Positions 1-64,000 of a stretch of DNA of 64,000 bases are shown here, piece after piece (positions within the stretch are counted from its first letter, which is position 1; the number at the start of each line of letters is the position of its first letter). A model generated the notes under the pieces. The model did no database searches. It worked only from the letters and a program-made list of their open reading frames with translations, and was not told the origin of the DNA. Made by a program: the position numbers and the translations under genes. This stretch comes from Escherichia coli (GTDB lineage: Bacteria; Pseudomonadota; Gammaproteobacteria; Enterobacterales; Enterobacteriaceae): the NCBI RefSeq assembly GCF_044324875.1, contig NZ_CP172188.1; one strand, written 5' to 3'.

Positions 1-307
1 GGTAGAAACCGTCGAGCAAATCAAGAAAGGCAATATTCCGGAAGGCTACATTGGCTACCGCCAGCTGGCGGCGAAATGCGGCCTGACTGAAGCCAAATGT
101 CGCAACCTTGTCAACGCTTACCGGATTCCCACCGATACACATGAGTTTTTAACTCCAGAGGGGGTATTGTCGCGTCGTTCCATCGTGGCCTTATCTCCCT
201 TCATGAATGCTTTTAACCGGATGATGTCGGAGGCTGAACACCGAGGAAAACGCTGGTATCACCCCAAAATGGGGCAATTCCAGGTGATCGGTTGGGGAGG
301 TGAGTGA
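1..307 (+). CDS. Rha-family antirepressor-like protein, 5'-truncated by window edge (Ant paralog lacking fused C-terminal domain)
   Basis: Frame 2 reads VETVEQIKKGNIPEGYIGYRQLAAKCGLTEAKCRNLVNAYRIPTDTHEFLTPEG..., closely matching the central part of the ORFs at 38647..39588 and 62385..63305; ends at TGA 305..307. Confidence 0.6.
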   Translation, partial: VETVEQIKKGNIPEGYIGYRQLAAKCGLTEAKCRNLVNAYRIPTDTHEFLTPEGVLSRRSIVALSPFMNAFNRMMSEAEHRGKRWYHPKMGQFQVIGWGGE

Positions 308-504
308 TGGACATCATGCAGGCGGTAAAAAAAATCAGGGAAGGACAGGCTGAAGTGTGCCGCCGTAAAGCATGGAGTGTTGGTGTATGGGCCTGGCCTG
401 ATAATTACTCTACTACCGGATGGTTTTGTATTAATGGACTCCAGATCCGGGAAGTTGATTTATCGACGGCTGATATAGTCGGTAATGATTGGATCGTGAC
501 TTGA
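304..504 (+). CDS. small DUF2829/Tad2-like domain protein, stand-alone version of the domain fused to Ant in the other two copies
   Basis: 66 aa; GTG 304 / ATG 307 overlaps upstream stop (TGATG); motifs CRRKAWSVGVWAWP and C-terminal GNDWIV resemble DUF2829 (R-x-x-W ... DW-E/I-V). Confidence 0.45.
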   Translation: MMDIMQAVKKIREGQAEVCRRKAWSVGVWAWPDNYSTTGWFCINGLQIREVDLSTADIVGNDWIVT

Positions 505-512
505 AGCGTGAT

Positions 513-538
513 GCCCCGGCCTGGCCGGGGCTTTTTTC
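513..538. terminator. rho-independent terminator hairpin GCCCCGGCCTGGCCGGGGC + T-run (bidirectional)
   Basis: Perfect GC stem followed by TTTTTT; same hairpin recurs after the other two ant copies (39597, 63314). Confidence 0.6.
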
Positions 539-1022
539 ATGCCTCATTAGTTGAGGTTGCTGCGTCTCCGACTGGTAACAGAGCGGTATTGCGTGGTTCG
601 CCAGCAGGCCAGCGATAGCCAGACACTCTTGATGTTGGGAATGCGCGAATATTAACCGCATCCCCCTGGTTCCCACCCAGGACAAGCAGATCGCCATTGG
701 CGCGGCGTCCGACAACGAAGCCTACGTGCCCACCGCCTACGCGGGTAAATACAACGATACATCCGTATGCCGGTGTATCTAATTTCTCGCCCCAATCCAG
801 ATAGGATTTTGCCGACTCAAATCTTGTTGAGCGGATGCCTACACGTTCCAGCATTGCACCGACAAATGCTGCGCACCACGGAGTTTCATCGTCTTTAATT
901 CCGCCGCGCTTGATGTCGCGCCAGAACTGAACGATTACAGGGTTGTGTTTAGCACCTTTTATTTCAGTCAGGCCAATGTGCTTACGGGCTTCAATTAGCC
1001 AGCGAGGTTCAATGTTTGCCAT
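537..1022 (-). CDS. putative cell-wall hydrolase, NlpC/P60-CHAP-like (TIGR02594-like)
   Basis: 161 aa; candidate Cys (PWCAAFVG) and His (GGGHVGFVVG) catalytic motifs; family assignment from memory. Confidence 0.45.
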   Translation of the reverse strand: MANIEPRWLIEARKHIGLTEIKGAKHNPVIVQFWRDIKRGGIKDDETPWCAAFVGAMLERVGIRSTRFESAKSYLDWGEKLDTPAYGCIVVFTRVGGGHVGFVVGRRANGDLLVLGGNQGDAVNIRAFPTSRVSGYRWPAGEPRNTALLPVGDAATSTNEA

Positions 1023-1097
1023 ATTTTTCTCCCGGTCATGGGTTAATAAGTAGGCAAACTATGGGGAGTATGTGATTTAGACGGTAGTATCGTCCCC

Positions 1098-4000
1098 GTG
1101 AAAATAACATTCTCCATACCCTCTCAACCGTACCGCATAGCGGATTTTTTACGGTTTAGAGGGGGTAATCCTTTGGATAAACTACTTCATTCAATCAGTG
1201 AAGCCTCCAGCTTAGGCGAACTGATTGAAATTGTTAGTCGGTTGCATAAATTACGTGCTGTTGCGACCTTTGGCGTTAAGAAAGTCGATGGTGTCAGCAT
1301 TCAAAAAACACGGCGGGCAGCAAACAACGCCGCAGTAGAGCTTCTTAATTCCCTTCCGCCCGGCTTCGATGGGGCGAAATTAACTGACGAACAACGTCAG
1401 ATTCTTGCCGGGTATACCGGTGAAGGCGGCCTGACAGATGGTGAGGGCAGCCAATACGAATACTACACACCACAGTTTATGGCTGAAGGTATATGGGATC
1501 TGTTTGCTGACTACGGTATTGATGGCGGGCACGTACTGGAACCATCAGCGGGCACAGGTATTTTCCAGGAGACAAAACGGCAGGGCATGATAATGACCAG
1601 CGCCGAACTATCTCCGATTTCCGGTCGAATAAACCAGCTTTTGCACCCGGAAGACGATGTGAATATCGGGGCGTTTGAGGCGCTGGCGGCGAAAGACGCA
1701 ATGTATGACCACGCTGTTGGTAACGTACCGTTTGGTGAAGGGCGTTCCGGCGTTGCCGGGCTTGATCCGGCATATGCAAACGAGAAGAACGTTGGCAATT
1801 ACTTTGTGCTGCGCACGATCGACAAGGTTAAGCCTGGTGGACTAATTGTATTGGTGGTGCCGAATGGCATGACCGATGGTACGAAATACAAAAAATTGCG
1901 CGATAAAGTCAGCCGTAAAGCGGAATTTTTGGGCGCACATCGTATGCCTTCTGGTACGTTCAGCGAATCCGGTACAGATACAGTGGTGGACGTATGGGTA
2001 TTGCGTAAACACCCGGAAACCTTCCTGGAGATGATCCCCGACACGGATGATGCAACGCTCAAGTCGGCAAACGTCCTTTGGGATACCTTCCTCAAAGGGA
2101 AATGGTTTACAACCGAAGGGAAGCGATTTGTTTACGGCGATATGGAGCGTACCAGCTTCCGCAATACCCTGGTGGTGAAAAAGGACGGTCGTGTATCCAA
2201 TGAGTCGATGAAAAACGCTCTATCGCGCCGCTTTGAAAGCCGCATTAATTGGGATTTGCTTGGCGTAACTACTCAGGCATGGCAGGGCGCGAAAGTGGGC
2301 GATAAACGCCTTGTAGGCGGCATCTGGCATGAGTTTGATGGCCTGAAATGGGTCAAGGACGCGACAACCAAATCCTCCGCGCTTGATGTAAATCGATATG
2401 GTGTTACGACGTTTGGTGATCTGCAGATCGCGTTTCAGTCAACAAATGGCATTCTGGCGTTGTCATGGGACCAGATATCGGCGATCGCGTCCGACTATCC
2501 GTCGGTTATCAGTGATGAAGTAGCGGCAATGATTCGCTTTGCTGGCAAGCAGAGAGAAAAAGACAGAGAACGCGTTATGCGCGGCGCACTGATAGGGCAG
2601 TTGATCAACAAGGCGCTTGATAAGCGTAATCTGGGGGAAAATGTTGATGATGAACTTGCTGATGCCGCGCGCCTGGCGGAAGCCGAAATTGCGAAGTATG
2701 GTCCGCCGCACGCGATTAAGCTGAATGGGATTGCTGAAGCTGGCGCTAAAAACTGGATGACTTTCACTGGCAACGTGAAACAGGACGGCTCTGCTTCTGA
2801 CCTCCTTGCTGGACGACTTGATGTAACGGATGGTGCTGCCGGTATTGACTTTACACGCCCGGAACAAGTTGTAACCCACCTTTTCAGTGACGTGGCACTT
2901 AATCCAATCACACTGGACGATTTTCGTGAGGCGTTTGCTGGCGAACTGCCAGAAGACGAAGATGCTGCTCTGGAATACCTGGCGAAATTTGATGATATCG
3001 CTATTGATGGGTATGGCTGCCTGCTGCCGATGGACCGCGCCACCAGCGGCGATATTGCAACCAAAACAGCATTGCTGGTGGGCTGGCGTGATGCGTCAAC
3101 AGGTGAGCAGAAAGCGAACTTTGAGCGTCAGTTGGCGAAAATCGAAGAGAAACGCATTTTCACGCCACTAAATAAAGTCACCGTTAATCTGAACGCCCGC
3201 TGGCTGGATCGCCGCTTGATAAAAGAGTTCCTGGCAGAGCAGGGCTATGACGAGTTTAAGTATACAGAACCCGACCTTAAGGTTGAGGACGGCATTCTGG
3301 TATCTCCGGACGATTACGAAGGTAAGGACGGGGTATTTACTGGCTATCAACTACGAACCGTAAACGGCAAAAACGGGAATGAGTTCAAGAAGGCCAACAA
3401 TAAAGACGGCTTCCTGAACCAGTTAGAAAACTACCTGAACGGCATTAAACCGCGTGGGCAGAACGCTAACGAGTACCTGGATAAGATTGCTCAACTGGAA
3501 ATTAGCTTCAACGACTGGTTACGCACTCACCCGCAGGCTGATCAGATAGCCCGCGACTATAACGACGCATTTAATGGCTTCATCCCGTTTACGCATTCTG
3601 ACGCACCGCTTGGCCTGGAGGGGATTAGTGGGAAGCGCATTCCTCTGACTTATCAGAATGAAGAAGTTCGGCGCTTGTCAGAAGATGGGCGCGGCATCAT
3701 GGGATTTGGTACCGGGCTGGGTAAAACCACGACCGCGCTTGCGCTTGAGGCGTATAACTTCGAAACAGGTCGCACTAAACGCACGTGTATTGTTGTTCCG
3801 AAGGCGGTTTATCAGAACTGGTATCACGAGGCACAGAGCTTCTACAGTGCTGATGCCTTCGCCAATATGATGTTTATCGGTCTGGATGAAGTTCGTGATG
3901 ACAGCGGAAATATTCTGACCGCGCCGGTGCTTGATGAAAATGGCGAACCACGCCTCGACAGTAACGGGCAGCCTCTTACCCGAAATGTTGTGAAAGAGTC

Positions 4001-7000
4001 CGCCAGCGCCGTTATCGTTCAGCGCATGAACATGATCCCGTCGTCAAATTGGCGAACGGTCATCATGACAAAAGAGCAATTCGCGTCTATCCCGCTACGA
4101 GAAGAAACCATTGAGGAAAACTCACAGCAAGCGGTCTTTAATGCTGTGGAAATGGGGCGTCTTGACCTGGCATCTGGCAAACACCGTGACGCGCAGAAGA
4201 AGAACAAGATTAAGGACCAGGCCGCAAATACCGGTACAACGAAGAAGCAGAATATCCCGTACTTTGAGGATATGAACTTCGATAGCGTAATTGCCGACGA
4301 AGGGCATAACTACCGCAACTCCTTTAGCGCCGGGCGCGAAGCGGGGCAACTGGCATATTTGCCTAACCCGGCAGTATCCAAAATGGCCCGCGACATGGCT
4401 GTAAAAGCTGCGTACATGATGAAACGCAACAACGGGCGTGGTGTGGTTATGCTGACGGCAACACCGCTGGTGAACAGCCCGATTGATGCTTTCAACATGC
4501 TGTCTACTGTCATTCCGCAGGAAGAGTGGATGCGCATGGGTATTGTTACGCCGGATGATTTCGTTCGCGTGTTCGGTAAAACAGCCACAGTTCAGGTTCA
4601 GAAAATTTCCGGTGAGGTGGAAGAGAAGCAGGGACTGGTGGGCTTCCAGAACCTGGATGGTCTGCGTGGTATTTTCCATCGCTGGACTACTCTGAAGACT
4701 GCTGCGGACGTCGGGGCGACGGTAAAAATCCCTGATATTGTCGAGAATACCTTGCAGATCCCGATGACAGGAGAGCAAGAGGCCATTTACGAAGAACTTC
4801 GTAAGCGTGCACAGGAGTTAAGTAGTAAAGATGCGCTGACGGTCGATGAAAACGGGCATATCACAAACGAAAAACCGGATGATTTCATCTTCTCCATCAT
4901 CCGCGACATGGATAAGGTTGCTATAGATCCTGATCTGTATGCCAGTGCGATTACATTCCAGTTCCCCGTTGAGCTTGCAGACAAGGTAAAAGCTATTGCT
5001 GATGCCCTGCCAAAAGTAGCTGGCGGTAAAGTGGCAGATGATGTAGACGAGGCCGAAGAAGATGGCGCTGGTGGGCTGGTCAGTACGCGTACCAGCAAGG
5101 TAGTGAAGACCACCTTTAGCGAACATCCGTCGCATGTTGAAATACGTGCTGGCATTGAACTGGAAGCTGAAATACTGAAGGCCATTGCGGCTGCCGGTAT
5201 TGATATGCAGCAGGTATCACACCCCATCCCGCCGAAGTATGCCGCGCTGATCGAAAACCTTCGTGAAGGTCTGAAGAACGGTAAACAAATCGTCTTCATT
5301 GATGAAAAAGCCCAGCACCAGAAGCTGCGCCGTATTATTGCCAGTGCACTGCAAATGCCGGAGCAGGAGATAGGCATTATCAATGCGACGACAGTTAGCC
5401 AGGCTGGCGGCGTCAAGCTGAAGAAGGTGAATAAGCCGACTGAACCTACGCCAAATAAAAACGGTGAATACAAAGAAGGTGCATGGGAAACCTACTACAG
5501 CAAACTTGCCCAATATGAGGATTATCTCTCAGCTAAAAATGATGCTGGCCTTGAGGGCATGGAAGGTATTGCCGCCGACTATAACGAAGGTCGCACGCGC
5601 ATCATAATCTGTAACAAGAAGGCTGAAGTAGGTATTAACTTGCACATCGGGACAACCGATATCCACCATCTGACACTACCCTGGACTCCTGCCAGTATCG
5701 ACCAACGTAATGGGCGCGGCGCTCGGGTAGGCTCACCACAAGAAAAGGTCAATGTTCACTACTATTGTGGCAAAGGCACATTTGATGACTTCCGTCTGGA
5801 TACGCTGAAACGTAAGAAGGACTGGATCAATATGGTGATGACCTCCGACATGTCAGAGATCGCCAATGGTGATGCGGATGACGCAGATGAACGCGCCATT
5901 ATGCTGGCGGCAAATCCGGAAGAACGCCGTGCAATCATGAGTCGTCAGGCGCAAGAGCGTGAAGAACGTCTGAAACTGAAAGCCCTACGCGAAGCCAATA
6001 ATGCTCTCGATAACTACCTGAAAGCGGCGAATGCTGCCGGGAAAGATATCGGCATGATGGAGACAGAACTGAAAAGCGCGATGGAGCAGGTAGAGCATTA
6101 CCAGCGCAATCTTGACGACCTGATTAAAGCGGGGACGAACAGGAACGGGCAGAAATATGTTCTGGAACAGTTGCGAGACTACAGAAAACGTGTGCGGGAG
6201 CTACGCTTTGCGATCACCAGAGCTAAAGACGCTGACACCGTTATGAAACGTTCTCGTGGTGATCTGGAACGTGCGATTAAAGCCGGGGTTCTGGAGCTTG
6301 ATGCCGATGTATTGCAGAACCCACAGGAGTATGTACGCACTGAGAAAAATATCTTGTTGCACAAGGGCAGCCATTATCGCGCGATCATCGATGAGAATCA
6401 CAATACGACAGCAATTGTTCGTGTTACCGCCATTGATGCGGAAAGGGGCGGGTGTACGTGCCGCATATCCTGGCTGGATGTGGCTAGTCGTTACTCTCGT
6501 TCTCCGGGGACGGCATTATTTTTGCCCTTTAACCTGATAATTGAATCGGTAACCTTTGAAGAGGGAGTTGCAGAATCGCGTGAAACAGCTGCACGTGGTG
6601 TTCAATGCCACCAGCTATCAACAACACTTACGCGCGATCAGTTCTATGATGCTATTCGCAATGGGGTAATGAATGTCACTGCCGGGAAGCCTAGTAGAGT
6701 ATGGGGCGGTGGTTCAGCTATTAAATACTGGGCTTATCGCACCGATGATGGTCAGATTGCACTGTCATCGGCTTATGATGGCGTAATAGGTCAAAAAATC
6801 GGGCGAGCATCGGATATAGCGCCTGAGCGGTGGATTTACCCTGATGGCAACGATGAGGCGCTGAAGCGTGAAGTGGCAAAAATACAAGCCAGTGATAACC
6901 CGCTGAATGTCGTGGACGGCGAGGGATTCCTCCAGGCATTGTATGGATATGATTACATCCAGGGAATGCAGGCATGGGGGTCACAGGCCACGATGGATGA

Positions 7001-8012
7001 TGTTTCCCAGGAGTTTGAAAACTGGATGGCAGGGCGTGGTTTGTCCGGTCGCTCACTTAATAAAGTTACTTCTGAAGATATTCTTAGCCTGTTCCGTAAA
7101 CCGTCCGGAGAAGGGCTGGAATCTTTCTGGAAGACCGTGGTGGCATACCGTTTATTCCAGGGCAGGATGAAAGCCTTTAGCAACACTGATGACATTGAAC
7201 GGATGTTTAATCAGGTGAAGGCCGCGAAAATTACGGCGAAAATTGAGAAAACACGAGCTGCGCTGGTGGCCTGGCGCGATGCATTGTTTGAGCAATATAA
7301 ATCACTCAGCGATGCCGATGGCTGGTCGGCATTGGAGCAGCTGGCTAATAATGGTGTCGATGGAGCGAAATTAGCCATTGTTCAGGCCGATAATCCTCTG
7401 GATTCGCCAGCAGCGCAGTGGATTAAGGTGGGGGCTGTCATCAATGCATTTGATGAAAAACACATTAGTAAGGACGATTTTGCTGATGCTGTTTCTGTTA
7501 ATCGCCTGGTAGAAATGGCTACCCGTCGCGCCCGTGAGTTGAAAGACGGCGACTATGTGAATGAGTTGCCGGATGCGCTCAAATCGGCAACGTGGCAGGA
7601 CTATGTATCGCTGAAAAACGGCGGGGCCACTGAATCAGAGATCGCGGAAAGGCTTGAGCAGGCTGAAAGCAAAAGAGAAGAGCAGGCGGCAGTGGCTGAA
7701 TCCAGAGCTGATGAAGCGGCGAATGATGACTATATCATTGTGGTTAATGATAAGCCGATTCGCGCTAAGGCGCGTGTTCGCGGGCGCTGGTGGAGCGTCA
7801 GCGAAGACGTTGGCGCGGTTTATCTCATTGCCGACCAGCCAGGTTCCTCGACAATACGGAACGCCAAAGACGCGATTAAGAAGATTGGCGGGCGTTTCTG
7901 GAATTTTGAAGCAAACCCGGTTGCTGATGTGAACTTTGACCGTCCGGCATGGATGGTATCTACGCGTTACTCGGTAGATGAACTGCGTAAAATAATCGCC
8001 GATGCGGCCTAA
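1098..8012 (+). CDS. darB: DarB-like giant antirestriction protein (N6-adenine DNA methyltransferase + SF2/SNF2-like helicase)
   Basis: 2304 aa single ORF; SAM-binding motif LEPSAGTGIF, catalytic-type motif NVPFG; helicase motifs GFGTGLGKTTT (Walker A), DEGHNYRN (DEAH-like), QRNGRGARVG (motif VI); size and domain order match phage P1 DarB. Confidence 0.8.
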   Translation: MKITFSIPSQPYRIADFLRFRGGNPLDKLLHSISEASSLGELIEIVSRLHKLRAVATFGVKKVDGVSIQKTRRAANNAAVELLNSLPPGFDGAKLTDEQRQILAGYTGEGGLTDGEGSQYEYYTPQFMAEGIWDLFADYGIDGGHVLEPSAGTGIFQETKRQGMIMTSAELSPISGRINQLLHPEDDVNIGAFEALAAKDAMYDHAVGNVPFGEGRSGVAGLDPAYANEKNVGNYFVLRTIDKVKPGGLIVLVVPNGMTDGTKYKKLRDKVSRKAEFLGAHRMPSGTFSESGTDTVVDVWVLRKHPETFLEMIPDTDDATLKSANVLWDTFLKGKWFTTEGKRFVYGDMERTSFRNTLVVKKDGRVSNESMKNALSRRFESRINWDLLGVTTQAWQGAKVGDKRLVGGIWHEFDGLKWVKDATTKSSALDVNRYGVTTFGDLQIAFQSTNGILALSWDQISAIASDYPSVISDEVAAMIRFAGKQREKDRERVMRGALIGQLINKALDKRNLGENVDDELADAARLAEAEIAKYGPPHAIKLNGIAEAGAKNWMTFTGNVKQDGSASDLLAGRLDVTDGAAGIDFTRPEQVVTHLFSDVALNPITLDDFREAFAGELPEDEDAALEYLAKFDDIAIDGYGCLLPMDRATSGDIATKTALLVGWRDASTGEQKANFERQLAKIEEKRIFTPLNKVTVNLNARWLDRRLIKEFLAEQGYDEFKYTEPDLKVEDGILVSPDDYEGKDGVFTGYQLRTVNGKNGNEFKKANNKDGFLNQLENYLNGIKPRGQNANEYLDKIAQLEISFNDWLRTHPQADQIARDYNDAFNGFIPFTHSDAPLGLEGISGKRIPLTYQNEEVRRLSEDGRGIMGFGTGLGKTTTALALEAYNFETGRTKRTCIVVPKAVYQNWYHEAQSFYSADAFANMMFIGLDEVRDDSGNILTAPVLDENGEPRLDSNGQPLTRNVVKESASAVIVQRMNMIPSSNWRTVIMTKEQFASIPLREETIEENSQQAVFNAVEMGRLDLASGKHRDAQKKNKIKDQAANTGTTKKQNIPYFEDMNFDSVIADEGHNYRNSFSAGREAGQLAYLPNPAVSKMARDMAVKAAYMMKRNNGRGVVMLTATPLVNSPIDAFNMLSTVIPQEEWMRMGIVTPDDFVRVFGKTATVQVQKISGEVEEKQGLVGFQNLDGLRGIFHRWTTLKTAADVGATVKIPDIVENTLQIPMTGEQEAIYEELRKRAQELSSKDALTVDENGHITNEKPDDFIFSIIRDMDKVAIDPDLYASAITFQFPVELADKVKAIADALPKVAGGKVADDVDEAEEDGAGGLVSTRTSKVVKTTFSEHPSHVEIRAGIELEAEILKAIAAAGIDMQQVSHPIPPKYAALIENLREGLKNGKQIVFIDEKAQHQKLRRIIASALQMPEQEIGIINATTVSQAGGVKLKKVNKPTEPTPNKNGEYKEGAWETYYSKLAQYEDYLSAKNDAGLEGMEGIAADYNEGRTRIIICNKKAEVGINLHIGTTDIHHLTLPWTPASIDQRNGRGARVGSPQEKVNVHYYCGKGTFDDFRLDTLKRKKDWINMVMTSDMSEIANGDADDADERAIMLAANPEERRAIMSRQAQEREERLKLKALREANNALDNYLKAANAAGKDIGMMETELKSAMEQVEHYQRNLDDLIKAGTNRNGQKYVLEQLRDYRKRVRELRFAITRAKDADTVMKRSRGDLERAIKAGVLELDADVLQNPQEYVRTEKNILLHKGSHYRAIIDENHNTTAIVRVTAIDAERGGCTCRISWLDVASRYSRSPGTALFLPFNLIIESVTFEEGVAESRETAARGVQCHQLSTTLTRDQFYDAIRNGVMNVTAGKPSRVWGGGSAIKYWAYRTDDGQIALSSAYDGVIGQKIGRASDIAPERWIYPDGNDEALKREVAKIQASDNPLNVVDGEGFLQALYGYDYIQGMQAWGSQATMDDVSQEFENWMAGRGLSGRSLNKVTSEDILSLFRKPSGEGLESFWKTVVAYRLFQGRMKAFSNTDDIERMFNQVKAAKITAKIEKTRAALVAWRDALFEQYKSLSDADGWSALEQLANNGVDGAKLAIVQADNPLDSPAAQWIKVGAVINAFDEKHISKDDFADAVSVNRLVEMATRRARELKDGDYVNELPDALKSATWQDYVSLKNGGATESEIAERLEQAESKREEQAAVAESRADEAANDDYIIVVNDKPIRAKARVRGRWWSVSEDVGAVYLIADQPGSSTIRNAKDAIKKIGGRFWNFEANPVADVNFDRPAWMVSTRYSVDELRKIIADAA

Positions 8013-8048
8013 CAGATAAGGAGCGGCCCCAACCGGGGCCGAATTTGA

Positions 8049-8483
8049 ATGACGACACTAATTGACACTGTAAAACCGACGGAATCCTACCTTGAGGAAA
8101 TCTTGCCGCAGGCACTCAATGGCAGGAGTGAAGAAGAATACCTGACAGTTTATCTTGATGGCATGGTAGAAAGGCTGAAGAAAAATCCACAGCTTTATCA
8201 CCTTTATGGTCCGTGGTGGCCCGCGCTCAAAACGATATTGCTGGAGCGCGGCGACATATCATTTGGACAAGTTGTAGATAGTGATGTGGCAGAGATCTAC
8301 AAAATGAGTCGCCCGGCGCTTACGGTTTTGGCTGGGCATCTGTATTCGAGCGATCGCCTGGAAAATGACGCGGTATACAATCCCGTTCATGCTCTGGAAG
8401 TCGCACCTTATGCTGATGATACAGAGCCATACGTGTACACAAGTTACGACGAGTCAATAGAGAAATATCGAATCATGGGGTAG
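8049..8483 (+). CDS. hypothetical protein
   Basis: 144-aa ORF, ATG start, co-directional and tightly spaced after darB. Confidence 0.5.
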   Translation: MTTLIDTVKPTESYLEEILPQALNGRSEEEYLTVYLDGMVERLKKNPQLYHLYGPWWPALKTILLERGDISFGQVVDSDVAEIYKMSRPALTVLAGHLYSSDRLENDAVYNPVHALEVAPYADDTEPYVYTSYDESIEKYRIMG

Positions 8484-8485
8484 CC

Positions 8486-8746
8486 ATGCGAAAGAATCGT
8501 AGGTTTACGGTCGAAGACCTAAAGGAATATTCCATATCGAAGGGGTATGTCCTTGAGTTTCACCGTTACAAGAAGGTTTTTACGCTGCGAAAAGCAGAAA
8601 ACCCAGCGAGCTGGAGCTGGGTATACTTCCCTCATACAGAAGACAAACTGGTAGAGCTTGTTGATGATTTAACCTATGAAGGGTGGTTGATCGCAATCGA
8701 CAAGACAATCACAGAAATATCCGAACCGGATAAAATAAACCTTTAA
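8486..8746 (+). CDS. hypothetical protein
   Basis: 86-aa ORF starting 3 nt after the previous stop. Confidence 0.5.
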   Translation: MRKNRRFTVEDLKEYSISKGYVLEFHRYKKVFTLRKAENPASWSWVYFPHTEDKLVELVDDLTYEGWLIAIDKTITEISEPDKINL

Positions 8747-8885
8747 AAATAACAAGTTGGGTAAATGCCATGCGATTTACCCTCCTTGTTGATTAAGGTC
8801 ACTTTTTACTCTAAAAGCAAATCCTACCTGTTGCATATAGCCCAGCCTTGAGTAGTATCTCTCTTGTTTTACAAATCTAACGCAG

Positions 8886-9377
8886 TTGTTATTATTTCGC
8901 TTATTTACTATCAATGGGTGTGTTAGAAAAATAGCGAGGAAAAGAAGGCGTCGCAGTGAATATTCTGAAACGTCCCCACATGCCGCAGCTCTCAGAGAAC
9001 TGGAGAAAAACCCAGATCTAATCAAAAGGAACCATGAGCATTACGAGCAGGTACGCGTCCTGGATTGGTTGTATCGCAATATGCGCTATGTGTATGAGCA
9101 TACACACGCCACTCCAAACGGCGGTCTGCGAGGCATAAGGACGGCAATAAAAATGGTGGCAGAGGGCCAAAAGAAGGGATATCCCGATCTTTCTATAGAC
9201 CTTGCTTGTGGGGGATACCACGGAATGCGCATTGAGATGAAACATGGGAGAAATCGCCTGACTCCCGAACAACTCGTCTGGATGACTCGCCTCACCGAAG
9301 CAGGTTACTACTGCTTTGAGGCGCGCAGTGCCGCTGAAGCCATAAAAGCTATCACGGAATATGTTTGTCTTGATTAA
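8886..9377 (+). CDS. VRR-NUC domain nuclease (PD-(D/E)XK family); true start uncertain (no in-frame ATG near 5' end, TTG/other likely)
   Basis: C-terminal region ...GYPDLSIDLACGGYHGMRIEMKHGRNRLTPEQLVWMTRLTEAGYY... fits the VRR-NUC pattern (G-x-PD ... E-x-K ... Q..W). Confidence 0.6.
   Translation: MLLFRLFTINGCVRKIARKRRRRSEYSETSPHAAALRELEKNPDLIKRNHEHYEQVRVLDWLYRNMRYVYEHTHATPNGGLRGIRTAIKMVAEGQKKGYPDLSIDLACGGYHGMRIEMKHGRNRLTPEQLVWMTRLTEAGYYCFEARSAAEAIKAITEYVCLD
8918..8934 (+). promoter_or_regulatory. operator-like motif copy (GTGTGTTAGAAAAATAG)
   Basis: Matches the recurrent TGTTAGAAAA core; lies at the 5' end of the VRR-NUC ORF. Confidence 0.45.
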
Positions 9378-9391
9378 ACGGAGAAATCGTT

Positions 9392-9592
9392 TTGCGTTTA
9401 CTTAACGTGGCTGAACTTATCCCTGCTGGTGCTAACGTTGTTGCTCGCCGTCGTTCCTGGCAGCAACCATTGTGTGTTGAGTTGTTGAAACACAGCAATG
9501 GAACAATAGAGGCTCGGAATATTGTCACTGGTGATAAGGTTCACATTACCCCGGAAAGTACAGGCGCTGATGATTGGGAGTTTGTACATTGA
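9392..9592 (+). CDS. small DUF2829/Tad2-like protein
   Basis: 66 aa, TTG start with GAGAAA RBS; VVARRRSWQQP ... ADDWEFVH. Confidence 0.4.
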   Translation: MRLLNVAELIPAGANVVARRRSWQQPLCVELLKHSNGTIEARNIVTGDKVHITPESTGADDWEFVH

Positions 9593-9888
9593 GCAAAAAA
9601 TATCATGTGAACCTGGCGTTTGCCGATGACGCCGGGAGGACGCGGAGCATTACGCTCAACACTGCCCGCAAGGTGGTAACAGCGCCTTTAATCCGGGAAG
9701 CACTCAGGGAGCTGGAAATGGGGGAGAACTCGACCCTTTTGTCGGTTAGTTGGTTAGGGAAAATGTCAGAGAAGGAATACGTAGACGGAGTTACTCCCAT
9801 GACAGCCATGAGGCTGCTTTCATTGCTGCAATGGGCTATCGTACCGGTATGCATCGTGTATTTTATCTACCAGGCAATGACACAATAA
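9574..9888 (+). CDS. hypothetical small protein with C-terminal transmembrane segment
   Basis: 104 aa; hydrophobic C-terminus LLSLLQWAIVPVCIVYFIY. Confidence 0.4.
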   Translation: MGVCTLSKKYHVNLAFADDAGRTRSITLNTARKVVTAPLIREALRELEMGENSTLLSVSWLGKMSEKEYVDGVTPMTAMRLLSLLQWAIVPVCIVYFIYQAMTQ

Positions 9889-9894
9889 CCGCTC

Positions 9895-9922
9895 AAAAAC
9901 CCGCCGATTAGCGGGTTTTTTG
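9895..9922 (+). terminator. rho-independent terminator
   Basis: AAAACCCGCCGATTAGCGGGTTTTTTG hairpin + T-run immediately after the 9574..9888 ORF. Confidence 0.7.
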
Positions 9923-9962
9923 TTTATCACATCTTTCGCTCTTGTTCTCATACTAATAAAAT

Positions 9963-9980
9963 ATGTTAGAAAACTAATTT
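9963..9980 (+). promoter_or_regulatory. operator-like motif copy (ATGTTAGAAAACTAATTT)
   Basis: Consensus copy directly upstream of the 10004..11212 CDS. Confidence 0.5.
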
Positions 9981-10003
9981 TGCAAAAAACAATGGGAACT
10001 GCA

Positions 10004-11212
10004 ATGAGTCAACAAACTGATACTTCTAATCTGGAAATCATCTCAGCCGCGATTGAAACGCTGCGGACACAGATCGCCCTTATTCAAAAGCGGAATCCGG
10101 GGGATGACCTGTCCAGACGGCTACATGAGAGCGTCATTGCCACTACTGATAACCTGGTCGCGGAGATCAACCAGCTACTTGAGGAAGGGACGGTTGATTA
10201 CAACAAGCTGGTGGATCAGTTTGAGGAATATCAACAAGCCGTTAATGATGGCTTGATCCGTTTTTCACAAGTCACAGGCGTATCAGCGACAGTTGAAAGT
10301 CTTGGCAATGCTGTTAATCAATTTGCCGCGAATATGCGTAGTGAGATCGGCAATCTGGAAGCGCGTCTTGAACAGGCAAACACACTGCGCAAATCCGCAG
10401 AAGCCGATTTGAGTCGTTACAAAAAAGACTATCCAGCCAGTCTGTCAAAACGACTGGATGTTGCGGAGAAGGATAACCGTGCGCTGAAAAGAGAGCGTCG
10501 GGAACTAAAAGAGCGTTTAACAGAGCTGAATCAGCAATGCATTAAGTATCAAGGCGAAGGCGTCACACTGCGTAAAAAGTTAGCAGCAGCGCAGAACATT
10601 ATTGAAACGCTGAAACGAGAGTGCTCACAGCTTGGTCATGATCTGAACCGCGCTTGTGGTATGGGACAAAGGCCAGAGACATTCCCGCTCATGTATGACG
10701 GGGTGGATGCTATTGCCTATATCCATGAGTACCCGCATGGTCTGGTTGCGGAGACTGGTCAGCGTGGTGAAGCTCTGTTGACGGCTAATTACCATCAACA
10801 AATTAGAACCAACCGCCTGCTGACGATGGATGTGATCCCATCAGTATGGGGAACGCCGCTTTACTATCGCCTGCCCGGCTTCGAAACGGACTGGAATACC
10901 GATATAGACGAATGCCTGGCAGATAAAATTATGGCGTACCTGGAGACTGATTTCCCGCGCCTGCATCGCCGGATTATGGACTCTAAGGATGCGCCGATCG
11001 ATGAATTGAAAATGCGCCCAGAGACGTTGGAAGCTATCAAACAGACTGCGTTTGATACCGTATTCAGCGTGGCCTGTATCCCAAGTAGTTTTCATGAAAG
11101 CATCCCCTTTATGCAGGGCGACCGTCGTCAAGAAATTATTGATGCCTGCCGGGTGTGGGCTAACGAATGGGACAAGAAGAATGGGGGCGTAGAAGATCTT
11201 TATGGGAAATAA
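10004..11212 (+). CDS. hypothetical protein with N-terminal coiled-coil region
   Basis: ORF 9920..11212; most likely start ATG 10004 (GGGAA RBS-like 7 nt upstream); heptad-like charged N-terminal third. Confidence 0.55.
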   Translation: MSQQTDTSNLEIISAAIETLRTQIALIQKRNPGDDLSRRLHESVIATTDNLVAEINQLLEEGTVDYNKLVDQFEEYQQAVNDGLIRFSQVTGVSATVESLGNAVNQFAANMRSEIGNLEARLEQANTLRKSAEADLSRYKKDYPASLSKRLDVAEKDNRALKRERRELKERLTELNQQCIKYQGEGVTLRKKLAAAQNIIETLKRECSQLGHDLNRACGMGQRPETFPLMYDGVDAIAYIHEYPHGLVAETGQRGEALLTANYHQQIRTNRLLTMDVIPSVWGTPLYYRLPGFETDWNTDIDECLADKIMAYLETDFPRLHRRIMDSKDAPIDELKMRPETLEAIKQTAFDTVFSVACIPSSFHESIPFMQGDRRQEIIDACRVWANEWDKKNGGVEDLYGK

Positions 11213-11213
11213 T

Positions 11214-11231
11214 ATGTTAGAAATCTAATTT
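11214..11231 (+). promoter_or_regulatory. operator-like motif copy (ATGTTAGAAATCTAATTT)
   Basis: Starts 2 nt after stop of the 10004..11212 CDS. Confidence 0.45.
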
Positions 11232-11368
11232 CATCAAACGAACATATTGATTGTGAGAGTAACTTAACTTAGAATTTTCCTTGCTGGTGGAGCGTTGCCA
11301 CATTTCGCTTGCTGGGCTTGATAGTCACTTATTGGTTGTTGTTCGCCCACCAGCAAATAACAAATTAA

Positions 11369-11385
11369 AGTGTTAGAAAATTACA
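11369..11385 (+). promoter_or_regulatory. operator-like motif copy (AGTGTTAGAAAATTACA)
   Basis: TGTTAGAAAA core at the start of the long non-coding tRNA region. Confidence 0.4.
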
Positions 11386-11967
11386 TGCATACAGGGACTC
11401 GCTTTGGCACCGAGCAAGCCAAAGTTCAGCAGGTTTAGTGCGTAAAGTGGTTTCAGAGAGAGCACTTTACGGAGTAAACAACAAGACATGTTGAGCCACG
11501 GAAGGTCTTTTTAAGATGTTCATTGATGATGGTCCGGCAGAGAGTAACGGGACTCGCCGCATCGAATCATCATCAATGCACATCCTCAACATTAAGGAGG
11601 CATAGGGATTTTTTTGTGGCGATTACCTTTTGCCCTAAGTCTCCTTAATGTTGCGGTAATGCACCTATGCGGATGCGGCCTTGCATTGTGTCTTGAAAGA
11701 ATGGGGTAAGGCCGGGGATATCCCCAGGGGGAGGCACCCCCGCTGCAACGAACAGCCACAGACGGCAGTCGAGTGATGGAAACGTGCAAAGACTTTAAAC
11801 CTCGTTACGGCTGGCGTGGCAAACGCGACAACCGAGACAGAGCGGTGACGGGCGGAGAGAGTGCCGCATCAAGAAAGAAGCCGACTTGTGATCCCTTTCT
11901 GCGGGCATTTGAAAGTGAATCCAGCTCAGGCAGTCGGCTTCTTTCTTGTGTGAGATGTAGCGTATTT

Positions 11968-11992
11968 GCCCATCTTCGGGTGGGCTTTTTTA
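11968..11992 (+). terminator. rho-independent terminator-like hairpin
   Basis: GCCCATCTTCGGGTGGGC followed by TTTTTT; no credible CDS upstream, so may terminate a non-coding transcript. Confidence 0.45.
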
Positions 11993-12451
11993 GGGTTTTC
12001 GTCATGGTTAGCGACTTTGCGGCGGTTTAGAACCCGACCATTAAAGTAAATGCAAACGATGATCTGATGATGGTAGCGGCCTAAGAAGCCTGACGCCACG
12101 GGGTATGAGTCGTCCCCCGTCAAAAAATCGACCGCAGAGTGTCCCCGTCTGTGTATTAGGGAACGGGGAGGCATAACAGGCAAGGGCGCTGGTGTGATTA
12201 ACCAGATGAATGAGAAGGGTCAGGTCTTTCTGGTCAGCGCCCTTACCTGTTACGTCCCTCCCGCGTAACAGCCATTGATTAATGGCTTTCTGGGATAACA
12301 TCCTACTACGGGTATATCCCGTCATGCTGAAGGCGCTAATCACGCTGGAAGCCAGGGTTGTGCATCCCCTGTTACCGAATTGCAGCCAGGGCGCGGTGCG
12401 CCGAAAAGCATACGGAGGTGGAAGCCCTCGCCGGAGACGTACCCGGCAAGT

Positions 12452-12528
12452 GATGGTGTAGCTCAGTAGGATAGAGCAGCAGCCTTCTAAGCTGTCGGTC
12501 GGTGGTTCGAATCCACCCACCATCGCCA
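12452..12528 (+). tRNA. tRNA-Arg (anticodon TCT)
   Basis: 77 nt; 7-bp acceptor stem GATGGTG/CACCATC, D-arm GCTC..GAGC, anticodon loop CTTCTAA, T-arm GGTGG TTCGAAT CCACC, encoded CCA. Confidence 0.9.
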
Positions 12529-12530
12529 AT

Positions 12531-12606
12531 GCCGGTTTAGCTCAGTTGGTAGAGCGCCTGCCTTGTAAGCAGGATGTCAGCGGTTCGAGTCCGTTAACCG
12601 GCACCA
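12531..12606 (+). tRNA. tRNA-Thr (anticodon TGT)
   Basis: 76 nt; acceptor GCCGGTT/AACCGGC, anticodon loop CTTGTAA, T-loop TTCGAGT, encoded CCA; P1 also carries a tRNA-Thr. Confidence 0.9.
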
Positions 12607-12608
12607 AC

Positions 12609-12694
12609 ACAACAGGTAAGGGTATTTTGCGACGTCGGAGATCGCCGTGCTTGGCAGAGGGTTCGAATCCCTACGAAGTACCCTTACCGTTGTG
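12609..12694 (+). other. tRNA-like remnant / structured element: 15-16 bp stem enclosing a T-loop-like GGTTCGAATCC
   Basis: ACAACAGGTAAGGGTA ... TACCCTTACCGTTGTG inverted repeat; no canonical D or anticodon arm identifiable. Confidence 0.25.
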
Positions 12695-13071
12695 ATGAAG
12701 TGCAGCTCTTTGAAGCAACCAGAAGATAAGCATCTGGCTTCACAACATAAACCGCAGGAACGACCAATAAACGGTAGTCCGTATGGAGAATACCCCGTTG
12801 AGGAAGAGGCCTGGCCGGAACCGTAACCGGCACTACAACGTTGAGAACACTGACGTAACGGGGTCATATCCCAATCTACGAATAAATGTTGCGTTGCAGC
12901 GTGACAACCAGTGTTCTCAACGTTGTGGTGGATTCGCAGACTGATGCGATAGCTTTCTTGGATGTTAGGGAAATGCGGCCGCAAACCTTCCCTTTCGCGA
13001 GCGGTGATCGTCCGTAGTCCTAATTGGCTGCACCGTATGCCGGAGATTCAGTACCGGCCACCACAACGGCC

Positions 13072-13158
13072 GGAGAGTAGGGAGCATGGTGCTCAAGCGG
13101 TCTTGAAAACCGTCCCATTGCGCAAGCGATGATGGTTCGATTCCATTACTCTCCGCCA
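13072..13158 (+). tRNA. atypical type-II (long variable arm) tRNA-like gene, anticodon possibly TGA (Ser-like); may be a pseudo-tRNA
   Basis: 87 nt; acceptor GGAGAGT/ACTCTCC, anticodon stem-loop GCGGT-CTTGAAA-ACCGT, T-arm GATGG TTCGATT CCATT, discriminator G + CCA; D-arm irregular. Confidence 0.4.
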
Positions 13159-13561
13159 TCGCAACGTTAAGAGTATTTGGCTAATTAAGCGAATGCCGGA
13201 AGCAGAACCGGATCAACAAATGCGTACAGGCGTCATCGCCGCCCAGCCAGCCAAGTGCTCTTACCATTGCGGTGAATGCGGCTAAGCGCACGCGGAACAG
13301 TTAAAACAATCCTGCTTACTAAACATCCCGGCGTTAATTGTTAACTGGTTAACGTCACCTGGAGGCACCAGGCACCGCAATCTAACAGCAATGGCGTTTT
13401 GTCTTAAAAGGTAGCTGCAAGTGATGGATTTTTGGGCCTTTGCCGATAAGAACCCTGGTTGGACATTTTTATTTCTGCTGGTGGTTGCATATGGGATCGA
13501 GCAAGCGGCAAAAGCCTTACGCGGTTCTGGCAAAAAGCGTAAGCGGAATTAACAGTAATCT

Positions 13562-13637
13562 GGCCCTTTAGCTCAGTGGTTAGAGCTGGCGACTCATAAT
13601 CGCACGGTCACCGGTTCAAGTCCGGTAGGGGCCACCA
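13562..13637 (+). tRNA. tRNA with CAT anticodon, most likely tRNA-Ile2 (lysidine type) rather than elongator Met
   Basis: 76 nt; GGCCCTT acceptor, anticodon loop CTCATAA, T-loop TTCAAGT; resembles enterobacterial ileX-type tRNA as I recall it; P1 also encodes a tRNA-Ile. Confidence 0.85.
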
Positions 13638-14090
13638 TATTTGGTTGTAACACGGCGTATGGCACATGCGTCGTTAGCGGTCTGGTGACGTTATAGGGGT
13701 TACCTTTTCCCCTAGCTCAGGCAACAAACCAGGTAGCCGGAATGTGCAAGCCCCGTTCATATCGTCGGACCGAGGACTCACCATCCTGGCGATTCGGTGT
13801 GACAGCCGGAAGAGTACGGCGCACAACAGGAAAAGGCGTTTAATTAACGTGAGCGCCGTTTCCGTTGTGGTAATTGCGGCTATGCGCTCGTGACGAAGCC
13901 ATTTTCATTCACTACGTTCTGATAAGTGACGTCGCCAGGAGTGGCTAACCTGGCAGGTGGAGTCACCACCGCCACAACTCCTTTCAATTCATCATATAGC
14001 CGCTCAGGCTGTAACCCTTAATTAATACGAAGTTTCGACATCTCTATCGGTTTAACCGAGGGATGGTCGCGCGTGTAAAAAGGAGACGTT

Positions 14091-14666
14091 ATGTTAACGG
14101 CGAACGATAACGCGTATGCAGAAGCAGATCTCATATTGAGTGACTTCATCGGTCAGCGGGAACGCTGGACACAAAAGCGAGAGGAACTTTATGCCTCGTT
14201 AGTTCGCAAAGGTGTCAACATTGAAACCGCTCAAAGCGGCGATATGACGGTAGTCAGTGTTGGATTACATGGTGTGAGCGTGTCCGCAGCCAATCATGAG
14301 CCATACGTAGCGTTATCCGAGTCGATGGCAAGGCTAATTAAGTTTCTGAAGCAAACAGAAGCCAATAATGTTTTCATCGCCAAAAAGAACATCAATTTTT
14401 CTGCCGCCATGTTCTGGATGATGAAGGGGCTGGATGCCCGCCGGGCATCATGGCCTAAAGGGAGCTATTTATCGATGTTCCGTGGCAGCATTGGCAGCAA
14501 AGAAAAGCTCTTCGAATTCTTGCCGGAAGAGGCATTCGATATTGTGGAAGGGTGCGATGTGATGGTTATGCCTCGCCTGGTAATGATGAATGGGGATTTA
14601 CAGGCGCAGACAGACTGGTTCGCAACTGGCGTGGATATTATCGCAACTGACTGGGAGGCATTCTGA
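14091..14666 (+). CDS. hypothetical protein with C-terminal DUF2829/Tad2-like domain
   Basis: 191 aa; C-terminal LDARRASWPKGSYL ... IIATDWEAF. Confidence 0.5.
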   Translation: MLTANDNAYAEADLILSDFIGQRERWTQKREELYASLVRKGVNIETAQSGDMTVVSVGLHGVSVSAANHEPYVALSESMARLIKFLKQTEANNVFIAKKNINFSAAMFWMMKGLDARRASWPKGSYLSMFRGSIGSKEKLFEFLPEEAFDIVEGCDVMVMPRLVMMNGDLQAQTDWFATGVDIIATDWEAF

Positions 14667-15058
14667 TGTACGAGACAACAAAATTAAGCATTCACGAAGT
14701 CTCCAACGTGGAGTGGAATATCGTCACCTGTAAGATTGTATCGTGTAATGCTGCGCGTACTGATGCAGGCCATAAGAGCACGATAACAGGCTACATGGTA
14801 ATGGCTTATAGGGGATTGAGAGTTCGCTTTATCTGGAAAGCTCGGCAATTGACACCATTCAGAGAGCCGTCAATGCCATTAGAGGTAGAACAGGATTATT
14901 TAAGCCTGCCGGAAATAGACGGTGCAACGCTGGTGGATTCTGATGGTCGTAAGGCTGATTTTGAAGTCAGCTTAAAGGTGGCGCAGGCCGTAATTAATAA
15001 CTCACGTGGTAAGTGGATCGCTAAGGTAAAACACGTCGTTCGCTTATCTCGCTGGTAG
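14666..15058 (+). CDS. hypothetical protein
   Basis: 130-aa ORF; start overlaps upstream stop (TGATG). Confidence 0.5.
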   Translation: MYETTKLSIHEVSNVEWNIVTCKIVSCNAARTDAGHKSTITGYMVMAYRGLRVRFIWKARQLTPFREPSMPLEVEQDYLSLPEIDGATLVDSDGRKADFEVSLKVAQAVINNSRGKWIAKVKHVVRLSRW

Positions 15059-15070
15059 TGTTAGATGAAT

Positions 15071-15089
15071 GGAATTAATTTTCTAATAT
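15071..15089 (-). promoter_or_regulatory. operator-like motif copy (reverse strand ATATTAGAAAATTAATTCC)
   Basis: 15 of 18 consensus positions; upstream of the Lpa-like candidate. Confidence 0.35.
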
Positions 15090-15166
15090 AACCAACTTTT
15101 TGCCAGTCTATACAGAAATAACATTCTCATTATCATCCCCTCGGTCATTTCCTGCCTGGGGGATTA

Positions 15167-15559
15167 ATGGAGCATATCAGCAGCGCAGAAATTGCGGATA
15201 TCATGATTAGGGCTGACTGCTATCTGACAGTCACCGAAATCACCACTCTAGCTAAAGAAAAATATCCTCACCTTCATGTTTCACGCGTAAGTGTAACCAA
15301 CATCATTCGGCATTTTGTGCGGTCAAGCCGAGCTATTTGTGAGCTTGATGATCGTGTTTACCCACGGAAATACTGGTTGCATGGCCTGAACGGATATCAG
15401 TTCAAGGTGCGCGGGCGCACGCCTGAATACGGTAGCTTACTGGTTAAAAACTGTAGCAGGAAATCAGTCGAACAGGCGCGAAAAGAGCAACGAGAGCTGG
15501 TGGACATGGCGAATAAGCTGTGGAATGCCGCCGTTAAAAAGCGTGGTGTTGCTTTATGA
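15167..15559 (+). CDS. candidate late-promoter activator (Lpa-like), by synteny only
   Basis: 130-aa basic protein immediately upstream of the terminase genes and preceded by an operator-like site, as for lpa in P1; no sequence-level confirmation. Confidence 0.3.
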   Translation: MEHISSAEIADIMIRADCYLTVTEITTLAKEKYPHLHVSRVSVTNIIRHFVRSSRAICELDDRVYPRKYWLHGLNGYQFKVRGRTPEYGSLLVKNCSRKSVEQARKEQRELVDMANKLWNAAVKKRGVAL

Positions 15560-16920
15560 GTCTGGTTAATTGGGAGGAGCACCGCGCCCGCTTTATAGCG
15601 TTGCGTGAAGAAAAAGGGATCACTGTAAAGGAATACTGTGAGGAGCATGGCCTTAGCTTCAATACAGCCAGAAAGCATCTCAATATGAAAAAAAATGAGG
15701 TGCGGTCGCAGGTGAAGACTACAAAAAAAAGCACCAAATCACCTGAAAAAAAACGGGCAGGAAGAGCAAAAAAAAGGCCAGAAGAGGGTACAGAAACAAC
15801 AAAATTTACAGAAACTGACAATTCACAGAGCGGAAGTTCTTTCCGGAGCATGCCGAGAAAGAAAACTTCGGATCATAAAAATAACGACAATAATAACAAT
15901 GAGATAAAAGAATCTGTCAGGAGATCATTGCGCGAAAAAATGGCGAAAATGATCCCCACCGAAGATAAATGCGCCTCAAAAATCGAGGGATCTTCAGCAA
16001 TGATCCCTGGCGGTGCTGTGCAGCGTGCCACGTTGCCCACTACGAGTGTGGCTCGCGACATGATGAAGAACGGCGCAGAAGAGCACCTGCGGTTAGCAAT
16101 TCAAATGGCGCAAGAACGCGCACTTCAGTACCAAAGCATTGTTGATCAGGAGGCCGAACGCCTACAGGCGGAGATAGACGCCCTGGGTGATGAACAGCCA
16201 GAAGGAATGCACCCTGGGCAGCGACTTCTCGGTCTAATCAGTGACGCGGCCTACTACATGAACGATTTTATCAGTAGGTTGGCAGCGATATATCAGTCCG
16301 AACAAAAGCTGCGACAGGGTGATGAAAAACTTCGTCAGGGTGCTCGCCAGCAAGCATTCAGAGAGGCCGAGGCCAGAGAAAAACTCGAATTAGCACGCCT
16401 ACAGGCCGAACAGCGTGGCAAAGAGATTGAATATCGCATTGGCGCTGACGCACGCGCAGCCAGAGTTATCGCCGCCGCTATACGTATGCGTGAGCGCGAG
16501 GAGCTGGATGATATCGGTGTTGCTGAATACATCGAGCGTCAGGGTGTCAGTGTCCCGGCTATCCTCGCGGCGCGCGCGGCGAAAGCTATCACTCTTCTCG
16601 AGCCTCCAGTTTCTGACATCAATGATGTTGATGATGAACAGCTGGACAAAGAAGCGAAGGAGTTTGCATCGCTTCAGGCTAACCATCCGCAATGGCTGGC
16701 AGAGCGCCGGGCGGATGTGGCAACCATTGTTGAAGATCTGGGGTGCGGAGATTACGACCACAATGGCGAGCGTAAGGCTGGGGAATTCGAGGCCAACGAC
16801 GAAGAGTTGGATATTGACCCTTCGGCTACGGCTGAAATTTACGGTGATTATGATGCATCAGACGCAGGATATGACGCCGGAGATGATGATATCGCGATAG
16901 AACCGCCGGAGGACGACTAA
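15556..16920 (+). CDS. terminase small subunit (PacA-like)
   Basis: 454 aa; N-terminal HTH-like region, Lys-rich linker, acidic C-terminus; overlaps large-subunit start (TAATG). Confidence 0.55.
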   Translation: MSLVNWEEHRARFIALREEKGITVKEYCEEHGLSFNTARKHLNMKKNEVRSQVKTTKKSTKSPEKKRAGRAKKRPEEGTETTKFTETDNSQSGSSFRSMPRKKTSDHKNNDNNNNEIKESVRRSLREKMAKMIPTEDKCASKIEGSSAMIPGGAVQRATLPTTSVARDMMKNGAEEHLRLAIQMAQERALQYQSIVDQEAERLQAEIDALGDEQPEGMHPGQRLLGLISDAAYYMNDFISRLAAIYQSEQKLRQGDEKLRQGARQQAFREAEAREKLELARLQAEQRGKEIEYRIGADARAARVIAAAIRMREREELDDIGVAEYIERQGVSVPAILAARAAKAITLLEPPVSDINDVDDEQLDKEAKEFASLQANHPQWLAERRADVATIVEDLGCGDYDHNGERKAGEFEANDEELDIDPSATAEIYGDYDASDAGYDAGDDDIAIEPPEDD

Positions 16921-18428
16921 TGGCTGGTGGGCGCAAGATTAAATGCGTCACCAGCGATCCACGCTGGCGCGATATGGTAATCAAATACCGCTACAACTTT
17001 ACCCAGGCTGTTGTTGATATTTTCGGGATGTTTCCCTCCCACCAGCAGCAGGAGATTATCCAGTCCGTACAGCAAAAAGGGAGCAGAACCACTGTTACTT
17101 CTGGTCACGGTACAGGGAAATCGTCGTTAACGGCTATGTTGTTGCTGATTTATTTGATTCTGTTCCCCGATGCCCGTGTCATCATTGTTGCTAACAAGAT
17201 AGGCCAGGTTAAAACAGGCGTATTCAAATACGTTAAACAGTATTGGGCGAATGCAGTTAAGCGTCACGGGTGGTTACAGACCTATTTTGTCCTGTCTGAC
17301 ACCATGTTTTATGAACGTTCCCGCAAAGGGATCTGGGAAGTTCTCTGCAAAGGTTATCGACTCGGTAACGAAGAAGCACTGGCGGGGGAGCACGCGGCAC
17401 ATTTGCTTCTAATTCTGGATGAAGCATCAGGTATATCTGATAAAGCGATCGGCGTAATGACTGGCGCTCTGACTGAAGAAGATAACCGAATGTTGATGCT
17501 ATCCCAGCCAACAAGGCCAAGTGGTTATTTCTACGATTCGCACCATTCTCAAGCTAAAACCCCAGACAACCCGAAAGGGATCTGGACAGCAATTGTTCTT
17601 AACTCAGAAGAATCACCGTTCGTCACACCACAATTCATCAGGCAGAAGCTTCTGGAATATGGCGGGCGCGATTCTATTGAGTACATGGTCAAGGTTCTTG
17701 GTCAGTTTCCTCGGGAGATTAACGGCTATTTGCTTGGTCGTGATGAATGCGATCGCGCTGCGCGGCGCAAGGTGTTGTTGGAGAAAAACTGGGGATGGGT
17801 GGCTACTGCTGACGTTGGTAACGGGCGAGACAAGTCAGTTCTTAATATCTGTAAAGTGTCTGGTCACCGGGAAAAGCGGCGTGTTGTTAACTTTAAGGTA
17901 ATGGAAATGCCAGGGACTATGGACCCGCTGGCTTTTGCTGACTTTATATACAACGAATGCACGCCGGATAAATACCCGAATATTACAATCGCGGTTGACG
18001 CAGACGGTTTTGGTTCAGATACCTGTGCGCAGCTGGTGCGCCGTGGGGCTAATCCGGTACGGATTCGGTGGGGGAAACCCATGTTTTCGAACAAAGACAA
18101 GGAGCGTTTTGTTAACCAGCGTGCCTACGCAAATATTATGGCTCGTGATGCCATAAAGTCAGGTCGTATGCGAATAGACAGCGACCCTAAAACGGCAGAG
18201 CAAGCGTCAAAAATCCCCTTTTTACTTAATGAAGAAGGGAAGATGGCGATGATGCGCAAGGAGCACATGCGGCAAAAGCTGAACATCAAATCACCTGACC
18301 GATGGGATACCTACTGCTTTACAATGCTGGTGGACTATGTTCCTGCTAATGAAGATATCGGCGCTGAAATGGCTACCTTCCGCGATCAGGTTCTTGCAGA
18401 TGTGGAAATGCCAGAGCTGGATATATAA
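16920..18428 (+). CDS. terminase large subunit (PacB-like; ATPase + nuclease)
   Basis: 502 aa; Walker A TSGHGTGKSS, Walker B LLLILDEASGISD, long C-terminal nuclease-type domain. Confidence 0.85.
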   Translation: MAGGRKIKCVTSDPRWRDMVIKYRYNFTQAVVDIFGMFPSHQQQEIIQSVQQKGSRTTVTSGHGTGKSSLTAMLLLIYLILFPDARVIIVANKIGQVKTGVFKYVKQYWANAVKRHGWLQTYFVLSDTMFYERSRKGIWEVLCKGYRLGNEEALAGEHAAHLLLILDEASGISDKAIGVMTGALTEEDNRMLMLSQPTRPSGYFYDSHHSQAKTPDNPKGIWTAIVLNSEESPFVTPQFIRQKLLEYGGRDSIEYMVKVLGQFPREINGYLLGRDECDRAARRKVLLEKNWGWVATADVGNGRDKSVLNICKVSGHREKRRVVNFKVMEMPGTMDPLAFADFIYNECTPDKYPNITIAVDADGFGSDTCAQLVRRGANPVRIRWGKPMFSNKDKERFVNQRAYANIMARDAIKSGRMRIDSDPKTAEQASKIPFLLNEEGKMAMMRKEHMRQKLNIKSPDRWDTYCFTMLVDYVPANEDIGAEMATFRDQVLADVEMPELDI

Positions 18429-18450
18429 AGCCCCGGCAATGCGGGGCTTG
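18429..18450. terminator. hairpin between convergent terminase and repressor-candidate genes
   Basis: AAGCCCCGGCAATGCGGGGCTT. Confidence 0.45.
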
Positions 18451-18453
18451 TGA

Positions 18454-19491
18454 TTACCAGAGTTTAGCGGCGTGCTGTGTTTGGGAGAAAGTGAACCCGT
18501 AACGTTCTTCTATGGTTTTACCGTATCTTTTCCGCGCGTCTGTCAGTTTTATGCCTGTCAGGTCATCTCCGGATGTCATCATTACGTCTAACAACTCCAG
18601 ATCCATTTTATTCAGTCGCGCCATCGCTTCGCGTGCTGTCTGTATTTTACGCTCAATGATATGGCGAATAGCCGGATCGGCTTCCTCAAGCATTTTGGCT
18701 GATTTGTTCTTTAAGCTCTCATTGCGGATGTCGATGTTTCGCAAGATGTATGACTTCGCAACATAGCTTGGTTGGTGTTTCTCCAGATCGCGAACGCGAT
18801 AGAGACTAAAGTCACCAAGCAGGCCGCAAGGTATCGACTCAACCCCAGAATAAATAGTAATGCTGCGACGTTCGCCGACATTATTAACAACGGGCACTGT
18901 GGTGTTCGGAAGTTTTGCGAACACTAAGGCTCCGTGTGCGCCTACCCTGAATCGTGACAGAGCATTGCTGCCTTCAATGTTTGTTGTAAGCACTACATCT
19001 GTGTATCCATCTTTGCGCGCCCGGTAAACTTCCCCTTCAGGTTCTGATGCGAAAAAACGGCGCTCTTCTTCAAGTGCACCAACAATCTGCGAAAATATCT
19101 TGTTTTTCAGGCTTTTCTTTATAATTGCATCATATTTTTTGAGCAGATTTTCGCGCGTAAATGAGCGGGTGGTGGTCGCGCTTTGCACAACAATATGCGT
19201 GCTTTGATTTGTGTCCTCGATAATGAATGGGATCGGAGAATATACAGACTCAACAATGTTAGACGCTTTGCCGTCAGCGTTACGGCACAAGTCAACAAAG
19301 GCTTTCCATTCTGTGAGGCACTTTTCAGCTTCTTCTAGCACATTCTGATCATGTGTTAGTGCAACATGGCGGAATTCCTCGCCGGCATAACTGGTATCAT
19401 GGAAAACAGAGTTTGCGACCACCAGCTCTTTCCACCGTTCAGCGGTTTGCAGGAACCGTTTGTACTCTTTCTCGATCGACTTCTTACTCAT
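18454..19491 (-). CDS. candidate C1-like master repressor (by position and operator cluster; sequence not confirmed)
   Basis: 345 aa; convergent with pacB as c1 is in P1; its upstream region 19504..19700 carries 2-3 operator-like motifs. Confidence 0.35.
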   Translation of the reverse strand: MSKKSIEKEYKRFLQTAERWKELVVANSVFHDTSYAGEEFRHVALTHDQNVLEEAEKCLTEWKAFVDLCRNADGKASNIVESVYSPIPFIIEDTNQSTHIVVQSATTTRSFTRENLLKKYDAIIKKSLKNKIFSQIVGALEEERRFFASEPEGEVYRARKDGYTDVVLTTNIEGSNALSRFRVGAHGALVFAKLPNTTVPVVNNVGERRSITIYSGVESIPCGLLGDFSLYRVRDLEKHQPSYVAKSYILRNIDIRNESLKNKSAKMLEEADPAIRHIIERKIQTAREAMARLNKMDLELLDVMMTSGDDLTGIKLTDARKRYGKTIEERYGFTFSQTQHAAKLW

Positions 19492-19503
19492 TATTCCTAC
19501 TCG

Positions 19504-19520
19504 ATTTAGTTTTCTAACAT
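19504..19520 (-). promoter_or_regulatory. operator-like motif copy (reverse strand ATGTTAGAAAACTAAAT)
   Basis: 13 nt upstream of the candidate repressor start codon. Confidence 0.5.
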
Positions 19521-19691
19521 AAAATTACTATGACAAATCTATGCCGAATAACAGGGTGAGTAAAGGATCAAGATGCATTTTTTTATCATCCAATTTAGAA
19601 AATTCTGCTTAAAAACTGCCAGGCATAACTTAAAGCCCACGCCAGCAATGCATTGCCCATCTGCGCGGAAAGGAAAAAAATTCCTAAGTTT

Positions 19692-19725
19692 CTAACTTTA
19701 GATAATTGGCATTATTTAAAGTTAG
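19692..19725. other. lox-like 34-bp recombination site (13-bp inverted arms, 8-bp spacer)
   Basis: CTAACTTTAGATA-ATTGGCAT-TATTTAAAGTTAG; arms differ at one position; 9 of 13 arm positions shared with loxP ATAACTTCGTATA; 150 bp upstream of the Cre-like gene. Confidence 0.55.
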
Positions 19726-19876
19726 GCTATAATTATGGGTAGATGATCAGTATTGACATCACTGAAAATACGTGCCTCGAATCAAAGGCTTGAATCTTGA
19801 AAATTAACTTATAGCTACCCTGTCATTTTTATATTTTTCGCGTAGCGTCATCTGTATATAGAGGTTAAATAGTTTC

Positions 19877-20905
19877 ATGAGTGAATTAATTATCTCTGGC
19901 AGCTCCGGTGGTTTTCTGCGCAACATTGGCAAAGAGTACCAGGAGGCCGCAGAAAACTTTATGCGGTTCATGAATGACCAGGGGGCTTACGCGCCGAATA
20001 CTTTGCGCGATCTCCGGTTAGTGTTTCACTCCTGGGCGAGATGGTGTCACGCTCGCCAGCTCGCCTGGTTCCCGATCTCACCAGAGATGGCCCGCGAGTA
20101 TTTTCTTCAGCTGCATGATGCTGATCTGGCTTCGACCACCATTGATAAGCACTACGCCATGCTTAACATGCTGCTTTCGCATTGTGGCCTTCCGCCACTT
20201 TCGGATGATAAAAGTGTTTCTCTGGCTATGCGGCGCATCCGGCGTGAAGCGGCAACTGAAAAAGGCGAACGAACAGGCCAGGCTATACCGCTGCGGTGGG
20301 ACGATCTGAAACTGCTCGACGTCCTGTTGTCCAGGTCAGAACGGCTGGTGGACCTGCGCAACCGGGCTTTTCTCTTTGTTGCATACAATACGCTGATGCG
20401 TATGTCGGAAATCTCGCGTATTCGTGTAGGAGATCTGGATCAAACAGGTGACACTGTCACGCTACATATTTCACACACGAAGACAATAACGACCGCCGCC
20501 GGGCTTGATAAGGTGCTTTCCCGTCGCACTACCGCTGTGCTGAATGACTGGCTGGATGTTTCCGGGCTTCGCGAACATCCTGACGCAGTGTTGTTCCCGC
20601 CGATACACCGTAGCAATAAGGCCAGGATCACGACAACGCCCCTTACTGCACCTGCAATGGAGAAAATATTCAGCGACGCCTGGGTGTTGCTGAATAAAAG
20701 AGATGCTACGCCAAACAAAGGAAGATACCGGACGTGGACCGGGCATAGTGCACGCGTCGGGGCCGCTATTGATATGGCTGAAAAGCAGGTGTCTATGGTG
20801 GAGATCATGCAGGAAGGAACCTGGAAGAAACCGGAAACACTTATGCGGTATCTTCGCCGTGGCGGCGTGTCTGTGGGGGCTAATAGCCGCCTGATGGATT
20901 CGTAA
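19877..20905 (+). CDS. cre: Cre-family tyrosine recombinase
   Basis: 342 aa; blocks resembling P1 Cre as recalled: MLNMLLSHCGLPPLSDDKSVSLAMRRIRRE, DLRNRAFLFVAYNTLMRMSEISRIRVGDL, WTGHSARVGAAIDMAEKQVSMVEIMQEGTWKKPETLMRYLR (R-H-R-Y region). Confidence 0.85.
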   Translation: MSELIISGSSGGFLRNIGKEYQEAAENFMRFMNDQGAYAPNTLRDLRLVFHSWARWCHARQLAWFPISPEMAREYFLQLHDADLASTTIDKHYAMLNMLLSHCGLPPLSDDKSVSLAMRRIRREAATEKGERTGQAIPLRWDDLKLLDVLLSRSERLVDLRNRAFLFVAYNTLMRMSEISRIRVGDLDQTGDTVTLHISHTKTITTAAGLDKVLSRRTTAVLNDWLDVSGLREHPDAVLFPPIHRSNKARITTTPLTAPAMEKIFSDAWVLLNKRDATPNKGRYRTWTGHSARVGAAIDMAEKQVSMVEIMQEGTWKKPETLMRYLRRGGVSVGANSRLMDS

Positions 20906-20922
20906 ATTAAAATTCTAACACA
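20905..20922 (-). promoter_or_regulatory. operator-like motif copy (reverse strand TGTGTTAGAATTTTAATT)
   Basis: Upstream of the 20979..24600 operon. Confidence 0.45.
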
Positions 20923-20978
20923 TCTTTTTAGATTAACGCCTTTGCTGTAAAGTACCCTCGCCTATTTAGGAGGGTGCT

Positions 20979-21323
20979 TTGCAGAGTCAAATCACGGAAT
21001 CAAGACGCTTCAAGGTGGATGGTTACACCGTAACCTTCGCCGCTGGTGTTAAGAACAGTCATGCTGTCGTTGTGTTCGGCATCATGACCGGGCTTGAGGC
21101 CGTCCCTGTGTTTACCCTCGAAAAAAACTGGCGAAATCTGGAGGAAGCAGAAAGCTACGTCCGGAAAGTAACCATCATTGCCGCCGAAAAACTCCTGGCC
21201 CACTATCAGGAAAATTATCGCACTATGGTCGAGAAGATTAATCTCGCTTTCACTCGCCCCACTACCGGCTTTATTGCACCGGATACTAATGCCGGTCGAT
21301 ATCCTGCAAGGGGGCGTCGGTGA
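20979..21323 (+). CDS. hypothetical protein
   Basis: 114 aa; TTG start with strong RBS TAGGAGGG. Confidence 0.45.
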   Translation: MQSQITESRRFKVDGYTVTFAAGVKNSHAVVVFGIMTGLEAVPVFTLEKNWRNLEEAESYVRKVTIIAAEKLLAHYQENYRTMVEKINLAFTRPTTGFIAPDTNAGRYPARGRR

Positions 21324-21796
21324 AAACTTATTACCCATCTCTGAATTGTTACCCGTCTTCCTATCCAGAATTATCCGGGAAGCTGTTAGCTCTATTAGCT
21401 AAAGCACCTACGGAATGGTTTAAGCCAGTCGTTATCAATCCACACTTCCTGGGGTACGGATCTGTTCGCACTCGTAACGAACTCAAAAACCTACTGGCGC
21501 ATGGATTCATTCGACACCGTGCCGGGAAAGGCTATCAGTTAGCGATTGCGCCAGAAGAGGCCGTGCGGCTATTCGCATATCGTGACAGCCAGACAAAAGC
21601 TCGGGTAATAGCTCAAATACTTCATAACGGCAGCACCTATGCCCGCCAGTTTGGCGGCGACACGTCGCAGTTCTTGCGGGCGGTGCGATCGCTGGAGGAG
21701 CAAGGAGTTATTGAAAGTTCCTGTCTTCCTGTTCCTACCGTTCCACATATCAAACGTCGGGTTTACACCTTCACGCAGAGAGCTAAAAAACAATGA
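21320..21796 (+). CDS. hypothetical protein
   Basis: 158 aa; GTG start overlapping upstream stop (GTGA). Confidence 0.45.
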   Translation: MKTYYPSLNCYPSSYPELSGKLLALLAKAPTEWFKPVVINPHFLGYGSVRTRNELKNLLAHGFIRHRAGKGYQLAIAPEEAVRLFAYRDSQTKARVIAQILHNGSTYARQFGGDTSQFLRAVRSLEEQGVIESSCLPVPTVPHIKRRVYTFTQRAKKQ

Positions 21797-22287
21797 TTTA
21801 CGTAAAAGTGAAACGCCTACATCCGGCAGCAAAACTTCCAGCTTATGCCACCTCCGGATCGGCGGCGATGGATTTTGAGGCTGTTGAAATAAAACCATGC
21901 GTCGATAGCAATGGTGCAATTTCCTCAAGCTGGTGGGTGTATACCGGACTGGCTATGGAGATCCCGCCCGGCTGGTGTCTGAAACTCTATCCGCGATCAG
22001 GATTGGGCTGCAAAAAACATACTCGCCTGGCTAACTGCGTAGGAATTATCGACTCCGATTATCGCGGCGAAATCATGGCAAAACTGATTACTGATCCAGG
22101 CGGGGAAGGCGTTTGTCTCAAGCCTGGAATGGCTGTCATGCAAGGAATTTTTGAGCGTGTTGAACAAGTCTCACTAGTCGAGGTTGAGGAACTCAACGAA
22201 ACGGAGCGTGGTGCTGGTGGCTTTGGTAGCACATCGGAAGGCCACTTTGAAATTAAGCGTTCACCGCTTCAGTACGAAAAGTTATAA
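21793..22287 (+). CDS. dut: dUTP diphosphatase (dUTPase) family protein
   Basis: 164 aa; motif YPRSGLG and motif G-x-ID-x-DYRGE (GIIDSDYRGE). Confidence 0.75.
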   Translation: MIYVKVKRLHPAAKLPAYATSGSAAMDFEAVEIKPCVDSNGAISSSWWVYTGLAMEIPPGWCLKLYPRSGLGCKKHTRLANCVGIIDSDYRGEIMAKLITDPGGEGVCLKPGMAVMQGIFERVEQVSLVEVEELNETERGAGGFGSTSEGHFEIKRSPLQYEKL

Positions 22288-22301
22288 GCAGAGAAAAGAC
22301 T

Positions 22302-22742
22302 ATGAATAACATGGCAACGAAAGAGCTTTTTAAGTTCCGTCCCAAATACAAAGCTCACAAAAAAAATGGAACCACGGTCATCATTACGGATGACAACGGC
22401 GTGATGATTAATCTTACCGGGAGCGTAACTATTTCTGCTGGTGGCATCACCACCCAGCAAGAAGAAATCGACCTTGAAGCAGCCGACTTTTCAGACGCGC
22501 TGATGTGGCTGAAGGAAGGCAAGAAAGTTGCTCGACGCGGGTGGAACGGCGAAAACCAATTCTGCTGGCTGGTTCCTGAAGGACAGTACCCGGCACGAAT
22601 GGAAGCCATTAAGGGATATTTCCCCGGCGACCTCGTTCCGTATGGTGCTTATTTCGCCTTAAAAAATGCACAAGGTGTAGTTGTTCCGTGGGTGCCTTCA
22701 GTTGGCGACCTGCTGGCCTGTGACTGGTTTGTTGTGGAGTGA
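22302..22742 (+). CDS. DUF2829/Tad2-like domain protein (candidate signalling-nucleotide sponge)
   Basis: 146 aa; C-terminal LMWLKEGKKVARRGWNGENQFCWLV ... PWVPSVGDLLACDWFVVE. Confidence 0.55.
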   Translation: MNNMATKELFKFRPKYKAHKKNGTTVIITDDNGVMINLTGSVTISAGGITTQQEEIDLEAADFSDALMWLKEGKKVARRGWNGENQFCWLVPEGQYPARMEAIKGYFPGDLVPYGAYFALKNAQGVVVPWVPSVGDLLACDWFVVE

Positions 22743-22748
22743 TTTGAC

Positions 22749-23516
22749 ATGGAAAGCACTAAAACAATTCAATACCGCTTGCGTAATGGCCTGCTGGTGG
22801 CTGTTAACGCCGACATGTCACTGCCGTTTGACACGATTGAACGCACTATCATGACGTATCTCGGCTTTAATGAAGAGCTGAATGAAGAGCATGGCGTAGC
22901 TATATGGAGTGATGCAGACAGCGGCGTTCGTCGTTACATCACCGCCAGGGGCAAAGACTACTCTCTGGAAGAACTGTTTGCCCTTGCGCAGTCTTTCGAA
23001 TGTGTAGCATTAGACCTGTTTAATGATCCTGCTATAGCGCAACGACTTATACGCGAGCTTGGGCTATCCGTTACACCAATTATATTTAAAAATGGCAGCC
23101 TGACTGGCACATGGCGCGTAGAACGCATCTCAAACTACCTTCCATATAACCGACAGTTAAATGGAGTAATCTCCGGCGTTAACCAGCCCGTAGCGTGTGA
23201 AAATGTAAACCTGGTTGTCGCTGTTTTGGCAACCGCATGTCGTGTTATCGGTTTGGCTAAACAGGCATTTATTCATTTCCCAAATGGTGCAGAAGGTAGC
23301 GCAGAGATTATCGCGTGTGATTTCGAATTTACCTGGATGCTACGCGAATATCTGGACCAAACAGTATTCCGTGCCGAAGAACTGGATATGTATATCACGT
23401 CAACGATTCCAGACGATGTGCGAGCTGAAGCAATCGCTACAGCCAGGGCGAAATGCCGTGCGGCGATTGCAGAACAGGCCAAAGAAGAAGTTAAGGAAGT
23501 GGCAGATGGCGACTAA
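22749..23516 (+). CDS. hypothetical protein
   Basis: 255-aa ORF in the same operon. Confidence 0.5.
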   Translation: MESTKTIQYRLRNGLLVAVNADMSLPFDTIERTIMTYLGFNEELNEEHGVAIWSDADSGVRRYITARGKDYSLEELFALAQSFECVALDLFNDPAIAQRLIRELGLSVTPIIFKNGSLTGTWRVERISNYLPYNRQLNGVISGVNQPVACENVNLVVAVLATACRVIGLAKQAFIHFPNGAEGSAEIIACDFEFTWMLREYLDQTVFRAEELDMYITSTIPDDVRAEAIATARAKCRAAIAEQAKEEVKEVADGD

Positions 23517-24600
23517 GAGCAATATTTATAAAGATCCGCGCTGGCTGTCGCTGGTGGAGAAATATAAAGACAATTGGGTACTGGCAGCAAAAGAATTGTT
23601 TGATATTGATTTAAGCCACCAGCAACAACAAATTGTTGAAGCTATACAGCCCAATAATGCAAAAGCTACTGTCACCACTCCGTATGGGATCGGACGACCG
23701 CAAGTGCTTGCTGTTATTAGTACCCTTTATACGATTATGTATCCTGATTCCCGGACAGTAATTGTTTATCCAAAATCAAATGTTTGCAAAAGAGGAATTG
23801 TTGCATATGTGTGGCAATGTTGGGAGGCATTGCTGAAAAAACAACCTTTTATCATTGAGTATTTTAAGGTCGGTGATAGCGGTCTGATGTTCAATGAATT
23901 TTGGGGAATGTGCTTTTGTAACTTCCGCCTTAACTATGAAGATAGCATTGCAGGTCACTACGCCGACCATCTTTTATTCATTATTGTGGATTCCGCACAT
24001 ATCAGCGATCGGGCATACAGCATTGTGTGGGCAAGCATGACTAGTGGTGATTCACGCATATTGCTCACTTCAATTCCGTCACCAGAGGAAATAGGCTTTT
24101 TTTATGATTCACATCATGGACGTGCTTTAGCTGAAGATAATCCGAGTGGTGTATATAAAGCCATTAAGCTGAGTGCGGAGGATTCACCATTTATTACCCA
24201 AGAATATCTTGATCATTTTGCCGAAAGGTATGGCGGGCGAAATAGTGATGACTATCGTCGTATGATTCTTGGTGAGTTCCCTGGTATTAGGGAGGCTGTT
24301 CTTGAATCAGATATGCCGAAGACAATGCGCTTTTCGATGCCTGATGGTAGTGAATGGACAATACCATTACGAGTGATAGCCCGGCATCATGCGCAGCACC
24401 ACGCCAAAAAACATGGCGTCACGACATTAGAATGGTTGAAATCGCACACCATTCCACTCTTCACTGCAGATCACAATGCTATCGTTGAGTGGGCAAAAAC
24501 AATTCCGTGGGAGAATGTCGCTGAATACGCCCACATGCTAAAACCGCCGAAAGACAGGCAAGAAATTAGCTGGCTGACAGCAGAAAAAATCATTGAGTGA
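23506..24600 (+). CDS. terminase-large-subunit ATPase-domain paralog with degenerate Walker motifs and no nuclease domain
   Basis: 364 aa from ATG 23506 (RBS AAGGAAG); aligns to PacB-like 16920..18428 (DPRW..KY, SHQQQ, YDSHH, DNP, YGGR, FPG) but Walker A GHGTGKS becomes PYGIGRP and Walker B ILDEAS becomes IIVDSA. Confidence 0.65.
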   Translation: MATKSNIYKDPRWLSLVEKYKDNWVLAAKELFDIDLSHQQQQIVEAIQPNNAKATVTTPYGIGRPQVLAVISTLYTIMYPDSRTVIVYPKSNVCKRGIVAYVWQCWEALLKKQPFIIEYFKVGDSGLMFNEFWGMCFCNFRLNYEDSIAGHYADHLLFIIVDSAHISDRAYSIVWASMTSGDSRILLTSIPSPEEIGFFYDSHHGRALAEDNPSGVYKAIKLSAEDSPFITQEYLDHFAERYGGRNSDDYRRMILGEFPGIREAVLESDMPKTMRFSMPDGSEWTIPLRVIARHHAQHHAKKHGVTTLEWLKSHTIPLFTADHNAIVEWAKTIPWENVAEYAHMLKPPKDRQEISWLTAEKIIE

Positions 24601-24606
24601 TAGTAA

Positions 24607-24636
24607 GAAGCCCGCCTGGTTGAGCGGGCTTCTTTT
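24607..24636. terminator. hairpin terminator between convergent genes
   Basis: GAAGCCCGCCTGGTTGAGCGGGCTTCTTTTC. Confidence 0.6.
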
Positions 24637-25016
24637 CAAATATTGGAACCATATAGTTCACGTAGTTTTTTCGCTACTGAAGATACGGGGATTTCACCAG
24701 TTGCAGCCCCCACTGCAAGCTCCACCAGCACGGGATCATCATATACCTGTATACCGTTACGGCGTAGAAATAGCAGCGCACTGTTTAGCGCGGTACGCTT
24801 ATTGGCATCATTGAATATATGCCCTCTCGCCGTAGCCACCAGGTAGGTGGCGGAGACTTCGAAAAGGTCGGTGATCTCTTCGTAGGCAACTCTGGCCTGA
24901 ACTCTCCCGATAATGGCCTCTGCCCTACCCGGATCTGACATTCCCGGCAGGCCGCCGTAGCGGCTTATATTCGCATCATGAAGCGCAATAAGTTCTTCCG
25001 GTGATATATGCCTCAT
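24636..25016 (-). CDS. doc: Doc toxin (Fic-family kinase) of the phd-doc addiction module
   Basis: 126 aa [40 protein letters not shown]...; essentially the P1 Doc sequence as I recall it. Confidence 0.93.
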
Positions 25017-25237
25017 TATCGGTTAACCAGTTCCTTGTTGGTGGAGTCCAGGGTGTCAAACAGGGATGCAAATTCGGCATCCAGCGCCGCTTTTTTGTAG
25101 GCTTCAAAAGTAGCCTTGCTGACAATTACTGCTGGCTCACGGCCTCTGCGGGTGATTTCAACCTCTTCCCCGGCTTCAACATTGTTGAGCACTTCAGAAA
25201 GGTTGCCACGCGCGGTACGGAAGTTAATGGATTGCAT
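25016..25237 (-). CDS. phd: Phd antitoxin
   Basis: 73 aa from second Met: [49 protein letters not shown]...; overlaps doc start. Confidence 0.93.
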
Positions 25238-25309
25238 AAACACCTCGTGTACTCGTTATGTGTACACAATTATAAACTTCACAGGCATAAAGCACCAGCA
25301 CTTTGCAGC

Positions 25310-25699
25310 TTAAATAACCGGACAATCATCAAATTCCCCACTTCGGGCATCATTGATGACATGAGTGATCACACCAAAAACAGCATTACTGCCCGTGTAT
25401 CCATCGTCATCTACTGGTAACGCCTCTTTCTTCCCGGTGCTTAAGTCCTCCAGGTGCTGGCGCGGATACTTCCTGTATCTCTTTATGCGATATTCACCCT
25501 CCATAGCGCACACAAGCAGAGAACCATCAACCGGAGTAAGCGAGGAATCAACCACCAGCAAAGCACCCTGCAATATTCCCTCACGGTGATGGCTATCAGC
25601 TGCCCGCATGAAGTAGGTCGCTGAAGGATGTCTAATTATCTGCTGATCAAGAGAAATTCGGCTTTCAACATAATCCGCCGCAGGAGAAGGGAAGCCCAT
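25310..25699 (-). CDS. humD: HumD (UmuD'-like, LexA/S24 peptidase family)
   Basis: 129 aa; FPSPAADYVESRISLDQQIIRHPSATYF ... AVFGVITHVIN parallels UmuD. Confidence 0.75.
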   Translation of the reverse strand: MGFPSPAADYVESRISLDQQIIRHPSATYFMRAADSHHREGILQGALLVVDSSLTPVDGSLLVCAMEGEYRIKRYRKYPRQHLEDLSTGKKEALPVDDDGYTGSNAVFGVITHVINDARSGEFDDCPVI

Positions 25700-25717
25700 A
25701 GCGTTTTACCTCAATGA

Positions 25718-25737
25718 TACTGTTTATTCATACAGTA
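25718..25737. promoter_or_regulatory. LexA box (SOS operator) in the humD promoter
   Basis: TACTGTTTATTCATACAGTA = CTGT-N8-ACAG palindrome about 20 nt upstream of the humD start. Confidence 0.7.
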
Positions 25738-25822
25738 TACATTGAAAAGGCATAGTTTGTGAAAGCGGGGTTTGTAGGCGCGCCACGCTGGGGGCTAATC
25801 ACATTTCTCCCCCATCTTGCCG

Positions 25823-26074
25823 TTATTTTTTTGGTGCATCCTCGTTCTGATACACCGGATCGCTCCCTTTTGGCAACTGGAGGCTTAACTGCCGGTAGTG
25901 CCGTAGCCGTTCCATGAAATAGGCGCGCAGGTTTTCCGGTTGCTCACGGGCCACCTGCTCTGCAATCACAGGTATATTCAGCCGTTCTTTGTAAGCAACG
26001 CCGCTGGCGGCAAGGTCTACGTTCACCTTGTCTCGCTCTTCCTGGCTTTTAGCTGCTATATTTCGATCTGACAC
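25823..26074 (-). CDS. hot: Hot (homolog of DNA polymerase III theta subunit)
   Basis: 83 aa; [43 protein letters not shown] parallels E. coli HolE. Confidence 0.75.
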
Positions 26075-26106
26075 AAGAAACCTCCAGGAGTTAGTGGATC
26101 AGGCAC

Positions 26107-26457
26107 ATGCACAATAACGTTCTCAATGTTAGCCGTTCAATTCAGACAATCAGAGACTGCACCAGTGTGGTGGCATCAATCCCATTGCGAAACAGCATAG
26201 ACGAACTGCAAATTCGTGTATTGAATCCGAATCAGGCTAATAAGCAATTGCGCTTTATTTTGACGCTGAAAAGTGAAACAGAGGGGATAAAGCACAGCGT
26301 AAAAGTGTTTTCTGAGGCCATTCTGCTTAATGGGAAGCTCCGGCATCTGGTAAGGCCAGAACGTCAATATCCTGACGTCCTGGCGCGTGAAAAAGACCTT
26401 CTTTCTGAAGTTCAGGATAGGGTGATCGATTTCGTCAAATGCTATCCCCTGCATTGA
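26107..26457 (+). CDS. hypothetical protein
   Basis: 116-aa ORF, ATG start. Confidence 0.4.
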   Translation: MHNNVLNVSRSIQTIRDCTSVVASIPLRNSIDELQIRVLNPNQANKQLRFILTLKSETEGIKHSVKVFSEAILLNGKLRHLVRPERQYPDVLAREKDLLSEVQDRVIDFVKCYPLH

Positions 26458-26726
26458 GGGCAGGTGTTCCCTTCCGCAAAGTAGGGAAAACTGCTATCAA
26501 GTTCATCACACCATCTGCGATGGTCGTAGCACCAAAACGCCTCCCACGGCGCACGGAAATACTTCATCCACCAGGACACCCGATCAGGTATATCTGCTGG
26601 TGGCAGTTCTTCTGGCAATAATTTGCCTGATAATTCCCTTTCCGCCCGCGACAGCATTTTTTTGAGGCTCGCGTTCTCTTTTTCAAGCTCATCTACGCGC
26701 ACCTGTAATTCAGCTTTCGTTGGCAT
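26442..26726 (-). CDS. hypothetical protein (start set at internal Met)
   Basis: ORF 26442..26807; likely start MPTKAELQ...; short coiled-coil then Cys/Trp-rich C-terminus. Confidence 0.35.
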   Translation of the reverse strand: MPTKAELQVRVDELEKENASLKKMLSRAERELSGKLLPEELPPADIPDRVSWWMKYFRAPWEAFWCYDHRRWCDELDSSFPYFAEGNTCPQCRG

Positions 26727-27582
26727 GGTCCGCCTCATGCTTTTCAGCCACCAGCGGCAATAAAGCCCTGGCCATCTTATGAACCAATAATGCATCAATA
26801 ATGCCAAGCGTATGCCCCGGCTTAATGTTTAATGCCGCCTCAAGGTGACACCTTTCCAAGCCACTTTTCTCGGCTTGTTTATGATGATCTGGTGTAATAA
26901 CGTCGCCCAAAACACGGCTAATTCTTTCTCGTAATTGCTGGGTGCCCGCACACTTGATCGCTGTATCGTGGAGACGGTTAACCAGTTCGCGATAAACATG
27001 CGGTTTAATGCGGATACGTTCACCGGTGACGCCCTTTCCTGGCACTGGCACCGAACTATCCGGAATATCCGGATAGTTGCCAGCCAGTCTACGCAAAACA
27101 GCCTTAATTGCATCAATACGGTCATCATCAACTTTTTCTACAATATTGGAATTTAAATACTTCGAAGCCTTGCTATGCCAATCGCTGGTTTTAGGGTCTT
27201 GTCCATCCATCAAACGCCAAGCTTCAGCGATTAACTCATAGCCAGTAACAGTGGCTTCCTGCGCATCACCAATCAGTTGTGTGATCTCTCTTTCAAGCAT
27301 GCTTAGAGCGTTAGGCATTGGTTTTTCTTCCGGTACTACTGGAACGGGGGGAGCGGCGTAGACCTCAATAATTCCATTATCAATAGGCCATTCTCCATCC
27401 TTGAGGTAGTCACTTGTGCCGTCAACTTGCTGTTCTGCAATGTGGAATGCACCTATTGGTTTTGCTTCCAGCGATGCCAGAGCAATTTCATAAGCACGGC
27501 GCTCAATATTGTCTCTCACATCCAGGCTACCTATGCGCTCTTTGATTTCTTTAATCAGTTCTTTGTCGGTTAAAGTGGTCAT
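26710..27582 (-). CDS. hypothetical protein; shares a module with the IS-disrupted gene at 36077..36796
   Basis: 290 aa; segment LHDTAIKCAGTQQLRERISRVL matches LRDVAIECHGTDQLRARLSNTL in 36077..36796. Confidence 0.5.
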   Translation of the reverse strand: MTTLTDKELIKEIKERIGSLDVRDNIERRAYEIALASLEAKPIGAFHIAEQQVDGTSDYLKDGEWPIDNGIIEVYAAPPVPVVPEEKPMPNALSMLEREITQLIGDAQEATVTGYELIAEAWRLMDGQDPKTSDWHSKASKYLNSNIVEKVDDDRIDAIKAVLRRLAGNYPDIPDSSVPVPGKGVTGERIRIKPHVYRELVNRLHDTAIKCAGTQQLRERISRVLGDVITPDHHKQAEKSGLERCHLEAALNIKPGHTLGIIDALLVHKMARALLPLVAEKHEADHANES

Positions 27583-27896
27583 TTGTTAATCCTCAAAACT
27601 TTATGCCCGGGCGCAAAAGCACGCGTTTTGTCTTTGCTTATTCGCCAGCCATCCTTGCGCGCCTCTTTTGCACAGCCAGCCCATGACGTACCGATATACT
27701 CACCGAAGTCTGGTGATTGATATTTACCATTTGTACACTGGCGACAATCACAGTAGAGATGCATGGTGTAACTTGCGGCAATAGCCATATCAGGCTCCTT
27801 TAGTGCGCAAGTGGTTTTTCCAGCGGTTTTGCGCCGCGCTGCGCTTATCTTTGATTCCCTCTCTGGCAATTCCAGAAAATGAAAACAACACCACAC
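27579..27896 (-). CDS. hypothetical Cys-rich protein
   Basis: 105 aa; YCDCRQC and WAGC motifs. Confidence 0.4.
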   Translation of the reverse strand: MWCCFHFLELPERESKISAARRKTAGKTTCALKEPDMAIAASYTMHLYCDCRQCTNGKYQSPDFGEYIGTSWAGCAKEARKDGWRISKDKTRAFAPGHKVLRINK

Positions 27897-28326
27897 AGCG
27901 ATTGCTAACTCTCAACCACTGGCTGGGATAGCAAAGTCTGTATACACGGGAGATAAGCATCTTAGCTTTACGGTTTTTCATCGCACTGCGTACCCCTTCT
28001 CTCGTCTGTTACGCGATGTGGTGGGTTTATAGTTAAATGCGAATACCACCCTACCAAACATGCCGATCACCGCCCGTTTGTGATTGCTGATTGGTAGCTT
28101 CTCGTACCCCGTCGAACGCGATAAAAGAAGTAATTTTGCTTTACGGTTTTTCATCGTTTTGCTCTCCTGCGTCTCTTTGCTGCTCGTCGTGCCGCTGCAA
28201 TACCGGTATGGCGGCGCTTTGGTGCCGGGATGATGTTGTCAGCCATCAGTACATGCGGCTTTGCAATTAGCGCAGAAGCCCAAAAACGAGTCGGGTATGG
28301 TAATAAACCGATAAACGCGACACGCA

Positions 28327-29037
28327 TTACGCACCTCCTTTGATGCGAATGCCTGCGGCGCGTGGCACATTAACTTCCACGATGCGCACTGTTGGTTTGT
28401 ACATCTCAATCGCTGTCAGCCAGTCAGCTCCTGTCATGCGCTTTTCCGCATCGCCATTAGTCCACTTAACCGGTACACCAATAGACTTCATCGCGATTTC
28501 TATTTCCCCGGCGATGGCGCTTTTTCCGCAACCAGTAAAACCAGATACAACGACAAGAACTTCGCCTTTGGCTGGTTTTATTTCCCGTGCTTCCTGCCCT
28601 GATTTGCGCAGCAAAACAGCGTACTTTAATGCGTCCTGGGCTTTCTGAAATTTCAGTGCATAGTCAGTGGCGATTTTCTCCAGTTCAGCAATACGCTTAC
28701 TCCCATCCGAGATAACACCTTCGTAATACTCACGCTGCTCGTTGAGTTTTGATTTTGCCAACTCCAGTTGTTTTGTTAGTTCCGCAATACGGCAAACATC
28801 GTTGATACGCGTTTCCTCTAATGCGTTGATCTCATCCAGCAGCGCCAGCACGGTAGCCGGATTGGCTGCGGCGATGAATTCAGCATCACGAGATTCGTTT
28901 TCACTGAACACCATAGCTATTTGCTCATGGTTTATGCCGTCAGTGGAGTAAATCTCATCGTCGAATTCAACAGCCCACTTACCTTTCGTAGCCTTCTCTG
29001 CCGCCTCACGCAGTGCCTGATAGTCAATCTTGCTCAC
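28327..29037 (-). CDS. Ea22/Ead-like family protein (paralog 1)
   Basis: 236 aa; N-terminus MSKIDYQALREAAEKATKGKW typical of lambdoid Ea22-like proteins. Confidence 0.6.
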   Translation of the reverse strand: MSKIDYQALREAAEKATKGKWAVEFDDEIYSTDGINHEQIAMVFSENESRDAEFIAAANPATVLALLDEINALEETRINDVCRIAELTKQLELAKSKLNEQREYYEGVISDGSKRIAELEKIATDYALKFQKAQDALKYAVLLRKSGQEAREIKPAKGEVLVVVSGFTGCGKSAIAGEIEIAMKSIGVPVKWTNGDAEKRMTGADWLTAIEMYKPTVRIVEVNVPRAAGIRIKGGA

Positions 29038-29714
29038 TGGTTGCCTCCTTTGCGAAGCTGGGCAGCAAAGTCAACTAACCACTCAGTCATTTCAACCTTC
29101 CCTACCAGGTCTGAACCAGGGTGCATACAGCAATCACTCTGCACCGCTTTGAAATCCTTATACTCATATTCTTGGGCCACCAGATTTTTTGCAGCTTCTA
29201 TAGCAGCATCCACCCCCTGCGCCCGGACTTCAGCCAGGAAAGCATCAGTGGTTGGCGTTTCAGGTATCTGTCTCCTCATCCGTTCTATTGCATGATTGAA
29301 CCCGAAGTCTTCCGCGAGAGATACGTCATCCATATTGTCATTGTCATCCTCAATATCCCGTGATTCTGGAATTGCAGACTTTATTCCCGCATTCTCCGCT
29401 GCCAGCGCCGCGCACTTGGCTTCAAGAGCGGCAACCACTTCCTGATGGTCTTTGTACTTAACGTATGAGCCGGAGATGTCATCACCTTCGGTGTTTAGCC
29501 ATGCGTCATTGCAATTCACTGCGTAGGTTCTGATGCTGATGCTCTCCCGCCCCTGACAGACGCCAGGCCAGTCAATAAAGTATCCGCAATGCCTACCCTC
29601 AGACGTGCGCGCAGGATAAATGCCGTTATGACCCGGCAAAATATATGCTACCCATTCATCTTGCGTTGCCTGTTCCGCCGCCTCGCGCAGTTCTTGATAG
29701 TTAATTTTGCTCAC
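29034..29714 (-). CDS. Ea22/Ead-like family protein (paralog 2, mosaic)
   Basis: 226 aa; N-terminus MSKINYQELREAAEQATQDEW; C-terminal module [17 protein letters not shown]...QLRKGGNQ shared with 32990..33757. Confidence 0.6.
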   Translation of the reverse strand: MSKINYQELREAAEQATQDEWVAYILPGHNGIYPARTSEGRHCGYFIDWPGVCQGRESISIRTYAVNCNDAWLNTEGDDISGSYVKYKDHQEVVAALEAKCAALAAENAGIKSAIPESRDIEDDNDNMDDVSLAEDFGFNHAIERMRRQIPETPTTDAFLAEVRAQGVDAAIEAAKNLVAQEYEYKDFKAVQSDCCMHPGSDLVGKVEMTEWLVDFAAQLRKGGNQ

Positions 29715-30402
29715 TGGTTGCCCCCTGAATACGCTTAAACTCGATTACCCACACCCAAGGATTAGCGTTCCAACTATCTTCGCCATAAATTGATTTCCAT
29801 AGGCTACGGAAACTTGGGTAATGCTTATCGCCAATGAGGGTCGATTCTGTTGGTGCGCCCTCAGCCCTTGCATCGCATTCGCTGATATCGTTCAACCGCT
29901 CAACGCGCACGTTGGTAATTTCCAGAAGAATGCGCGATGCCCAGCGCGGCATGTGAATTGATGGACACCACCCGCCATCAAATTTTTCATTCACAGTGTG
30001 AGGTTTCCAGTCGGCATCATCGGGTATCGACCACAAGCCGTAATCACCCGGCTTTTGCTCACAACTGGCCCGATAAATCCTTGCTGCGTTCTTCTCATCG
30101 CCACGACAAAGGTTGTCGTTCCAGTCCACACTGCAACCATCCTCATTGCCTAATATCGCCCACGCCTCACGGACCCATATGCGATCACCAACGTTACCGA
30201 ACGGGCATAAACCATGTTCAGGCGCATCCATAACGTGGGTATAGACACCATTGCGTTTCTTTGTCGGTTTACGGATAACCAGGCAGTTATCGGCCCTGAC
30301 ATTTTTTACAGGTCGGCGAGTCTGCGTCTTCCTTCCTTCGAGGATGGCCCTGACCATCTCATCGTTAAAAATCATCCCGCATTCTTTCATTTTTTGATCC
30401 AC
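29701..30402 (-). CDS. hypothetical phage protein, possibly ASCH-domain-like
   Basis: N-terminal MIFNDEMVRAILEGRKTQTRRP resembles ASCH-type proteins; from memory only. Confidence 0.35.
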   Translation of the reverse strand: MDQKMKECGMIFNDEMVRAILEGRKTQTRRPVKNVRADNCLVIRKPTKKRNGVYTHVMDAPEHGLCPFGNVGDRIWVREAWAILGNEDGCSVDWNDNLCRGDEKNAARIYRASCEQKPGDYGLWSIPDDADWKPHTVNEKFDGGWCPSIHMPRWASRILLEITNVRVERLNDISECDARAEGAPTESTLIGDKHYPSFRSLWKSIYGEDSWNANPWVWVIEFKRIQGATSEQN

Positions 30403-30406
30403 CTCA

Positions 30407-31402
30407 TCAGTTATTGAAAGTGATCACTCCGCGCTCGATGGCGAAGTCAAAAAGCTGGTTAGCGGCTACGTAAAGGCGTATGCCATGTGCTTTTTCCCAT
30501 GCCCGGACATCGTTTTCTGCGCTTCTGGCGCAGTCATCGCAAAGAGGAACAGCCCAGCGGTCGTGTTCGTTTAACGAGCGGGCGCGGTATATGAACGGGT
30601 GGTTAACTTTGCCACCGCATCCGATGCACGGACGAGAAACCACAAACCGGAGATAAGCCGGGCTTTTACCGAGGACCGCTTTTGGTCGGCGCATATAAAG
30701 CAGGCCGGAATCCTCATCTACAGACAGGTTGACGATCTGCTCTGCGGTTATGTCCACCAGCTCGCGGGTACTGTGCTCCCAGGTGATATCTGATTCTTTC
30801 AGCGTACCGGTAGGGATTTCAGTTTTTGGCTGACAAAATGCAATGCGACCGGCTTCATCTGGCAGCTCATCTTTCAGATTCCGGCGAATGGCCCAAAAAG
30901 TGAGTTCAACCATGCTCAGATCGCGTTCTGGCGGTAGTTTTAACTCGCTCGCAGCCCAGTTCATAACCCAGTTGGCACGATTCAGGGATAACTGGTCGTC
31001 CAGCTTGCTGTACCCCTTCATCATGTATTCCGCATCATGCTTCCAGCACAGGCGAACGGCAGAGCCGTTATAGAAATGAGTGGTTAGCTGGTGGCTGCAA
31101 TCGCGCTTATCGTGCGCCTGGCAATCGTGGATATTGGAACTTACCCAATGAACAAGCGAATCTTCACCGCCCAACGCGTTAAATACGCGCTCGCTTTGAA
31201 AAAACGGTTTCAGAGACTGGTTGGCAACCAGCGAATAATTCAGATCCACTACGCCATCTGGCGTGTTTTCAGCCTGTTCACGCGGAAGTGGGGAGATAAT
31301 GAAACGGCGACCTACGCCAATGTAGTTACTGGTGGGCTTGTCTACCGGAAAGACAGCCACACCAGCTCCGTTTACGAAATGAGGTGTGATTATTGCACTC
31401 AT
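30407..31402 (-). CDS. hypothetical protein with C-terminal Cys-cluster (zinc-binding) motif, DUF968-like
   Basis: 331 aa; C-terminal RPCIGCGGK ... VPLCDDCAR. Confidence 0.45.
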   Translation of the reverse strand: MSAIITPHFVNGAGVAVFPVDKPTSNYIGVGRRFIISPLPREQAENTPDGVVDLNYSLVANQSLKPFFQSERVFNALGGEDSLVHWVSSNIHDCQAHDKRDCSHQLTTHFYNGSAVRLCWKHDAEYMMKGYSKLDDQLSLNRANWVMNWAASELKLPPERDLSMVELTFWAIRRNLKDELPDEAGRIAFCQPKTEIPTGTLKESDITWEHSTRELVDITAEQIVNLSVDEDSGLLYMRRPKAVLGKSPAYLRFVVSRPCIGCGGKVNHPFIYRARSLNEHDRWAVPLCDDCARSAENDVRAWEKAHGIRLYVAANQLFDFAIERGVITFNN

Positions 31403-31443
31403 AATGTATACCGACTCTGTTTTGTTCCGAGCGGTAAAATAAT

Positions 31444-31477
31444 ATGTTAGAAAACTAAAATCAATGTTCTAACACAT
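31444..31477. promoter_or_regulatory. paired (inverted) operator-like motifs
   Basis: ATGTTAGAAAACTAAAATCAATGTTCTAACACAT: TGTTAGAA ... TTCTAACA inverted halves; upstream of the 30407..31402 gene. Confidence 0.5.
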
Positions 31478-31499
31478 TTTGAGTGCGTAAATGATTTGA

Positions 31500-32192
31500 T
31501 CAGACTTTAAGCTGTCCTCCCTTCACCTGCATTAGCGTCAGATTTCCGCAAAAAACCGCGCCCGTGTCTATGTAGTGCTGATTCCAGTATGCTTTTGGTC
31601 TTCGTACCGGTGTGTGCCCAAAGATAAAGCGATCTGCGCCTGTGATTTCTCCACCAATGCCATCTATCGAATCACCGACGCGACTGCGCGACCAGACAAC
31701 ATCAAAAAGCGACACATCCTTACCGAACTGGTACTCTCCACCTGGATAGTCGGCATGGGCTATAACGATAGTTTCATGCCCGGTGTTCAGCTCAATGATA
31801 TAGGGCAGACGCTTTACCAGCTCCACCAGCGCCCTGGCTAATATTTCCTGATCAGTGTCCAGCATGAAGAACCATTGACCGCCATTCATTAGCCAGTTAT
31901 TCACATTGCCTGCGGGACTTAACGCATCGATCATTAATCGCTCGTGGTTTCCCATAACCGACCGAAACCAGGGCATCTGCAATAGCTCCAGGCATTCAAC
32001 ATTTTCGGCGCCGCGATCGATAAGGTCGCCAACCGATATCAGTAAATCCTGTGTCGGGTCAAAATCCACACGATGGAGTTCATTCATAAGTAGGGTGTAG
32101 CAACCGTGCAAATCACCAATAACCCATATGTTTCTGTAGCCTGAACCATCAATACGGCTATATAAATTCACTTCATGCAGAGCCTGGATCAT
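31500..32192 (-). CDS. Ser/Thr protein phosphatase (lambda PPase / calcineurin-like metallophosphatase)
   Basis: Motifs GDLHG, GDLIDRG, GNHE; ATG overlaps upstream stop (ATGA). Confidence 0.85.
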
Positions 32193-32500
32193 GCGGCAAC
32201 CTTCTCCCGCAGCCAGATACAAACTGGACCATCTTCAGTGTCATGAATAGAGCCAACAAACCAGCCTTCACCCTCTGGTCGCTCCGGTTCCCAGGCGGCA
32301 ATATCGGGACCAGCTGCGTCCAGATCAAAATCATCTTCATCCATACTGCGAATAGTCCACTGAAGATTATTTTCCTTCATCCAGGCGTCAAATTCCTCAG
32401 TGGATATATATTCACGACCTGCGCAAAACTTTTCATACTCCGGATGTGTCCAGCAGCCATATTCATCACGTTCTACCGGCATTTCTTTAATGATGCTCAC
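32189..32500 (-). CDS. hypothetical protein
   Basis: 103-aa ORF in the same minus-strand gene array. Confidence 0.45.
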
Positions 32501-32721
32501 TCTTCATCCTCCAAGTCGGCAACGGCATCCATCACATCAGAACCGCGAATAACCTCAAAAGCACGGCAGGCCATTTCAAACACCTGTTGTTCTTGCGGAT
32601 GCGGTGACTCCCAATACTTAAAACCAGGTCGATGCTCGTAACCCATCATGGAATAAAAATCGCCAGCAAGTTCAATCGCGGCATCAACAAGTTCGCGATT
32701 TGTCATCGTCTGTTCTGTCAT
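32497..32721 (-). CDS. hypothetical protein
   Basis: 74-aa ORF, overlapping stop/start with neighbours. Confidence 0.4.
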   Translation of the reverse strand: MTEQTMTNRELVDAAIELAGDFYSMMGYEHRPGFKYWESPHPQEQQVFEMACRAFEVIRGSDVMDAVADLEDEE

Positions 32722-32993
32722 TTGGTTTTCTCCTGTCTGAACATCACTATCATCAGGTCGCCTTTTGTCGCTATCCTCGCTGTTGTGCCTGGTTCAATGC
32801 GGCTAAGTTCAAATGCGTCATAGAACGCCTCCAACGCTTTCTGGCGTTTTTCCTGTTTGCGGCGCTTTCCCCACTGCTTTAGAAAAACAGAGGCCGCCCA
32901 CTTCCCCGCACTGAACATGATGTAAAACCAACCGAGAAGTGCCAGACCGGTATTTAGGAGCGTATCGATCGTTATTGTCGTGTCGATATTCAC
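32718..32993 (-). CDS. hypothetical small membrane protein
   Basis: 91 aa; hydrophobic N-terminal segment GLALLGWFYIMFSAGKWAA. Confidence 0.4.
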   Translation of the reverse strand: MNIDTTITIDTLLNTGLALLGWFYIMFSAGKWAASVFLKQWGKRRKQEKRQKALEAFYDAFELSRIEPGTTARIATKGDLMIVMFRQEKTK

Positions 32994-33757
32994 TGGTTGC
33001 CTCCTTTGCGAAGCTGGTCGGCGAACAAACGTACACCAGACGCTTCACTGCGTAGAAACTTAACGGCATAATCAAAACCACCTCGTTCTGCGTCGTCTGC
33101 TGCGTTGTCGAGGTTATCTGCGTACATCTCTACCCCCTGCGCACGCACTTCAGCCAGGAAAGCGTCGGTGGCTGGGGTTTCAACACGGATGCTGTCGCGC
33201 AAGATGAAAAATGCATTGAGCATTCCTGTCTCTGGCACTTCATCCTGATGCTTCTCATACGCATCAAGAGCCTTCATCATCTCAGCTCCGAATGGTTGAG
33301 GGTGCACAGACTTCAGCTCCGCATTCTCCGCCGCCAGCACCACGCGTTCGCTCTCCAGTTCTGCAATGCGCTGTTTTGCGGCATCAAGTTCAATCGATAA
33401 TTTTTCCAACTGCTCTTTATGCTTCTTGTATTCCTGATATGCGTGCCAAGACTGACCTTTGCGCACACTATCCGTGATATCAGTAATCTGTTCTGGTGTT
33501 AGCGTGGTCAGTGGCTGTGCTGGGAAAATCAGCACTTTCCCGGAATCCCAATCAAAACCAGCGTGAATTGACTGAACCTCAACTGAAGGTGTTGAACCAA
33601 TGCTGCCAGGCGAATGAACAACGATCGTTACATCCATATCGCGACGATGGCTGTGGTTGTTGGACAAAATACGATTCACCAACTCAGAAAATTTGGAAAA
33701 TTTCATGCTGATTCCCTTTGCTCTTCCTGGATAATGTTGTTGCAATCTTTCACGCAC
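32990..33757 (-). CDS. Ea22-like family protein (paralog 3, mosaic)
   Basis: C-terminal [17 protein letters not shown] ... QLRKGGNQ shared with 29034..29714; coiled-coil middle. Confidence 0.55.
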
Positions 33758-34065
33758 TCGTTGCAGATGAAAACGTTGTCCCCGGCAATTAACTTTTTAA
33801 CGGTGTGCTGGGATTTGTTGCAGAAGCTGCAATAAAGCGTTGGACTGGCTGATACGGATGGTGCGCCAGATGTCAGCCGCGCGATGTCGTTCTTGCGACG
33901 CAATATCACACGGCTGCACTCGACCAGCATCTCCGGGGATATCTCCTCCTCCGTAGCGAGCGTTTCTAATCGTTCGAGTATGTGGAAGGCTTTTTCCTGG
34001 GTAATCCTGGGTAATTCAGCGTTACGCTCTGCCAGTTGTGCGGGCGTTAAACCTTCAGACTTCAT
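33703..34065 (-). CDS. protein with ClpX-type N-terminal zinc-binding-domain homology (stand-alone ZBD)
   Basis: 120 aa; C-terminal [39 protein letters not shown] parallels ClpX [39 protein letters not shown]. Confidence 0.6.
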
Positions 34066-34372
34066 ACACTCTCCTTTCGAAATAAACGTACTGATTAATC
34101 ATGCCCAGGGGCATTTCGAGTTTTTCCGCGATCTCACGGCGGGGAACACCACACTGATGAAGCTGCCGTGCCAGTTCTATATCGCTCTGCCGGTATTTGG
34201 CTGACGGATGAAAGTCACCTTTCAGAATCATTCTGATCCCCAGTTCCCGCGCTTTAGTCCTGACAGCATCTCCGGTACGCCCGATCAGCCTCCCTATACT
34301 CTCGACTGTCATAGTTCCGGCACACTGGCGGAGTATCATGATTTCTGCCCTTCTCCATCCCCGCCATCTCAC
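34055..34372 (-). CDS. putative HTH DNA-binding protein
   Basis: 105 aa; two HTH-like segments ([24 protein letters not shown]; [22 protein letters not shown]). Confidence 0.4.
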
Positions 34373-34519
34373 GCTGACATCCTCTTAGACATAAACTCAA
34401 CAAAACGAACTGCATCTTCAGAAACAACGCCGCATGACTTCAGCGAAAAACCGCCGAGAACCCTCGCCCAATGCGGGCGGGGAGGAAAGGCGGAAAAGCC
34501 CGAAGGGCTTTAAAAAAAA

Positions 34520-34945
34520 TCATTCCGGCGTTGACTGGTTTTGAACGTAAGCCCTGAGTGTTTCAATCGTTGCTCCTCCGGTACTACATGCAAAGTAGGC
34601 TCTCGACCAAAGCAAGCCTGTTTTGCTCTGTGTTCGTAAATGTGTGTTTTGTTGACGTAGCAGACGTGACGATACTGATTTCAAATTATTCACCATTACG
34701 CTGACTGCCAGCTTTGGCGGATAGGCAACCAGTAGATGTACATGATCTGCTTCTCCATCCATTTCAAGAATTTCGCATTCAAGTTTTGCAGCAGCGGAAC
34801 AAAAAGCTTCCCGTAGTTGCTCTATCATGCAGCCGTCAAAAAGTTTTCTGCGGTATTTTGTAGTGAAAATTAAATGCACAACGAGCTTACTCACGCTGTG
34901 ACGTTTCCGAAGGAATCCCTCAAGGGATTCATGCTGTTCGCTCAA
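34520..34945 (-). CDS. tnpA: IS200/IS605 transposase TnpA (HUH Y1)
   Basis: 141 aa; HUH motif DHVHLLV and catalytic Tyr region SRAYFACSTGG. Confidence 0.9.
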   Translation of the reverse strand: MSEQHESLEGFLRKRHSVSKLVVHLIFTTKYRRKLFDGCMIEQLREAFCSAAAKLECEILEMDGEADHVHLLVAYPPKLAVSVMVNNLKSVSSRLLRQQNTHLRTQSKTGLLWSRAYFACSTGGATIETLRAYVQNQSTPE

Positions 34946-35001
34946 TTGAAAAAACGCCTCAATTTGTTAAAATGATTGAATAATATCAATGAGCGCTGAG
35001 T

Positions 35002-36180
35002 ATGTTAAGAGCGACAAAAGTACGCATATATCCCACTACTGAACAGGCTGAGTATCTCAATGCCCAGTTCGGTGCGGTACGTTTTGCGTACAATAAAGCT
35101 CTTCACATCAAAAAACATGCTTACCAGCGATACGGGGTGAATTTAAGTCCGCGCAAAGATTTAAAGCCGTTGCTGTCTATAGCGAAGAAGTCCCGTAAGT
35201 ATGCCTGGCTCAAAGAGTTTGATTCAATGGCATTGCAACAGGCAGTAATTAATCTTGATGCGGCATTTTCCAACTTTTTTAATCCGAAGCTGAAAGCACG
35301 GTTCCCGACGTTTAAACGTAAACACGGGAGACAATCGAGCTATCACTGCACCGGAATCAAGGTGCTGGATGATGCCATTAAGATCCCTAAACTGAATCTG
35401 CCGATAAAGGCGCGTATACACCGTGTAATTACGGGAAAAGTAACGAGCATAACAATTACTCGCAATGCCGCTGGGGAATATCACGCATCCATCCTTTGTG
35501 ATGACGGTATTCCCGCGCCAGAGAAACCCACGTATCTGGAAGAAGAAAAGATTACTGGTGTGGACATGGGATTAACAGATTATGCCATCAAATCGGATGG
35601 TAATAAGGTTGGTAATCCTCGTCATCTCATCAATGCCAGTCGTAATCTGCGACGCAAACAAAAAGCGTTATCCCGCAAGCAAAAGGGAAGCGCGAACCGT
35701 AAAAAGGCCAGAATCCGTCTGGCAGCGTTACACGAACGGGTGGCTAATGCCCGTGCTGATTTTCAACACAAGCTCTCTCGTGCAATTGTTGACGAAAACC
35801 AAGCGGTAATTGTCGAGACGCTGAAAACAGCCAACATGATGAAAAACCACAATCTGGCAAGAGCGATAGGTGATGCAGGCTGGCATAGCTTCATCACAAA
35901 GCTGGAGTACAAGGCAGCGGAAAAAGGCGTTCACCTGGTAAAACTCGACCAGTGGTTTGCCAGTTCGAAAACGTGCCATTGTTGTGGTTACAAAATGCCG
36001 GAAATGCCGCTTCATAAACGCATCTGGCGATGCCCTGAATGTGGAGCAGAGCACGACCGCGATATCAATGCGGCGCTCAATATCCGGCAAAAAGGAATAC
36101 TGGAACTAAAGGCGGCGGGACTCGTCGTTTCTGTCCATGGAGGCCAGCGTAAATCCGTCGAACAGACGGTAGCGGCCTGA
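35002..36180 (+). CDS. tnpB: TnpB (OrfB; RNA-guided RuvC-like endonuclease)
   Basis: 392 aa; N-terminal MLRATKVRIYPTTEQAEYLNAQFGAVRFAYNKAL; C-terminal zinc finger CHCCGYK...CPECG and RuvC-III-like DRDINAALNI. Confidence 0.9.
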   Translation: MLRATKVRIYPTTEQAEYLNAQFGAVRFAYNKALHIKKHAYQRYGVNLSPRKDLKPLLSIAKKSRKYAWLKEFDSMALQQAVINLDAAFSNFFNPKLKARFPTFKRKHGRQSSYHCTGIKVLDDAIKIPKLNLPIKARIHRVITGKVTSITITRNAAGEYHASILCDDGIPAPEKPTYLEEEKITGVDMGLTDYAIKSDGNKVGNPRHLINASRNLRRKQKALSRKQKGSANRKKARIRLAALHERVANARADFQHKLSRAIVDENQAVIVETLKTANMMKNHNLARAIGDAGWHSFITKLEYKAAEKGVHLVKLDQWFASSKTCHCCGYKMPEMPLHKRIWRCPECGAEHDRDINAALNIRQKGILELKAAGLVVSVHGGQRKSVEQTVAA

Positions 36181-36796
36181 GAAGTGGGAAGCCTCGCCCG
36201 ACAGGGCGGGGAGCAGTCACATAATTCATTGCGTCATTAGGTAGCGGATTAGTTGGTTCGGCATTTGCCAGGGATTGAGATAAACGCGTGATTAATTTGA
36301 CCATTCTCCGCTGCCGGAGGTTGTATCCTTCAGCTAAAGACAGGTAACTGGAAAGGGTATTGCTTAAGCGGGCGCGAAGCTGATCCGTGCCGTGACATTC
36401 AATAGCAACATCACGTAACGCATCGACCAGTTCACGGTAAAGATGCGCTGCCATTCTGCAATCTGTGTCAGATGGTGCTTCATAAATTACCGTCAACCCC
36501 AGTTTTTCAGCCAGAGCGTGTTCTGCACGTGCTCCTGCGGACACATCCCATCCCTTAAGCAGATAGATCGCATCAGCAGAACGCACCATTGCCAGGCAAA
36601 TATCCATGTATTCACTCTGGCAAAGGCCACCAGGTAACACAGCTGGATTCAGAACGATATGCCCTTCAGACATCAGCTCGCTCGCTTTCGCATTAAACGC
36701 CGCACGGTTGTAGTCTGGATAACCAGTCATCGGCCCCGCGATGTAAATTTTCAAAACACGTTTCACCATCAAAATTTCCCCAAAATCGTGACGCAA
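36077..36796 (-). pseudogene. DUF4406 / nucleoside 2-deoxyribosyltransferase-like gene with 3' end replaced by IS sequence
   Basis: N-terminal KIYIAGPMTGYPDYN Rossmann-like motif; the last ~50 codons (below ~36226) read into the IS right end. Confidence 0.45.
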
Positions 36797-36961
36797 AACA
36801 TAAGCACTGCGAAAAGCTCAATACCAAGCTCAAGTAGCGCCAACGCCCCGAAAAACAACACATAGAACAGGCCAATCTCATTCACAGATGGCTGGTGGAT
36901 CGCACTTAAAGCTATAAGCATCATGTCCTCCAAACAGTTATCAGGAATGATATTAATGTTT

Positions 36962-36992
36962 TGTGTTAGAAAATCAATTTTGAATATCTAAC
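36962..36992. promoter_or_regulatory. operator-like motif pair upstream of ref
   Basis: TGTGTTAGAAAATCAATTTTG plus inverted ATATCTAAC; 50-80 nt upstream of ref. Confidence 0.5.
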
Positions 36993-37041
36993 TGTTTTGA
37001 TCAATCATAGAAAAATAGCTGAAAAGTAAGAGGCAGCCATC

Positions 37042-37620
37042 ATGCAGAAACAGAGCTATTGGGAGAAACAGAGACAAAAAGCCATGCAAAAATTGGCTGA
37101 CCCAGCCTGGCGAGAGGAACAAAGGGCAAAGCGCCTTCAACAAGCTCAACGCCAGCAGCAGCGAGCGAGAGAAAAAGCCGCATCGCCTGAATATCGGCAA
37201 AAGAAAATTGAAAAAGCAAAGCAATATGAACAGCGGAGAAAAGATAAAGCTGTATCCGCTCCGCCCAAAAAAACACGCACGTCACGCGGCCTGAAGGGCA
37301 GATCACTCACAGCCGATGAACGCCGGATACAGACCGCTATCGGTACTCTCCCCTGCATTGCCTGCCATATTCACGGGCAACATAGCCCAGTGGTATCCCT
37401 GCACCATATCTTCGGGAGAACGGCAGAGAACGCACATAAATATGTCCTCCCTTTGTGTAAATGGCACCACCAGTACGCAGCGCCAGCCGAGGTCCGAGAA
37501 CAATATCCCTGGCTGGTCCCTGTTCATGCTGATGGAAAAATAGGCGGAAAAGCAGATTTCATACGGCACAATGCCGATGAAATGGCGTTGTATCAGATGG
37601 CGATTGAATTAATAAATTAG
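37042..37620 (+). CDS. ref: Ref recombination-enhancement HNH-family endonuclease
   Basis: 192 aa; basic N-terminus then SRGLKGRSLTADERRIQTAIGTLPCIACHIHG ... CKWHHQYAAPAEVREQYPWLVPVHADG, matching P1 Ref as I recall it. Confidence 0.85.
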   Translation: MQKQSYWEKQRQKAMQKLADPAWREEQRAKRLQQAQRQQQRAREKAASPEYRQKKIEKAKQYEQRRKDKAVSAPPKKTRTSRGLKGRSLTADERRIQTAIGTLPCIACHIHGQHSPVVSLHHIFGRTAENAHKYVLPLCKWHHQYAAPAEVREQYPWLVPVHADGKIGGKADFIRHNADEMALYQMAIELIN

Positions 37621-37631
37621 TTTTCTAACAT
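37611..37631 (-). promoter_or_regulatory. operator-like motif copy (reverse strand ATGTTAGAAAACTAATTTATT); candidate control site for the downstream immunity module
   Basis: Overlaps the ref stop codon; consensus copy. Confidence 0.5.
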
Positions 37632-37951
37632 TTTAAGTTGAATTGTAAATTTCTCCGATGTACATTCACTACCGATTGGCACACCGGTCAACTTTTTGAG
37701 ACAAACTGTTTAGTTTTTCGTATTATTGCCCCCGCCATACCTATGGCGGTGCAATATAGGTGGCTGAAAAGCCCCCGTTGACTCACGGTGTTCCAGCCTT
37801 TATTGCGCCGCCACCAGACCGTGGAACAGTCGATGGCGGCTCCGAAAGCAAGGAGTCACTACACTATGAACAACTACAGTCTTTTCCCATCACTCGTCGT
37901 CCACCACTCACGCGATAATCTGCATTCTTTATTCGCGCTGGGGGAGTCAAA

Positions 37952-38119
37952 ATGACTGTTCGCTACCTCAACTTTCAAATCAAGAACATTACTGGCGGTT
38001 GCTATGACTGGTTTGTCACTCTCGGAAAAGAAGTGATTACCGGGAAGCTGGATGAAGTGAAAGCTAAAGCAATGGCCTACGCCTGCAAGCAAGCCCGGAA
38101 GAAATCCGCCAAAGCATAA
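37952..38119 (+). CDS. possible small protein (55 aa)
   Basis: ATG with GGGGGAG RBS 7 nt upstream; below the ORF-track size cutoff. Confidence 0.3.
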   Translation: MTVRYLNFQIKNITGGCYDWFVTLGKEVITGKLDEVKAKAMAYACKQARKKSAKA

Positions 38120-38139
38120 AATACTGACTGTTGCGCCCT

Positions 38140-38430
38140 GGCATTATCGTGGGGTATATTTCTACGGCACCTTAGAAAAACGGGTGCCGGGATTGGAACC
38201 CCGGATAATGCAAAAGGCGACACAGACGCCGAAAGCGTCTTTTCTTGTGTCATGCCATCGCACAGCCATACGTAGCGTTTAGCTCAGAGATCAATGGTAG
38301 TGCTGGCTGGGCTGCCGAAAGGCAGGCCGGTTCCCTTTTGCGCCGGTAGTTCCAACCCAGTCAGTGCTACCGCCATTGAGATTGGAACCTCACGCGGTAG
38401 CTCCTTAAATTAGCAAAAGGAGGCTGCCAA
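38140..38430 (+). ncRNA. candidate c4-like antisense RNA / leader region of immunity module A
   Basis: Structured leader upstream of the icd-like gene: direct repeats GATTGGAACC (38192, 38383) and a partly complementary GTTCCAACC (38346); hairpin GACGCCGAAAGCGTC + T-run near 38223. Confidence 0.3.
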
Positions 38431-38431
38431 T

Positions 38432-38647
38432 ATGGCTACTATCCCTACCCCAACTCATTCTGAATTTATCTGGCGTTTCTATTCCTGCCAAAAACACCTG
38501 TATATCTGCGTCATGGCTGCAACCGAAGCAGAAGCTCGTTCATACCTTCCTGAAGAACCCTGCATTTTTGCCGCACGCTTCACTCTTGATGCGATGGAGA
38601 TCCTCAATTACTGGAATCTGCCAATGAACTGCGTGGAGGTGCACTGA
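38432..38647 (+). CDS. Icd-like small protein (module A)
   Basis: 71 aa; paralog of 62161..62385 (shared SEFIWRF, QKH, AATE-EARS); stop overlaps ant start (TGATG) as for icd-ant coupling in P1. Confidence 0.5.
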   Translation: MATIPTPTHSEFIWRFYSCQKHLYICVMAATEAEARSYLPEEPCIFAARFTLDAMEILNYWNLPMNCVEVH

Positions 38648-39588
38648 TGAATCTGTCCATCTCTCAAAAAGCGACAATGACCAGCATTGAGATCGCGGAA
38701 CTGGTAGGAAGTCGCCAAGATAGTGTGAAGAGAACTATCGAAACACTGGCTAAAAAGAGTGTGATCCAATTTCCACAATCTGTGGAAATTGAAAATAAAC
38801 AATCAGTTGGCCCTCGTCGATTTTCCAAGGCTTACATCTTTGAAGGCGAACAAGGCAAGCGCGATAGTATCATTGTCGTCGCACAGCTCTCTCCGGAATT
38901 CACCGCCCGGCTGGTGGACCGCTGGCGCGAACTGGAGAATGCCAGGGGACCGTTAAAATCAAAAGCCGAAATCCTGGCTGAAATGGCGCAAATGCATCTT
39001 GAGCATGAACGCCGGATCAACGCCGTAAATGCCCAGGTAGCCGAGGTATCAGCACAAGTATCGATGGTCGCTGAAACACTCGAGCAAATAAAGAAAGGCA
39101 ATATGCCGGAAGGCTACATTGGCTACCGCCAGCTGGCGGCGAAATGCGGCCTGACTGAAGCCAAATGTCGCAACCTGGTTAACGCTTACCGGATACCCAC
39201 TGATACGCATGAGTTTTTGACTCCCGACGGTTTGCTTGCGCGACGCTCAATTGTGGCCCTGGCCCCCTTCCGGAAAGCCTTTAAGCAGGTTATGTCGGAG
39301 GCAGAACCACGCAACAAACGCTGGTATCATCCAAAGATGGGGATGTTTCAGGCAATCCACCATCCTGTGCCTGAAAGTCCAAAGGCAAACCTGTCGTTGC
39401 ATACCGCCAGAGAGAGGATTAAAACAGGGTATGCAATCGTATGCCGTCGAGCATCTTGGCCTGAAGGTGTATGGGTATGGCCCGAAGGTGGATCACGAAA
39501 GCACTGGCGCACTATCCGGGATGGGAAAATCCATGCGATTGATTTAGCTCCAGAGGATGTTGTTGCTACGGACTGGATTGTTAGTTAA
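38647..39588 (+). CDS. antirepressor-like protein: Rha-family N-terminal domain fused to DUF2829/Tad2-like C-terminal domain (module A)
   Basis: 313 aa; N-terminal MTSIEIAELVGSRQDSVKRTIE; C-terminal CRRASWPEGVWVWPEGG ... DLAPEDVVATDWIVS. Confidence 0.65.
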   Translation: MNLSISQKATMTSIEIAELVGSRQDSVKRTIETLAKKSVIQFPQSVEIENKQSVGPRRFSKAYIFEGEQGKRDSIIVVAQLSPEFTARLVDRWRELENARGPLKSKAEILAEMAQMHLEHERRINAVNAQVAEVSAQVSMVAETLEQIKKGNMPEGYIGYRQLAAKCGLTEAKCRNLVNAYRIPTDTHEFLTPDGLLARRSIVALAPFRKAFKQVMSEAEPRNKRWYHPKMGMFQAIHHPVPESPKANLSLHTARERIKTGYAIVCRRASWPEGVWVWPEGGSRKHWRTIRDGKIHAIDLAPEDVVATDWIVS

Positions 39589-39596
39589 TTACTGTT

Positions 39597-39620
39597 GCCC
39601 CGGCCTGTCCGGGGCTTTAA
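39597..39620 (+). terminator. rho-independent terminator
   Basis: GCCCCGGCCTGTCCGGGGCTTT. Confidence 0.6.
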
Positions 39621-39647
39621 CTACTAAATAACCGGATTCTCCGCACG

Positions 39648-39932
39648 ATGAAGAAAATAGATTTCACTTACTCTGCTGCCACAATCCAGCGACGTTTCAG
39701 TCTCATAAGGGAAGTGGAACTATCAAAAAACTGGTATCAAATTCTACTGGATGAAGAGTTTTCACTGATGGTTATAGCAGAAAAATTGGCTATGCCGAAT
39801 GACCGGCACAAGGTCATAGCCAGCCTGGATCTGGTGACAAACAGATACTGGGAATCCGAGGAACTACTTGAAGTTGGCTTGATACGCGAGATGATAGAAC
39901 AGGCTGTTCCCCTCCACTTACAGCAACCATAA
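39648..39932 (+). CDS. hypothetical protein
   Basis: 94-aa ORF, ATG start. Confidence 0.4.
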   Translation: MKKIDFTYSAATIQRRFSLIREVELSKNWYQILLDEEFSLMVIAEKLAMPNDRHKVIASLDLVTNRYWESEELLEVGLIREMIEQAVPLHLQQP

Positions 39933-40068
39933 TTGAAAGGTCTTAACGATAGTCTGCCACGAATAGTTACTTTCACTGCCTAAAGTTATTTAATTGCATT
40001 ACAAAGTGTAAATTAGTAACATTAGAATCTCACACAGCACTATAACTATATGTTTTTTATGTAAAAGG

Positions 40069-40428
40069 ATGATAATCGTGGCTACTAAAATTAAACTTGA
40101 AAACCCTCAAACTGGCGAATCAATCACCGGTTTTTATGGTTTTTCCTGGACTACATTCTTGTTTGGTGCTTTTCCAGCTTTGTTCAGGAAAGACTTTATA
40201 ACTTTTATTGGGGTATTCGTAGTGATGCTGATACTGGCATTCCTCACAGCCGGAATTGGCCCGTGGATTGCCTCATTTATCTGGGCGTTCATGTATAATA
40301 AATATTTCACCGTAAATAAGATAAAACAAGGCTTCATTTTTGCTGGTTCTCACACAGAAAATGAGTTGGCTGCTAGCAAGCTAGGATTGTCATTAAATCA
40401 AAACAACTGCAAAACTATTACCGAGTAA
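40069..40428 (+). CDS. small integral membrane protein
   Basis: 119 aa with two hydrophobic helices; AT-rich locus. Confidence 0.5.
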   Translation: MIIVATKIKLENPQTGESITGFYGFSWTTFLFGAFPALFRKDFITFIGVFVVMLILAFLTAGIGPWIASFIWAFMYNKYFTVNKIKQGFIFAGSHTENELAASKLGLSLNQNNCKTITE

Positions 40429-40468
40429 TAGCCAAAAAGCAGGCTTAATAGTAAGCCTGCTATGTCAA

Positions 40469-41290
40469 TCACGAATCTCTCTGACAATTCAGAAACATAA
40501 ACGCCCGCTTGTCTGTTAAATCCGTAACATAATACTCTCTCATGCCTGTAGGTTTTATTCTACGAGCATATACAAACTTATGAACTGGTTGTTTTTCCCC
40601 ATAACTTACATCAGTCCTAAATTCATCAACCACGCTACCATCTTTTTCGACTTCCTTCCTCACCAGCTTATTTTCTAATGCTGGCTTTAATTCGTCCATG
40701 CCACTAAAAGCATCCTGGCCTGTACTATTGCCTCGATTTCCGCGCGGCAAATCCCAGGAGAAATAAGTGCCATAGTCAGTAATCACACGATCCCAGACTC
40801 CGGTATCCCCCATATAGTTAGAGCGCTTTCCATTGTAGGTTACAGCCACTTTACAGGAGTACGTTTCTTCATTCCCTCCAGCCTTACTCGCTGTGGTTGC
40901 AGGGATATTTTGGATAGATGCGCTTACGTCATCTTGCGTTAATTCCTCAACTGGAGCAAATTCATATATGGGTGTGCCGAGGCTATTTAAATATAACTTA
41001 TATCTAACCCTAAGCGCACTTCCATCTGAGAATTCATACGTTCCCAGGCATTGGAGCTTATTTTTTTCTCTTATCTCATTGATCTGATAATAAGCATCAA
41101 TTACAGAGATTGCTTCCTGATCGTCCTTCAGCAGTTCATTATAATCATCAATTAACATCTGTCTGGTTTTAGGGGCATTGCAGTCAATTTTGCTAAAATC
41201 ATAAGCAAAGGCAAATGTGGGAACAGAGAGAGCAACAACAGTAGCAAGTATTGTTGAGGAACATCTTTTTCCATTTTTTATAAAAAACAT
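40469..41290 (-). CDS. secreted (signal-peptide) protein of unknown function
   Basis: Start ATG 41290 with GGAG RBS; N-terminal signal-like STILATVVALSVPTFAFA; AT-rich. Confidence 0.5.
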   Translation of the reverse strand: MFFIKNGKRCSSTILATVVALSVPTFAFAYDFSKIDCNAPKTRQMLIDDYNELLKDDQEAISVIDAYYQINEIREKNKLQCLGTYEFSDGSALRVRYKLYLNSLGTPIYEFAPVEELTQDDVSASIQNIPATTASKAGGNEETYSCKVAVTYNGKRSNYMGDTGVWDRVITDYGTYFSWDLPRGNRGNSTGQDAFSGMDELKPALENKLVRKEVEKDGSVVDEFRTDVSYGEKQPVHKFVYARRIKPTGMREYYVTDLTDKRAFMFLNCQRDS

Positions 41291-41530
41291 TTCATTAACT
41301 CCATACTTTACCATCTTAGCCGCGAGCGCGGTCCCTAAAACCATTAACTTCACTGCACCGTTCCTTCATGCAATCAAAATGACTTTTATGTTATAAAAAT
41401 AATCAGCCAAATCAACATGATTTAGGCCAAATGCGTATTCCGCTCTATTCGATCACGGATTGGCATCGAAGTCCGATCAGCGATTCGCATCCATTCGATC
41501 AACCGGGAACTTAACTTTTTCTACCGCTTT

Positions 41531-42286
41531 TTAACGCGTTTTTTCGCTGCTTTCCACTACCGGGGGATTTTTCCTCAGTGACTCTCCCTGAAGGACCACT
41601 CGGTGTGAGTTATGTACCAGTCTGTCCAGGATGGCATCTGCTGTTGTTGGGTTCTCCATCAGACCATGCCATTTATCTACCGGGAACTGGCTTACCACTA
41701 TCGTGCTGCTTTGTCCGTAACGATCCTCTATGAGCTCCAGAAGGTCATTACACTGGGCGTTACTTAACTGTTCCAGCCCCAGATCGTCCAGGATTAGAAC
41801 CTGTATTTTTTGCAACTGTTTCAGATATTTCAGCCAGCTGCCATCAACACGTCCCTGAGCCAGTTGTTCCAGTAATCGCCCGGTTCTACAGTACCGGACG
41901 CTGTGTTTCTGTCGACATGCCTGTTCGCCCAGCGCATTGGCTATCCAGCTCTTGCCACATCCTGTCGGACCGGTTATCAGCAGGTTTTTCCTGTGGGTTA
42001 TGTAGTGGCCGTTCAGCAGTTCTCTCATCTGTTCAGCCCGCAGACCTCTTGAGGCCGGATAGCGCAGCCCTTCCGGTGTTGCCTGGTATTTCAGGCCGGC
42101 ATTTTTTCTCAACCGTGCCACACGGCTGTTTTCCCTGCTCAGAAGCTCGTCATCAACCAGCAGCGTCAGCCTTTCCTCGAACGACAGTTCGTCGTAGGTC
42201 TGAGGCGTTTCCCGCTGCCGTATCAGGCTCCCGGCCATCGCCGGGAGTTTCAGTTGGGTCAGTTTGTTTAACAGGTTATCACTCAT
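41531..42286 (-). CDS. istB: IS21 helper ATPase IstB
   Basis: Walker A LLITGPTGCGKS, Walker B VLILDDLG; start set at MSDNLL. Confidence 0.88.
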   Translation of the reverse strand: MSDNLLNKLTQLKLPAMAGSLIRQRETPQTYDELSFEERLTLLVDDELLSRENSRVARLRKNAGLKYQATPEGLRYPASRGLRAEQMRELLNGHYITHRKNLLITGPTGCGKSWIANALGEQACRQKHSVRYCRTGRLLEQLAQGRVDGSWLKYLKQLQKIQVLILDDLGLEQLSNAQCNDLLELIEDRYGQSSTIVVSQFPVDKWHGLMENPTTADAILDRLVHNSHRVVLQGESLRKNPPVVESSEKTR

Positions 42287-42302
42287 ACTGTTGTTCCTTC
42301 TG

Positions 42303-43838
42303 TCAGTGGTAGTAGCCCGGACCACGCAGGTTTTCATGCTCTGAAGCATATGCCGGATGTTGTTCGCCCTGGCGGGATAATGGAAGCTCCAGGTTCTCCC
42401 GATGGTGACGCAGCAGATTGTCGATAAAGCGTCTGTCAGGGGCGTTATAGTGCAGGGCAACGTAACAGGCCTTTTCCAGCCGTTCCGGGCCGTATTTTTT
42501 CTGAAGTGCCAGCAGCCCCAGAACTGCACGATAAGCCAGTTCCGGATGGGGTTTTGCCTTCAGCATGGATTCAACCACCCGGCCTGTGGACGGGCCCGTA
42601 CGTTTTCCCTGCTCGATCAGGCGTTCCGGTGTCCATGTCCCGTGCTGCCGGTGGCGCTCTGGCATGTGAAGCGGATTGGTTGTGTGTTTATATTCATGTG
42701 TGCTGCGCGGATGTTGCGCCACACACTGCCCCTTGTGCCAGAGCTGTACCACCGACTGCCCCGCCTTCAGTGACAGACGCTGACCGACCAGTTCGTGTGG
42801 AACGGAGTACCAGTGACGGGCATATTCAACGTGGTAGTCAGGGCCAACCTTCACAGCTTTGTATTCCGTGTATTCATAAGGTGCCAGAGGCAGCGGAGAG
42901 AGTGCTGGCGCATCCAGTATGCGGAAGCGTTCTGCACGGGTTTGATTGCCGTACCCCTTCATTGGCCGGTTATTCATGTCTGTCAGTAACTCCCTAAGGC
43001 GCGCATTCAGCGCCCTGAGCGTGTGGAAGGTTTCATTACGGATGCGGGCAAGAAGCCATCGTTCAACGATGAGGACGCCGTTTTCTGCTTTTGGTTTATC
43101 TTTAGGTTTGCGTGGTCGGGCCGGGATGATAACCGTGCCATAGTGCTCAGCCAGTGCCTGATAACTGTCGTTGATGACAGGCTCATATCGATCGGCCTTT
43201 TTCACTGCGCTTCTGAGGTTATCGGGGATGAGCAGCTTCGGTACGCCGCCCAGGAAGGTCAGGCAACGGCTGTGGGCATTTAACCATGACATCATGTCCT
43301 GACCTTCGCACGCTTCAACGTAGGTATAGTTGGACGCCCCCATTACGGCCACGAAGATTGCCACGCGGCGTATCTCACCGGTGTCCGGATTAATAACAGG
43401 AACCGTAGGACCACAGAAGTCGATAAAAAGCTTTTCGCCGGCACGATGCTCCTGGCGCATGGAGAGACGTCGCGTTTTTTTCCACTCCCGGTAGCAACGG
43501 CAGAAGTGCGAGTATCCCATCGCTTTGTTACCCGCCTGTGCCTTGTATTCCATCCACAACAGTTGCCGCGTCACACCTGGTTTTCTCATTTCCGTATCGA
43601 AGTACAACATGTCAGGCATTACAAGCTCTGATGCAAAGGTGTCTTTGGGCGGAAAAATGAGTTTCTCCAGCGTGTCATGGGATATATCAGCAGGTAATGG
43701 CCATGACAGAGAAGAGGCTTTGAAGCGGGCAAGAACCTCAAAAACGGTTGAGGCGCTGATGTGTAACGTCAGTCCGATACAACGGTTAGTCAGCTTCTTG
43801 TCGAACTTGAGCTGAAGGATCTTAAAACAGGTTTCCAT
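42303..43838 (-). CDS. istA: IS21 transposase IstA
   Basis: 511 aa from METCFKIL; N-terminal HTH and DDE-type core. Confidence 0.85.
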   Translation of the reverse strand: METCFKILQLKFDKKLTNRCIGLTLHISASTVFEVLARFKASSLSWPLPADISHDTLEKLIFPPKDTFASELVMPDMLYFDTEMRKPGVTRQLLWMEYKAQAGNKAMGYSHFCRCYREWKKTRRLSMRQEHRAGEKLFIDFCGPTVPVINPDTGEIRRVAIFVAVMGASNYTYVEACEGQDMMSWLNAHSRCLTFLGGVPKLLIPDNLRSAVKKADRYEPVINDSYQALAEHYGTVIIPARPRKPKDKPKAENGVLIVERWLLARIRNETFHTLRALNARLRELLTDMNNRPMKGYGNQTRAERFRILDAPALSPLPLAPYEYTEYKAVKVGPDYHVEYARHWYSVPHELVGQRLSLKAGQSVVQLWHKGQCVAQHPRSTHEYKHTTNPLHMPERHRQHGTWTPERLIEQGKRTGPSTGRVVESMLKAKPHPELAYRAVLGLLALQKKYGPERLEKACYVALHYNAPDRRFIDNLLRHHRENLELPLSRQGEQHPAYASEHENLRGPGYYH

Positions 43839-43941
43839 AGTGCTCCTGGATTTTCTCTTTCTGGACATTGACGTCTCCACTGGTTTAAACACGGCAATGG
43901 AGACTGTGGTGAAAAGAGTTAATTCCCGGAGTGACTGGCAG

Positions 43942-44060
43942 GATGCCAATCAATGATCGGAAGCATGCCAAATCGTGATCGATTGTGATGCCAAACTGTG
44001 ATCGGAGATGGATGCCAAATCATGATCGATTCGAATGCCAAACTGCGATCGATTCAGATG
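43942..44060. repeat. five tandem ~23-bp repeats at the IS21-family end
   Basis: GATGCCAATCAATGATCGG / CATGCCAAATCGTGATCG / GATGCCAAACTGTGATCGG / GATGCCAAATCATGATCG / AATGCCAAACTGCGATCG. Confidence 0.7.
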
Positions 44061-44281
44061 CCATTTTGCAGCCAAATTTCTGTCAAAAAATAAAATCCAC
44101 AAAAAGTGGTTGACACTATTTTGGAAATCACAAACTGCACATAATCCATCGCGCTAACGGCTCCCGTTGAAGGTTCTTTTGACGATTAACTTTCAGCCGA
44201 AGCGCGGTAGGGAGTCATAACGCCAAAGCAGGCCGCCATGTGCGGCCTTTTTTTGTATCCGTCATCCGTGGAGGAAGGACA

Positions 44282-44935
44282 ATGGAAAAGATCGCAATAT
44301 TCAGCCTGACCACCAGCAAGCCTCAAATGCTCACTGCAATACTGAAAGACGGTGCTCTCATTATTAACGAAGTAAAACCCCTTCCCGCGTCAGCATTGGA
44401 GCAAAAGCAAAAAATTCCTCCAGCTATAGCAGCCCTGCGGAAAAGCAAATTTAAGGTACTGGTAGACGAAATTACGCCAACGATCTCCGCTGGCACCGGA
44501 GCAAGCCAGGTTACTCTCAAGACCCGTCATGCCGATGGCAGAGCAGCAATCATCGTCGGGATGGAAAGATACAGAGAGTTAAAACTCCAGAAGCTATTAT
44601 CCCTGCCGCAAAATAACAAAGGTGCTTTCGAAATCCCTGACTCCATCGTTGACACCGAATACAACGGTAACGGAGAAGAAGTCTACCGGGTGAACTGGCA
44701 GGATATCAGGCCGGAACATATTCTGATGGTCCTGTGTTGCTACGCGACCGTATACCACAACGTTGCCAGTGCAGATTACGTAGAGCAGATGACCGGCACA
44801 GTCGAGAAAGAGCAAAAAACAGGCATACTCGCTTCGTTCCTGTCCATTATTGGGCATGAAAAAGTTGAAGCAGGCACCTCCCAGCCAAAGTCACTGGCTG
44901 GGAAAGAAGTTGATGAAGATACCGTGATACTTTGA
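44282..44935 (+). CDS. hypothetical protein
   Basis: ORF 44240..44935; start set at MEKIAIF. Confidence 0.45.
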   Translation: MEKIAIFSLTTSKPQMLTAILKDGALIINEVKPLPASALEQKQKIPPAIAALRKSKFKVLVDEITPTISAGTGASQVTLKTRHADGRAAIIVGMERYRELKLQKLLSLPQNNKGAFEIPDSIVDTEYNGNGEEVYRVNWQDIRPEHILMVLCCYATVYHNVASADYVEQMTGTVEKEQKTGILASFLSIIGHEKVEAGTSQPKSLAGKEVDEDTVIL

Positions 44936-45271
44936 TCACATTAGTAGCTTTGTTAACTCCCTCAATACCAGGTAGAAGAGTAACAAAAACACTGACGTGG
45001 ATACCTGCTGAGTTAAAGAAGCACTAATGAATTTATTCAATAAATCAATCAGCTTATTAAAAATATTCATCTTTTCGAATCCATTCGATCGGTAAATAAC
45101 ACCCAGCTCACTATCGAGCTGGTCCACGCCTTAAGATTAATGAAAGTCACTTGTTGACAGTCAATAAATTCCAGGGTGGCGAAAAAACTCTGTCTATACG
45201 GATAGTGCTTGCATTTTACTCTTTCTGCGTGTAGCGTATATACACAGGTTGCACGCACGAATGGAATTATT

Positions 45272-45553
45272 TTGATTAAGTCATTTCGCCATAAAGGGCT
45301 TGAACGCTTTTTCAAGACAGGTTCAACCGCAGGCATTCAGGCCAAACATGCGGTTAAGCTACGCATTCAATTGACTGCGCTTAATACAGCTAAACGCCCG
45401 GACGATATGTCTGCGCCTGGATGGGAATTGCACCCTCTAAAGGGGGCGGACCTTAAAGGTCACTGGGCAATATCGGTAAACGGTAACTGGCGACTTACCT
45501 TCCGATTTGAAGGAGAAGACGCAATTCTAGTTGACTATCAGGATTATCATTGA
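45272..45553 (+). CDS. higB: HigB-family toxin (RelE/ParE superfamily, killer-protein type)
   Basis: TTG start; [13 protein letters not shown] ... WELHPLKG ... [21 protein letters not shown]. Confidence 0.75.
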
Positions 45554-45561
45554 GGAACACT

Positions 45562-45843
45562 ATGAGTCGTATGCATAATCCCGCGCATCCAGGCGCGGTT
45601 CTTCGTGAATATTTGGGAGACATGTCAGTCACAGACGCCGCTGCGGCATTAGGCATTACTCGCACGGCGCTTTCCCGAATTCTGAATGAAAAAGCAGGTA
45701 TATCTGCTGATATGGCACTTCGTCTGGAGTCCGCTCTTGGAACCAGTGCCGAAATGTGGACCGGTATGCAATCCCAGTATGAGCTTTGGGTTGCTTCGCA
45801 AACCACTCGCCCAAACATCCGTCCATTATTTTTCCACGCATAA
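45562..45843 (+). CDS. higA: HigA-family antitoxin (XRE HTH)
   Basis: GAGGA RBS; [44 protein letters not shown]. Confidence 0.75.
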
Positions 45844-45935
45844 TTTCACAGCGTCACCAGGCCTGGTGACGCTGCTTTCTCGCATTTCACACCCTGCATA
45901 CAGTTTTCCCCAGGTTATGACTGAGGGGCTTTGTT

Positions 45936-46265
45936 ATGGGCTATAGCAGACTCGACGATAGGTACATTGAAGACGATATTTTTCGTGCGCTGTTTCACCA
46001 GGAAATGATTAAGCGGGTATCGGAGTATCACTCTGATAATTTCCAGTACACGATAAAGATTGATGAAGTATATCGTTCAGACCTTGCAGCCTACAGGGCG
46101 TATGGCAATGCAGATTTGCGCTGGGTATTCCGGGTGCTGGTGGGCCATGAGTCAGAAATGGAAGAAATGCCCGCCGGGACCACGTTAACTCTTCCTGATG
46201 TGGCATGGCTGAGGAATAAGATCCGTGATTACGCGAGCGCGGAACCGGAGATAGAAAATGCCTGA
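45936..46265 (+). CDS. hypothetical protein
   Basis: 109-aa ORF. Confidence 0.4.
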   Translation: MGYSRLDDRYIEDDIFRALFHQEMIKRVSEYHSDNFQYTIKIDEVYRSDLAAYRAYGNADLRWVFRVLVGHESEMEEMPAGTTLTLPDVAWLRNKIRDYASAEPEIENA

Positions 46266-47448
46266 TTTCCTGAAAAACCAGGACGGGCGCTATATCACTG
46301 ACGGCCTGTCCTCTAAGGACTTCACGCGTTTATTCGACCTTATCAGGAAAGAACAAACCCGTAAGCGCCGGCAAGCTCACCGGACGCTGACGCCAGGTAG
46401 ACTGAGGAACAAATCCGCCGAAGATATTCTCAAGTTAGGGAAGAAAAAAGGCGGCACGTTCTTCACGCGAGACGACCTGAAAGGTTTCGAAAAGCTACGG
46501 AGTAAAACGCGCGAAAAATATGACAGCAAGACGGCTGGCATCACATACGCCCAGCTGGTGGCATCCAGCCAGGCAATCGATATTAAGCGTGCAAATAACG
46601 CCGTGGATGACGGATCTGGTATCAAAAGAGCTACACCCGTATCTCTTCGCCACAATGTGATTAATATCCGCGTAGAAGCATCGGATATATCCGTCCACCA
46701 GCACCATATCGTCCGGATACGCTTTGAAGAATGGGATCAGATGGTTGATGATATCGCAGAAGACGATAAATCAGCTCTCAAAATCACTAAATCACTGTGC
46801 GCCGGGCGAGTGTCTTTCGATTGTGACTGTGGTCGTCATCAATACTGGTATCGTTACATCGCCACTGCGGGTAACTTTGCCCTGGCACCGCCAAAAGAAT
46901 ACGCCTATCCAAAAGTTCGCAACCCGAAGCTGCAAGGCGTCGCCTGTAAACACGTGATCCACTCAATGACGCGGTTACAGTCCGCCAGTTGGCAAATGAG
47001 TATTGCTCGTGCGCTACAAAAGGCTGCAACGCAAATTGCATTTGGTGACGATCGCCGCCGTACAACCAAACACTTCTCAAAAGAAGACGAGAAGGAGTTT
47101 AATCGCAATCGTAGCAGTAAAACAAACGTTGAAGCCGCCAAACGCGAATGGAGGCTCTATCAGAAGCGCCAGGCAGCTTTAAGTACAAAACTGGCAAAGG
47201 ACAACGGCAATATCGACAAGCTACGTGACCAATTGACCAGGGCCAGAAAGTTGTCAGACGCACAGAAAAAACGGGCGGCTGCAAAAGAAGCGGCCTTGCA
47301 ACGTGAGAAACAGAAAAATAAGGAACTTCAGCAACGCCTTGCCGATCAGTTCGCACTGAAGAAGCAGGCGTTCATTGATGCGCTTGTCATGGCTGGAACA
47401 CCACCAGCACAAGCTGAAAAAATGTTCATGGAGTACATAAAAAATTAA
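46258..47448 (+). CDS. hypothetical protein with SWIM-like zinc-finger motif and basic coiled-coil C-terminus
   Basis: 396 aa; C-x-C ... C-x-H pattern in FDCDCGRHQYW ... ACKHVIH. Confidence 0.45.
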   Translation: MPDFLKNQDGRYITDGLSSKDFTRLFDLIRKEQTRKRRQAHRTLTPGRLRNKSAEDILKLGKKKGGTFFTRDDLKGFEKLRSKTREKYDSKTAGITYAQLVASSQAIDIKRANNAVDDGSGIKRATPVSLRHNVINIRVEASDISVHQHHIVRIRFEEWDQMVDDIAEDDKSALKITKSLCAGRVSFDCDCGRHQYWYRYIATAGNFALAPPKEYAYPKVRNPKLQGVACKHVIHSMTRLQSASWQMSIARALQKAATQIAFGDDRRRTTKHFSKEDEKEFNRNRSSKTNVEAAKREWRLYQKRQAALSTKLAKDNGNIDKLRDQLTRARKLSDAQKKRAAAKEAALQREKQKNKELQQRLADQFALKKQAFIDALVMAGTPPAQAEKMFMEYIKN

Positions 47449-47459
47449 CAAAGGTGGGT

Positions 47460-48200
47460 TTATCCCACCTTTTTATTAGCATCGCATTTAATTTTTTCAA
47501 GTGAATCAGAAAGCTTTGAGAGAATCTCCTCAAGTGTCTCCCTGTCATTTGTATCACCCGAACGAAAAGATGAGTTTTTCACGGCAGTAAAAAATTCATA
47601 AAAATCATCCAACGAATTTAAGCTCTCACCTTTCTCTCTATATAATTTAATAACATGACGGATATCGCTATCCACACATTCAATCTGTTCCCTAACTTCT
47701 TCTACCTTTCTTTTTAATGATTCATGTTCTTCTTTTTCTTTTTCAAGACGCTCTTCAACGTCTTTCCGTTTCTTAGTAAGATCATTAATGTCTCTGTTAA
47801 TTTTTCTTACTTGTTCTTTTTTGTCTTCAATTTTATCTATCTCTCTCAATTTAGCGTATATTGTGCCAGTCACCATAGAAATTAGTAAAGTTAACATTGG
47901 GGCTAATATTGAAGCCACAACACCATAAATAAAAGGCAAGACAAAATGAGCTACGAATGAGGGTACAAAAACATTCCCAAATAATGGAATCTTTTCCCCA
48001 ACAAACACCATAGATAATGTATACATAACATCATCTTTTGACTTCAACAATATAAATATATCTCGCCAGTTAGAAATTAAAAATGAAATAAAAATGTAGG
48101 CAAAAACCTTATTAAACAACTTATCTTTTACAGCATCTTCTATCAGATTTTGGGCGGATGATTTTTCATTTTCCTTTTCTATTGATGAATCAGTGCTCAT
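47460..48200 (-). CDS. membrane protein with cytoplasmic coiled-coil domain (AT-rich cargo)
   Basis: 246 aa; transmembrane stretches (FAYIFISFLISNW; FVAHFVLPFIYGVVASILAPMLTLLISMV) then E/K-rich heptad region. Confidence 0.5.
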   Translation of the reverse strand: MSTDSSIEKENEKSSAQNLIEDAVKDKLFNKVFAYIFISFLISNWRDIFILLKSKDDVMYTLSMVFVGEKIPLFGNVFVPSFVAHFVLPFIYGVVASILAPMLTLLISMVTGTIYAKLREIDKIEDKKEQVRKINRDINDLTKKRKDVEERLEKEKEEHESLKRKVEEVREQIECVDSDIRHVIKLYREKGESLNSLDDFYEFFTAVKNSSFRSGDTNDRETLEEILSKLSDSLEKIKCDANKKVG

Positions 48201-48260
48201 ATAATCACCAAATATTTAAACCTTGATTTTATGTAAAATCGGCCCTCCAGACTGCCAAAC

Positions 48261-48641
48261 TTAAACACCAACTAGGCTTTCAAGAGGAATGCCAAACTGG
48301 GAATGTAAACGACGAATCATAGGTAACGTTAAATTTCGTGTCCCATTTAGCACTTCGTAAACACGATTTGACTTACCAATCGCCGGTTCCAGATCCTTCA
48401 CGGTCAACCCTTGCTATTCCATACGGGATTTAATGGCTTCAATAGGTGATGGCGGCTCAATTGGGTAATGTTTTTTCTCGTACTCCTCAATGAGAAGACA
48501 CATAACCTCCAAGAAATTACCTTCCGGGGTGTTCGTTTCCGGTTCGTTATCGAACATCGGTTCTACCGCACGCAGTGCGGCCTCATAATCTTGTTCTGTA
48601 CGGATAGTTTTAATGTTCATTAATTCCAAAGGAAAGCCCAC
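48261..48641 (-). pseudogene. HigA-type antitoxin homolog interrupted by an in-frame amber codon
   Basis: N-terminal part (48414..48641) then TAG at 48414..48416, same frame continues QGLTVKDLEPAIGKSNRVYEVLNGTRNLTLPMIRRLHSQFGIPLESL (HTH), parallel to E. coli HigA LTLSDLPEIGSKSMVSRVLSGKRKLTLEHAKKLATRFGISPALF. Confidence 0.5.
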
Positions 48642-48676
48642 TTGTTAAGTGGGCTTTTTGTATGTGTTTTACTATA

Positions 48677-49015
48677 TCAGGCTGCTTTTTTATTCAGGTT
48701 CCGCTGAGAAATAAATTTTTCAGCAGTATTGATACGACTTAACTCTTCCTGAACGCGCATGTCATTTTCGACTTCCCACAGGTCTACTGCGGTCTGGAGA
48801 TTAATCCAAAAATCTACAGAAGTATCGAATGCTTTTGCCAGGCGATATGCCATATCCATCGTTAGCTTACGATTATTATTAACAAGAGCACTTACGGTGT
48901 TACGATGAACATGAAGTATTTCTGCTAACTCGTTGATCTTCAGCTCTAACGGCTCCAGGTATTCGTACAGCAGGATATCACCTACGGTCGTCGGTTTTCT
49001 GGTTGCCTGTTTCAT
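48677..49015 (-). CDS. higA: HigA-family antitoxin (XRE HTH)
   Basis: VGDILLYEYLEPLELKINELAEILHVHRNTVSALVNNNRKLTMDMAYRLAKAF. Confidence 0.75.
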   Translation of the reverse strand: MKQATRKPTTVGDILLYEYLEPLELKINELAEILHVHRNTVSALVNNNRKLTMDMAYRLAKAFDTSVDFWINLQTAVDLWEVENDMRVQEELSRINTAEKFISQRNLNKKAA

Positions 49016-49085
49016 TTTTTGCCCTTACTAGCGTGCGTATTAAGTGGACTCTGGTCAGAACCCGGTCCGTAACCGGGTATCTGTT

Positions 49086-49388
49086 TTAGTATTTGTGAGG
49101 GTCGAGATACAAGTCCTCGGCCTTTCCGTTAACCCACTTAAAAATTAACCTATATTGCTTATTCACCCTTACTGATGAATAGCCATTTAGCTTCCCTGAC
49201 AGTTCCTCATACCGATTACCTGGTGGTGATCTTAAATCCTTACAGGTAGTTGCGGCATTGATAATGTCCAACTTCCGTGACAATGTCATATGAATATCAG
49301 GAGGTATCTTTCTATGTGGTGTTGAAAATTCAAAAAAATCATCAAGCCACGCATCCCTGAAATCCTTTATGTTAATTTTTTTGGTCAT
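49086..49388 (-). CDS. higB: HigB-family toxin (RelE/ParE superfamily)
   Basis: DLRSPPGNRYEELSGKLNGYSSVRVNKQYRLIFKWVNGKAEDLYLDPHKY. Confidence 0.75.
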   Translation of the reverse strand: MTKKINIKDFRDAWLDDFFEFSTPHRKIPPDIHMTLSRKLDIINAATTCKDLRSPPGNRYEELSGKLNGYSSVRVNKQYRLIFKWVNGKAEDLYLDPHKY

Positions 49389-49550
49389 TAGTCATTTGAT
49401 CCTCCGTGATGATTACCGAATGCCATAACTATAGCGCACTGTTGCACTGTGCGCAAGTGCATTTTATGAATTCCCCCTCCTTCATCCAAAATCACAATCT
49501 CCCGAAAATCTTCCTTTCGATACCTGACAGATCGACCTTTGAGGATGCTT

Positions 49551-50342
49551 ATGGGCCGTTTTGACGAATGGTTTGCTGACGATGCAAACCTGGCAAGTAA
49601 GGAGTCAGAACATGACAGCACGCAGAGAGAAACGCCAGCACCGATTGAAGCGAATGCAGGAGGCGCGCCGGAACATGGCAATACCGGTTCGGATTCATTC
49701 AGCATTCTGGAAGAGCAACCCGCCGCCAAAGCTGATAGCCATGATAATTTTGCTGATAGCAACGGTGGCCTTACTTCGGATGCTGGCGAATCAGATATAG
49801 CCATACTTCCATCTTCCCTGGCTGGCAGAGAACCGACTCCACAGTTAAAAGCACGCTATAACGGGCATAAAGCCTTTAACGACCAAATCCGCGCAGACTG
49901 GATGCTGATTATTGAATCCAGCCCAGACGCGTTTCAGGCTCTCTTATATCGACCAGATGTTGGCACATATGGGGTAGTCAGCGACGAAACAGGAGAAGAG
50001 TCATTCACCGAACTGGATAACAACCAACGCGAACTGACTTACCAGGAACCTGAAATCGTTTATGTGCTGGATAACCCTGACGGGCGTGACTCTTTCCATG
50101 CGATTGACGCAGACGGTGAGCAGGATGGCTTAACCGATGATGTTCTGATTCTGCGTATTGCAGCAAATAACGTCCCCGTCGGCTCAATTCTTGAATGGAA
50201 TGAAGAGATGGTAAACGGCGTAGCGCGCCGCTGGTGGTACGTGCACCGTATTTTTAGCTACGGCACACAGCATGTTGGTTCGCTTTACTACTGCATACCT
50301 GCCAGGAATTTTGATACGACTCAAAACGGAGTGATCGAATGA
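49551..50342 (+). CDS. hypothetical protein, possibly virion/baseplate-associated
   Basis: ORF 49539..50342 with start at MGRFDEW (GAGGATG RBS); first of four overlapping genes ending in a gpV-like spike. Confidence 0.4.
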   Translation: MGRFDEWFADDANLASKESEHDSTQRETPAPIEANAGGAPEHGNTGSDSFSILEEQPAAKADSHDNFADSNGGLTSDAGESDIAILPSSLAGREPTPQLKARYNGHKAFNDQIRADWMLIIESSPDAFQALLYRPDVGTYGVVSDETGEESFTELDNNQRELTYQEPEIVYVLDNPDGRDSFHAIDADGEQDGLTDDVLILRIAANNVPVGSILEWNEEMVNGVARRWWYVHRIFSYGTQHVGSLYYCIPARNFDTTQNGVIE

Positions 50343-51106
50343 CTTCAAATAAAACCCTCCTGGCGCGAACAGGTGAATGGCAAACCTCACGCACAGGAAA
50401 ATTCCAGACCACGGGCTTTGAAAACGTGGATAACGCGTTTGCGACGCTAATCAGCAACATTTTTTCTGATATCTTACTGGTGGCCCCCGCGCCGGAAGAA
50501 AAACGCTTTGCGTCATTCCTGAATCGTCCACCAGCAGAGCGTGTCTATGTGGCCCGTTTCGACAATGCGATCGAGTTTCTTAAAGCAGTTCGTCGCGCAA
50601 ATGCCGGGCAAGGGAGAAAACCTGAAAACCAGAACATTAACCGGGATGCTCTCCCCCTGGTCAATATCTCACGCAATATGGATATCAATTATATCAACGA
50701 TGATCAGCAGATTGACCGCAAAAAAGTAGCCAGTTTTTGCGAACCGGATACCGGAATGCCTTTAGCAGAACTGGAATACACCCAGGCCATTCTGACGTAT
50801 GACGTTACGTTAATGGCAACTGATAAAGCGACCATGAGTCTGATGTGTAATTCGCTGGGCGCACGGCTTCGCCTGATGACAGGTACACAATTTGAAGCAA
50901 CCACTCACCTTGTTCGTGTCCCGGTCCCGCTGATTAGCTCGATACAGGATGCCAAAGAAGTCGGCTTTACGGATGTTTCAGCACCAATTGGAGAAGAGCG
51001 TATTTATGCCACACAAGCGCCGATAAGTGTGATTGCAGACGTGATCACAGCATGGGAGTTGGACGCAAAACGTATTATTACCGAAACCTCGATATCTATG
51101 GGGTGA
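50339..51106 (+). CDS. hypothetical protein, possibly baseplate-associated
   Basis: 255 aa; ATGA overlap with upstream gene. Confidence 0.4.
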   Translation: MTSNKTLLARTGEWQTSRTGKFQTTGFENVDNAFATLISNIFSDILLVAPAPEEKRFASFLNRPPAERVYVARFDNAIEFLKAVRRANAGQGRKPENQNINRDALPLVNISRNMDINYINDDQQIDRKKVASFCEPDTGMPLAELEYTQAILTYDVTLMATDKATMSLMCNSLGARLRLMTGTQFEATTHLVRVPVPLISSIQDAKEVGFTDVSAPIGEERIYATQAPISVIADVITAWELDAKRIITETSISMG

Positions 51107-51109
51107 TAA

Positions 51110-52090
51110 GTGGCCCAGGAGTTACAACAATATTTTCTACAGTCAGTGCTCATTAACGATAACAAAGTGCCACGAGACTGGATTTTTACCGCAGTATATG
51201 TAGAAAAAACCAGCCTCAAAGCCCCTTTGCTAAAACTGGAAATTCATGACGCTACCGGCACCGTAATTGATGACTGGAAAGCCAAATACGGTGCATCGCT
51301 GGTGGCTGAAATGGGCGATCCAAACGGTAATGCAGGCACTTTTAAAACAGATTTCTTTGTTACGTCTGCAATGCTGGCTGGTGATGTTGTTACCGTTATT
51401 GCTGTCAGTGAAGACGTGCGCAGGTTTAAGATCCCCTCCCCGCGCACAAATTTACATACCAACAAAACACCAGACGCTATATTCAAGGCATATTCCGGCA
51501 AGCTTAAAATTACCAGCAGCGTGCTAAAACGCGCAGTTACATATCATCTGAATGCCGGTGACAAACCGTCAAAAATGCTTTCGGAGATAGCGCGAGACAA
51601 AGGTGCATTATGTTGGGTATGCCGGGGGGAATTTAACTTTTACACCCTGGATGATCTGATGAAGCAAACGCCATCATTTACCTACGAGGGGAATAACCCT
51701 AAAGCAGAATACACTTTGTCCAAAATGCGCCTACTCCAACAGGAACATGCGACAACAGCAAAGAATCAATATCGTTTTGTTGGGTATTCCATGACCGATG
51801 GCTACGTCGAATATGGCGATAGCTCACTCCCAGTGCGTTATATATCCGACTCTGATATGGAAACTCTTCGCAATATGCAGCTGTCTCTCGTCCCCAAAAT
51901 GGATATAGAAGTCGCAGGCAATCCGGATATAAAACCGGGAATGGTAATAGAGATTATCGTATACCGCTATGACCAGGAAAACCGCATTGATGAATCAATG
52001 CCCCGCAAGCTGATAGTAAAAAATGTTGCGCACTTTGAAGACCGCGTAGGCTACACAACACGAATGATATTAGGAGTGCCGAACAAATGA
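51110..52090 (+). CDS. putative baseplate hub (gpD / gp27-like) protein
   Basis: 326 aa immediately upstream of the gpV-like spike; assignment by position and size. Confidence 0.35.
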   Translation: MAQELQQYFLQSVLINDNKVPRDWIFTAVYVEKTSLKAPLLKLEIHDATGTVIDDWKAKYGASLVAEMGDPNGNAGTFKTDFFVTSAMLAGDVVTVIAVSEDVRRFKIPSPRTNLHTNKTPDAIFKAYSGKLKITSSVLKRAVTYHLNAGDKPSKMLSEIARDKGALCWVCRGEFNFYTLDDLMKQTPSFTYEGNNPKAEYTLSKMRLLQQEHATTAKNQYRFVGYSMTDGYVEYGDSSLPVRYISDSDMETLRNMQLSLVPKMDIEVAGNPDIKPGMVIEIIVYRYDQENRIDESMPRKLIVKNVAHFEDRVGYTTRMILGVPNK

Positions 52091-52740
52091 AGCGTAGAGC
52101 GCAAATTGTTGGAACTGTGCACCCGGCAGGGCTTATGCGTGCTCAGGTCCGTGTTTTACCAGACTGGAATGGCGTTCCTGATGACGATCTACCCTGGGCA
52201 GAATACCTGTTACCCATAGGTAACGCGTTTGTACCTACAGTAAAAGGCGACCTGGTATGGGTAGAGTTTCCTTATCTGGATGTTAATGGTCGAATTGATA
52301 CCAGACGCCCAATGATAGTTGGCGCAGCTCAGGATGCGCCTGGCGGAGTACCAAACGTCGCGCCGGAGGCGTCAGGCAATGGTAGCGGCTGGACGCCACC
52401 AGAAGTAGACGGAGCGCCTCCCCGCCCGCAATTTTCGGCGACAAAAGATTTCGTGATTCACCGCAACAATGTGCTCGAAGTGCGAACGGCTGGCGGTGGA
52501 TATGAAATAGCGAATACGGCAGCAGGCTCAAGGATTGGAATGAATGAATCAGGGCAGATATACATCATTGGTCCGGCTGATGTAGTAGTGAATGCGGGAG
52601 GGAGTGTTAACGTCAAATCAGCCGATAACATCAGCGTTAATGGCAAAAACATTACTGTGACAGCCGACGAAAATATTGATTTCAAGGCTGGAGGCACCTT
52701 CCAGGCTATCGCAAGCAACTTTGATTTCAAGAAGGGATAG
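52087..52740 (+). CDS. baseplate spike protein (gpV / Mu gp45-like OB-fold)
   Basis: N-terminal GTVHPAGLMRAQVRVLPDWNGVPDDDLPWAEYLLPIGNAFVPTVKGDLVWVEFPYLDVNG resembles gpV family. Confidence 0.55.
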   Translation: MKRRAQIVGTVHPAGLMRAQVRVLPDWNGVPDDDLPWAEYLLPIGNAFVPTVKGDLVWVEFPYLDVNGRIDTRRPMIVGAAQDAPGGVPNVAPEASGNGSGWTPPEVDGAPPRPQFSATKDFVIHRNNVLEVRTAGGGYEIANTAAGSRIGMNESGQIYIIGPADVVVNAGGSVNVKSADNISVNGKNITVTADENIDFKAGGTFQAIASNFDFKKG

Positions 52741-52750
52741 AAAACACATC

Positions 52751-52792
52751 CAATTGTGTTAGATAATTGAACAGAATTTTCTAACACAATTG
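52751..52792. promoter_or_regulatory. palindromic operator-like site upstream of rdgC
   Basis: CAATTGTGTTAGA ... TCTAACACAATTG, perfect 13-bp inverted arms. Confidence 0.6.
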
Positions 52793-52799
52793 GTGAAAC

Positions 52800-53705
52800 A
52801 TGAGATCAGTCGCTTTCAAAAACATCTTCATCTATCGTCTTTCACGTGAAGTTAACTGGAGTGCCGCAGAAGTATCCGATGCTCTTAGCAAATTCGTGTT
52901 TACTCCTTGCGGTTCTCAGGACACAGCTAAAGTCGGTTGGACACCTGTTCTTGGTGACAACCTCACCCATGAATACCAGGGTTTTCTGCTAATACAGCAT
53001 AAGCGAGAAGAAAAAATTCTCCCCTCGCAGGTGCTCAAGGAAGAGTTGCAGAAAAAAGTCCTGAAACTCGAAGAAGAGCAAGCCCGCAAGCTGAAGAAAA
53101 CGGAAAGAGACAGTCTTAAAGATGAAGTCCTGCATTCCCTTTTGCCTCGCGCGTTCACGAGAAAATCACTCGCCAAAATCCTGATCGACCGCAGCAACCA
53201 TCTGGTATTCGTTGAGGCAAGCAGCGCCAAAAAGGCAGAGGACCAGCTGGCTTTATTGCGAAAATCGCTCGGCAGCCTGCCTGTCATTCCATTCACACCA
53301 CGCGAACCGCTGGAAATTACAATGACCGAGTGGTTTAAAAACGGCTTCCCTGCCGGATTTACAGCAGGTGAAGACGCCACATTAAAGGGTCTGCTCGATA
53401 ATGGTGGTGCCGTTCGCTGCAACAAAGTTGATCTACAGTCCGACGAGATTATGTCTCACATTGAGGCGGGGAAAGTAGCTACGACCGTTGCAATTAACTG
53501 GATGGAACGCGCGTCGTTCAGAGTCAACGATGATATGAGTATCAAAGCCCTGACATTCTGTGATGATCTCTATGACCAGAACGACGATATCGACCGGGAG
53601 GATGTAGCACAACGATTTGATGCTGATTTCGTGCTCTTTACGGGCGAATTATCTGCACTGTTTAACGCGCTGGTGGAGGCCATTGGCGGTGAAGCAGAAC
53701 GATAA
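52800..53705 (+). CDS. rdgC: RdgC recombination-associated protein
   Basis: 301 aa; near-colinear with E. coli RdgC ([61 protein letters not shown]). Confidence 0.9.
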
Positions 53706-53718
53706 TAACCGACAGCTT

Positions 53719-54369
53719 GTTGTGAGTCTTTGTGATTTTACGGGGGCAATGGTTGCCCCCTGGCTGGAATACGGTGTCGATGCCGCTATCGTCGATCCAC
53801 AGCACTTATCGACCAGTGACGAGCGGATGCAATCAGGTGCCGTTCTGACGCGTATTAGTGCGATCATCGATAGCGATGAAGTATACGCTTTTCTTCGTAA
53901 GAATTTGCAGCGCATCGTGTTTCTGGCCGGGTTCCCACCGTGTACTGACCTGGCTGTTTCCGGCGCGCGCTGGTTTTCTGACAAGGCTAATAAAGATCCG
54001 GTTTTCCAGTTCAAAGCAATGCAGGTTGTCTGGCAGTGTTACGACATTGCAAAGATGATTGGTTGCCCGTACATGATTGAAAACCCGGTCAGCCAAATAT
54101 CGACATTCTGGCGTAAACCTGATCACATCTTCCATCCTTACCACTTCACTGCATATTGCAAGGAAGACAATTACACCAAAAAAACATGCCTCTGGAGCGG
54201 GCAAGGCTTTGTCATGCCTGATGCCCTAATGGACGAATCATTAGGCAAGCCAGATAACAGAATCCATACCGCGCCACCTGGACCTGAAAGGGCTAATTTT
54301 CGAAGTGCTACTCCGCATGGATTCGCAAAGGCAGTTTTCGAAGCGAATAAGGGGGTGCTCTATGAGTAA
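53719..54369 (+). CDS. compact C5-cytosine-methyltransferase-like protein (start uncertain, GTG/TTG near 53719)
   Basis: Motif-IV-like FLAGFPPCTDLAVSGA (Pro-Cys) and motif-VI-like IENPV; no clear target-recognition domain. Confidence 0.4.
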   Translation, partial: VVSLCDFTGAMVAPWLEYGVDAAIVDPQHLSTSDERMQSGAVLTRISAIIDSDEVYAFLRKNLQRIVFLAGFPPCTDLAVSGARWFSDKANKDPVFQFKAMQVVWQCYDIAKMIGCPYMIENPVSQISTFWRKPDHIFHPYHFTAYCKEDNYTKKTCLWSGQGFVMPDALMDESLGKPDNRIHTAPPGPERANFRSATPHGFAKAVFEANKGVLYE

Positions 54370-55267
54370 ATCTATAGCAAGCATAGCCATAGAAAAACAG
54401 GATACGATGGCTGAAATTAGCTATATGCGCACCATTCGGACTCAGGATGAATATGAGCGCCCGATCTTCAAATGGGTAGGCGGTAAATTCTCAGAGTTGC
54501 CTACAGTGCTTGAGCATCTACCACACGGCAAGCGGTTAATAGAACCATTCGTTGGTGGCGGTTCCGTATTTACAAATGCAGGATTTCGCCACAACCTGCT
54601 TAATGATATTAACGGTGACCTGATTAACTTCTATCAGACATTGCAGCGAGAAGGACATTCGCTCGTCACGCTGTCATATAGTTTTTTCCAAAATTACAAC
54701 AACGCTGACGCTTACCTCGAAGTGCGTGAGGCATTTAACAGAGGAAAGTATGACCAGCTACATCATGCTGCCGCCTTTTTGTACCTTAATCGGCACTGTT
54801 TTAATGGCGTAACGCGGTACAACCAAAATGGCGAGTTCAACGTGGGGTATGGCAAATACAAAGCGCCCTACTTCCCACATGCAGAGATGGAGGCATTTTT
54901 GGCTGATGACGTACTCAAAAACACGTCCTTTGTATCAGGTGACTTTGCTGGCGTCATCGAGGCGGCTGGTGAAGGCGATGTGATTTTTTGCGATCCGCCG
55001 TATGAACCGCTGCCGGATACAGAAGGGTTTACCAGTTATTCAGGAAATAGCTTCCGTTTCGACGAACAGAAACGGCTGGTATCTCTATTGGTGGAAGCCC
55101 ACCAGCGCGGCGCTAAGGTAGTGATAACAAATAGTGGTGCGCCAAACATCCGTGAACTATATGAAGGAAACGGGTTTAAAGTACATCATATGGCAGCCAG
55201 ACGGTCGGTTTCCTGCAAGGCGTCAACACGTGTAGTTGCTAACGATATAATTGCAATAATGAAGTAA
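54362..55267 (+). CDS. dam: DNA adenine methyltransferase (Dam family)
   Basis: FKWVGGK ... EPFVGGGSVF (SAM binding) and catalytic DPPY; overlaps upstream gene by 8 nt. Confidence 0.85.
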   Translation: MSKSIASIAIEKQDTMAEISYMRTIRTQDEYERPIFKWVGGKFSELPTVLEHLPHGKRLIEPFVGGGSVFTNAGFRHNLLNDINGDLINFYQTLQREGHSLVTLSYSFFQNYNNADAYLEVREAFNRGKYDQLHHAAAFLYLNRHCFNGVTRYNQNGEFNVGYGKYKAPYFPHAEMEAFLADDVLKNTSFVSGDFAGVIEAAGEGDVIFCDPPYEPLPDTEGFTSYSGNSFRFDEQKRLVSLLVEAHQRGAKVVITNSGAPNIRELYEGNGFKVHHMAARRSVSCKASTRVVANDIIAIMK

Positions 55268-55297
55268 AAAACGCCGCAGTAGCGGCGTTTACTTTTT
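55266..55297. terminator. bidirectional rho-independent terminator between dam and glnS
   Basis: AAAAACGCCGCAGTAGCGGCGTTTACTTTTTC. Confidence 0.7.
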
Positions 55298-55315
55298 CAT
55301 GTGGCGAAATACCTA

Positions 55316-56977
55316 TTAACCTAACTTCGCCCAGGTATCACGCAGCCCAACGGTGCGGTTAAATACCGGTTTTTCCGCCGTAGAATGGCGGCTATCGAGG
55401 CAGAAGTAACCTTCACGCTCAAACTGGAATGCTTTACCCGCAACCGCATCTTTCAGCGACGGTTCAGCAAAGCCCTGTTTGATCACCAGCGATTCCGGGT
55501 TAATCACCGACAGGAAATCATCCGCAGCACCTGGGTTAGGCACGCTGAACAGACGATCGTACAGGCGGATTTCAACCGGCAGCGCATGTGCCGCGCTCAC
55601 CCAGTGAATAACGCCTTTCACTTTACGACCATCTGCCGGATCTTTGCTTAAGGTGTCGGCGTCATAAGTACAGAAGATGGTGGTGATATTGCCTTCGGCA
55701 TCTTTCTCCACGCGTTCAGCCTTAATGACGTAAGCATTACGCAGACGCACTTCTTTACCCAGCACCAGACGTTTGTACTGCTTGTTAGCTTCTTCGCGGA
55801 AATCGGCGCGGTCGATCCAAATCTCACCGCTAAACGGCACCTGACGGCTACCCATTTCCGGTTTGTTCGGATGGTTCGGCATGGTGACCATTTCGCCTTC
55901 GCCCTGGTAGTTTTCGATAACCAGTTTCACCGGATCGATAACCGCCATTGCGCGCGGCGCATTTTCGTTGAGATCTTCACGGATGCAGGATTCCAGCGAC
56001 GCCATCTCAATGGTGTTGTCCTGCTTGGTCACGCCGATGCGTTTGCAGAACTCACGAATAGAAGCCGCAGTGTAACCACGACGACGCAGACCGGAAATGG
56101 TCGGCATACGCGGGTCATCCCAGCCTTCAACGTGTTTGTCGGTCACCAGCAGGTTCAGCTTACGCTTGGACATCACGGTGTATTCCAGATTCAGGCGCGA
56201 GAATTCGTACTGGCGCGGGTGAACAGGAATGGTGATGTTGTCCAGCACCCAGTCGTACAGGCGACGGTTGTCCTGGAACTCAAGCGTACACAGAGAGTGC
56301 GTAATACCTTCCAGCGCATCGCTGATGCAATGGGTGAAGTCGTACATCGGGTAGATGCACCACTTGTTGCCAGTCTGGTGGTGTTCAGCAAATTTAATGC
56401 GGTACAGCACCGGATCGCGCATTACGATAAATGGCGACGCCATGTCGATTTTCGCACGCAGGCAGGCTTTACCTTCTTCAAAACCACCGGCACGCATTTT
56501 TTCGAACAGCGCCAGGTTCTCTTCAACGCTGCGATCGCGGTACGGGCTGTTTTTACCCGGCTGCGTCAGGGTGCCGCGGTATTCGCGGATCTGTTCCGGC
56601 GTCAGTTCGTCAACATACGCCAGGCCTTTGTTGATCAGTTCAACAGCATAGGCGTGGAGCTGATCAAAATAATCGGAGGAGTAACGGATGTTGCCAGACC
56701 AGTGAAAACCTAACCATTCAACGTCGTTTTTAATCGACTCGACGTACTCGATATCTTCTTTTACCGGGTTAGTGTCGTCGAAACGCAGGTTGCACTGGCC
56801 TTTATAGTCCTGGGCGATCCCGAAGTTCAGGCAGATAGATTTCGCATGACCAATATGCAGATAGCCATTCGGTTCCGGCGGGAAACGGGTATGTACTGTG
56901 GTGTGCTTACCACTGGCCAGATCTTCATCGATGATCTGACGAATAAAGTTAGTCGGGCGGGCTTCTGCCTCACTCAT
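55316..56977 (-). CDS. glnS: glutaminyl-tRNA synthetase
   Basis: 553 aa; class I HIGH (HIGHAKS) and KMSKS-type (VMSKRK) motifs; essentially colinear with enterobacterial GlnRS. Confidence 0.95.
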
Positions 56978-57168
56978 TGTGGATTCCTCAAAGCGTAAAC
57001 AACGTATAACAGCGTATGATCTTATAAGCCGAATAGGCTGACAACCACTAGTTGATTAGAAATTGCTTTCTATCGTTATTTCAATAATGAGCTTTTTCAT
57101 TAAGCCCACTTTTGCGCATAAGTAAATTAATGACAAATGGTACACAATTGGAACCAAAAAGGATGTAA

Positions 57169-57201
57169 AGGTGCACCAAATTAGTGGTGTATTGGTGCAC
57201 C
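57169..57201. repeat. palindrome GGTGCACCAA-N13-TTGGTGCACC
   Basis: Perfect 10-bp inverted arms downstream of the parG-like gene / upstream of glnS; adjacent TTGGAACCA-type motifs. Confidence 0.5.
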
Positions 57202-57245
57202 TTTGGTTCAAGACTTTTTAAGTTCTAAAACCAACCTGAAAGACT

Positions 57246-57533
57246 TTATTTTGCTTCCTCAGACTCCGCTAACATGAGGATAGCATGGCGGATCATATTC
57301 AATTTGCTACGATTATGCTTTTTACTTAACGCATCAAGTACCTGGTACTCGTATTCATTGAAACCAACACGAATAGATTTAAAATCACGTGGAGCGTCCT
57401 TATCGAGCACTTTGTTGTCTTCTGGTTGCTCACCCGGCACCAAATCAGCCTTACTTGCAAAATCCTCAATTCGGCGTTCAAGATCGGGGTCTTTTACTTC
57501 GGGGGCTTTTACCGATTTACGAGGCTTAATCAC
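57246..57533 (-). CDS. ParG-like ribbon-helix-helix partition protein
   Basis: 95 aa; C-terminal RHH-like SIRVGFNEYEYQVLDALSKKHNRSKLNMIRHAILML; start overlaps ParF-like stop. Confidence 0.5.
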   Translation of the reverse strand: MIKPRKSVKAPEVKDPDLERRIEDFASKADLVPGEQPEDNKVLDKDAPRDFKSIRVGFNEYEYQVLDALSKKHNRSKLNMIRHAILMLAESEEAK

Positions 57534-58167
57534 TTAATAACTCCTTAACCAACATCTGGATTTCACCTTTAGCTTTCCCGTTGTCCATCTCAACAACGCC
57601 CTTCCCTTCAGCCATGCAATCGCGGTAAACCTTACGATCACGAATGATGGTTTTCAGCAACTTCAGTTGCGGATATTCAGCCAGGTACTCTTTGGCCTCA
57701 TTGGTTTCATTCACAACCGGATTGGATGGGGCCATTGTTAAGACTGCGAACGCCTTAATGCTAGGATTAGGCATCAGGTCCAAAGCCTCTTCAAACACTT
57801 CAACAAAGTGTGCCAGCGTGTCTAAATCTGGTTGAGATGGTCTGAATGGGACCAACACAATATCTGCAGCGGTTATGCCTGTACGCATCTCTTTGCTATC
57901 GCGCCCGGCTGTATCAACAACTACAAATTCATAACGCTTATCCAGATCGAGAAGTGTTTCTCGAATATTACCAAACTTCTGGACACAATGAATTACAGGA
58001 GAAACCTCTGCCGTGTTACGGTCAGCGGCCCAGCGGGCAGCTGTTCCTTGCTTGTCTGCATCTAGTAACACTACATCCTTATTTTCGCGGGCAAGCTCCG
58101 CACAGATGTTTACGCTTGTGGTTGATTTTCCACAGCCACCTTTTTGGCTGACTACCAATATAATCAT
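57526..58167 (-). CDS. ParA/ParF-family partition ATPase
   Basis: 213 aa; deviant Walker A VVSQKGGCGKST and motif LLDADKQG. Confidence 0.8.
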   Translation of the reverse strand: MIILVVSQKGGCGKSTTSVNICAELARENKDVVLLDADKQGTAARWAADRNTAEVSPVIHCVQKFGNIRETLLDLDKRYEFVVVDTAGRDSKEMRTGITAADIVLVPFRPSQPDLDTLAHFVEVFEEALDLMPNPSIKAFAVLTMAPSNPVVNETNEAKEYLAEYPQLKLLKTIIRDRKVYRDCMAEGKGVVEMDNGKAKGEIQMLVKELLSD

Positions 58168-58189
58168 ATCCGTTCCTCGGTGTTATTTT

Positions 58190-58406
58190 GGTATCAAACT
58201 GGTTCCAAACAGAAGCCTTATTGATGCGGTTTTGGCTCTATAGTGGAGTCATTATGCTTTGCAAAAGTATAACACTAATCATTCTAAATTTGCCCTCTGT
58301 TGCATCCTGTTTAACACGAAATCAGCACTAAATTGGAACCAGATACAAAGCAGCACCATAACAACACCGTTTTGGTACTAAAAGAGCACCAAACTAGAAC
58401 CATAAC
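58190..58406. repeat. repeat-rich putative centromere/operator region of the ParF/ParG module
   Basis: CAAACTGGTTCCAAAC, TAAATTGGAACCAGATAC, AAACTAGAACCATAAC and related copies. Confidence 0.45.
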
Positions 58407-58452
58407 GGTATAAAAAAGGCTGCAAATTGCAGCCTTTGAAGATGTAGATTGG

Positions 58453-58824
58453 TTAATCAGGGAGTGAGTTTGCCAAATTCTGAGCAGAGCGGCTTTTCGG
58501 AACGCCTGGTTTTTTTACATCCTCTGAGACAGAGGTTTTTCCTTCAGTAGGTTCCCGAACTTCATGCGAAATTTCAAGAAACGAAACCAGCATTTTTCTG
58601 ATCACTTCAGAGCTATTATCACCGGATAAAAGCGATGCCAACATGGGAGGTAATCTGCTATCAACCTCGCCAAGAGCGATACCTGCAAGCATCGCAGTGC
58701 GCACCATATCATTGCGATCACTTAATGGATGGGCCTCAATTTTTGCCACAGCATATTGCTCACTGGCGTAAGCGTTAAGATCTGAACGAAGATAAAACAT
58801 TATTTTTCGACGTTCTTTAGACAT
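58453..58824 (-). CDS. parR: ParR-like centromere-binding protein
   Basis: 123 aa immediately downstream of parM; hairpin terminator follows at 58410..58436. Confidence 0.5.
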   Translation of the reverse strand: MSKERRKIMFYLRSDLNAYASEQYAVAKIEAHPLSDRNDMVRTAMLAGIALGEVDSRLPPMLASLLSGDNSSEVIRKMLVSFLEISHEVREPTEGKTSVSEDVKKPGVPKSRSAQNLANSLPD

Positions 58825-58834
58825 GGCAACCTCA

Positions 58835-59794
58835 TCAACCGATAGATTTTAGACCATATACAAGAGCAAGTTGTGGATCATCAGCAACGAAAAACCTATC
58901 GTCACGAATGTTTACCTGCTCACGGATAGCATCAGCAACAAGCGGCGCGCCGCCACCAATTACCATAACATGTGTGTATCCTTTGAAATCACTGATCACA
59001 TCCAGTACGCGTGTACGGAGTCGCTCTATGCTTGACGAAATGGCTTTCTTAACATCATCAATAGCAGACGGATCGTTAATATTGTCGGTCAGATAATCCT
59101 CATCATCTCGATTAATGATTAATTGATCGACGTTATAATTAGAGGTTTCGGTATTAGCTTTTGCAAGTGCCTGTCTGACCTCTTTAGTTACCAGCGAAAC
59201 GCCGAGATTAGAATCGCCAAATACGCGAGAAACGGCGGTCATTTGCCCGGCAACCATCGACACATCCAGAGTAGTCCCGCCAAGATCAACAATAAGCACA
59301 GAATGCGCTGGCACAAGGCTGTCGCACAGACCGATCCCTGCGGGTATTGACTCCGGGCGCACAGTCACTTTTTTGATAGTAAAAACCTGACCTTTGTTAA
59401 GGGTGACTGGTCGCATCAGGCTGGCCTTTTTCCGCTCAATATTTTTCATGTTGTATTGTGCGTCGTCGTCATAAAACTCTGCCAGTGGCAACGTGACTAC
59501 TATTTCCACTTCTTGAGGCTCAATGCCACTTGTAAGCAGGGCATGATGAACAGCAAGCACATTAAGCGGGCTGTATTGCCATTCAACGTTATTCGTTGGC
59601 AGAGCATCCGGCGAGATCAAGTCATATGAATATTTTTCGTCATCAATGATGTAGTTAAACGTTTTTCCTGCGCCAAATGTGGCGGACCATCCACGTTTAA
59701 AACTGTTCGGGCAGATATGGGTTCGAGTTTCCCCGTCTTGTTCCCACAGCATTTTGATATTGGTAGAACCATCGTCGATAAAAATGCGCATCAT
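58835..59794 (-). CDS. parM: ParM/StbA actin-like segregation ATPase
   Basis: Start MMRIFIDDGSTNIK (GGAG RBS); blocks SPNSF, VHHALLTSG, IVDLGGTTLDVS, GDSNLGVSLVT, YTHVMVIGGGA match R1 StbA as recalled. Confidence 0.85.
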   Translation of the reverse strand: MMRIFIDDGSTNIKMLWEQDGETRTHICPNSFKRGWSATFGAGKTFNYIIDDEKYSYDLISPDALPTNNVEWQYSPLNVLAVHHALLTSGIEPQEVEIVVTLPLAEFYDDDAQYNMKNIERKKASLMRPVTLNKGQVFTIKKVTVRPESIPAGIGLCDSLVPAHSVLIVDLGGTTLDVSMVAGQMTAVSRVFGDSNLGVSLVTKEVRQALAKANTETSNYNVDQLIINRDDEDYLTDNINDPSAIDDVKKAISSSIERLRTRVLDVISDFKGYTHVMVIGGGAPLVADAIREQVNIRDDRFFVADDPQLALVYGLKSIG

Positions 59795-59890
59795 ATTGCT
59801 CCACTTCTGAGACACATTTGAGAAAGAATTGAATCTTATATGAGAAAACAAAATAAAACCAGAAGTTGAGAGAGCAAAAAGCACCAGATT

Positions 59891-59956
59891 TGAGACAAAC
59901 CAGAGACAAACCAGAGACAAACTAGAGACACACTAGAGACAAGTATGAGAAACAAG
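59891..59956. repeat. parC-like centromere: five to six tandem 11-bp iterons
   Basis: TGAGACAAACC AGAGACAAACC AGAGACAAACT AGAGACACACT AGAGACAAGTA upstream of parM. Confidence 0.65.
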
Positions 59957-60013
59957 AAATCTTAAGAGTGAAAATCACAAAGTGGAGAAGATTTAAGAAA
60001 AAGGAGGTGTTAG

Positions 60014-60298
60014 ATGAGTGCAATAGCGACCTGTGACACAGTTTGTTCCGGTCATGGAGGATTCCCTCCGCGACCTGTAGCAGAAACAGTTTCCTGGTTT
60101 ACCGTAAATGGAAAGCCAGTTGTTGTAGATGGTGCCATGTTTCCCAGTCACACTGACGGTAACAGTGCACATCCAGGGGCAGCTGTATCGACGCGAGTAT
60201 GGTTTTCGATAGGTGGAAAGGGAGTTGTCTGTGTAGGCGATCCGCTTTCTTGTGGTTCTGTTATCGCCAACGGCGAGGATATTTTTCAGGTTGCATAA
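60014..60298 (+). CDS. PAAR-like spike-tip protein
   Basis: 94 aa, Cys/Gly-rich with HPGAAV and repeated G-x-V segments; my reading of the printed sequence around 60013-60061 differs from the ORF track by one base, track coordinates used. Confidence 0.45.
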   Translation: MSAIATCDTVCSGHGGFPPRPVAETVSWFTVNGKPVVVDGAMFPSHTDGNSAHPGAAVSTRVWFSIGGKGVVCVGDPLSCGSVIANGEDIFQVA

Positions 60299-61104
60299 TG
60301 CTTGATTCAATAGGTGAAGTTAAAGCCTTCAAAATTCTGTCAGATGCCGGTATCTCTACACCAGAATCTATAACCATAAGCCGGGCAGCTTCTGTAAAAG
60401 CCTCATCGCTCGCCAGCGCCATACAGGGAATAGTTCACGCCGATAAAACCTATCCTGATTCTGTTTCGGCCTGGACTACTCAATTGCTTGGCTTTTCTGA
60501 ACAGCTCAATGAGGCCAGCAAAGCGTCTTCATCACTGGCTGATTCTCTTTCCCCATACACCAAGCCATCAGAGCTGTTACAGATGAAGATTGGCTGGGAA
60601 TGCTACGCAAAAGGTAACGAGCTGACCCCCATACCTGCTTTCGCCCTTGTTGAGGGAATGGGGAATGTTTCCATTCCGCAATCTCTAACGGACGCATTGA
60701 CGGCGCTAAAACTTGATGCTCTGAAAACCGCCATGAACGCCATTAACGCAAAAATTGAAGCTGCCGGAAGTGCTGGTGGTGGTGAAAGCAATGGTGGACA
60801 GGGTGGTGCTGGGGGCGCTCAGGCTCCAGTCATTACTCAGGATGAAATTGATGCTTTACGGGAAGCAGTGACAGCCGCCGAAGTTTTACTCTCCGAAATT
60901 AACTCAGCAAGTGAGGGTGTCGTAGCCCTTACAGGTCGCATTAAAACGTCAACCACTCAGGCAACCAAAGGTTTAGAGAACGCTGTCGCCATCACGTTAA
61001 CTGGTTCTCTACTGGATGATGCAGTAATGAGTCCGGCAATCAGTTTAATCATGCCACAAGGCGTTATTGATGCGCTCCAAAAGAACACCAAAAAGGAACC
61101 ATAG
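60298..61104 (+). CDS. hypothetical protein (start at MLDSIGE, TAATG overlap with PAAR-like gene)
   Basis: ORF 60199..61104; Gly-rich linker GSAGGGESNGGQGGAGGAQAP. Confidence 0.45.
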   Translation: MLDSIGEVKAFKILSDAGISTPESITISRAASVKASSLASAIQGIVHADKTYPDSVSAWTTQLLGFSEQLNEASKASSSLADSLSPYTKPSELLQMKIGWECYAKGNELTPIPAFALVEGMGNVSIPQSLTDALTALKLDALKTAMNAINAKIEAAGSAGGGESNGGQGGAGGAQAPVITQDEIDALREAVTAAEVLLSEINSASEGVVALTGRIKTSTTQATKGLENAVAITLTGSLLDDAVMSPAISLIMPQGVIDALQKNTKKEP

Positions 61105-61159
61105 AAACACCACTTAGGCACACAAAAGGATGTATATTGGTACATGTTTAACACCAAAA

Positions 61160-61633
61160 ATGAACCTGAAGAGGATGGTTTTGAAAAAGATAATTTTGAT
61201 TGTAATTGCGCTTTTAGCCATTTCTGGAATTTACCGAACAACGACGGCAGTTATCGAACACATCAGGTATGTCCGATCGCTTGAAGACTCAAAATCACAA
61301 CTGGAAAGCACGAACAACACGCTTTCTACCGCATTACAGTTAAGTGAGAACGCTCGCTCAGCCATGCTGACCGAAAACGAAAGAATTAAAGCACTGGAAA
61401 AGGAGTACCAGCGCAAAACAGCAGAACTGAATGCCAACCTAATCAAACAACGAGAGGAAAGCCAGAATGAAATCACTCGCCTTGAAAATGCGTTGCGCCG
61501 TGCTGGGATTAACGATGTGCGTGTGCCTGATGACGTTATCAGGATGCAGCGGGAACGGGCAAAAGCCATCAACCAGCGTGCCAGTGAAAATTACCGTAGA
61601 AGCCACCAGCAAGCCGCAGGCAAATCTGATTGA
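61160..61633 (+). CDS. i-spanin (Rz-like): N-terminal TM anchor + periplasmic coiled-coil
   Basis: ORF 61130..61633; KKIILIVIALLAISGIY then coiled-coil. Confidence 0.6.
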   Translation: MNLKRMVLKKIILIVIALLAISGIYRTTTAVIEHIRYVRSLEDSKSQLESTNNTLSTALQLSENARSAMLTENERIKALEKEYQRKTAELNANLIKQREESQNEITRLENALRRAGINDVRVPDDVIRMQRERAKAINQRASENYRRSHQQAAGKSD

Positions 61634-61793
61634 TTACTCCCCTTGTTTAGTGCCAGAGGACACGCCAGTGCTGTTAAACAAGTATCCGACATACGCTGAA
61701 CAGTTATTCAGCACGATCGACGAATGCAACCAACGAAACGCACTGAATAACCAAAGAAACAGGGAGATTTGGGAAGGGAAGGGGCGGCAGTGA
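61467..61793 (+). CDS. o-spanin (Rz1-like lipoprotein), overlapping the i-spanin in the +1 frame
   Basis: Lipobox LTMCVCLMTLSGCSG; starts inside the i-spanin gene and extends past its stop. Confidence 0.6.
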   Translation: MKSLALKMRCAVLGLTMCVCLMTLSGCSGNGQKPSTSVPVKITVEATSKPQANLIDYSPCLVPEDTPVLLNKYPTYAEQLFSTIDECNQRNALNNQRNREIWEGKGRQ

Positions 61794-61820
61794 GCTTCAC
61801 AAAATCTATATAGCTATTTT

Positions 61821-61838
61821 ATGTTAGAAAAATAATTT
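61821..61838 (+). promoter_or_regulatory. operator-like motif copy (ATGTTAGAAAAATAATTT), candidate control site of immunity module B
   Basis: Consensus copy ~100 nt upstream of the c4-like leader. Confidence 0.5.
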
Positions 61839-61899
61839 GAATTTTCGAACATAAACAATAAAATAAATCATCAAAAATTTGATGTTGATCTTCCATGTT

Positions 61900-62160
61900 T
61901 TCAGGCTTATATTCACGCCGTTGCAGCAAATTCTGCGACCGGGTTTAGCAGCCTGAATGTACATGCGGACAACCGCAGATATCCGATATTGCGGTATTTT
62001 TGTGTCCGTAAAACCATGTTACGCCCGAATTATGGTGGGGCGTGATGGGGAGGCTTCGGCCTGCTGGTTTCATGTACGCCAGTCTGCTAACCCCGTCACG
62101 TCCTGCCACCCGTTTAGCAGCGGGTAGCAGGTTGTTAAACCTGTACATGAGGCCGTAACT
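61900..62160 (+). ncRNA. candidate c4-like antisense RNA locus of immunity module B
   Basis: Paired elements a=TTTAGCAG and b=GTACATG occur at 61945/61958 and again at 62112/62141; complements (CATGTAC at 62066, CTGCTAA at 62085) lie between in reversed order. Confidence 0.35.
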
Positions 62161-62385
62161 ATGGTTAATGCCAATCCTTGCTCACGTCCAGAATTCATCT
62201 GGCGTTTTCACTCCCTGCAAAAACACTGCGATCACTTCGCAATTGCCGCAACTGAAAAAGAAGCCCGTTCTCTGATCCCTGATCAGTATGGTGTTCTTAC
62301 TGGTCGTTTCTCTACTTCCCCACAACCAAACACTAATCCCTGGTATCGCAATATTACCAATCCCGGAATTGCGGAGGCACACTGA
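62161..62385 (+). CDS. Icd-like small protein (module B)
   Basis: 74 aa; paralog of 38432..38647; stop overlaps ant start (TGATG). Confidence 0.5.
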   Translation: MVNANPCSRPEFIWRFHSLQKHCDHFAIAATEKEARSLIPDQYGVLTGRFSTSPQPNTNPWYRNITNPGIAEAH

Positions 62386-63305
62386 TGGATATCTGCATTC
62401 TTGAAAAGCCATCAATGACCAGCATTGAGATCGCGGAGCTGGTGGGAAGTCGTCCAGATAACGTAAAAATATCAATAGAGCGCCTGGCTAAATCTGGAGT
62501 TATTCAACTTCCTGCATTGCAGGTTTTCGAAAAAATCAATAACTTAGGACTACGCCGTAGTGTCGAGGCTTACGTCTTCGAAGGCGAGCAAGGCAAACGA
62601 GACAGCATTATTGTCGTTGCGCAGCTCTCTCCCGAATTCACCGCCCGGCTGGTGGACCGCTGGCGCGAACTGGAAGAACAAGTACGCCAGCCGTTGACCG
62701 AAATAGAGATGATCGCCGCAATGGCTGCAAATGCAGTTCAGCAGCAAAAGCGGCTTCATGTTGTTGAGTCAAAGGTTAGCCAGGTTGCTGAAACCGTCGA
62801 GCAGATCAAGAAGGGCAACATGCCAGAAGGTTACATTGGCTACCGCCAGCTGGCGGCGAAATGTGGCCTGACTGAAGCCAAATGTCGCAACCTGGTTAAC
62901 GCTTTCCGGATTCCCACCGATACGCATGAGTTTTTAACTCCAGATGGTTTGCTTGCGCGACGCTCCATTGTGGCCCTGGCCCCCTTCCGGAAAGCCTTTA
63001 AGCAGGTGATGTCGGAGGCAGAACCACGCAACAAACGCTGGTATCATCCGAAGATGGGGCTGTTTCAGGCAATCCATCATCCTGTGCCTGAAAGCCCAAA
63101 GGATAATCTGTCACTACATACCGTCAGAGAGAAGATCAGGACTGGATACGCAACAGTGTGTCGTCGTTCTTCCTGGCCTGAAGGTATATGGGTGTGGCCC
63201 GAAGGTGGATCACGAAAGCACTGGCGCACTATCCGGGACGGGAAAATCCATGCTATTGATTTAGCGCCAGAGGATATTGTTGCTACGGACTGGATTGTTA
63301 GTTAA
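62385..63305 (+). CDS. antirepressor-like protein: Rha-family N-terminal domain fused to DUF2829/Tad2-like domain (module B)
   Basis: 306 aa; N-terminal 60 aa and middle linker differ from module A, C-terminal 200 aa nearly identical. Confidence 0.65.
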   Translation: MDICILEKPSMTSIEIAELVGSRPDNVKISIERLAKSGVIQLPALQVFEKINNLGLRRSVEAYVFEGEQGKRDSIIVVAQLSPEFTARLVDRWRELEEQVRQPLTEIEMIAAMAANAVQQQKRLHVVESKVSQVAETVEQIKKGNMPEGYIGYRQLAAKCGLTEAKCRNLVNAFRIPTDTHEFLTPDGLLARRSIVALAPFRKAFKQVMSEAEPRNKRWYHPKMGLFQAIHHPVPESPKDNLSLHTVREKIRTGYATVCRRSSWPEGIWVWPEGGSRKHWRTIRDGKIHAIDLAPEDIVATDWIVS

Positions 63306-63313
63306 TTACTGTT

Positions 63314-63336
63314 GCCCCGGCCTGTCCGGGGCTTTC
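63314..63336. terminator. terminator hairpin
   Basis: GCCCCGGCCTGTCCGGGGCTTTCG. Confidence 0.55.
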
Positions 63337-63340
63337 GTGA

Positions 63341-63745
63341 CTAAAAATCTGTTCGCTGTCGCCATGCGTTTTTTAACTCAGGAATATCCGCCATTTCAAT
63401 TAACTTGCGAAGTCCAGCACTGACTTTCCCATTGCCAACCATAGCAAGCCAATCTCTTACAGCTTTCGGCATGTAGAGCGTTGCAGTTACCGGCTCTTCA
63501 ACCCTGGCAGGACATCCGCATACAGGCCATTTAATTGATTCCATAACTTCGGATGCCGGGGTGAGGGCGGGGACATTGAGTATATCTCTACCAGAAAACT
63601 GGATAACGATCCGTTCAGCGAGCGAGAGTATCTCACTTTCGGCAAGAATTGATGCCAACTGCGCCTCAACAAGAAAGCGACTTGTTGTGTTCAGAGAGTG
63701 GCTCTTAGCGCCATTTTTATACGAAACAAAGATTCGATACGCCAT
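63341..63745 (-). CDS. hypothetical protein
   Basis: 134-aa ORF; operator-like motif just upstream of its start. Confidence 0.45.
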   Translation of the reverse strand: MAYRIFVSYKNGAKSHSLNTTSRFLVEAQLASILAESEILSLAERIVIQFSGRDILNVPALTPASEVMESIKWPVCGCPARVEEPVTATLYMPKAVRDWLAMVGNGKVSAGLRKLIEMADIPELKNAWRQRTDF

Positions 63746-63758
63746 AACTCTAATGATT

Positions 63759-63778
63759 TGTGTTAGAAAACTAAAATT
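63759..63778 (+). promoter_or_regulatory. operator-like motif copy (TGTGTTAGAAAACTAAAATT)
   Basis: 14 nt upstream of the 63341..63745 start. Confidence 0.5.
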
Positions 63779-64000
63779 AAATCACATAACAACATGTGTG
63801 TTAATAGATTTTATTTTACTAAACCTATTGACTAAATCACAAAGTAGGTATTGTTAGCCCGTCAAAAGAACCTTCACGCCGCGCCCGAATTTAGGGCTTA
63901 ACCGTGAATAAAAACATTCAGCCAGCTCGTGATCGCGAGCGCGAGATTATGAATCGGGCGGCAAGCGTCATGGCTATGACCGTCGATCCGACCACCGATG

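Follow-up and report, generated by a model that had tools for sequence, protein, structure and literature searches.

A conserved tRNA-Ser(UGA) gene with an 8/4 cloverleaf on a P1/D6-like phage-plasmid

A 64,000-nt stretch of Escherichia coli DNA (contig NZ_CP172188.1), hereafter the window, is part of a P1/P7/D6-type phage-plasmid and carries four clustered tRNA genes, one of which looks irregular. The locus raises the question whether this 87-nt gene encodes a working serine tRNA of unusual build, a decaying relic or an RNA with another role. The first-pass annotation of the window, which had taken it for an atypical type-II tRNA on a phage genome, was right about the type, and the gene has a Ser(UGA) anticodon. 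The analysis described here identifies it as a real, conserved tRNA-Ser(UGA) gene of a P1/D6-like phage-plasmid that is not decayed, and its odd appearance as a rare, already described tRNA shape, the 8/4 cloverleaf with a very compact D arm.

Gene call and anatomy of the 87-nt gene

ARAGORN called a tRNA-Ser with anticodon tga, at position 33 of the gene, at 13072-13158 (+); these are exactly the coordinates of the tRNA-like gene with a Ser(UGA) anticodon in the first-pass annotation, and the gene is not a chance match. It shows the features of a cloverleaf tRNA, namely four arms, a 7-nt anticodon loop with U33, GG in the D loop, a TTCRANT-type T loop, and CCA directly after the discriminator. 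The scoring by tRNA gene finders that had been proposed as a check gave a divided answer: ARAGORN calls a tRNA-Ser, whereas the general tRNA model of Rfam (RF00005) gave no match at its gathering score (29 bits) to this gene in a scan of the window in which the other three tRNAs of the cluster scored 65-75 bits. The best Rfam match in a permissive scan (1.5-kb search) was tRNA-Sec (RF01852), with 46.6 bits (E = 7.8e-8), 0.4 short of the gathering score of 47 bits. Copies that are identical or nearly so are labelled tRNA-Ser in RefSeq plasmids (by PGAP) and in phage D6, the GenBank record of which remarks on an 'apparent UGA Serine anticodon but AA not called by tRNAscan-SE'.

The irregular look of the gene arises because ARAGORN imposes a 7/5 model on an 8/4 gene: its drawing is 7/5, in which only one spacer nucleotide is left and the D stem is reduced to a poor 3 bp. 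Read as 8/4 (Table 1), the acceptor strands include GGAGAGT and ACTCTCC and are extended by an eighth pair, A8 (13079) with T76 (13147), the variable arm adjoins the T stem without a linker, and the coaxial acceptor/T helix amounts to 8 + 4 = 12 bp. The anticodon TGA occupies 13104-13106, and no damage is seen in U33, A36-A37-A38, the D-loop GG, the T loop, G73 or CCA.

Several details of the first-pass annotation are modified by this reading. The discriminator G, the CCA and the anticodon stem-loop GCGGT-CTTGAAA-ACCGT are indeed present in the sequence (G at 13155, CCA at 13156-13158). The acceptor stem and T arm, which had been described as canonical, exist as arms but not in the canonical 7/5 arrangement; the actual arrangement is 8/4, with A8-T76 and the T stem ATGG/CCAT. 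Likewise, the D arm is unusual in being very compact, but it is a regular hairpin and not an irregular one. The idea of a variable region built around the palindrome TTGCGCAA has to be given up, as the region forms a hairpin at 13116-13131 and the palindrome is a by-product, namely the top of this hairpin. The 8/4 cloverleaf had gone unrecognised. A single-sequence MFE fold of the gene gave no cloverleaf and was only mildly better than the folds of shuffled sequences (z = -2.97), and it was therefore not counted as evidence.

Table 1. Coordinates of the tRNA-Ser(UGA) gene, its parts, and the cluster and block in which it lies (window positions; 5', 5' strand; 3', 3' strand).
Feature	Position	Strand	Evidence
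Cluster of four tRNAs	12452..13637	all +	ARAGORN, Rfam, RefSeq annotation of pGF4-B
tRNA-Arg(UCU)	12452-12528	+	ARAGORN
tRNA-Thr(UGU)	12531-12606	+	ARAGORN
Block: tRNA-Ser gene and about 95 nt of 3' flank	13066..13253	+	Alignment with P1 and P7
Complete tRNA-Ser(UGA) gene, 87 nt, CCA encoded	13072..13158	+	ARAGORN; Rfam tRNA-Sec match; RefSeq/D6 annotation
Acceptor stem 5', 8 nt, GGAGAGTA (as RNA GGAGAGUA)	13072..13079	+	Sequence; covariation; RNAalifold
Linker GG (2 nt) between acceptor 5' strand and D arm			Sequence
Compact D arm GAGCA-UGG-UGCUC, 5-bp stem, 3-nt loop (G18 G19 equivalents)	13082..13094	+	Sequence; covariation
Linker AA between D arm and anticodon arm			Sequence
Anticodon arm GCGGU-CUUGAAA-ACCGU, 5-bp stem	13097..13113	+	ARAGORN; all five pairs covary
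Linker CC between anticodon arm and variable arm			Sequence
Long variable arm CAUUGC-GCAA-GCGAUG, 16 nt, 6-bp stem, GCAA (GNRA-type) tetraloop	13116..13131	+	Sequence; covariation
T arm AUGG-UUCGAUU-CCAU, 4-bp stem, T loop TTCGATT	13132..13146	+	Sequence; covariation; RNAalifold
Acceptor stem 3', 8 nt, TACTCTCC (as RNA UACUCUCC), partner of 13072-13079	13147-13154	+	Sequence
Discriminator G73 (13155) and encoded CCA (13156-13158)	13155..13158	+	Sequence
tRNA-Ile2(CAU)	13562-13637	+	ARAGORN CAU call; Ile2 from annotation of relatives

The near-threshold match to RF01852 is what speaks for a selenocysteine-type or recoding tRNA, acted on by SelA/SelB or recoding a codon. The gene does resemble bacterial tRNA-Sec (selC) in having G73, a long variable arm, an acceptor stem of 8 bp and a long D stem capped by a short loop, and it would share with tRNA-Sec the serylation by SerRS as a first step. 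However, the helix of tRNA-Sec is 8/5 (13 bp), whereas that of the gene studied here is 8/4 (12 bp), and its D arm has 6 bp and a loop of 4 nt, compared to 5 bp and 3 nt here. The anticodons differ as well, tRNA-Sec having UCA for the stop codon UGA and this gene UGA, which reads the serine codon UCA. We therefore give almost no credence to a selenocysteine or recoding role.

Covariation among relatives of the gene

The 8/4 fold was evaluated against relatives from unrelated phages, for which homologues found by BLAST in GenBank phages were supplemented by a pattern scan of IMG/VR, in which GGAG, G9, the T loop with the GG/CC stem pairs, one T-stem nucleotide and CTCC were fixed, with a gap of about 46-60, while positions 8 and 76 were left free. 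Sequences that ARAGORN called as Ser, with the anticodon at an early position, were all retained regardless of 8:76 pairing, and 44 distinct sequences were aligned with MAFFT (alignment A1). As GGAG...CTCC and the T loop were set by the search pattern, invariance there is uninformative.

Across the whole 8/4 structure, 91.8% of the cells in A1 are paired and double changes occur in 18 of the 25 pairs, cell counts which overstate the number of independent events, as the relatives share descent. The covariation score is 0.531 compared to 0.162 for shuffled alignments; none of 500 shuffles reached 0.531, and registers slid along the alignment all scored 0.142 or less. The eighth acceptor pair (columns 8:83) occurs as AU (26 sequences), GC (10), UG (2), CG (1) and UA (1), with 14 double changes, and these five pair types would need several independent changes despite the shared descent. 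The pair is absent from four sequences (c12, c18, c19 and c50); with U8 or C8, these have the appearance of standard 7/5 tRNAs that were also caught by the pattern.

The junction between variable arm and T stem allows the two arrangements to be compared directly. The nucleotide just 5' of the 4-bp T stem pairs with the first variable-arm nucleotide in 44/44 sequences, and this closing pair of the variable arm (columns 47:67) is mostly CG (41), with UA in 2 and UG in 1. The competing fifth T-stem pair (columns 67:83), by comparison, is found as GU (25), GC (14) and AU (1), without a double change, and fails in c30, c31, c52 and c84, all four of which keep the pair 8:83 (8:76). A 7/5 cloverleaf was therefore rejected, as its fifth T-stem pair is never altered on both sides and is broken in 4 members. 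Furthermore, RNAalifold, supplied with no structure, recovered all four arms from the 44 relatives, with 8 bp in the acceptor, 4 bp in the D, 5 bp in the anticodon and 4 bp in the T stem, and the homologue in E. coli phage PJNS034 is drawn as 8/4 by ARAGORN itself.

The remaining arms behave similarly. In the D stem, double changes occur in each of the four outer pairs, with variants such as GAGC/GCTC, GGGC/GCCC, GCTC/GAGC, GTCA/TGAC and GCTA/TAGC, and a fifth pair (columns 16:20) is supported by AU (22), CG (5) and GU (3), resulting in a 3-nt D loop. All five pairs of the anticodon stem covary. A sixth anticodon-stem pair (columns 27:45) was rejected, being unpaired in 35/44 sequences, including the gene itself (A and C). 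The second T-stem pair (columns 69:81) is scored as 'other' in 14 sequences, and a U-U opposition is found there in many family members. Among near-identical copies (c22, c46, c48 and c85), the variation consists of structure-preserving changes, for instance from C-G to U-A in the variable arm of c48 and from G-U to A-U in the basal pair of the c22 anticodon stem; the D6 reference copy has one D-stem mismatch, C-U (A12 to C). Family anticodons are all serine (UGA, CGA, GGA and AGA), and the discriminator is G73 or U73. Taken together, the fold of tRNA-Ser(UGA) is under selection, and the gene is intact.

This bears on the option of a pseudo-tRNA, that is, a decaying or non-functional relic kept only by its position in a conserved non-coding stretch. 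Such a relic would be in keeping with the score below threshold of the Rfam tRNA model, with the amino acid left uncalled by tRNAscan-SE according to the D6 annotators, with the tRNA debris in the surrounding spacer (an orphan T arm at 12658-12672) and with the lack of the gene in P1. Nevertheless, every stem covaries across distant phages through compensatory changes, the near-identical copies differ in ways that keep the structure, and U33, A36-A37-A38 and the other elements listed above are undamaged. Moreover, the gene is conserved in hundreds of phage-plasmids as well as in unrelated virulent phages and is annotated as tRNA-Ser in RefSeq, so that the pseudo-tRNA raised as an option by the first-pass annotation is very unlikely.

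Distribution of the gene and history of the block around it

The region 12400-13700 is 99.9% identical to E. coli plasmids such as pGF4-B, 96% to phage D6 and 94% to P7. In PLSDB, a 111-nt query around the gene matched 562 plasmids from Escherichia, Klebsiella, Salmonella and Shigella, 551 of which are predicted to be non-mobilisable; most of those among the matches listed had sizes near 90 kb (P1/D6-like) or near 110 kb (SSU5-like). The 87-nt gene was found in 330 of 5426 complete E. coli genomes (about 6%), with 333 of its 335 places being on plasmids, and it is annotated as tRNA-Ser by PGAP/RefSeq in all matches listed. BLAST against GenBank phages revealed homologues in P7, where the sequence is unannotated, D6, a Klebsiella SSU5-like phage-plasmid and rV5-like Vequintavirus, as well as in T5-like and T4-like Klebsiella phages, Acinetobacter Saclayvirus, Streptomyces phages and E. 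coli phage PJNS034. A serine tRNA is also listed for a D6-like Salmonella plasmid (PMC6799933).

Alignment with P1 and P7 delimited the block that contains the gene (Table 1). It is present in P7, D6 and the window, while P1, whose homology extends through the plp region and leader hairpin to about 13065 and resumes from about 13254, has unrelated sequence (the upl region) in its place. The possibility that the upl region is a decayed copy of the tRNA-Ser was rejected, with a local alignment score of 12 compared to a shuffle mean of 13.5. The rV5-like phages match the window at 13072-13249 (the tRNA and 3' flank) with 83.5% identity, and this common segment has virtually the same extent as the block that is absent from P1. 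The coincidence points to a small tRNA module exchanged between virulent phages and phage-plasmids. The 8/4 shape would characterise a lineage of tRNA-Ser passed around among phages, and the copy in the P7/D6 branch of the P1-like phage-plasmids may have arrived as the small module common to rV5-like phages. As P1 lacks it, the tRNA-Ser is dispensable for P1-type phages.

The surrounding cluster can be compared to that of phage P1, where trnA (Asn), trnT (Thr) and trnI (Ile2) lie in the C1-controlled ban operon. Genome position and flanks are the same, tRNA-Thr and tRNA-Ile2 are conserved, and P7 and D6 carry the same tRNA-Ser as the window; in contrast, P1 has the upl region instead of tRNA-Ser, the cluster of the window begins with Arg(UCU) where P1 has Asn(GUU), and the window lacks tciA/tciB. 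Matches to the P1-type C1 operator were likewise absent from the window (0 found). A search for a clear promoter before the cluster gave none, the only candidate being a weak 9-of-12 match at 11247-11275; a strong terminator lies upstream of the cluster at 11968-11990, and a permissive Rfam scan of 11200-12460 yielded nothing meaningful. Besides the orphan T arm and other tRNA debris, the spacer of the cluster contains repeated units, in which a hairpin is followed by CACAAC, and other structured pieces.

These structured pieces and hairpin-CACAAC units suggest extensive RNA processing around the gene, and on these grounds it might be asked whether the gene yields a non-decoding structured RNA, serving as a processing or punctuation signal of a polycistronic transcript, as a primer or as a decoy for a tRNA-binding protein. 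We regard this as highly improbable, since a serine anticodon (UGA, CGA, GGA or AGA) is kept across the family together with the long variable arm, G73/U73 and the 12-bp acceptor/T helix, none of which is needed by a structural signal.

Function and relation to known tRNAs

The codons read by the four cluster tRNAs all end in A, and they are 1.7-4.8x commoner in the ORFs of the window than in E. coli. Per 1000 codons, TCA occurs 13.7 times in the window ORFs compared to 6.2 in an E. coli K-12 sample, AGA 7.2 compared to 1.5, ACA 14.2 compared to 8.6, and ATA 12.8 compared to 3.2; in this comparison, which is a correlation only, the window ORFs were called crudely and the host sample comprised 50 kb of E. 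coli K-12 with 46 genes. The pattern fits codon supplementation by the cluster tRNAs.

The gene thus probably encodes a functional, codon-supplementing tRNA-Ser(UGA) with an 8/4 cloverleaf, borne by a phage and of the (8/4) tRNA-Ser kind of Mukai et al. On this reading, it would be co-transcribed with the neighbouring tRNAs of the P1/D6-type cluster and trimmed by host RNases, with no need for CCA addition because the CCA is encoded. Host SerRS would charge it by way of the long variable arm, G73 and the acceptor pairs G1-C, G2-C and A3-U, and EF-Tu would be expected to carry it, given an acceptor/T helix of the normal 12-bp length. We infer that it is charged with serine by the host machinery and decodes UCA, as well as the other UCN codons if U34 is modified as in the host. 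Along with Arg(UCU), Thr(UGU) and Ile2(CAU), it would boost the supply of tRNAs for A-ending codons during phage gene expression, UCA being about 2x as frequent in phage genes as in E. coli.

That E. coli can use other tRNAs of this build is documented by Mukai et al. (Nucleic Acids Res 2017, PMC5389517). There, allo-tRNAs of Ser identity, both 8/4 and 9/3, were processed, charged with serine and delivered by EF-Tu; for the 8/4 ones, folding and use by the ribosome were shown as well, SerRS tolerating 8/4 bodies because the long variable arm and the discriminator are what it reads. The same paper describes (8/4) tRNA-Ser from phages, proteobacteria and rumen Clostridia, found as near-threshold matches of the tRNA-Sec model. 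Our gene agrees with these tRNAs, as described there, in its 8-bp acceptor and 4-bp T stem with a 12-bp helix, its long variable arm, its G73 (U73 in some relatives), its serine anticodon, its location in a phage tRNA cluster and its compact, tRNA-Sec-like D arm with a long stem and very short loop; it also surfaces, just as in the discovery route of that paper, as a 'false positive' close to the threshold of the tRNA-Sec covariance model. A serine anticodon, which the gene carries, is what separates (8/4) tRNA-Ser from other allo-tRNAs. Differences were found as well: whereas the anticodon stem of allo-tRNAs in general is described there as longer than 5 bp, that of tRNA-Ser(UGA) is of the usual 5-bp length, and in this lineage a D loop of 3 nt generally takes the place of the published tetraloop. 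Furthermore, the phage (8/4) tRNA-Ser reported there come from metagenomic marine and alpha-proteobacterial phages, while the present lineage belongs to enterobacterial phage-plasmids and coliphages. Our literature search revealed no link of this lineage to the 8/4 class and no earlier notes of 8/4 tRNAs in coliphages, the comparison with Mukai et al. being one with the descriptions in their text.

Compared to ordinary serine tRNAs, the gene shares with E. coli serT and the tRNA-Ser of phage T4 the anticodon UGA, the loop CUUGAAA, the long variable arm, G73, G1-C and G2-C, and with serT also the encoded CCA. However, these two tRNAs are 7/5, have U8 G9 and combine a short D stem with a large loop, as opposed to A8-U76, a 4-bp T stem and a 13-nt D arm in tRNA-Ser(UGA). 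The T4 tRNA-Ser was therefore rejected as a member of the family, being canonical 7/5, and the gene in turn was not placed in the canonical bacterial type-II (7/5) tRNA-Ser class, as its A8 is paired with U76 and its D arm has 13 nt.

The first-pass annotation had linked the unusual structure to escape from host tRNA-targeting defences, which is a possible role. As an explanation of the gene, this would make it a spare tRNA whose altered body (no U8, a triloop D arm and an 8-bp acceptor stem) resists a nuclease or modifying toxin, of the host or of a competitor, that inactivates the host tRNA-Ser or type-II tRNAs, so that phage translation outlasts the host copy. The spread of such an odd tRNA over unrelated phage families and two phage-plasmid types, as well as its movement as a small module, would agree with an accessory function open to selection. 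Defences that act on tRNAs, such as PARIS and retron effectors, are reported to be neutralised by phage tRNAs (PMC10264068, PMC11464382 and PMC11555353), with cases known for Lys and Tyr tRNAs, and mycobacterial VapC toxins target serine tRNAs with NGA anticodons (PMC10264068). On the other hand, the anticodon loop CUUGAAA is identical to that of host serT, so that the documented escape by anticodon-loop mutation is inapplicable and one simple version of defence escape is disfavoured. Moreover, our literature search returned no defence from enterobacteria directed at tRNA-Ser, the one bacterial Schlafen studied so far cuts Lys, Met, Ala, Val, Phe and Ile tRNAs but not Ser, and the fit to codon usage already accounts for the presence of the gene. 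We therefore consider a spare tRNA against defences unlikely. It is also quite doubtful that the 8/4 body with its triloop D arm is an escape design against a hypothetical enterobacterial effector that, in host type-II tRNAs or tRNA-Ser, hits the acceptor stem, D arm or elbow of the body and not the anticodon loop; if true, this would explain the spread in P1/D6-like and SSU5-like phage-plasmids and in rV5-, T5- and T4-like as well as Acinetobacter phages.

The existence of the gene is not new, as it is already a tRNA-Ser in RefSeq and in the D6 record. What is new is the reason why gene finders stumble over it, namely its membership of the rare 8/4 tRNA class, and for annotation it should be flagged that the general tRNA covariance model misses this 8/4 tRNA-Ser family. 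The class is common and not exotic in well-studied enterobacterial phages and phage-plasmids, with copies in about 6% of complete E. coli genomes. P7/D6-type lysogens and rV5-like phages, together with E. coli, thus offer a tractable system for the natural role of an 8/4 tRNA, and the family may provide natural, E. coli-compatible 8/4 scaffolds for genetic-code engineering.

Possible remodeling of the tRNA cluster

At the start of the cluster, where the reference phages P1, P7, and D6 have a tRNA-Asn(GUU), the window encodes a tRNA-Arg(UCU) (see the table below). The two versions share the acceptor stem, the D arm, and the flanks, and they diverge solely in the anticodon arm, the variable loop, and a portion of the T arm, a pattern suggestive of an internal exchange by which the tRNA changed its identity. 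A further difference from the reference phages is found between tRNA-Ser(UGA) and tRNA-Ile2(CAU), where P7 and D6 carry tciA/terB and tciB. Both genes are missing from the corresponding interval of the window (13159-13561), and only a small ORF is left there. The same interval contains a match to the gammaproteobacterial sRNA STnc100 (13268-13379; E = 9.8e-6) that stays below threshold, with 35.7 bits compared to a cut-off of 47; P1, P7, and D6 show partial conservation of the matching region.

Features identified in the window and in related sequences
Sequence	Feature	Coordinates	Strand	Details
Window	Strong intrinsic terminator	11965-11990		GCCCATCTTCGGGTGGGC followed by TTTTTT; the tRNA cluster begins ~460 nt further downstream
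Window	tRNA-Arg(UCU)	12452-12528	+	Same version annotated as tRNA-Arg in RefSeq plasmids
Window	ORF over orphan T arm	12577-12984	-	98% identity to P1 "Plp, putative lipoprotein"
Window	Orphan tRNA-like piece	12606-12695		Perfect T arm, AGGGTTCGAATCCCT; directly past tRNA-Thr
Window	Hairpin units, 3 copies	12722-12749, 12812-12838, 13041-13068		Short hairpin, then CACAAC or CTACAAC
Window	Long inverted repeat	12834-12927		18-nt arms, ACAACGTTGAGAACACTG / CAGTGTTCTCAACGTTGT; loop of ~56 nt
Window	Small ORF	~13421-13552		Hypothetical protein in the annotation of plasmid pGF4-B
Window	C4 antisense RNA gene	38167-38377		76.7 bits (Rfam)
Window	C4 antisense RNA gene, separate	61907-62113		71.7 bits (Rfam)
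L009 (Streptomyces phage ToriToki)	8/4-family tRNA	584-667		Anticodon AGA, loop CUAGAAA; ARAGORN
L095 (IMG/VR contig)	tRNA with Tyr anticodon (GUA)	1632-1715		Discriminator A

Putative tRNA remnants in the spacer

The orphan tRNA-like piece was called by no tRNA finder, and its T arm is flanked on both sides by long inverted repeats (ACAACAGGTAAGGGTA ... TACCCTTACCGTTGT). D6 has the same piece, whereas the P7 version differs internally. The orphan T arm lies antisense within the plp-like ORF, and the peptide RRDSNP of this ORF is its reverse translation. Because of this correspondence, plp may be a spurious ORF covering tRNA debris.

Furthermore, the spacer contains three hairpin units (ccagaagataagcatctggcttcacaac, ggccggaaccgtaaccggcactacaac, and ccggagattcagtaccggccaccacaac), the last of which is located immediately 5' of tRNA-Ser, and similar motifs, CAACACAAC and TCGCAAC, follow tRNA-Thr and tRNA-Ser. 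These elements may be remnants of the 3' ends of tRNAs or may act as signals for processing. The spacer as a whole is nearly identical in P7 and D6. The long inverted repeat was picked up solely through meaningless matches to microRNA models in a permissive Rfam scan.

Transcription of the cluster and C4 antisense RNA loci

With this terminator upstream of the cluster, transcription of the tRNAs must depend either on read-through or on a dedicated promoter, and a simple scan did not reveal a promoter belonging to the cluster. Elsewhere in the window, one of the C4 genes is located just downstream of isrK, and a c4-a1b1 target site was found at the other, an arrangement implying that the element carries two putative immI-type immunity loci.

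Relatives of the 8/4 tRNA-Ser

The tRNA-Ser of the window combines an 8-bp acceptor stem with a 4-bp T stem (8/4). The D6 reference tRNA-Ser (L002, 2172-2258) differs from those of the window and P7 by an A12 to C exchange that places C opposite U in the D stem as a mismatch; this copy is either an allele with slightly reduced function or the product of an error in sequencing. The anticodon of the ToriToki 8/4 tRNA is unusual among bacterial serine tRNAs; the adjoining tRNA-Ser(GCU) was drawn with a 4-bp T stem as well. Moreover, the tRNA on the IMG/VR contig has a compact D arm (CUACA-AGG-UGUGG) like the 8/4 tRNA-Ser as well as an A8 able to pair with U76, and, judged by these features, may be an 8/4 tRNA-Tyr. 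If so, the 8/4 design may extend beyond Ser and His.

Follow-up and report, generated by a model that had tools for sequence, protein, structure and literature searches.

The C1 protein of bacteriophage P1 is an experimentally established transcriptional repressor, also of its own promoters, and is reported to bind an asymmetric 17-bp operator (consensus ATTGCTCTAATAAATTT) at 22 dispersed places (PMC8546580). P1 C1 has the partners Coi (an antirepressor encoded next to c1), ImcA, ImcB and Lxc/Bof (a corepressor), whereas the D6-type protein is without them. In a D6-like Salmonella plasmid, re-annotation revealed a C1 homologue and two c4-icd-antirepressor regions, and no Lxc (PMC6799933). The c1 gene of phage D6 itself has been annotated since 2004, and its record describes the product as 'phage repressor protein; similar to the C1 repressor of phage P1'. 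The c1 gene described here is thus already known and, as a gene call, ordinary; what the present analysis adds is an operator consensus and map, the design of the c1 control region, a C-terminal domain specific to the subfamily, and a predicted fold that is like that of Tus. All coordinates refer to the 64-kb window, by which we mean the whole stretch of DNA analysed.

Gene content and relationship to phage D6

We found that the minus-strand ORF at 18454-19491 encodes a protein of 345 aa, starting at an ATG with AGGA just 5' of it. It is convergent with a pacB-like ORF for the large terminase (16920-18428, plus strand, 502 aa; matched by PacB-type large terminase PHROGs), which is itself preceded by pacA at 15556-16920. 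Between the convergent pacB and c1 lies a G+C-rich hairpin with an 8-bp stem (18428-18449; −16.1 kcal/mol, z −3.2), which is a candidate bidirectional terminator for the two genes. The spacer 5' of c1 spans 385 bp and contains a 32-bp inverted repeat, the rox-like recombination site TAACTTTAGATAAT-TGGC-ATTATTTAAAGTTA (19693-19724), with one mismatch to the rox site annotated in AY753669. This site is the target of the adjoining Dre-like recombinase and forms one boundary of the c1 control region. The recombinase is a Dre/Cre-like tyrosine recombinase of 342 aa (19877-20905, plus strand), called from its ORF and by comparison with D6. A sigma-70-like promoter directed toward dre, TTGGCA-16-TATAAT (19706-19733, plus strand), agrees with the consensus at 11/12 positions, is kept in D6 and has its -35 within the rox spacer. 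Near rox, at approximately 19852-19867, a half-site alone of a LexA box is visible by eye (compare P2coi of P1).

The order of pacB, c1, lox-type site and recombinase is the same here as in P1, and the synteny of pacA, pacB, c1, rox/lox and recombinase extends from P1 and D6 to five relatives of metagenomic or genomic origin. We also observe that the synteny of recombinase, c1 and pacB is kept in the relatives L006, L007, L008, L009 and L010, the C1 proteins of which are 53, 50, 45, 42 and 33% identical to the present one. In a megablast search with positions 18300-20000, Escherichia phage D6 was matched at 85% identity, and the matching features in the D6 record are annotated as pacB, c1, rox site and dre. 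Because the whole window is colinear with D6 and pacB, c1, rox and dre are all matched, we assign the window to a D6-like phage-plasmid and the ORF, together with its control region, to the immC locus of this element. The protein is 90% identical to D6 C1 (AY753669 c1 / MF356679 D6_1), both being 345 aa in length, and D6 C1 is its orthologue, found in the same slot between pacB and rox/dre.

A long-form member of the C1 family

When compared with P1 C1 (283 aa), the protein displays 20% identity over 239 aa (BLASTP, E 8e-8), and with P1 C1 as the tblastn query this ORF is the sole match in the 64-kb window. PHROG 1678 is matched along its entire length both by this ORF (E 4.7e-159) and by P1 C1 (E 2.6e-140), and PF27008 'Phage_P7_repressor_C1' is precomputed on all 12 database relatives, close and distant. 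A Pfam-A scan of the protein returned no match, because PF27008 is absent from the Pfam-A copy that was scanned. On NCBIfam NF041318, the P1 C1 equivalog, the protein scores 23.1 bits against a cutoff of 500, which is below the equivalog level and therefore sets it in a separate subfamily from P1 C1. An exhaustive profile search recovered 119 cluster representatives that fall into two length classes, one of ~250-290 aa (P1-like) and one of ~345-360 aa (D6-like), with the long form carrying ~100 extra C-terminal residues not in P1 C1. In the present protein, residues ~1-240 make up the core homologous to P1 C1 and residues ~245-345 a helical C-terminal extension.

The P1/P7 C1 proteins resemble this one in a homologous core of ~240 aa, in their genomic slot and in having several operators upstream of their own gene, whereas P1 C1 differs in its low identity and in being without the ~100-aa C-terminal segment. 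The c1 control region is also shorter, with ~200 bp here against ~700 bp in P1. The first-pass annotation had placed the 345-aa minus-strand gene in the c1 slot of P1, which is confirmed by pacB, the rox-like site and the Dre-like recombinase, and had called it a candidate C1-like master repressor, a call now backed by homology to D6 C1 and P1 C1 and by PHROG 1678 and PF27008. It had further considered a divergent or novel repressor type; the divergence from P1 C1 stands, while the novelty does not, the protein belonging to a known and annotated family. Judged by its sequence relationships, the protein is genuinely, if distantly, homologous to P1 C1; it comes from a divergent long-form subfamily and is no new type of repressor.

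The operator motif across the window

The core 8-mer TTTCTAAC is present in 14 copies in the window, where 2.07 would be expected, and a count of 14 was attained in none of 100 shuffles. Alignment of the flanks yielded the asymmetric consensus AATTAGTTTTCTAACATAA, and the corresponding 19-nt matrix detects 22 sites in the window at ≥14 bits compared with 0.64 in shuffles; at ≥8 bits, 16.6 sites are expected by chance. By a crude gene call, 16 of the 22 sites are intergenic, the intergenic share of the window being 13.5%. Overlapping inverted operator pairs are found at 31442-31477, 52754-52789 and 61819-61854, and these resemble the bivalent operators annotated in P1. In D6 we observe 20 operator-motif sites at orthologous positions; sites are also found there upstream of repL and of the hrdC-dmt block.

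The motif sites occupy the positions of annotated P1 C1 operators, namely those of lpa, ref, c4-icd-ant and c1. One site is found 76 nt before lpa, where Olpa of P1 lies 71 nt before the gene, and another 63 nt before the ref homologue, compared with 99 nt between Oref and ref in P1. The two C4 antisense RNA genes, identified with Rfam at 38290-38377 and 62028-62113, both have strong operator sites upstream. This pattern suggests that the AATTAGTTTTCTAACATAA motif marks the operators of this C1, which we predict at ~20-22 sites. The P1 operator ATTGCTCTAATAAATTT itself has 0 matches at ≤3 mismatches in the 64-kb window, and although the D6-type and P1 consensus sequences have a TCTAA core in common, their similarity is not significant (p 0.62). 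Since the P1 operator is absent and the consensus is not significantly similar to it, we presume that the element and P1 are heteroimmune.

The c1 control region

The proximal predicted operator, O1 (ATTTAGTTTTCTAACATAA; 19504-19522, plus strand), scores 28.1 bits, the best in the whole window. Its first position is 13 nt away from the c1 start codon, whose A is at 19491; it is oriented opposite to c1 and is 100% conserved in D6. A distal degenerate operator, O2 (GCAGAATTTTCTAAATTGG, with the core TTTCTAAA; 19590-19608, minus strand), scores 2.7 bits and is recognised by positional conservation; it is in the c1 orientation, ~30 nt upstream of the -35 hexamer described below. When the window is compared with D6, O1 and the ~80 bp nearest to c1 on its upstream side are almost identical, whereas the stretch from O2 to rox is diverged, with a 9-bp indel and one substitution in the rox left arm; the O2 core TTTCTAAA is kept inside this otherwise diverged stretch. 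Because the O2 counterpart in L006, L007, L008 and L009 has a perfect TTTCTAAC core at the same position and in the same orientation, O2 is very probably a genuine operator copy. A third, operator-like site, O3 (19682-19700, plus strand), has an exact TTTCTAAC core and 8.2 bits. It extends into the left arm of rox and directly adjoins the -35 hexamer of the strong promoter directed toward dre, and in its place beside that promoter it resembles Oc1e of P1 beside P4cre. Its standing as an operator is uncertain, given a score within chance and the lack of conservation in D6, which has TTTTATAAC in place of the exact core at the rox edge. Of the claims made for this region in the first-pass annotation, a consensus operator 13 nt from the start codon is confirmed, with the top score of the window; of the further degenerate copies, the one at 19590-19608 is upheld by its positional conservation and the one at 19682-19700 remains uncertain, the scores alone of both being within chance.

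On the strength of its conservation, we propose a candidate c1 promoter, Pc1 (19536-19564, minus strand), composed of the -35 hexamer TTTACT (19564-19559), a 17-nt spacer and the -10 hexamer TAGATT (19541-19536). The window, D6, L006, L007, L008 and L009 all have the pattern TTTAC[TG]-17-TAnAnn in the same position, with diverged spacer sequences, and its chance per shuffled 303-nt region is 0.029. Pc1 matches the consensus at 8/12 positions only, and is thus a weak promoter that was missed by a generic promoter scan. Transcription of c1 would start near 19529, so that O1 would span roughly +8 to +26, immediately 5' of the Shine-Dalgarno sequence. From the start of the -10 hexamer to O1 the distance is 24-26 nt in the window, D6 and L006-L009. 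Across the same six, the distal core lies at -106 to -122 of c1 in the c1 orientation, and in L006-L009 the proximal core lies at -25 to -33 in the opposite orientation, so that the layout of O2, Pc1 and O1 is conserved down to 42% C1 identity (L006-L009, 42-53%). The distances between the O1 and O2 cores are 84, 84, 85, 85, 97 and 75 bp, which represent four independent values, too few for proof; because they are close to whole helical turns, they are compatible with a possible repression loop between the two operators.

Two other readings of these regions were rejected. A first promoter reading, TTGTCA-17-AAAACT, the -10 of which would fall within O1, is poorly preserved among the relatives, and TTTAC[TG]-17-TAnAnn is better conserved. 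In L010 (33% identity), the repeat GCTATTTAC had been considered as a different operator, but it is more simply read as the -35/-10 region of a promoter of the same type.

Search for the P1 partner proteins

The spacer at 19492-19876 had been pointed to in the first-pass annotation as a place for small coi-like ORFs, and this was not borne out. All ORFs of ≥20 aa in it differ between the window and D6, with none conserved, and none of the small ORFs displays similarity to P1 Coi, ImcA or ImcB. More broadly, neither the window (64 of ~90 kb) nor the complete D6 genome yielded a tblastn match to Coi, ImcA, ImcB or Lxc, whereas the neighbouring ulx, used as the positive control for this search, was found with E 3e-40. 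An 86-aa ORF after ulx, in the slot of P1 lxc, was rejected as Lxc, having no similarity to it and belonging to a different PHROG.

The predicted fold and its likeness to Tus

Next, we examined the predicted structure of the protein. To our knowledge, no helix-turn-helix motif is known in P1 C1. An AlphaFold2 model, built from a 75-sequence family alignment, attained a mean pLDDT of 95.1 and a pTM of 0.81. Its alpha+beta core, in which the strands are long and twisted, takes up residues ~1-232 and is followed by a long hairpin of helices (233-307) and a small bundle of three helices (316-342). In a Foldseek search of the PDB, the only significant matches of the model are four complexes of Tus with DNA (PF05472; PDB 1ecr, 4xr0-2), with E 2e-7 to 5e-6, probability 1.0, ~310 aligned columns and TM 0.36-0.44, and the fifth match is at E 0.2. 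Against AFDB50, the C1 family comes first, including the P1 'Primary repressor of lytic functions' (E 1.8e-10), followed by dozens of entries named 'DNA replication terminus site-binding protein' (E 2e-8 to 2e-6). In the comparison of profile and structure with P1 C1 that the first-pass annotation had pointed to, PHROG 1678 is common to both proteins and the P1 repressor is matched by the model.

At the sequence level no likeness of the protein to Tus was detected. Alignment of C1 with Tus by hhalign gave a probability of 7%, for which reason a sequence-level link was rejected as evidence, and a profile search against PDB sequences at E≤10 returned no Tus and no other match, nor was there a match to PF05472. 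To the eye the operator resembles TerB, but the two have AATnAGT and TAAC blocks in common only when gaps are allowed, and with 14% of composition-matched shuffles scoring equally the similarity is not significant (p 0.14). The model of C1 therefore unexpectedly resembles Tus as a matter of fold similarity, and not of demonstrated homology.

Tus occupies Ter sites as a monomer and controls its own expression through TerB. Like C1, it recognises an asymmetric site, and its TerB is likewise just upstream of its own start codon, at 10 nt, but the role of Tus is fork arrest, whereas that of C1 is transcriptional immunity. A Tus-like core would fit the recognition of an asymmetric site. More speculatively, and as a proposal that we regard as plausible rather than probable, the C1-family repressors may be monomeric clamps of the Tus fold, with an origin or at least a mode of binding DNA in common with Tus, acting as ~20 roadblocks to RNA polymerase and conceivably to forks, possibly in an orientation-dependent manner, and with the C-terminal domain of the D6 type replacing control by Coi and Lxc. 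If C1 proteins do have a Tus fold, this would account for their reading of asymmetric sites and would tie phage immunity to replication termination. In the literature searched, the coverage of which is incomplete, with key papers on the D6 and P1 genomes outside it, we found no paper naming both C1 and Tus.

Proposed mechanism and competing explanations

Taken together, we consider it highly likely that the ORF is the C1-type master repressor of lytic functions (immC) of a D6-like phage-plasmid, and that it would act as follows. By homology with P1 C1, the protein is expected to bind the ~17-19 bp asymmetric operator AATTAGTTTTCTAACATAA, present singly or in palindromic pairs, at ~20 promoter regions throughout the genome. 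Its target promoters would include that of the late-gene activator lpa, that of ref and those of the two c4-icd-antirepressor operons, with repL in the D6 genome, and operator binding would keep the plasmid prophage quiescent. The c1 gene would be read from the weak conserved sigma-70 promoter Pc1, which has an operator on either side, the two being inverted relative to each other: O2 lies upstream of the -35 and O1 within the early transcribed region. Bound C1 would then shut off c1 transcription by a roadblock at O1, possibly reinforced by a loop between O1 and O2. In this respect the gp71 repressor of mycobacteriophage L5 offers a parallel, as it acts at many dispersed asymmetric 'stoperators', some of them downstream of start sites, and blocks elongation. 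It would work alike, but it is an unrelated helix-turn-helix protein with another fold, host and phage type, and no homology is claimed.

The most serious challenge to this mechanism accepts the ORF as a C1 homologue but assigns the TTTCTAAC motif to a different phage regulator or to a promoter, the true C1 operator then being another sequence. It draws on the 3' part of the motif (CATAT/CATAA) often running into -10-like hexamers, and on the non-significant similarity of the motif to the P1 operator (p 0.62). We nevertheless judge it improbable, as the positions of the sites equal those of the annotated P1 C1 operators at lpa, ref, c1 and c4, and their number of ~20-22 matches the 22 of P1 (PMC8546580), while the occurrence of single and of overlapping inverted sites is like that of the monovalent and bivalent operators of P1. 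Furthermore, in the relatives with 42-53% identity the core is kept upstream of c1 in a fixed register with the promoter and outside its hexamers, and near c1 no other motif of comparable enrichment was seen.

Two further alternatives appear less probable still. In one of them, O1 would control a plus-strand transcript running toward rox and dre from the -10 hexamer TAAAAT (19520-19525), and c1 would be constitutive or served by promoters beyond rox. Other sites are indeed directly followed, in the operator orientation, by a -10-like hexamer (TATTAT, TATTTT, TAAAAT), and a promoter-like sequence on the minus strand, ATGTCA-16-CATAAT (19759-19732), could feed c1 as P2coi does in P1. However, there is no acceptable plus-strand -35 upstream of 19520, and TAAAAT is lost in L006 and L008, whereas all six loci retain the minus-strand promoter at 24-26 nt from O1; moreover, any upstream transcript reaching c1 must cross O1. 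The other possibility, which we regard as equally far-fetched, is that the protein is primarily a Tus-like barrier to forks or helicases for the plasmid prophage and that its dispersed asymmetric sites are Ter-like arrest sites and not operators. Against it, the homologous P1 C1 is an established transcriptional repressor (PMC8546580), the sites cluster in the intergenic promoter regions that serve early or immunity genes, many of them as palindromic pairs, and their orientations are without the polarity of a fork trap. The protein is also without sequence similarity to Tus (hhalign 7%), and the likeness of operator to Ter is not significant (p 0.14). A C1-type repressor acting at the predicted operators is hence the reading that we favour.

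Under the favoured reading, the operator consensus and site map for the D6-group phage-plasmids would predict immunity specificity and the genes under prophage control, and the layout of Pc1 between two operators, traced here by phylogenetic footprinting, represents a testable design of autoregulation without Coi or Lxc. Elements of the D6 type occur commonly in both E. coli and Salmonella, and their immunity switch is relevant to studies of induction and host range. For the present locus, plasmids of E. coli, Shigella and Salmonella carry near-identical copies (≥99% DNA identity) in at least 22 cases, with some of these copies annotated as 'phage repressor protein'.

Predicted operator pairs and C4 antisense RNA modules

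We detected three palindromic pairs of predicted C1 operator sites in the window (31442-31477, 52754-52789 and 61819-61854), each consisting of two 19-mers that overlap by 2 nt and score 20-27 bits apiece. By synteny with the colinear phage D6, these pairs are positioned upstream of a pdcB-like gene, the hrdC-dmt block and one c4 module. In each of the segments 38167-38377 and 61907-62113 lies a C4 antisense RNA gene (RF01695; 76.7 and 71.7 bits, respectively), with an isrK-like RNA preceding one of these genes and a c4-a1b1 target element preceding the other, which indicates that the window contains two immI-type c4-icd-antirepressor modules. Both modules are located downstream of strong predicted C1-type operator sites.

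Upstream of c1 in L010, the most distant long-form relative (C1 33% identical to that of the window), TTTCTAAC was absent from positions 5548-6003 of that sequence. The same region carries the inverted pair ATTAGATAGCTGTTCAATAATCTAAC, and the 9-mer ATAATCTAA occurs three times in 8.5 kb of L010. Sites of the P1, D6 and L010 types thus all contain a TCTAA core.

The rox-like site and flanking genes

Within the rox-like site (19693-19724) the arms differ, with the left arm being TAACTTTAGATAAT and the right arm, as its reverse complement, TAACTTTAAATAAT, whereas the rox arms of D6 and of the relative L006 have A in both and those of the relative L008 have G in both. This mismatch may bear on Dre/rox specificity. 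Two promoter-like sites converge at 19706-19759, where their -10 hexamers overlap. The plus-strand site, TTGGCA-16-TATAAT, is directed toward dre and has its -35 hexamer inside the rox spacer, while the minus-strand site, ATGTCA-16-CATAAT, reads through rox toward c1, recalling P2coi of P1, which reads through lox.

Directly 3' of ulx, an 86-aa ORF (8486-8746, plus strand) occupies the slot that in P1 holds lxc, the gene of the C1 corepressor. Its product displays no similarity to Lxc and belongs to PHROG 6844, as opposed to 2160 for Lxc; the ORF could be a positional analogue of lxc or simply unrelated.

A second PacB-like ORF (23215-24600, plus strand), whose start is probably near 23500 rather than 23215, aligns through its residues 104-356 with the ATPase half of the PacB protein encoded in the window (37% identity, E 2e-60). 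Its Walker A motif is degenerate (GHGTGKS to PYGIGRP), its Walker B motif is likewise altered, and the segment 23490-24645 has no D6 counterpart in the window-D6 comparison. The ORF may encode a decoy or inactive terminase paralogue. Finally, three plus-strand tRNA genes identified with Rfam (12452-12525, 12531-12603 and 13562-13634) correspond to the annotated D6 tRNA cluster.

What the first reader, a model, noticed from the sequence alone, without database searches (positions are those of the whole stretch)
19692..20905. Divergent Cre/lox pair: Cre-family recombinase with a novel 34-bp lox-like site
The recombinase shares clear blocks with P1 Cre but is substantially diverged. About 150 bp upstream lies a 13-8-13 site CTAACTTTAGATA-ATTGGCAT-TATTTAAAGTTAG whose arms differ from loxP at 4 of 13 positions, with an unrelated spacer. 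By analogy with Dre/rox and VCre/VloxP this is likely an orthogonal recombinase/target pair of biotechnological interest.
Basis: partly seen in the sequence, partly recalled or inferred. Interest (0 to 1): 0.65.

Follow-up and report, generated by a model that had tools for sequence, protein, structure and literature searches.

The report
Known Dre/rox recombinase system
This is not a new Cre/lox-like pair: it is the well-known Dre recombinase of phage D6 with its rox target site (one base different), sitting in a common D6-like phage-plasmid of E. coli.

Summary
A unique 34-bp inverted repeat lies at 19692-19725, 151 bp upstream of a 342-aa Cre-family gene (19877-20905). The novelty claim fails. 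The protein is 342/342 identical to Dre of phage D6, although the gene differs from D6 at 39 synonymous bases. The inner 32 bp of the site match the annotated D6 rox crossover site at 31/32; the difference is A->G at 19701 in the c1-side arm. The context is pacA-pacB-c1-rox-dre on a ~90-kb D6-like plasmid prophage, as found in 120 plasmid records and 100 of 5426 complete E. coli genomes, never on a chromosome. In 35 related loci every Dre homolog has a rox-type site 183-185 bp upstream. The G allele recurs in 10 of the 33 Dre-clade loci, some with Dre-identical proteins. Two modest extras are inferred, not shown. First, rox is a sharp mosaic breakpoint between relatives, consistent with natural crossovers there. 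Second, an 11/12 sigma-70 promoter match has its -35 inside rox and an invariant TATAAT beside the right arm, suggesting Dre autoregulation. Verdict: already known, low interest.

The parts
19692..19725 (.). rox recombination site, a natural 'G' allele. The core 32 bp at 19693-19724 match D6 rox at 31/32. The outer C/G bases extend the palindrome to 15-4-15.
   Evidence: D6 annotation misc_recomb 'rox'
19693..19706 (+). Left (c1-side) 14-bp arm, TAACTTTAGATAAT. The G at 19701 replaces the A of canonical rox. This is arm position 9 of 14, or position 10 in loxP-style 13-bp numbering, which lies within the 8-10 triplet that distinguishes rox from loxP.
   Evidence: PMC4957104
19707..19710 (+). 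4-bp asymmetric spacer TGGC, identical to D6 rox. It sets the orientation of the site and is the centre of the crossover region.
   Evidence: PMC4777119
19711..19724 (-). Right (dre-side) 14-bp arm. Its reverse complement, TAACTTTAAATAAT, is the canonical rox arm.
19706..19733 (+). Sigma-70-type promoter match (11 of 12) directed towards dre. The -35 TTGGCA (19706-19711) spans the last base of the left arm, the spacer and the first base of the right arm. The gap is 16 nt and the -10 is TATAAT (19728-19733). The TATAAT is invariant in all Dre-clade loci while the 3 nt between it and rox vary.
   Evidence: consensus match plus conservation; function inferred
19877..20905 (+). dre, a 342-aa Cre-type tyrosine recombinase, 100% identical in protein to D6 Dre. 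The catalytic residues R175, K202, H290, R293, W316 and Y325 are all present.
18454..19491 (-). Context: c1 repressor homolog, transcribed divergently from dre. 168 of 1038 nt differ from D6 c1.
16920..18428 (+). Context: pacB (large terminase subunit). It completes the pacB-c1-rox-dre synteny seen in D6, which parallels pacB-c1-lox-cre in P1.

Best explanation
The locus is the Dre/rox site-specific recombination module of a D6-like P1-type plasmid prophage (phage-plasmid) of E. coli. Shown here: the protein is Dre, and the site is rox with one arm substitution. From published work on Dre and Cre: one Dre monomer binds each 14-bp arm. Two rox sites with four Dre monomers synapse. Tyr325 cleaves and exchanges one pair of strands and then the other in the central region through a Holliday junction, with no accessory factors. 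The asymmetric TGGC spacer sets the orientation. By analogy with Cre/lox in P1 (inferred): the single rox per genome lets Dre circularise the terminally redundant virion DNA after injection, and lets it resolve plasmid-prophage dimers before partition. Two further inferences come from this analysis. First, Dre-mediated crossovers between co-resident relatives reassort the c1-side and dre-side segments exactly at rox. Second, a promoter whose -35 lies inside rox and whose -10 abuts the right arm drives dre, so Dre bound at rox would repress its own transcription.
For: Identity to Dre: 342/342 aa against both D6 records, despite 39 nucleotide differences. All six catalytic residues are in place (numbering as in PMC4777119). 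The Dre-type residues R/P/K sit at the Cre K43/R259/G263 equivalents (PMC4957104). Site: 31/32 match to the D6 feature annotated as rox, and it is unique in the window. Synteny pacA-pacB-c1-rox-dre-orf-orf-dut matches D6. Replicon: 120 plasmid records of about 90 kb; 100 of 5426 E. coli genomes, with all 102 places on plasmids and 0 on chromosomes; window 850-25699 is collinear with pGF4-B at 98.7-99.99%. Co-occurrence: all 35 informative loci have a rox-type site starting 183-185 bp before the ATG, and 10 of the 33 Dre-clade loci carry the G allele, including L004 and L009 whose proteins are identical to Dre. Tolerance: Dre recombines pox and sites with 2-4 half-site mismatches (PMC4957104; PMC10250229). 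Crossover footprint: window vs D6 is 61% identical in the 200 bp to the left and 95% to the right. Window vs L030 is 97% left and 74% right. L008 vs L017 is 75% left and 100% right. 53 of 528 locus pairs are discordant, and the switches map to the edges of rox. Promoter: 11/12 match, with TATAAT invariant down to the 70%-identity homolog L035 while the adjacent bases vary.
Against: Nothing here measures recombination on the G allele. The substitution lies in the arm triplet (positions 8-10) linked to rox-versus-loxP discrimination, so reduced binding to that arm is possible. The biological roles (cyclisation, dimer resolution) are carried over from P1 Cre/lox and were not tested for D6-type elements here. 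I could not read the primary Dre paper. The mosaic boundary could also come from homologous recombination, or from a fast-evolving cassette next to a conserved island. The promoter is only a consensus match plus conservation. Across the 1.65-kb region scanned, the number of promoter-like hits (3) is not above the shuffled expectation (2.1 +/- 1.4).
Confidence: 0.95

Rival explanations
1. One reading: a new, diverged Cre-like recombinase with a novel target, forming a further orthogonal pair alongside Cre/loxP, Dre/rox and VCre/VloxP.
For: The protein is only 41% identical to Cre. The arms differ from loxP at 4 of 13 positions. No loxP-like site exists in the window. The exact G-allele arm string appears in none of the searchable papers.
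Against: The protein is 100% identical to Dre, and the site matches annotated rox at 31/32. Canonical rox and the G allele both occur next to identical Dre proteins, so no new specificity is implied.
Confidence: 0.02
2. The G substitution cripples one arm, so this rox allele is a decaying or weakened site and the module is losing function in this lineage.
For: The change lies in arm positions 8-10, the triplet that separates rox/pox from loxP and that faces the specificity residues (PMC4957104). It also makes the palindrome imperfect.
Against: The allele is seen in 10 of the 33 Dre-clade loci, including lineages whose recombinases differ from Dre by about 35 residues (L030, L032), so it is old and has persisted. 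dre is intact and under strong purifying selection (39 nucleotide differences from D6, no amino-acid change). Dre tolerates 2-4 half-site mismatches (PMC10250229). Dre-side haplotypes are shared between G-allele and A-allele elements (L008 vs L017, 100% identical on the right), which suggests exchange between the two alleles.
Confidence: 0.05
3. The palindrome acts mainly as a transcriptional operator/promoter element for dre or c1, not as a crossover site. The sharp mosaic boundary then reflects a hypervariable cassette next to a conserved regulatory island.
For: A near-consensus promoter overlaps the site. The roughly 135 bp to the left of the site (19557-19691) exist in at least three unrelated versions among relatives.
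Against: The same 32-bp sequence is the experimentally used Dre substrate (PMC4777119; PMC12331466). A regulatory role would add to recombination, not replace it.
Confidence: 0.02
4. The recombinase is a phage integrase and the site is an attP for chromosomal integration.
For: PGAP annotates the gene generically as 'tyrosine-type recombinase/integrase'.
Against: All 102 places in complete E. coli genomes are on plasmids and none is on a chromosome. The site is a simple symmetric lox-type site. The element carries P1-like plasmid-prophage functions such as phd/doc.
Confidence: 0.01

Closest known systems
Dre/rox of Escherichia/Salmonella phage D6 (GenBank AY753669, MF356679; Sauer & McDermott 2004)
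   Same: The protein is identical (342/342). The site position is the same, with rox starting 184 bp before the ATG. The spacer TGGC and the right arm are the same. The pacB-c1-rox-dre-orf-orf-dut synteny is the same, and the TATAAT next to the right arm is the same.
   Different: One base in the left arm (A->G at 19701). 39 synonymous differences in dre. The sequence immediately to the left of rox is unrelated, and c1 is much more diverged (168 of 1038 nt). The window is therefore a relative of D6, closest to E. coli plasmids such as pGF4-B and NZ_OY754373.1 at 99.9%.
Cre/loxP of phage P1
   Same: It is a homologous tyrosine recombinase: 41% identity, E = 5e-69 to solved Cre structures, same catalytic residues. 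It has a lox-type inverted-repeat target just upstream of the gene, the same pacB-c1-site-recombinase layout, and presumably the same roles in cyclisation and dimer resolution.
   Different: The target differs (arms 4 of 13 different, spacer unrelated, 14-4-14 instead of 13-8-13), and no loxP is present in the window. In P1, lox lies 436 nt from cre with the cra ORF between them, and three annotated cre promoters all lie downstream of lox. Here the site centre is 169 nt from the ATG and the best promoter match overlaps the site.
Panto/pox (Pantoea sp. aB)
   Same: It is a Cre-type recombinase whose target arms differ from rox at one base, and Dre and Panto each recombine the other's site (PMC4957104). 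That is a published precedent for Dre tolerating a single arm change.
   Different: Panto is only about 52% identical to Dre, and its spacer is incompatible with rox. The window's protein is Dre itself. The 55-56%-identity loci L037 and L038 may belong to this group, but that was not verified.

Membership tests
Dre/rox (phage D6 Cre-type recombination system) | Recombinase protein is Dre | tested here: met
   342/342 identical to AAV84949.1 and ASR76376.1
Dre/rox (phage D6 Cre-type recombination system) | Catalytic residues R175, K202, H290, R293, W316, Y325 | tested here: met
   All present at those positions. Numbering from PMC4777119; K202 is assigned as the Cre K201 equivalent from the alignment.
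Dre/rox (phage D6 Cre-type recombination system) | Dre/Panto-type specificity residues R, P, K at the equivalents of Cre K43, R259, G263 | tested here: met
   Alignment to Cre gives TLRDL vs TWKML and TAPAMEKIF vs STRALEGIF. The residues are named in PMC4957104.
Dre/rox (phage D6 Cre-type recombination system) | 32-bp rox target: 14-bp inverted repeats TAACTTTAAATAAT around a 4-bp asymmetric spacer | tested here: met
   31/32 match to the annotated D6 rox. Spacer and right arm are identical; the left arm has A->G at 19701.
Dre/rox (phage D6 Cre-type recombination system) | Site lies just upstream of dre, between c1 and dre, in a pac-c1 region of P1 type | tested here: met
   pacB 16920-18428, c1 18454-19491 (-), rox 19692-19725, dre 19877-20905. 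Spacing is the same in 35 related loci.
Dre/rox (phage D6 Cre-type recombination system) | Dre-dependent recombination between two copies of this exact (G-allele) site | not testable with these tools
   Indirect support only: the allele persists next to identical Dre, Dre is known to tolerate mismatches, and mosaic breakpoints fall at rox.
Cre/loxP (phage P1) | Recombinase is Cre or a near-identical ortholog | tested here: not met
   41% identity, 133 of 322
Cre/loxP (phage P1) | loxP target (13-bp arms ATAACTTCGTATA, 8-bp spacer) | tested here: not met
   No match with up to 3 arm mismatches anywhere in the window. The site's arms differ from loxP at 4 of 13 positions each.
Cre-type tyrosine recombinase superfamily (simple, accessory-factor-independent, lox-like target) | Full-length homology to Cre, with the catalytic residues and a palindromic target adjacent to the gene | tested here: met
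   E = 5e-69 over residues 22-341 against PDB Cre chains
Integrative phage tyrosine integrase (attP/attB) | Element found integrated in host chromosomes | tested here: not met
   0 of 102 places in 5426 complete E. coli genomes are chromosomal
D6-like P1-type plasmid prophage (phage-plasmid) | About 90-kb circular plasmid with P1/D6-like packaging, immunity and addiction modules | tested here: met
   The closest records are 88-96-kb plasmids. pGF4-B has pacA, pacB, c1, dre, dut, doc/phd, umuD-like, theta-like and ref, and is collinear with the window. C4 antisense RNA is present. The group is described in PMC6799933.

The most novel reading that the evidence does not exclude
In D6-type phage-plasmids, rox may be more than a cyclisation and dimer-resolution site. 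It could double as the core of the dre promoter, with the -35 in the crossover region and the -10 abutting the right arm, so that Dre occupancy sets its own expression. It could also be the natural joint at which Dre reassorts the immunity (c1) side and the dre side between co-resident relatives. The asymmetric G allele would travel with the c1-side half-site as a marker of such exchanges. Neither feature was found described in the papers I could search, and the layout differs from P1, where the annotated cre promoters lie downstream of lox.
Probability: 0.35. Interest if true: 0.3.

Novelty: already known. Interest (0 to 1): 0.1.

Why it matters
As a discovery it matters little. Dre/rox has been a standard genome-engineering tool for about twenty years, and D6-like plasmid prophages are a documented, widespread group. 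The useful result is negative: no new orthogonal recombinase is on offer here. Three by-products have small value. First, there is a catalogue of natural rox alleles: the G arm allele, plus the central variants TGGC->GGGG, TGGC->TAGC and TGGCA->TGGAG. These could inform the design of heterotypic rox sites and show what Dre tolerates in nature. Second, population-level evidence suggests that rox is an active crossover joint between phage-plasmids. Third, the hypothesis that Dre autoregulates through a promoter embedded in rox is testable. It is also relevant to anyone placing rox sites upstream of genes in bacteria, because the native right-hand flank would supply a near-consensus promoter.

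Tried and rejected
1. I could not read the primary Dre paper (Sauer & McDermott 2004) by DOI or by PMC534624; it is not held. Its content is cited only through later papers.

2. NCBIfam gave only weak XerC/XerD-type hits, far below the cutoffs. It has no specific model for Cre or Dre, so it was uninformative.

3. I looked for a P1-type pac cluster of TGATCA/G hexamers in and around pacA (14000-17500) and found only two isolated hexamers. The position of pac relative to rox was therefore not established, and I dropped it.

4. I asked whether the all-synonymous divergence of dre from D6 (39 nt, 0 aa) signals something unusual. Neighbouring genes show the same regime (pacB pN/pS about 0.04, c1 about 0.10). 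It is strong but ordinary purifying selection, not an anomaly. The '1.0 nonsynonymous' in the Nei-Gojobori count is a path artefact of a two-step synonymous codon change.

5. I tried to confirm that the L037/L038 site is the published pox site by searching the Panto paper for the sequence. The sequence appears only in figures, so the search found nothing. This is left unverified.

6. The integrase/attP reading was rejected because no chromosomal copy exists.

7. I did not run structure prediction, fold searches or the large protein database searches. Exact identity to an annotated, experimentally characterised protein made them unnecessary.

Full report
**1. Observation**

It has no second match even with 3 mismatches, and none is expected by chance. 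As an inverted repeat it has 15-nt arms (19692-19706 and 19711-19725), 93% complementary, separated by 4 nt. A 342-codon ORF runs from 19877 to 20905 on the + strand, starting 151 bp after the site. The protein is clearly homologous to Cre: E = 5e-69 to solved Cre structures and 41% identity to P1 Cre.

**2. What it is**

A megablast of 19500-21000 against phage records hits only phage D6. There the matched features are annotated 'dre: tyrosine recombinase' and 'region of crossover (rox) site for Dre recombinase'.

- **Protein.** Translating the window ORF and both D6 genes gives identical proteins (342/342), although the genes differ at 39 of 1029 nucleotides.
- **Site.** The inner 32 bp (19693-19724) equal the annotated D6 rox, TAACTTTAAATAATTGGCATTATTTAAAGTTA, except for A->G at 19701. 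The spacer TGGC and the right arm are identical.
- **Catalytic residues.** Those listed for Dre (R175, H290, R293, W316, Y325; PMC4777119) and the Cre-K201 equivalent K202 are all in place.
- **Specificity residues.** The residues that distinguish Dre and Panto from Cre at Cre K43, R259 and G263 are R, P and K (PMC4957104).

**3. Which element carries it**

The window is not D6. To the left of rox the sequence diverges strongly from D6, with c1 differing at 168 of 1038 nt. The closest records are E. coli plasmids of about 90 kb, with 99.9% identity to NZ_OY754373.1 and to pGF4-B (NZ_CP172219.1).

- 120 PLSDB plasmids from Escherichia, Salmonella and Shigella carry the region.
- 100 of 5426 complete E. 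coli genomes carry it, always on a plasmid and never on the chromosome.
- The pGF4-B annotation shows pacA, pacB, c1, the recombinase, dut, doc/phd, an S24 (UmuD-like) peptidase, a theta-subunit homolog and ref.
- Window 850-25699 is collinear with pGF4-B at 98.7-99.99%.

This is the D6-like plasmid-prophage group already described in the literature (PMC6799933). The layout pacB-c1-rox-dre parallels pacB-c1-lox-cre in P1.

**4. Does the site travel with the recombinase?**

A scan of IMG/VR with the protein returned 36 loci whose recombinases are 100% to 55% identical to the query. One (L036) is cut inside the gene and has no upstream sequence, leaving 35 informative loci. In all 35, a rox-type 14-4-14 site starts 183-185 bp upstream of the start codon. 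Among the 33 Dre-clade loci:

- 23 have A at the variable arm position.
- 10 have the window's G. These include L004 and L009, whose proteins are identical to Dre, and L030 and L032, whose proteins differ from Dre at about 35 residues.

The G allele is therefore an old, recurrent natural polymorphism and not a lesion private to this window. The natural variants of the central bases are GGGG (L021), TAGC (L035) and TGGAG in place of TGGCA (L031). The two 55-56%-identity loci (L037, L038) carry a distinct site, TAACTTTATATAAT-GTCA-GTTATATAAAGTTA.

Published data show that Dre recombines pox, whose arms differ from rox by one base (PMC4957104), and sites with 2-4 half-site mismatches (PMC10250229). 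A single change in one arm is therefore expected to be tolerated. One caveat applies. The changed base is arm position 10 in loxP-style numbering, inside the 8-10 triplet that distinguishes rox/pox from loxP, so a quantitative effect cannot be excluded. The G-arm string occurs in none of the searchable papers.

**5. Mechanism**

The chemistry is established for Dre and Cre. One monomer binds per arm, four monomers and two sites form the synapse, the Tyr325 nucleophile carries out sequential strand exchange in the central region through a Holliday junction, and the asymmetric spacer sets directionality (PMC4777119; PMC10250229). The biological roles are inferred from P1 Cre/lox and from there being one site per genome. 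Those roles are cyclisation of terminally redundant virion DNA and resolution of plasmid dimers.

**6. Two additional inferences**

*(a) rox is a mosaic joint.* I aligned 3 kb centred on rox from 33 sequences.

| Pair | Left of rox | Right of rox |
|---|---|---|
| Window vs D6 (200 bp each side) | 61% | 95% |
| Window vs L030 (200 bp each side) | 97% | 74% |
| L008 vs L017 (300 bp each side) | 75% | 100% |

In all, 53 of 528 pairs are at least 97% identical on one side and at most 90% on the other. At base resolution the switch from related to unrelated sequence falls at the outer edge of the left arm (window vs D6), or two bases after the right arm (window vs L030). The G allele travels with the c1-side flank TTCCTAA(A/G)TTTC; L010 is an exception, with that flank but an A.

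This is what Dre-mediated crossovers between co-resident relatives would leave behind. It does not exclude homologous exchange, or a hypervariable cassette at 19557-19691 lying next to a conserved island.

*(b) A promoter is embedded in rox.* The best sigma-70 match in the region (11 of 12) has its -35, TTGGCA, at 19706-19711 across the spacer, a 16-nt gap, and its -10, TATAAT, at 19728-19733, reading towards dre. TATAAT is invariant in every Dre-clade locus down to the 70%-identity homolog, while the three bases between it and rox vary (GGC, AGC, GTA, TCA, GGT). Dre bound to the right arm would sit between the -35 and the -10, which suggests autorepression.

In P1 the three annotated cre promoters lie downstream of lox, and a cra ORF separates lox from cre. 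This arrangement would therefore be a difference from P1. It remains a consensus-plus-conservation inference.

**7. Rivals**

- **A new orthogonal pair.** Excluded by the identity to Dre/rox.
- **A decaying site.** Unlikely, given that the allele persists, that dre is under purifying selection, and that G-allele and A-allele elements share dre-side haplotypes.
- **An attP/integrase system.** Excluded by the absence of any chromosomal copy.

**8. Verdict**

The system is already known. Interest is low. The only points of possible follow-up value are the natural rox alleles, the breakpoint pattern at rox and the promoter embedded in rox.

Noticed in passing
window 23215-24600 (+); about 23506-24600 by the annotation of the relative pGF4-B: A second, diverged copy of the large terminase subunit PacB. 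It is 37% identical to the N-terminal 258 aa of PacB (16920-18428). The Walker A motif GHGTGKS is replaced by PYGIGRP, and the Walker B-like LILDEAS by FIIVDSA, so it is probably not an ATPase. pGF4-B annotates it as a hypothetical protein. D6 lacks it at this position and has pdcA-doc-phd directly after the isaA-like gene. Its function is unknown.
   Followed up: partly
window 19557-19691: The roughly 135 bp between the conserved c1 start region and rox are hypervariable. At least three mutually unrelated versions (44-65% identity) abut the left arm of rox in relatives, while the c1 5' end just beyond (19362-19556) is 97-99% conserved against D6. The content and function of this cassette are unknown.
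   Followed up: partly
window 38167-38377 and 61907-62113: Two separate C4 antisense RNA loci of the P1 immI type. One is at 38290-38377, preceded by an isrK match at 38167-38245. The other is at 62028-62113, preceded by a c4-a1b1 target match at 61907-61959. Having two such loci on one element may be worth a look.
   Followed up: no
window 12452-12525, 12531-12603, 13562-13634: Three tRNA genes on the phage-plasmid. The relative pGF4-B annotates tRNA-Arg, Thr, Ser and Ile in the same region.
   Followed up: no
window about 11728-11740: The relative pGF4-B carries an IS4-like IS421 transposase insertion here that the window lacks.
   Followed up: no
L037 and L038, about 183 bp upstream of the recombinase gene (locus position about 2818-2849): Recombinases 55-56% identical to Dre are paired with a distinct symmetric site, TAACTTTATATAAT-GTCA-GTTATATAAAGTTA, whose arms differ from rox at one base. 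This may be the Panto/pox type (Panto is reported as 52% identical to Dre), but the pox sequence could not be retrieved to check. The TATAAT next to the right arm is absent there.
   Followed up: partly
L021, L031, L035 (rox sites about 184 bp upstream of the dre homolog): Natural variants of the central bases of rox: TGGC->GGGG (L021, Dre with 2 aa changes), TGGCA->TGGAG (L031, 89% identity) and TGGC->TAGC (L035, 70% identity). These could act as naturally heterospecific rox sites.
   Followed up: no
window 19877-20905 vs D6 dre: All 39 nucleotide differences from D6 dre leave the protein unchanged (pS 0.15). Against pacB's pN/pS of about 0.04, roughly 4 amino-acid changes would be expected. 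Dre is under notably tight constraint, although more distant relatives in the clade do differ at 20-36 residues.
   Followed up: yes

Follow-up and report, generated by a model that had tools for sequence, protein, structure and literature searches.

A putatively repressor-controlled six-gene operon downstream of dre in a D6-like phage-plasmid of Escherichia coli

Gene content of the post-dre locus

The window (the whole stretch of 64,000 nucleotides that was analyzed) is an E. coli phage-plasmid similar to phage D6, with 100% identity to pPSS-10_3. Downstream of dre, which encodes the Cre homolog Dre, lies an operon of six + strand genes (positions 20979–24600), followed by a hairpin:

20979..21323, + strand: g1, 114 aa (D6 orf117, phrog_1968)
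21320..21796, + strand: g2, 158 aa (D6 orf116, phrog_6669)
21793..22287, + strand: g3, dUTPase, 164 aa (D6 orf115, phrog_135)
22302..22742, + strand: g4, 146 aa, a Tad2/DUF2829 domain (58–146) preceded by an N-terminal extension of 57 aa (D6 orf114)
22749..23516, + strand: g5, 255 aa, homolog of P1 IsaA (D6 orf113, phrog_2326)
23506..24600, + strand: g6, 364 aa, pseudo-terminase, with an apparently dead PacB-type ATPase domain (1–260) and a domain of ~100 aa (265–364)
24605..24634, no strand: likely bidirectional terminator, a GC-rich hairpin with T-runs on both sides, between the convergent genes g6 and doc

The tight coupling claimed in the original prediction is borne out, with all six ORFs on the + strand at these coordinates and matching the RefSeq annotation of pPSS-10_3. 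Genes g1 (TTG start) and g2 (GTG start) overlap in GTGA and g2 and g3 in ATGA, gaps of 14 nt and 6 nt separate g3 from g4 and g4 from g5, and g5 and g6 overlap by 11 nt. A version of the last gene with a TTG start (23215–24600) was rejected as over-long; the ATG at 23506 fits RefSeq and all homologs. Ratios of dN/dS against relatives were 0.05–0.33 for the six genes overall (e.g., 0.10–0.32 for g1 and 0.10–0.33 for g6), with a wider range of 0.06–0.55 listed for g2, and all six are under purifying selection. The hairpin downstream of g6 has a calculated stability of −20.1 kcal/mol (z −4.2) and was also terminator-like in the terminator scan.

Predicted functions of the six gene products

Searches of g1 against Pfam, NCBIfam, and PDB returned nothing. 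The gene is present in 157 plasmids, and a 44% identical homolog in L010 is likewise situated directly after cre. No Pfam match was found for g2 either, and its family profile matched almost only winged-helix DNA-binding domains in PDB, all below threshold (E 0.015–0.8), with sub-threshold resemblance to EutK at residues 18–73 and to CodY, ArsR, SlyA, and Lrp at residues 80–139. The g2 product is probably a tandem winged-helix protein. Apart from these sub-threshold matches, family and structure searches gave no functional match for g1, g2, the IsaA homolog g5, or the C-terminal domain of g6.

Homology searches upheld each of the identities proposed for the other three genes, i.e., a dUTPase, a Tad2/DUF2829 protein, and a degenerate terminase paralog. 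The dUTPase g3 scored 121.5 bits against the NCBIfam equivalog NF001862 (cut-off 103) and 119.2 bits against TIGR00576 (cut-off 102.55). Alignment to E. coli Dut places motifs I, II, III, and V (AAMDF, PRSGLG, GIIDSDYRGE, and RGAGGFGSTS), whereas motif IV has diverged (AVMQG vs RIAQM in E. coli Dut), and g3 is predicted to be an intact dUTPase of the trimeric type. We know of no established counter-defense role for the dUTPase.

Gene g4 matched MoTad2 (9EIB) and Tad2 (8V3E) over 88 residues (E 3e-21, 47% identity) and SPO1 Tad2 more distantly (E 5e-10, 36% identity). Compared with the ligand-pocket residues listed for SPO1 Tad2 (bioRxiv 2023.05.01.538930), g4 keeps W80, N81, W130, S133, and D136 as equivalents of W25, N26, W73, S76, and D79, while other SPO1 pocket positions are changed (I63 to L, T65 to N, D67 to Q, H71 to V, and T78 to G). 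Homology to the Tad2, MoTad2, and HgmTad2 sponges (8SME, 9EIB, 8V3E, and 8KBI) extends over the whole domain with the core ligand contacts kept, although several adenine-side pocket residues differ and the characterized Tad2 proteins lack the 57-aa N-terminal extension of g4. Tad2 family members with differing pockets bind differing signals. At 146 aa, g4 is also larger than a small single-domain protein (~90–105 aa), and other alleles reach 216–281 aa; g4 corresponds to the 216-aa allele of other D6-like plasmids with an in-frame deletion. By its sequence, g4 is a Tad2-family protein, and it may act as a sponge.

The next gene, g5, is 48% identical to P1 IsaA across 88% of its length and matches phrog_2326 with an E value of 1e-133. 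The N-terminal ATPase domain of g6 is a clear paralog of PacB/TerL, with 37% identity over 258 residues to residues 10–264 of the resident PacB (E 1e-61) and a further match to the phrog_2 terminase family (E 9e-9). In contrast to PacB/TerL, however, g6 lacks the Walker A lysine (GIGRPQ where PacB has GTGKSS) and the Walker B acidic pair (VDSAH where PacB has LDEAS, in the stretch that reads IIVDSA against LILDEA). Likeness to PacB stops at residue 259, so the RNase H-like nuclease domain is missing, and an unrelated C-terminal domain is fused instead, the family of which also occurs as free-standing proteins of ~100 aa. The same losses are found in g6 alleles of 65% and 52% identity and in stand-alone paralogs of ~260 aa. 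Because the catalytic residues and the nuclease domain are lost, g6 is predicted to be catalytically dead and unable to package DNA. We found no description of this pseudo-terminase in the literature.

The suggestion that the block is an anti-defense module is therefore only partly supported, as the Tad2 homolog is the one gene with homology-based support and the other five show no homology-based link to counter-defense. A search for at least two neighboring genes with recognized anti-defense homology returned g4 only, with nothing of the kind for g1, g2, g5, or g6 in PADLOC, PHROGs, NCBIfam, Pfam, or PDB.

Distribution in the D6 lineage and in P1-like plasmids

Across its whole length, the six-gene block is 100% identical to that of pPSS-10_3, and g1–g5 share 97.8% DNA identity with phage D6, in which orf117–orf113 (MF356679/NC_050154; dre–dut region AY753669) are the counterparts of these genes, identically ordered behind dre. 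The D6 record labels them as hypothetical proteins, a dUTPase, a DUF2829 protein, and "similar to P1 isaA," with no operator or hairpin annotated in the region and no functional interpretation. The block is not an oddity of the present plasmid: g1-g2-dut-isaA is a fixed post-dre operon across the D6 lineage, and its synteny holds even in a relative with a 53% identical Dre. We regard g1, g2, and dut as the lineage-specific fixed part of the operon. Phage D6 lacks g6 and carries a pdcA-like gene in its place, and g4 and g6 vary in presence among D6-like plasmids. Together with the non-essential nature of isaA in P1 (PMC10695390), this variation shows that the block is not a universal set of core genes.

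Wild P1-like plasmids carry the g4-g5-g6 trio as a standard feature, placed after ssb and behind the P1 operator Ossb. In such plasmids and phages (SJ46, RCS47, and NZ_CP058750), ssb-DUF2829-isaA-(pseudo-terminase) is found under the C1 operator Ossb (formerly Op21), i.e., in the same order as g4-g5-g6, with overlapping junctions and downstream of a lineage-specific C1 operator. Identity is ~94% at the DNA level for the Tad2 domain (the 3' half of g4), 48% for IsaA, and 52% for g6. The two arrangements differ in the genes upstream (ssb rather than dre-g1-g2-dut), in the operator (ATTGCTCTAATTAATTT vs AATTAAAATTCTAACACA), and in the longer DUF2829 protein of the P1-like plasmids (224–281 aa). 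The Tad2-like gene and the pseudo-terminase are both absent from reference P1. The genes g4-g5-g6 form a mobile cassette that wild P1-like plasmids have in common with the present lineage. We regard these three genes as the accessory portion of the operon, probably acting in interaction with the host.

The same gene content could be read as an operon that supports replication and DNA handling with no dedicated counter-defense function, in which Dut sanitizes nucleotides, g2 binds DNA, the Tad2 homolog is a passenger, and IsaA and the pseudo-terminase tune recombination or the moment at which the phage's own DNA is cut at pac (e.g., by holding PacA or the pac site until a late stage of infection). 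The placement of the P1-like cassette after ssb, a replication gene, is consistent with such a role, as are the resemblance of g2 to DNA-binding proteins, the translational coupling of the pseudo-terminase to the Ref nuclease in L010, and the descent of the g6 N-terminal domain from the partner protein of PacA. However, P1 can grow without isaA, growth and packaging of reference P1 are normal in the absence of a Tad2-like gene or pseudo-terminase, and phage D6 is viable without g6. Moreover, the Tad2 family has proved to be an immune-signal sponge in every case tested experimentally, and g4 keeps the core pocket residues. We consider a pure support role unlikely.

An operator-like motif family and a candidate repressor

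Several features in and beyond the gap between dre and g1 bear on the control of the operon:

18454..19491, − strand: c1-like repressor gene (product of 345 aa), flanked by pacB and dre like c1 in P1
20905..20922, + strand: operator-like site (sequence AATTAAAATTCTAACACA), a copy of the asymmetric D6-type motif AAATTAGTTTTCTAACAYA
20907..20954, + strand: two weak sigma-70 promoter candidates from a loose scan (TTAAAA-16-TAGATT and TTTAGA-15-TAAAGT, each 8/12)
20945..20984, + strand: 15-bp RNA hairpin covering the Shine-Dalgarno sequence GGAGGG (20970–20975) and the g1 TTG start (20979–20981)
61818..61855, no strand: back-to-back motif pair a short way upstream of the a1/b1 targets of c4 and the C4 antisense RNA

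The operator-like site named in the original prediction exceeds chance expectation, with four matches of up to three mismatches in the window against 0.12 expected. The 8-mer core TTCTAACA occurs 13 times in the window, and 16 sites score above the best shuffled-sequence score when a weight matrix is used; the site at 20905–20922 itself scores 24.3 bits (shuffle maximum 17.2). Its core ATTAAWTTTCTAACA is kept in relatives of only ~80% identity, while the next 10–15 nt are variable.

Altogether, ~17 copies of AAATTAGTTTTCTAACAYA occur as single sites and as four back-to-back pairs. Copies lie directly upstream of c1 (19498–19523), upstream of the gene in the position of lpa before pacA (15055/15067), and upstream of c4 (61818/61830), a placement that parallels some of the C1 regulon of P1. 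At c4, where Rfam models locate c4-a1b1 at 61907–61959 and C4 at 62028–62113, the motif pair resembles the P1 C1 operator Oc4, which lies ~100 nt upstream of the a1 target. The family thus shares the traits of a P1-type regulon, i.e., an asymmetric motif of 17–19 bp with dispersed copies in single and paired forms, at c1 and immI. No match to the P1 operator consensus ATTGCTCTAATAAATTT was found in the window with up to three mismatches, as expected because the plasmid is a heteroimmune relative. The trans-acting factor is presumably the product of the c1-like gene, which matches the NCBIfam family phage_rep_C1 weakly (E 4.5e-5, 23 bits against a cut-off of 500). RefSeq names the pEC361_3 allele "phage repressor protein," and the gene has been taken as c1 of D6-like plasmids (PMC6799933). 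By analogy with P1, this repressor would bind at 20905–20922. Against an operator function of the motif, several copies lie inside annotated coding sequences.

The motif might instead be recognized by a factor other than the repressor, e.g., an Lpa analog serving as a D6-specific activator of late promoters, in which case the operon would be late. It can be parsed as a 9-bp box, a 3-nt spacer, and TAACAY, loosely like the −22 box and −10 of P1 late promoters, and with a single occurrence of the P1 late box AAGTGAYTT in the window, the late promoters of D6 must be of another kind. Some copies also fall within the tail-gene region. Against a promoter element, though, stands the mixed orientation of the copies relative to neighboring genes, many of which face away from or run antisense to their neighbors (e.g., the − strand copies at 9960, 36960, and 63757, which are surrounded by + strand genes). 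In addition, the four back-to-back pairs are arranged as in P1 bivalent operators, and the copies upstream of c1, the lpa-position gene, and c4 correspond to C1 targets in P1 rather than to late genes. We regard a late-activator role as very improbable.

Promoter candidates, a hairpin at the g1 start, and proposed control

A standard promoter scan found no sigma-70 promoter beside the operator-like site, the best score in the loose scan being 8/12. The site overlaps the first of the two candidates or abuts the second, an arrangement comparable to that of P1 Oc4 and P2c4. The hairpin at the start of g1 is predicted to be highly stable (−25.6 kcal/mol, z −5.9; none of 200 shuffles equally stable), and across five relatives the pairing holds in 97% of cells, one double and two single changes being compatible with the structure. 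With no U-tract after it, the hairpin does not qualify as an intrinsic terminator, and it may act in translational control or processing.

The scans placed no terminator in the dre–g1 gap and gave no convincing promoter after dre, and a strong promoter-like site (11/12) lies upstream of dre at 19706–19733; read-through from dre in the lysogen is therefore possible. On this basis, the operon might escape repressor control and be transcribed together with dre in the lysogen, where its products would serve the plasmid prophage or its host, e.g., through a kind of exclusion in which the pseudo-terminase poisons the pacase of P1- or D6-like phages that superinfect. A dominant-negative ATPase-domain fragment would be a plausible inhibitor of an oligomeric motor. 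This reading is nonetheless improbable in our view: a site of the operator family, conserved at this location, lies precisely between dre and g1, the homologous P1-like cassette lies behind an experimentally known C1 operator (Ossb), and the hairpin at the g1 start would restrict translation of read-through transcripts.

With moderate confidence, we favor the view that the block is an early, repressor-controlled operon of accessory character that follows dre in P1-like phage-plasmids of the D6 type, with its last three genes probably devoted to host interaction. Early expression is suggested solely by the position of the operator. In the lysogen, a D6 C1-type repressor at 20905–20922 would keep the weak adjoining promoter shut. 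Upon infection or induction, host RNA polymerase would make a single six-gene message ending at the hairpin common to g6 and doc, and the hairpin across the g1 ribosome-binding site and start codon could add a layer of control at the RNA level. The dUTPase would clear dUTP while the phage replicates, g4, as a tetramer, could soak up nucleotide immune signals of the Thoeris, Pycsar, or CBASS type (e.g., gcADPR, His-ADPR, or cyclic nucleotides), and g6 might bind either a protein that works with the genuine terminase or a host factor that senses terminase. The presence of Tad2 in D6 and P1 phage-plasmids was already reported in a 2025 preprint.

In P1, c8, Oref-ref, and Omat-mat likewise place repressor-controlled early or accessory genes directly after the recombinase gene, with a gene content unrelated to that of the present operon. 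The original view that none of the six is a standard P1 core gene at this position agrees with that P1 arrangement after cre, but g5 itself is the P1 gene isaA. The Ref and Mat homologs of the present plasmid are encoded elsewhere, at 35109–35687 and ~39937–40590.

Gene layout and conservation

The 20800-24700 segment matched the E. coli plasmid pPSS-10_3 (NZ_AP027688) at 100% identity, and its 20800-23490 part was 97.8% identical to phage D6, which identifies the window as a D6-type, P1-like phage-plasmid. Its "cre" gene is the D6 recombinase Dre (19877-20905), and the gene at 18454-19491 (- strand), between pacB and dre, is the c1-type repressor of the D6 lineage. All six coupled plus-strand genes of the original prediction were recovered downstream of dre, with their GTGA and ATGA overlaps:

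20979-21323, + strand: g1, TTG start
21320-21796, + strand: g2, overlaps g1 as GTGA
21793-22287, + strand: g3 (dut), overlaps g2 as ATGA
22302-22742, + strand: g4 (Tad2/DUF2829), 14-nt gap after g3
22749-23516, + strand: g5 (IsaA homologue), 6-nt gap after g4
23506-24600, + strand: g6 (pseudo-terminase), 11-nt overlap with g5

Annotation already existed for five D6 genes. The dN/dS values for every one of the six (0.05-0.33, against relatives at 66-99% protein identity) indicate that all are maintained coding genes, including the "degenerate" g6.

By its sequence, g3 is a bona fide dUTPase, as was claimed: it scores above the curated equivalog cut-off and retains motifs I, II, III and V, with motif IV diverged. 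The protein in the dut position of a distant syntenic phage-plasmid (L010, 1889-2359) also has a dUTPase fold by sequence (24% identity). It lacks motif V and has degenerate versions of motifs I, II and III, which hints at a non-catalytic role in that lineage. The g5 product is 48% identical to P1 IsaA, whose gene is non-essential by CRISPRi (PMC10695390); its AlphaFold model is confident (pLDDT 85), and the top structural neighbour is an unannotated phage protein. No relatives of known function were detected for g1, and g2 gave only sub-threshold matches, nearly all to winged-helix DNA-binding domains, one for each half of the protein. Searches of Pfam, NCBIfam, PADLOC and PDB sequences returned nothing significant for g1, g2, g5 or g6.

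The Shine-Dalgarno sequence and TTG start of g1 lie inside a 15-bp hairpin (20945-20984; -25.6 kcal/mol, z -5.9). Across five relatives, 97% of cells are paired and there are a few compatible changes, too few sequences for strong covariation. The hairpin is not an intrinsic terminator, as no U-tract follows it. The operon ends at a GC-rich hairpin (24605-24634) common to the convergent doc gene.

A probable D6-type operator family

The operator-like site proposed between dre and g1 (20905-20922) belongs to a dispersed motif family of roughly 17 sites. The 18-mer has four matches at ≤3 mismatches (0.12 expected), its core TTCTAACA has 13 copies, whose flanks are conserved, and 16 sites in a weight-matrix scan (consensus AAATTAGTTTTCTAACAYA) exceed the best shuffled score. 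Four back-to-back pairs all share an identical 12-nt register. Family members include the following:

19498-19523: site directly upstream of the c1-like gene
15055-15092: copies upstream of the gene in the position of lpa, before pacA
61818-61855: pair preceding the Rfam c4-a1b1/C4 RNA locus by ~50 nt
11211-11236 and 11367-11392: sites near three tRNA genes

This distribution can be compared with that in P1, where C1 also controls c1 and lpa. In the P1 record, operators Oref and Omat lie just after cre, Ossb precedes ssb-isaA, and Oc4, adjoining the -35 element of P2c4, sits ~100 nt upstream of the a1 target. The dre-g1 site is kept in relatives only ~80% identical, and the next 10-15 nt are variable. 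Given that the motif is over-represented and has copies at c1, the lpa position and c4, and that the dre-g1 site is conserved in relatives, the D6 repressor very probably uses 20905-20922 as an operator, with binding inferred from these patterns. The motif is found in mixed orientations relative to flanking genes, evidence that it is an operator rather than a promoter element, and we consider it highly improbable that the repeat is a non-operator element.

Two P1 elements were also rejected as the identity of the site. The P1 operator consensus was not found in the window, as expected given that D6 is a heteroimmune phage, and the P1 late-promoter -22 box was nearly absent. Its sole occurrence in the 64 kb (45127-45154, - strand, ACAAGTGACTTTCATTAATCT) implies that D6-type late promoters must for the most part rely on another recognition sequence.

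The best-supported reading of the block is that it is probably a repressor-controlled early accessory operon. Promoter candidates adjoining 20905-20922 are weak (8/12), and the hairpin at the g1 start is no terminator; the operator-like site between dre and g1 is itself conserved. Expression in the lysogen via read-through from dre is, on balance, quite unlikely. We found no published description of the D6-type operator family, although its novelty is uncertain; the candidate operator sequence would define the D6 immunity regulon.

Several further observations concern these loci. The three tRNA genes lie at 12452-12603 and 13562-13634, where the plasmid gene table shows no CDS. A high-scoring back-to-back pair (31441-31478) falls within an annotated DUF968 CDS (30891-31844, - strand) midway along a long string of minus-strand genes, reflecting either a mis-annotated CDS start or an internal regulatory point. 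Two separate C4 antisense RNA loci (Rfam RF01695) were identified at 38290-38377 and 62028-62113. In the wider regions (38167-38377 and 61907-62113), an isrK-like RNA lies upstream of one of them and c4-a1b1 targets accompany the other, and hence the element may carry two immI-type modules.

A cassette shared by two heteroimmune lineages

The expectation that the block would vary in presence among relatives held for part of it. The genes g1-g2-dut-isaA form the invariant post-dre operon of D6-like plasmids, whereas the DUF2829 gene comes in a long or a short form or is missing, and g6 occurs in two alleles or is absent (as in D6 itself). We found g1 in 157 plasmid records and full-length g6 homologues in 163. 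Of 5,426 complete E. coli genomes, 222 (~4%) contain at least a portion of the block, and 38 of these hold 80% or more of it. A distant 84-kb element (Dre 53% identical) retains the order cre-like, g1, g2, dUTPase-fold and IsaA-like; its pseudo-terminase is located farther along and is coupled to Ref. Among the 229 matching places in complete E. coli genomes, seven are chromosomal, and may be integrated or mis-assembled P1- or D6-like elements. In an otherwise 99.9% identical plasmid (NZ_OY754373.1, 9390-15419), the block is interrupted by the IS21-like ISEc62.

In wild P1-like plasmids and phages, ssb, DUF2829, IsaA and a g6 homologue overlap behind the P1 operator Ossb. DUF2829-IsaA-g6 is thus a cassette of two heteroimmune lineages, located in each behind the operator of that lineage; most D6-like phage-plasmids and about half of the wild P1-like ones have it. 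In the case of P1, a classic model phage, the reference (laboratory) genome lacks two of the three cassette genes. In its 320-aa "IsaA", the N-terminal 57 residues of the DUF2829 protein are joined to IsaA, which indicates that laboratory P1 lost the Tad2-like gene by deletion. The first ~57 residues of P1 IsaA (NC_005856, 21569-22531) are 86% identical to the N-terminus of the DUF2829 protein gp048 of SJ46 (2478-3323). No g6 homologue was found in reference P1, and isaB was rejected as an IS1-truncated remnant of one (similarity nil). Missing from the reference phage, the Tad2-like and pseudo-terminase genes therefore escaped decades of P1 genetics. We also found no published account of the hairpin at the g1 start codon, of the three-gene cassette that P1-like plasmids have in common with this lineage, or of its loss from reference P1. 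D6- and P1-like phage-plasmids have been linked to clinically relevant lineages (bioRxiv 2025.09.12.675607).

The Tad2-like protein

The predicted DUF2829/Tad2-like assignment of g4 was borne out by a complete domain (residues 58-146) matching MoTad2 (9EIB) and 8V3E (E 3e-21, 47% identity) and, at 36% identity, SPO1 Tad2. It keeps equivalents of SPO1 W25, N26, W73, S76 and D79, with different adenine-side residues. The signal bound by Tad2 proteins varies with the pocket (3'cADPR, His-ADPR, N7-cADPR, cUMP/cCMP or cyclic dinucleotides).

In both the window and D6, g4 is an in-frame deletion variant of a 216-aa allele and carries a P1-type Tad2 domain. Its 3' half has ~94% DNA identity to P1-like plasmids, which makes it a recombinant allele. 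The common D6-type 216-aa allele (L006 3003-3653 and L007 3013-3663, compared with window 22302-22742) differs by a pocket Asn to Lys change and a 9-residue loop deletion. With EWKGEK where g4 has GWNGEN, together with the loop deletion, ligand pockets vary among the Tad2 alleles of this lineage, a lead for work on ligand specificity. For "Tad2 AcrIIA7 (anti-Thoeris)", a 2025 preprint already gave frequencies of 93% among D6-like phage-plasmids and 56% among P1-like ones (bioRxiv 2025.09.12.675607).

The Tad2 homologue is the sole recognisable counter-defence component of the operon. To name the entire block an anti-defence module would outrun the evidence; the dUTPase belongs to the normal nucleotide metabolism of a phage. 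That the operon instead serves DNA handling or the timing of packaging, a rival to be weighed against the Tad2 homologue, is somewhat unlikely. In each lineage the cassette lies behind an immunity operator, and from that position it is predicted to be expressed as soon as infection or induction begins, the stage at which a phage needs counter-defence proteins.

A conserved pseudo-terminase

The degenerate terminase paralogue was likewise recovered: residues 7-259 of g6 align at 37% identity with the ATPase domain of PacB, the resident packaging terminase, and the Walker A lysine, Walker B acidic pair and nuclease domain are gone. Full-length TerL relatives retain GTGKS and DEAS. The losses in g6 recur in a D6-type allele (65% identical), a P1-type allele (52% identical) and stand-alone ~260-aa paralogues from other elements, which indicates an old, conserved pseudo-enzyme. 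A decaying pseudogene was ruled out (dN/dS 0.10-0.33, with the ORF intact in both alleles). We found nothing relevant in the literature on dead terminase paralogues or terminase decoys, nor a published description of this old family under purifying selection.

In two lineages IsaA and the pseudo-terminase are linked to Tad2, and both are dispensable and variable in presence; this is suggestive, through guilt by association only. That the trio forms a three-part counter-defence cassette, with the dead PacB ATPase domain as a terminase mimic, is doubtful. Such a mimic could act as a decoy or blocker for host sensors of the terminase large subunit (Avs-type STAND NTPases) or, alternatively, inhibit the pacase of P1- and D6-like competitors in a dominant-negative manner. 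The last ~100 residues of g6 form a separate domain with no Pfam family or solved fold relative, and could be an independent inhibitor module. The genomic context of one free-standing relative was uninformative. This ~100-aa free-standing form is a widespread small phage protein.
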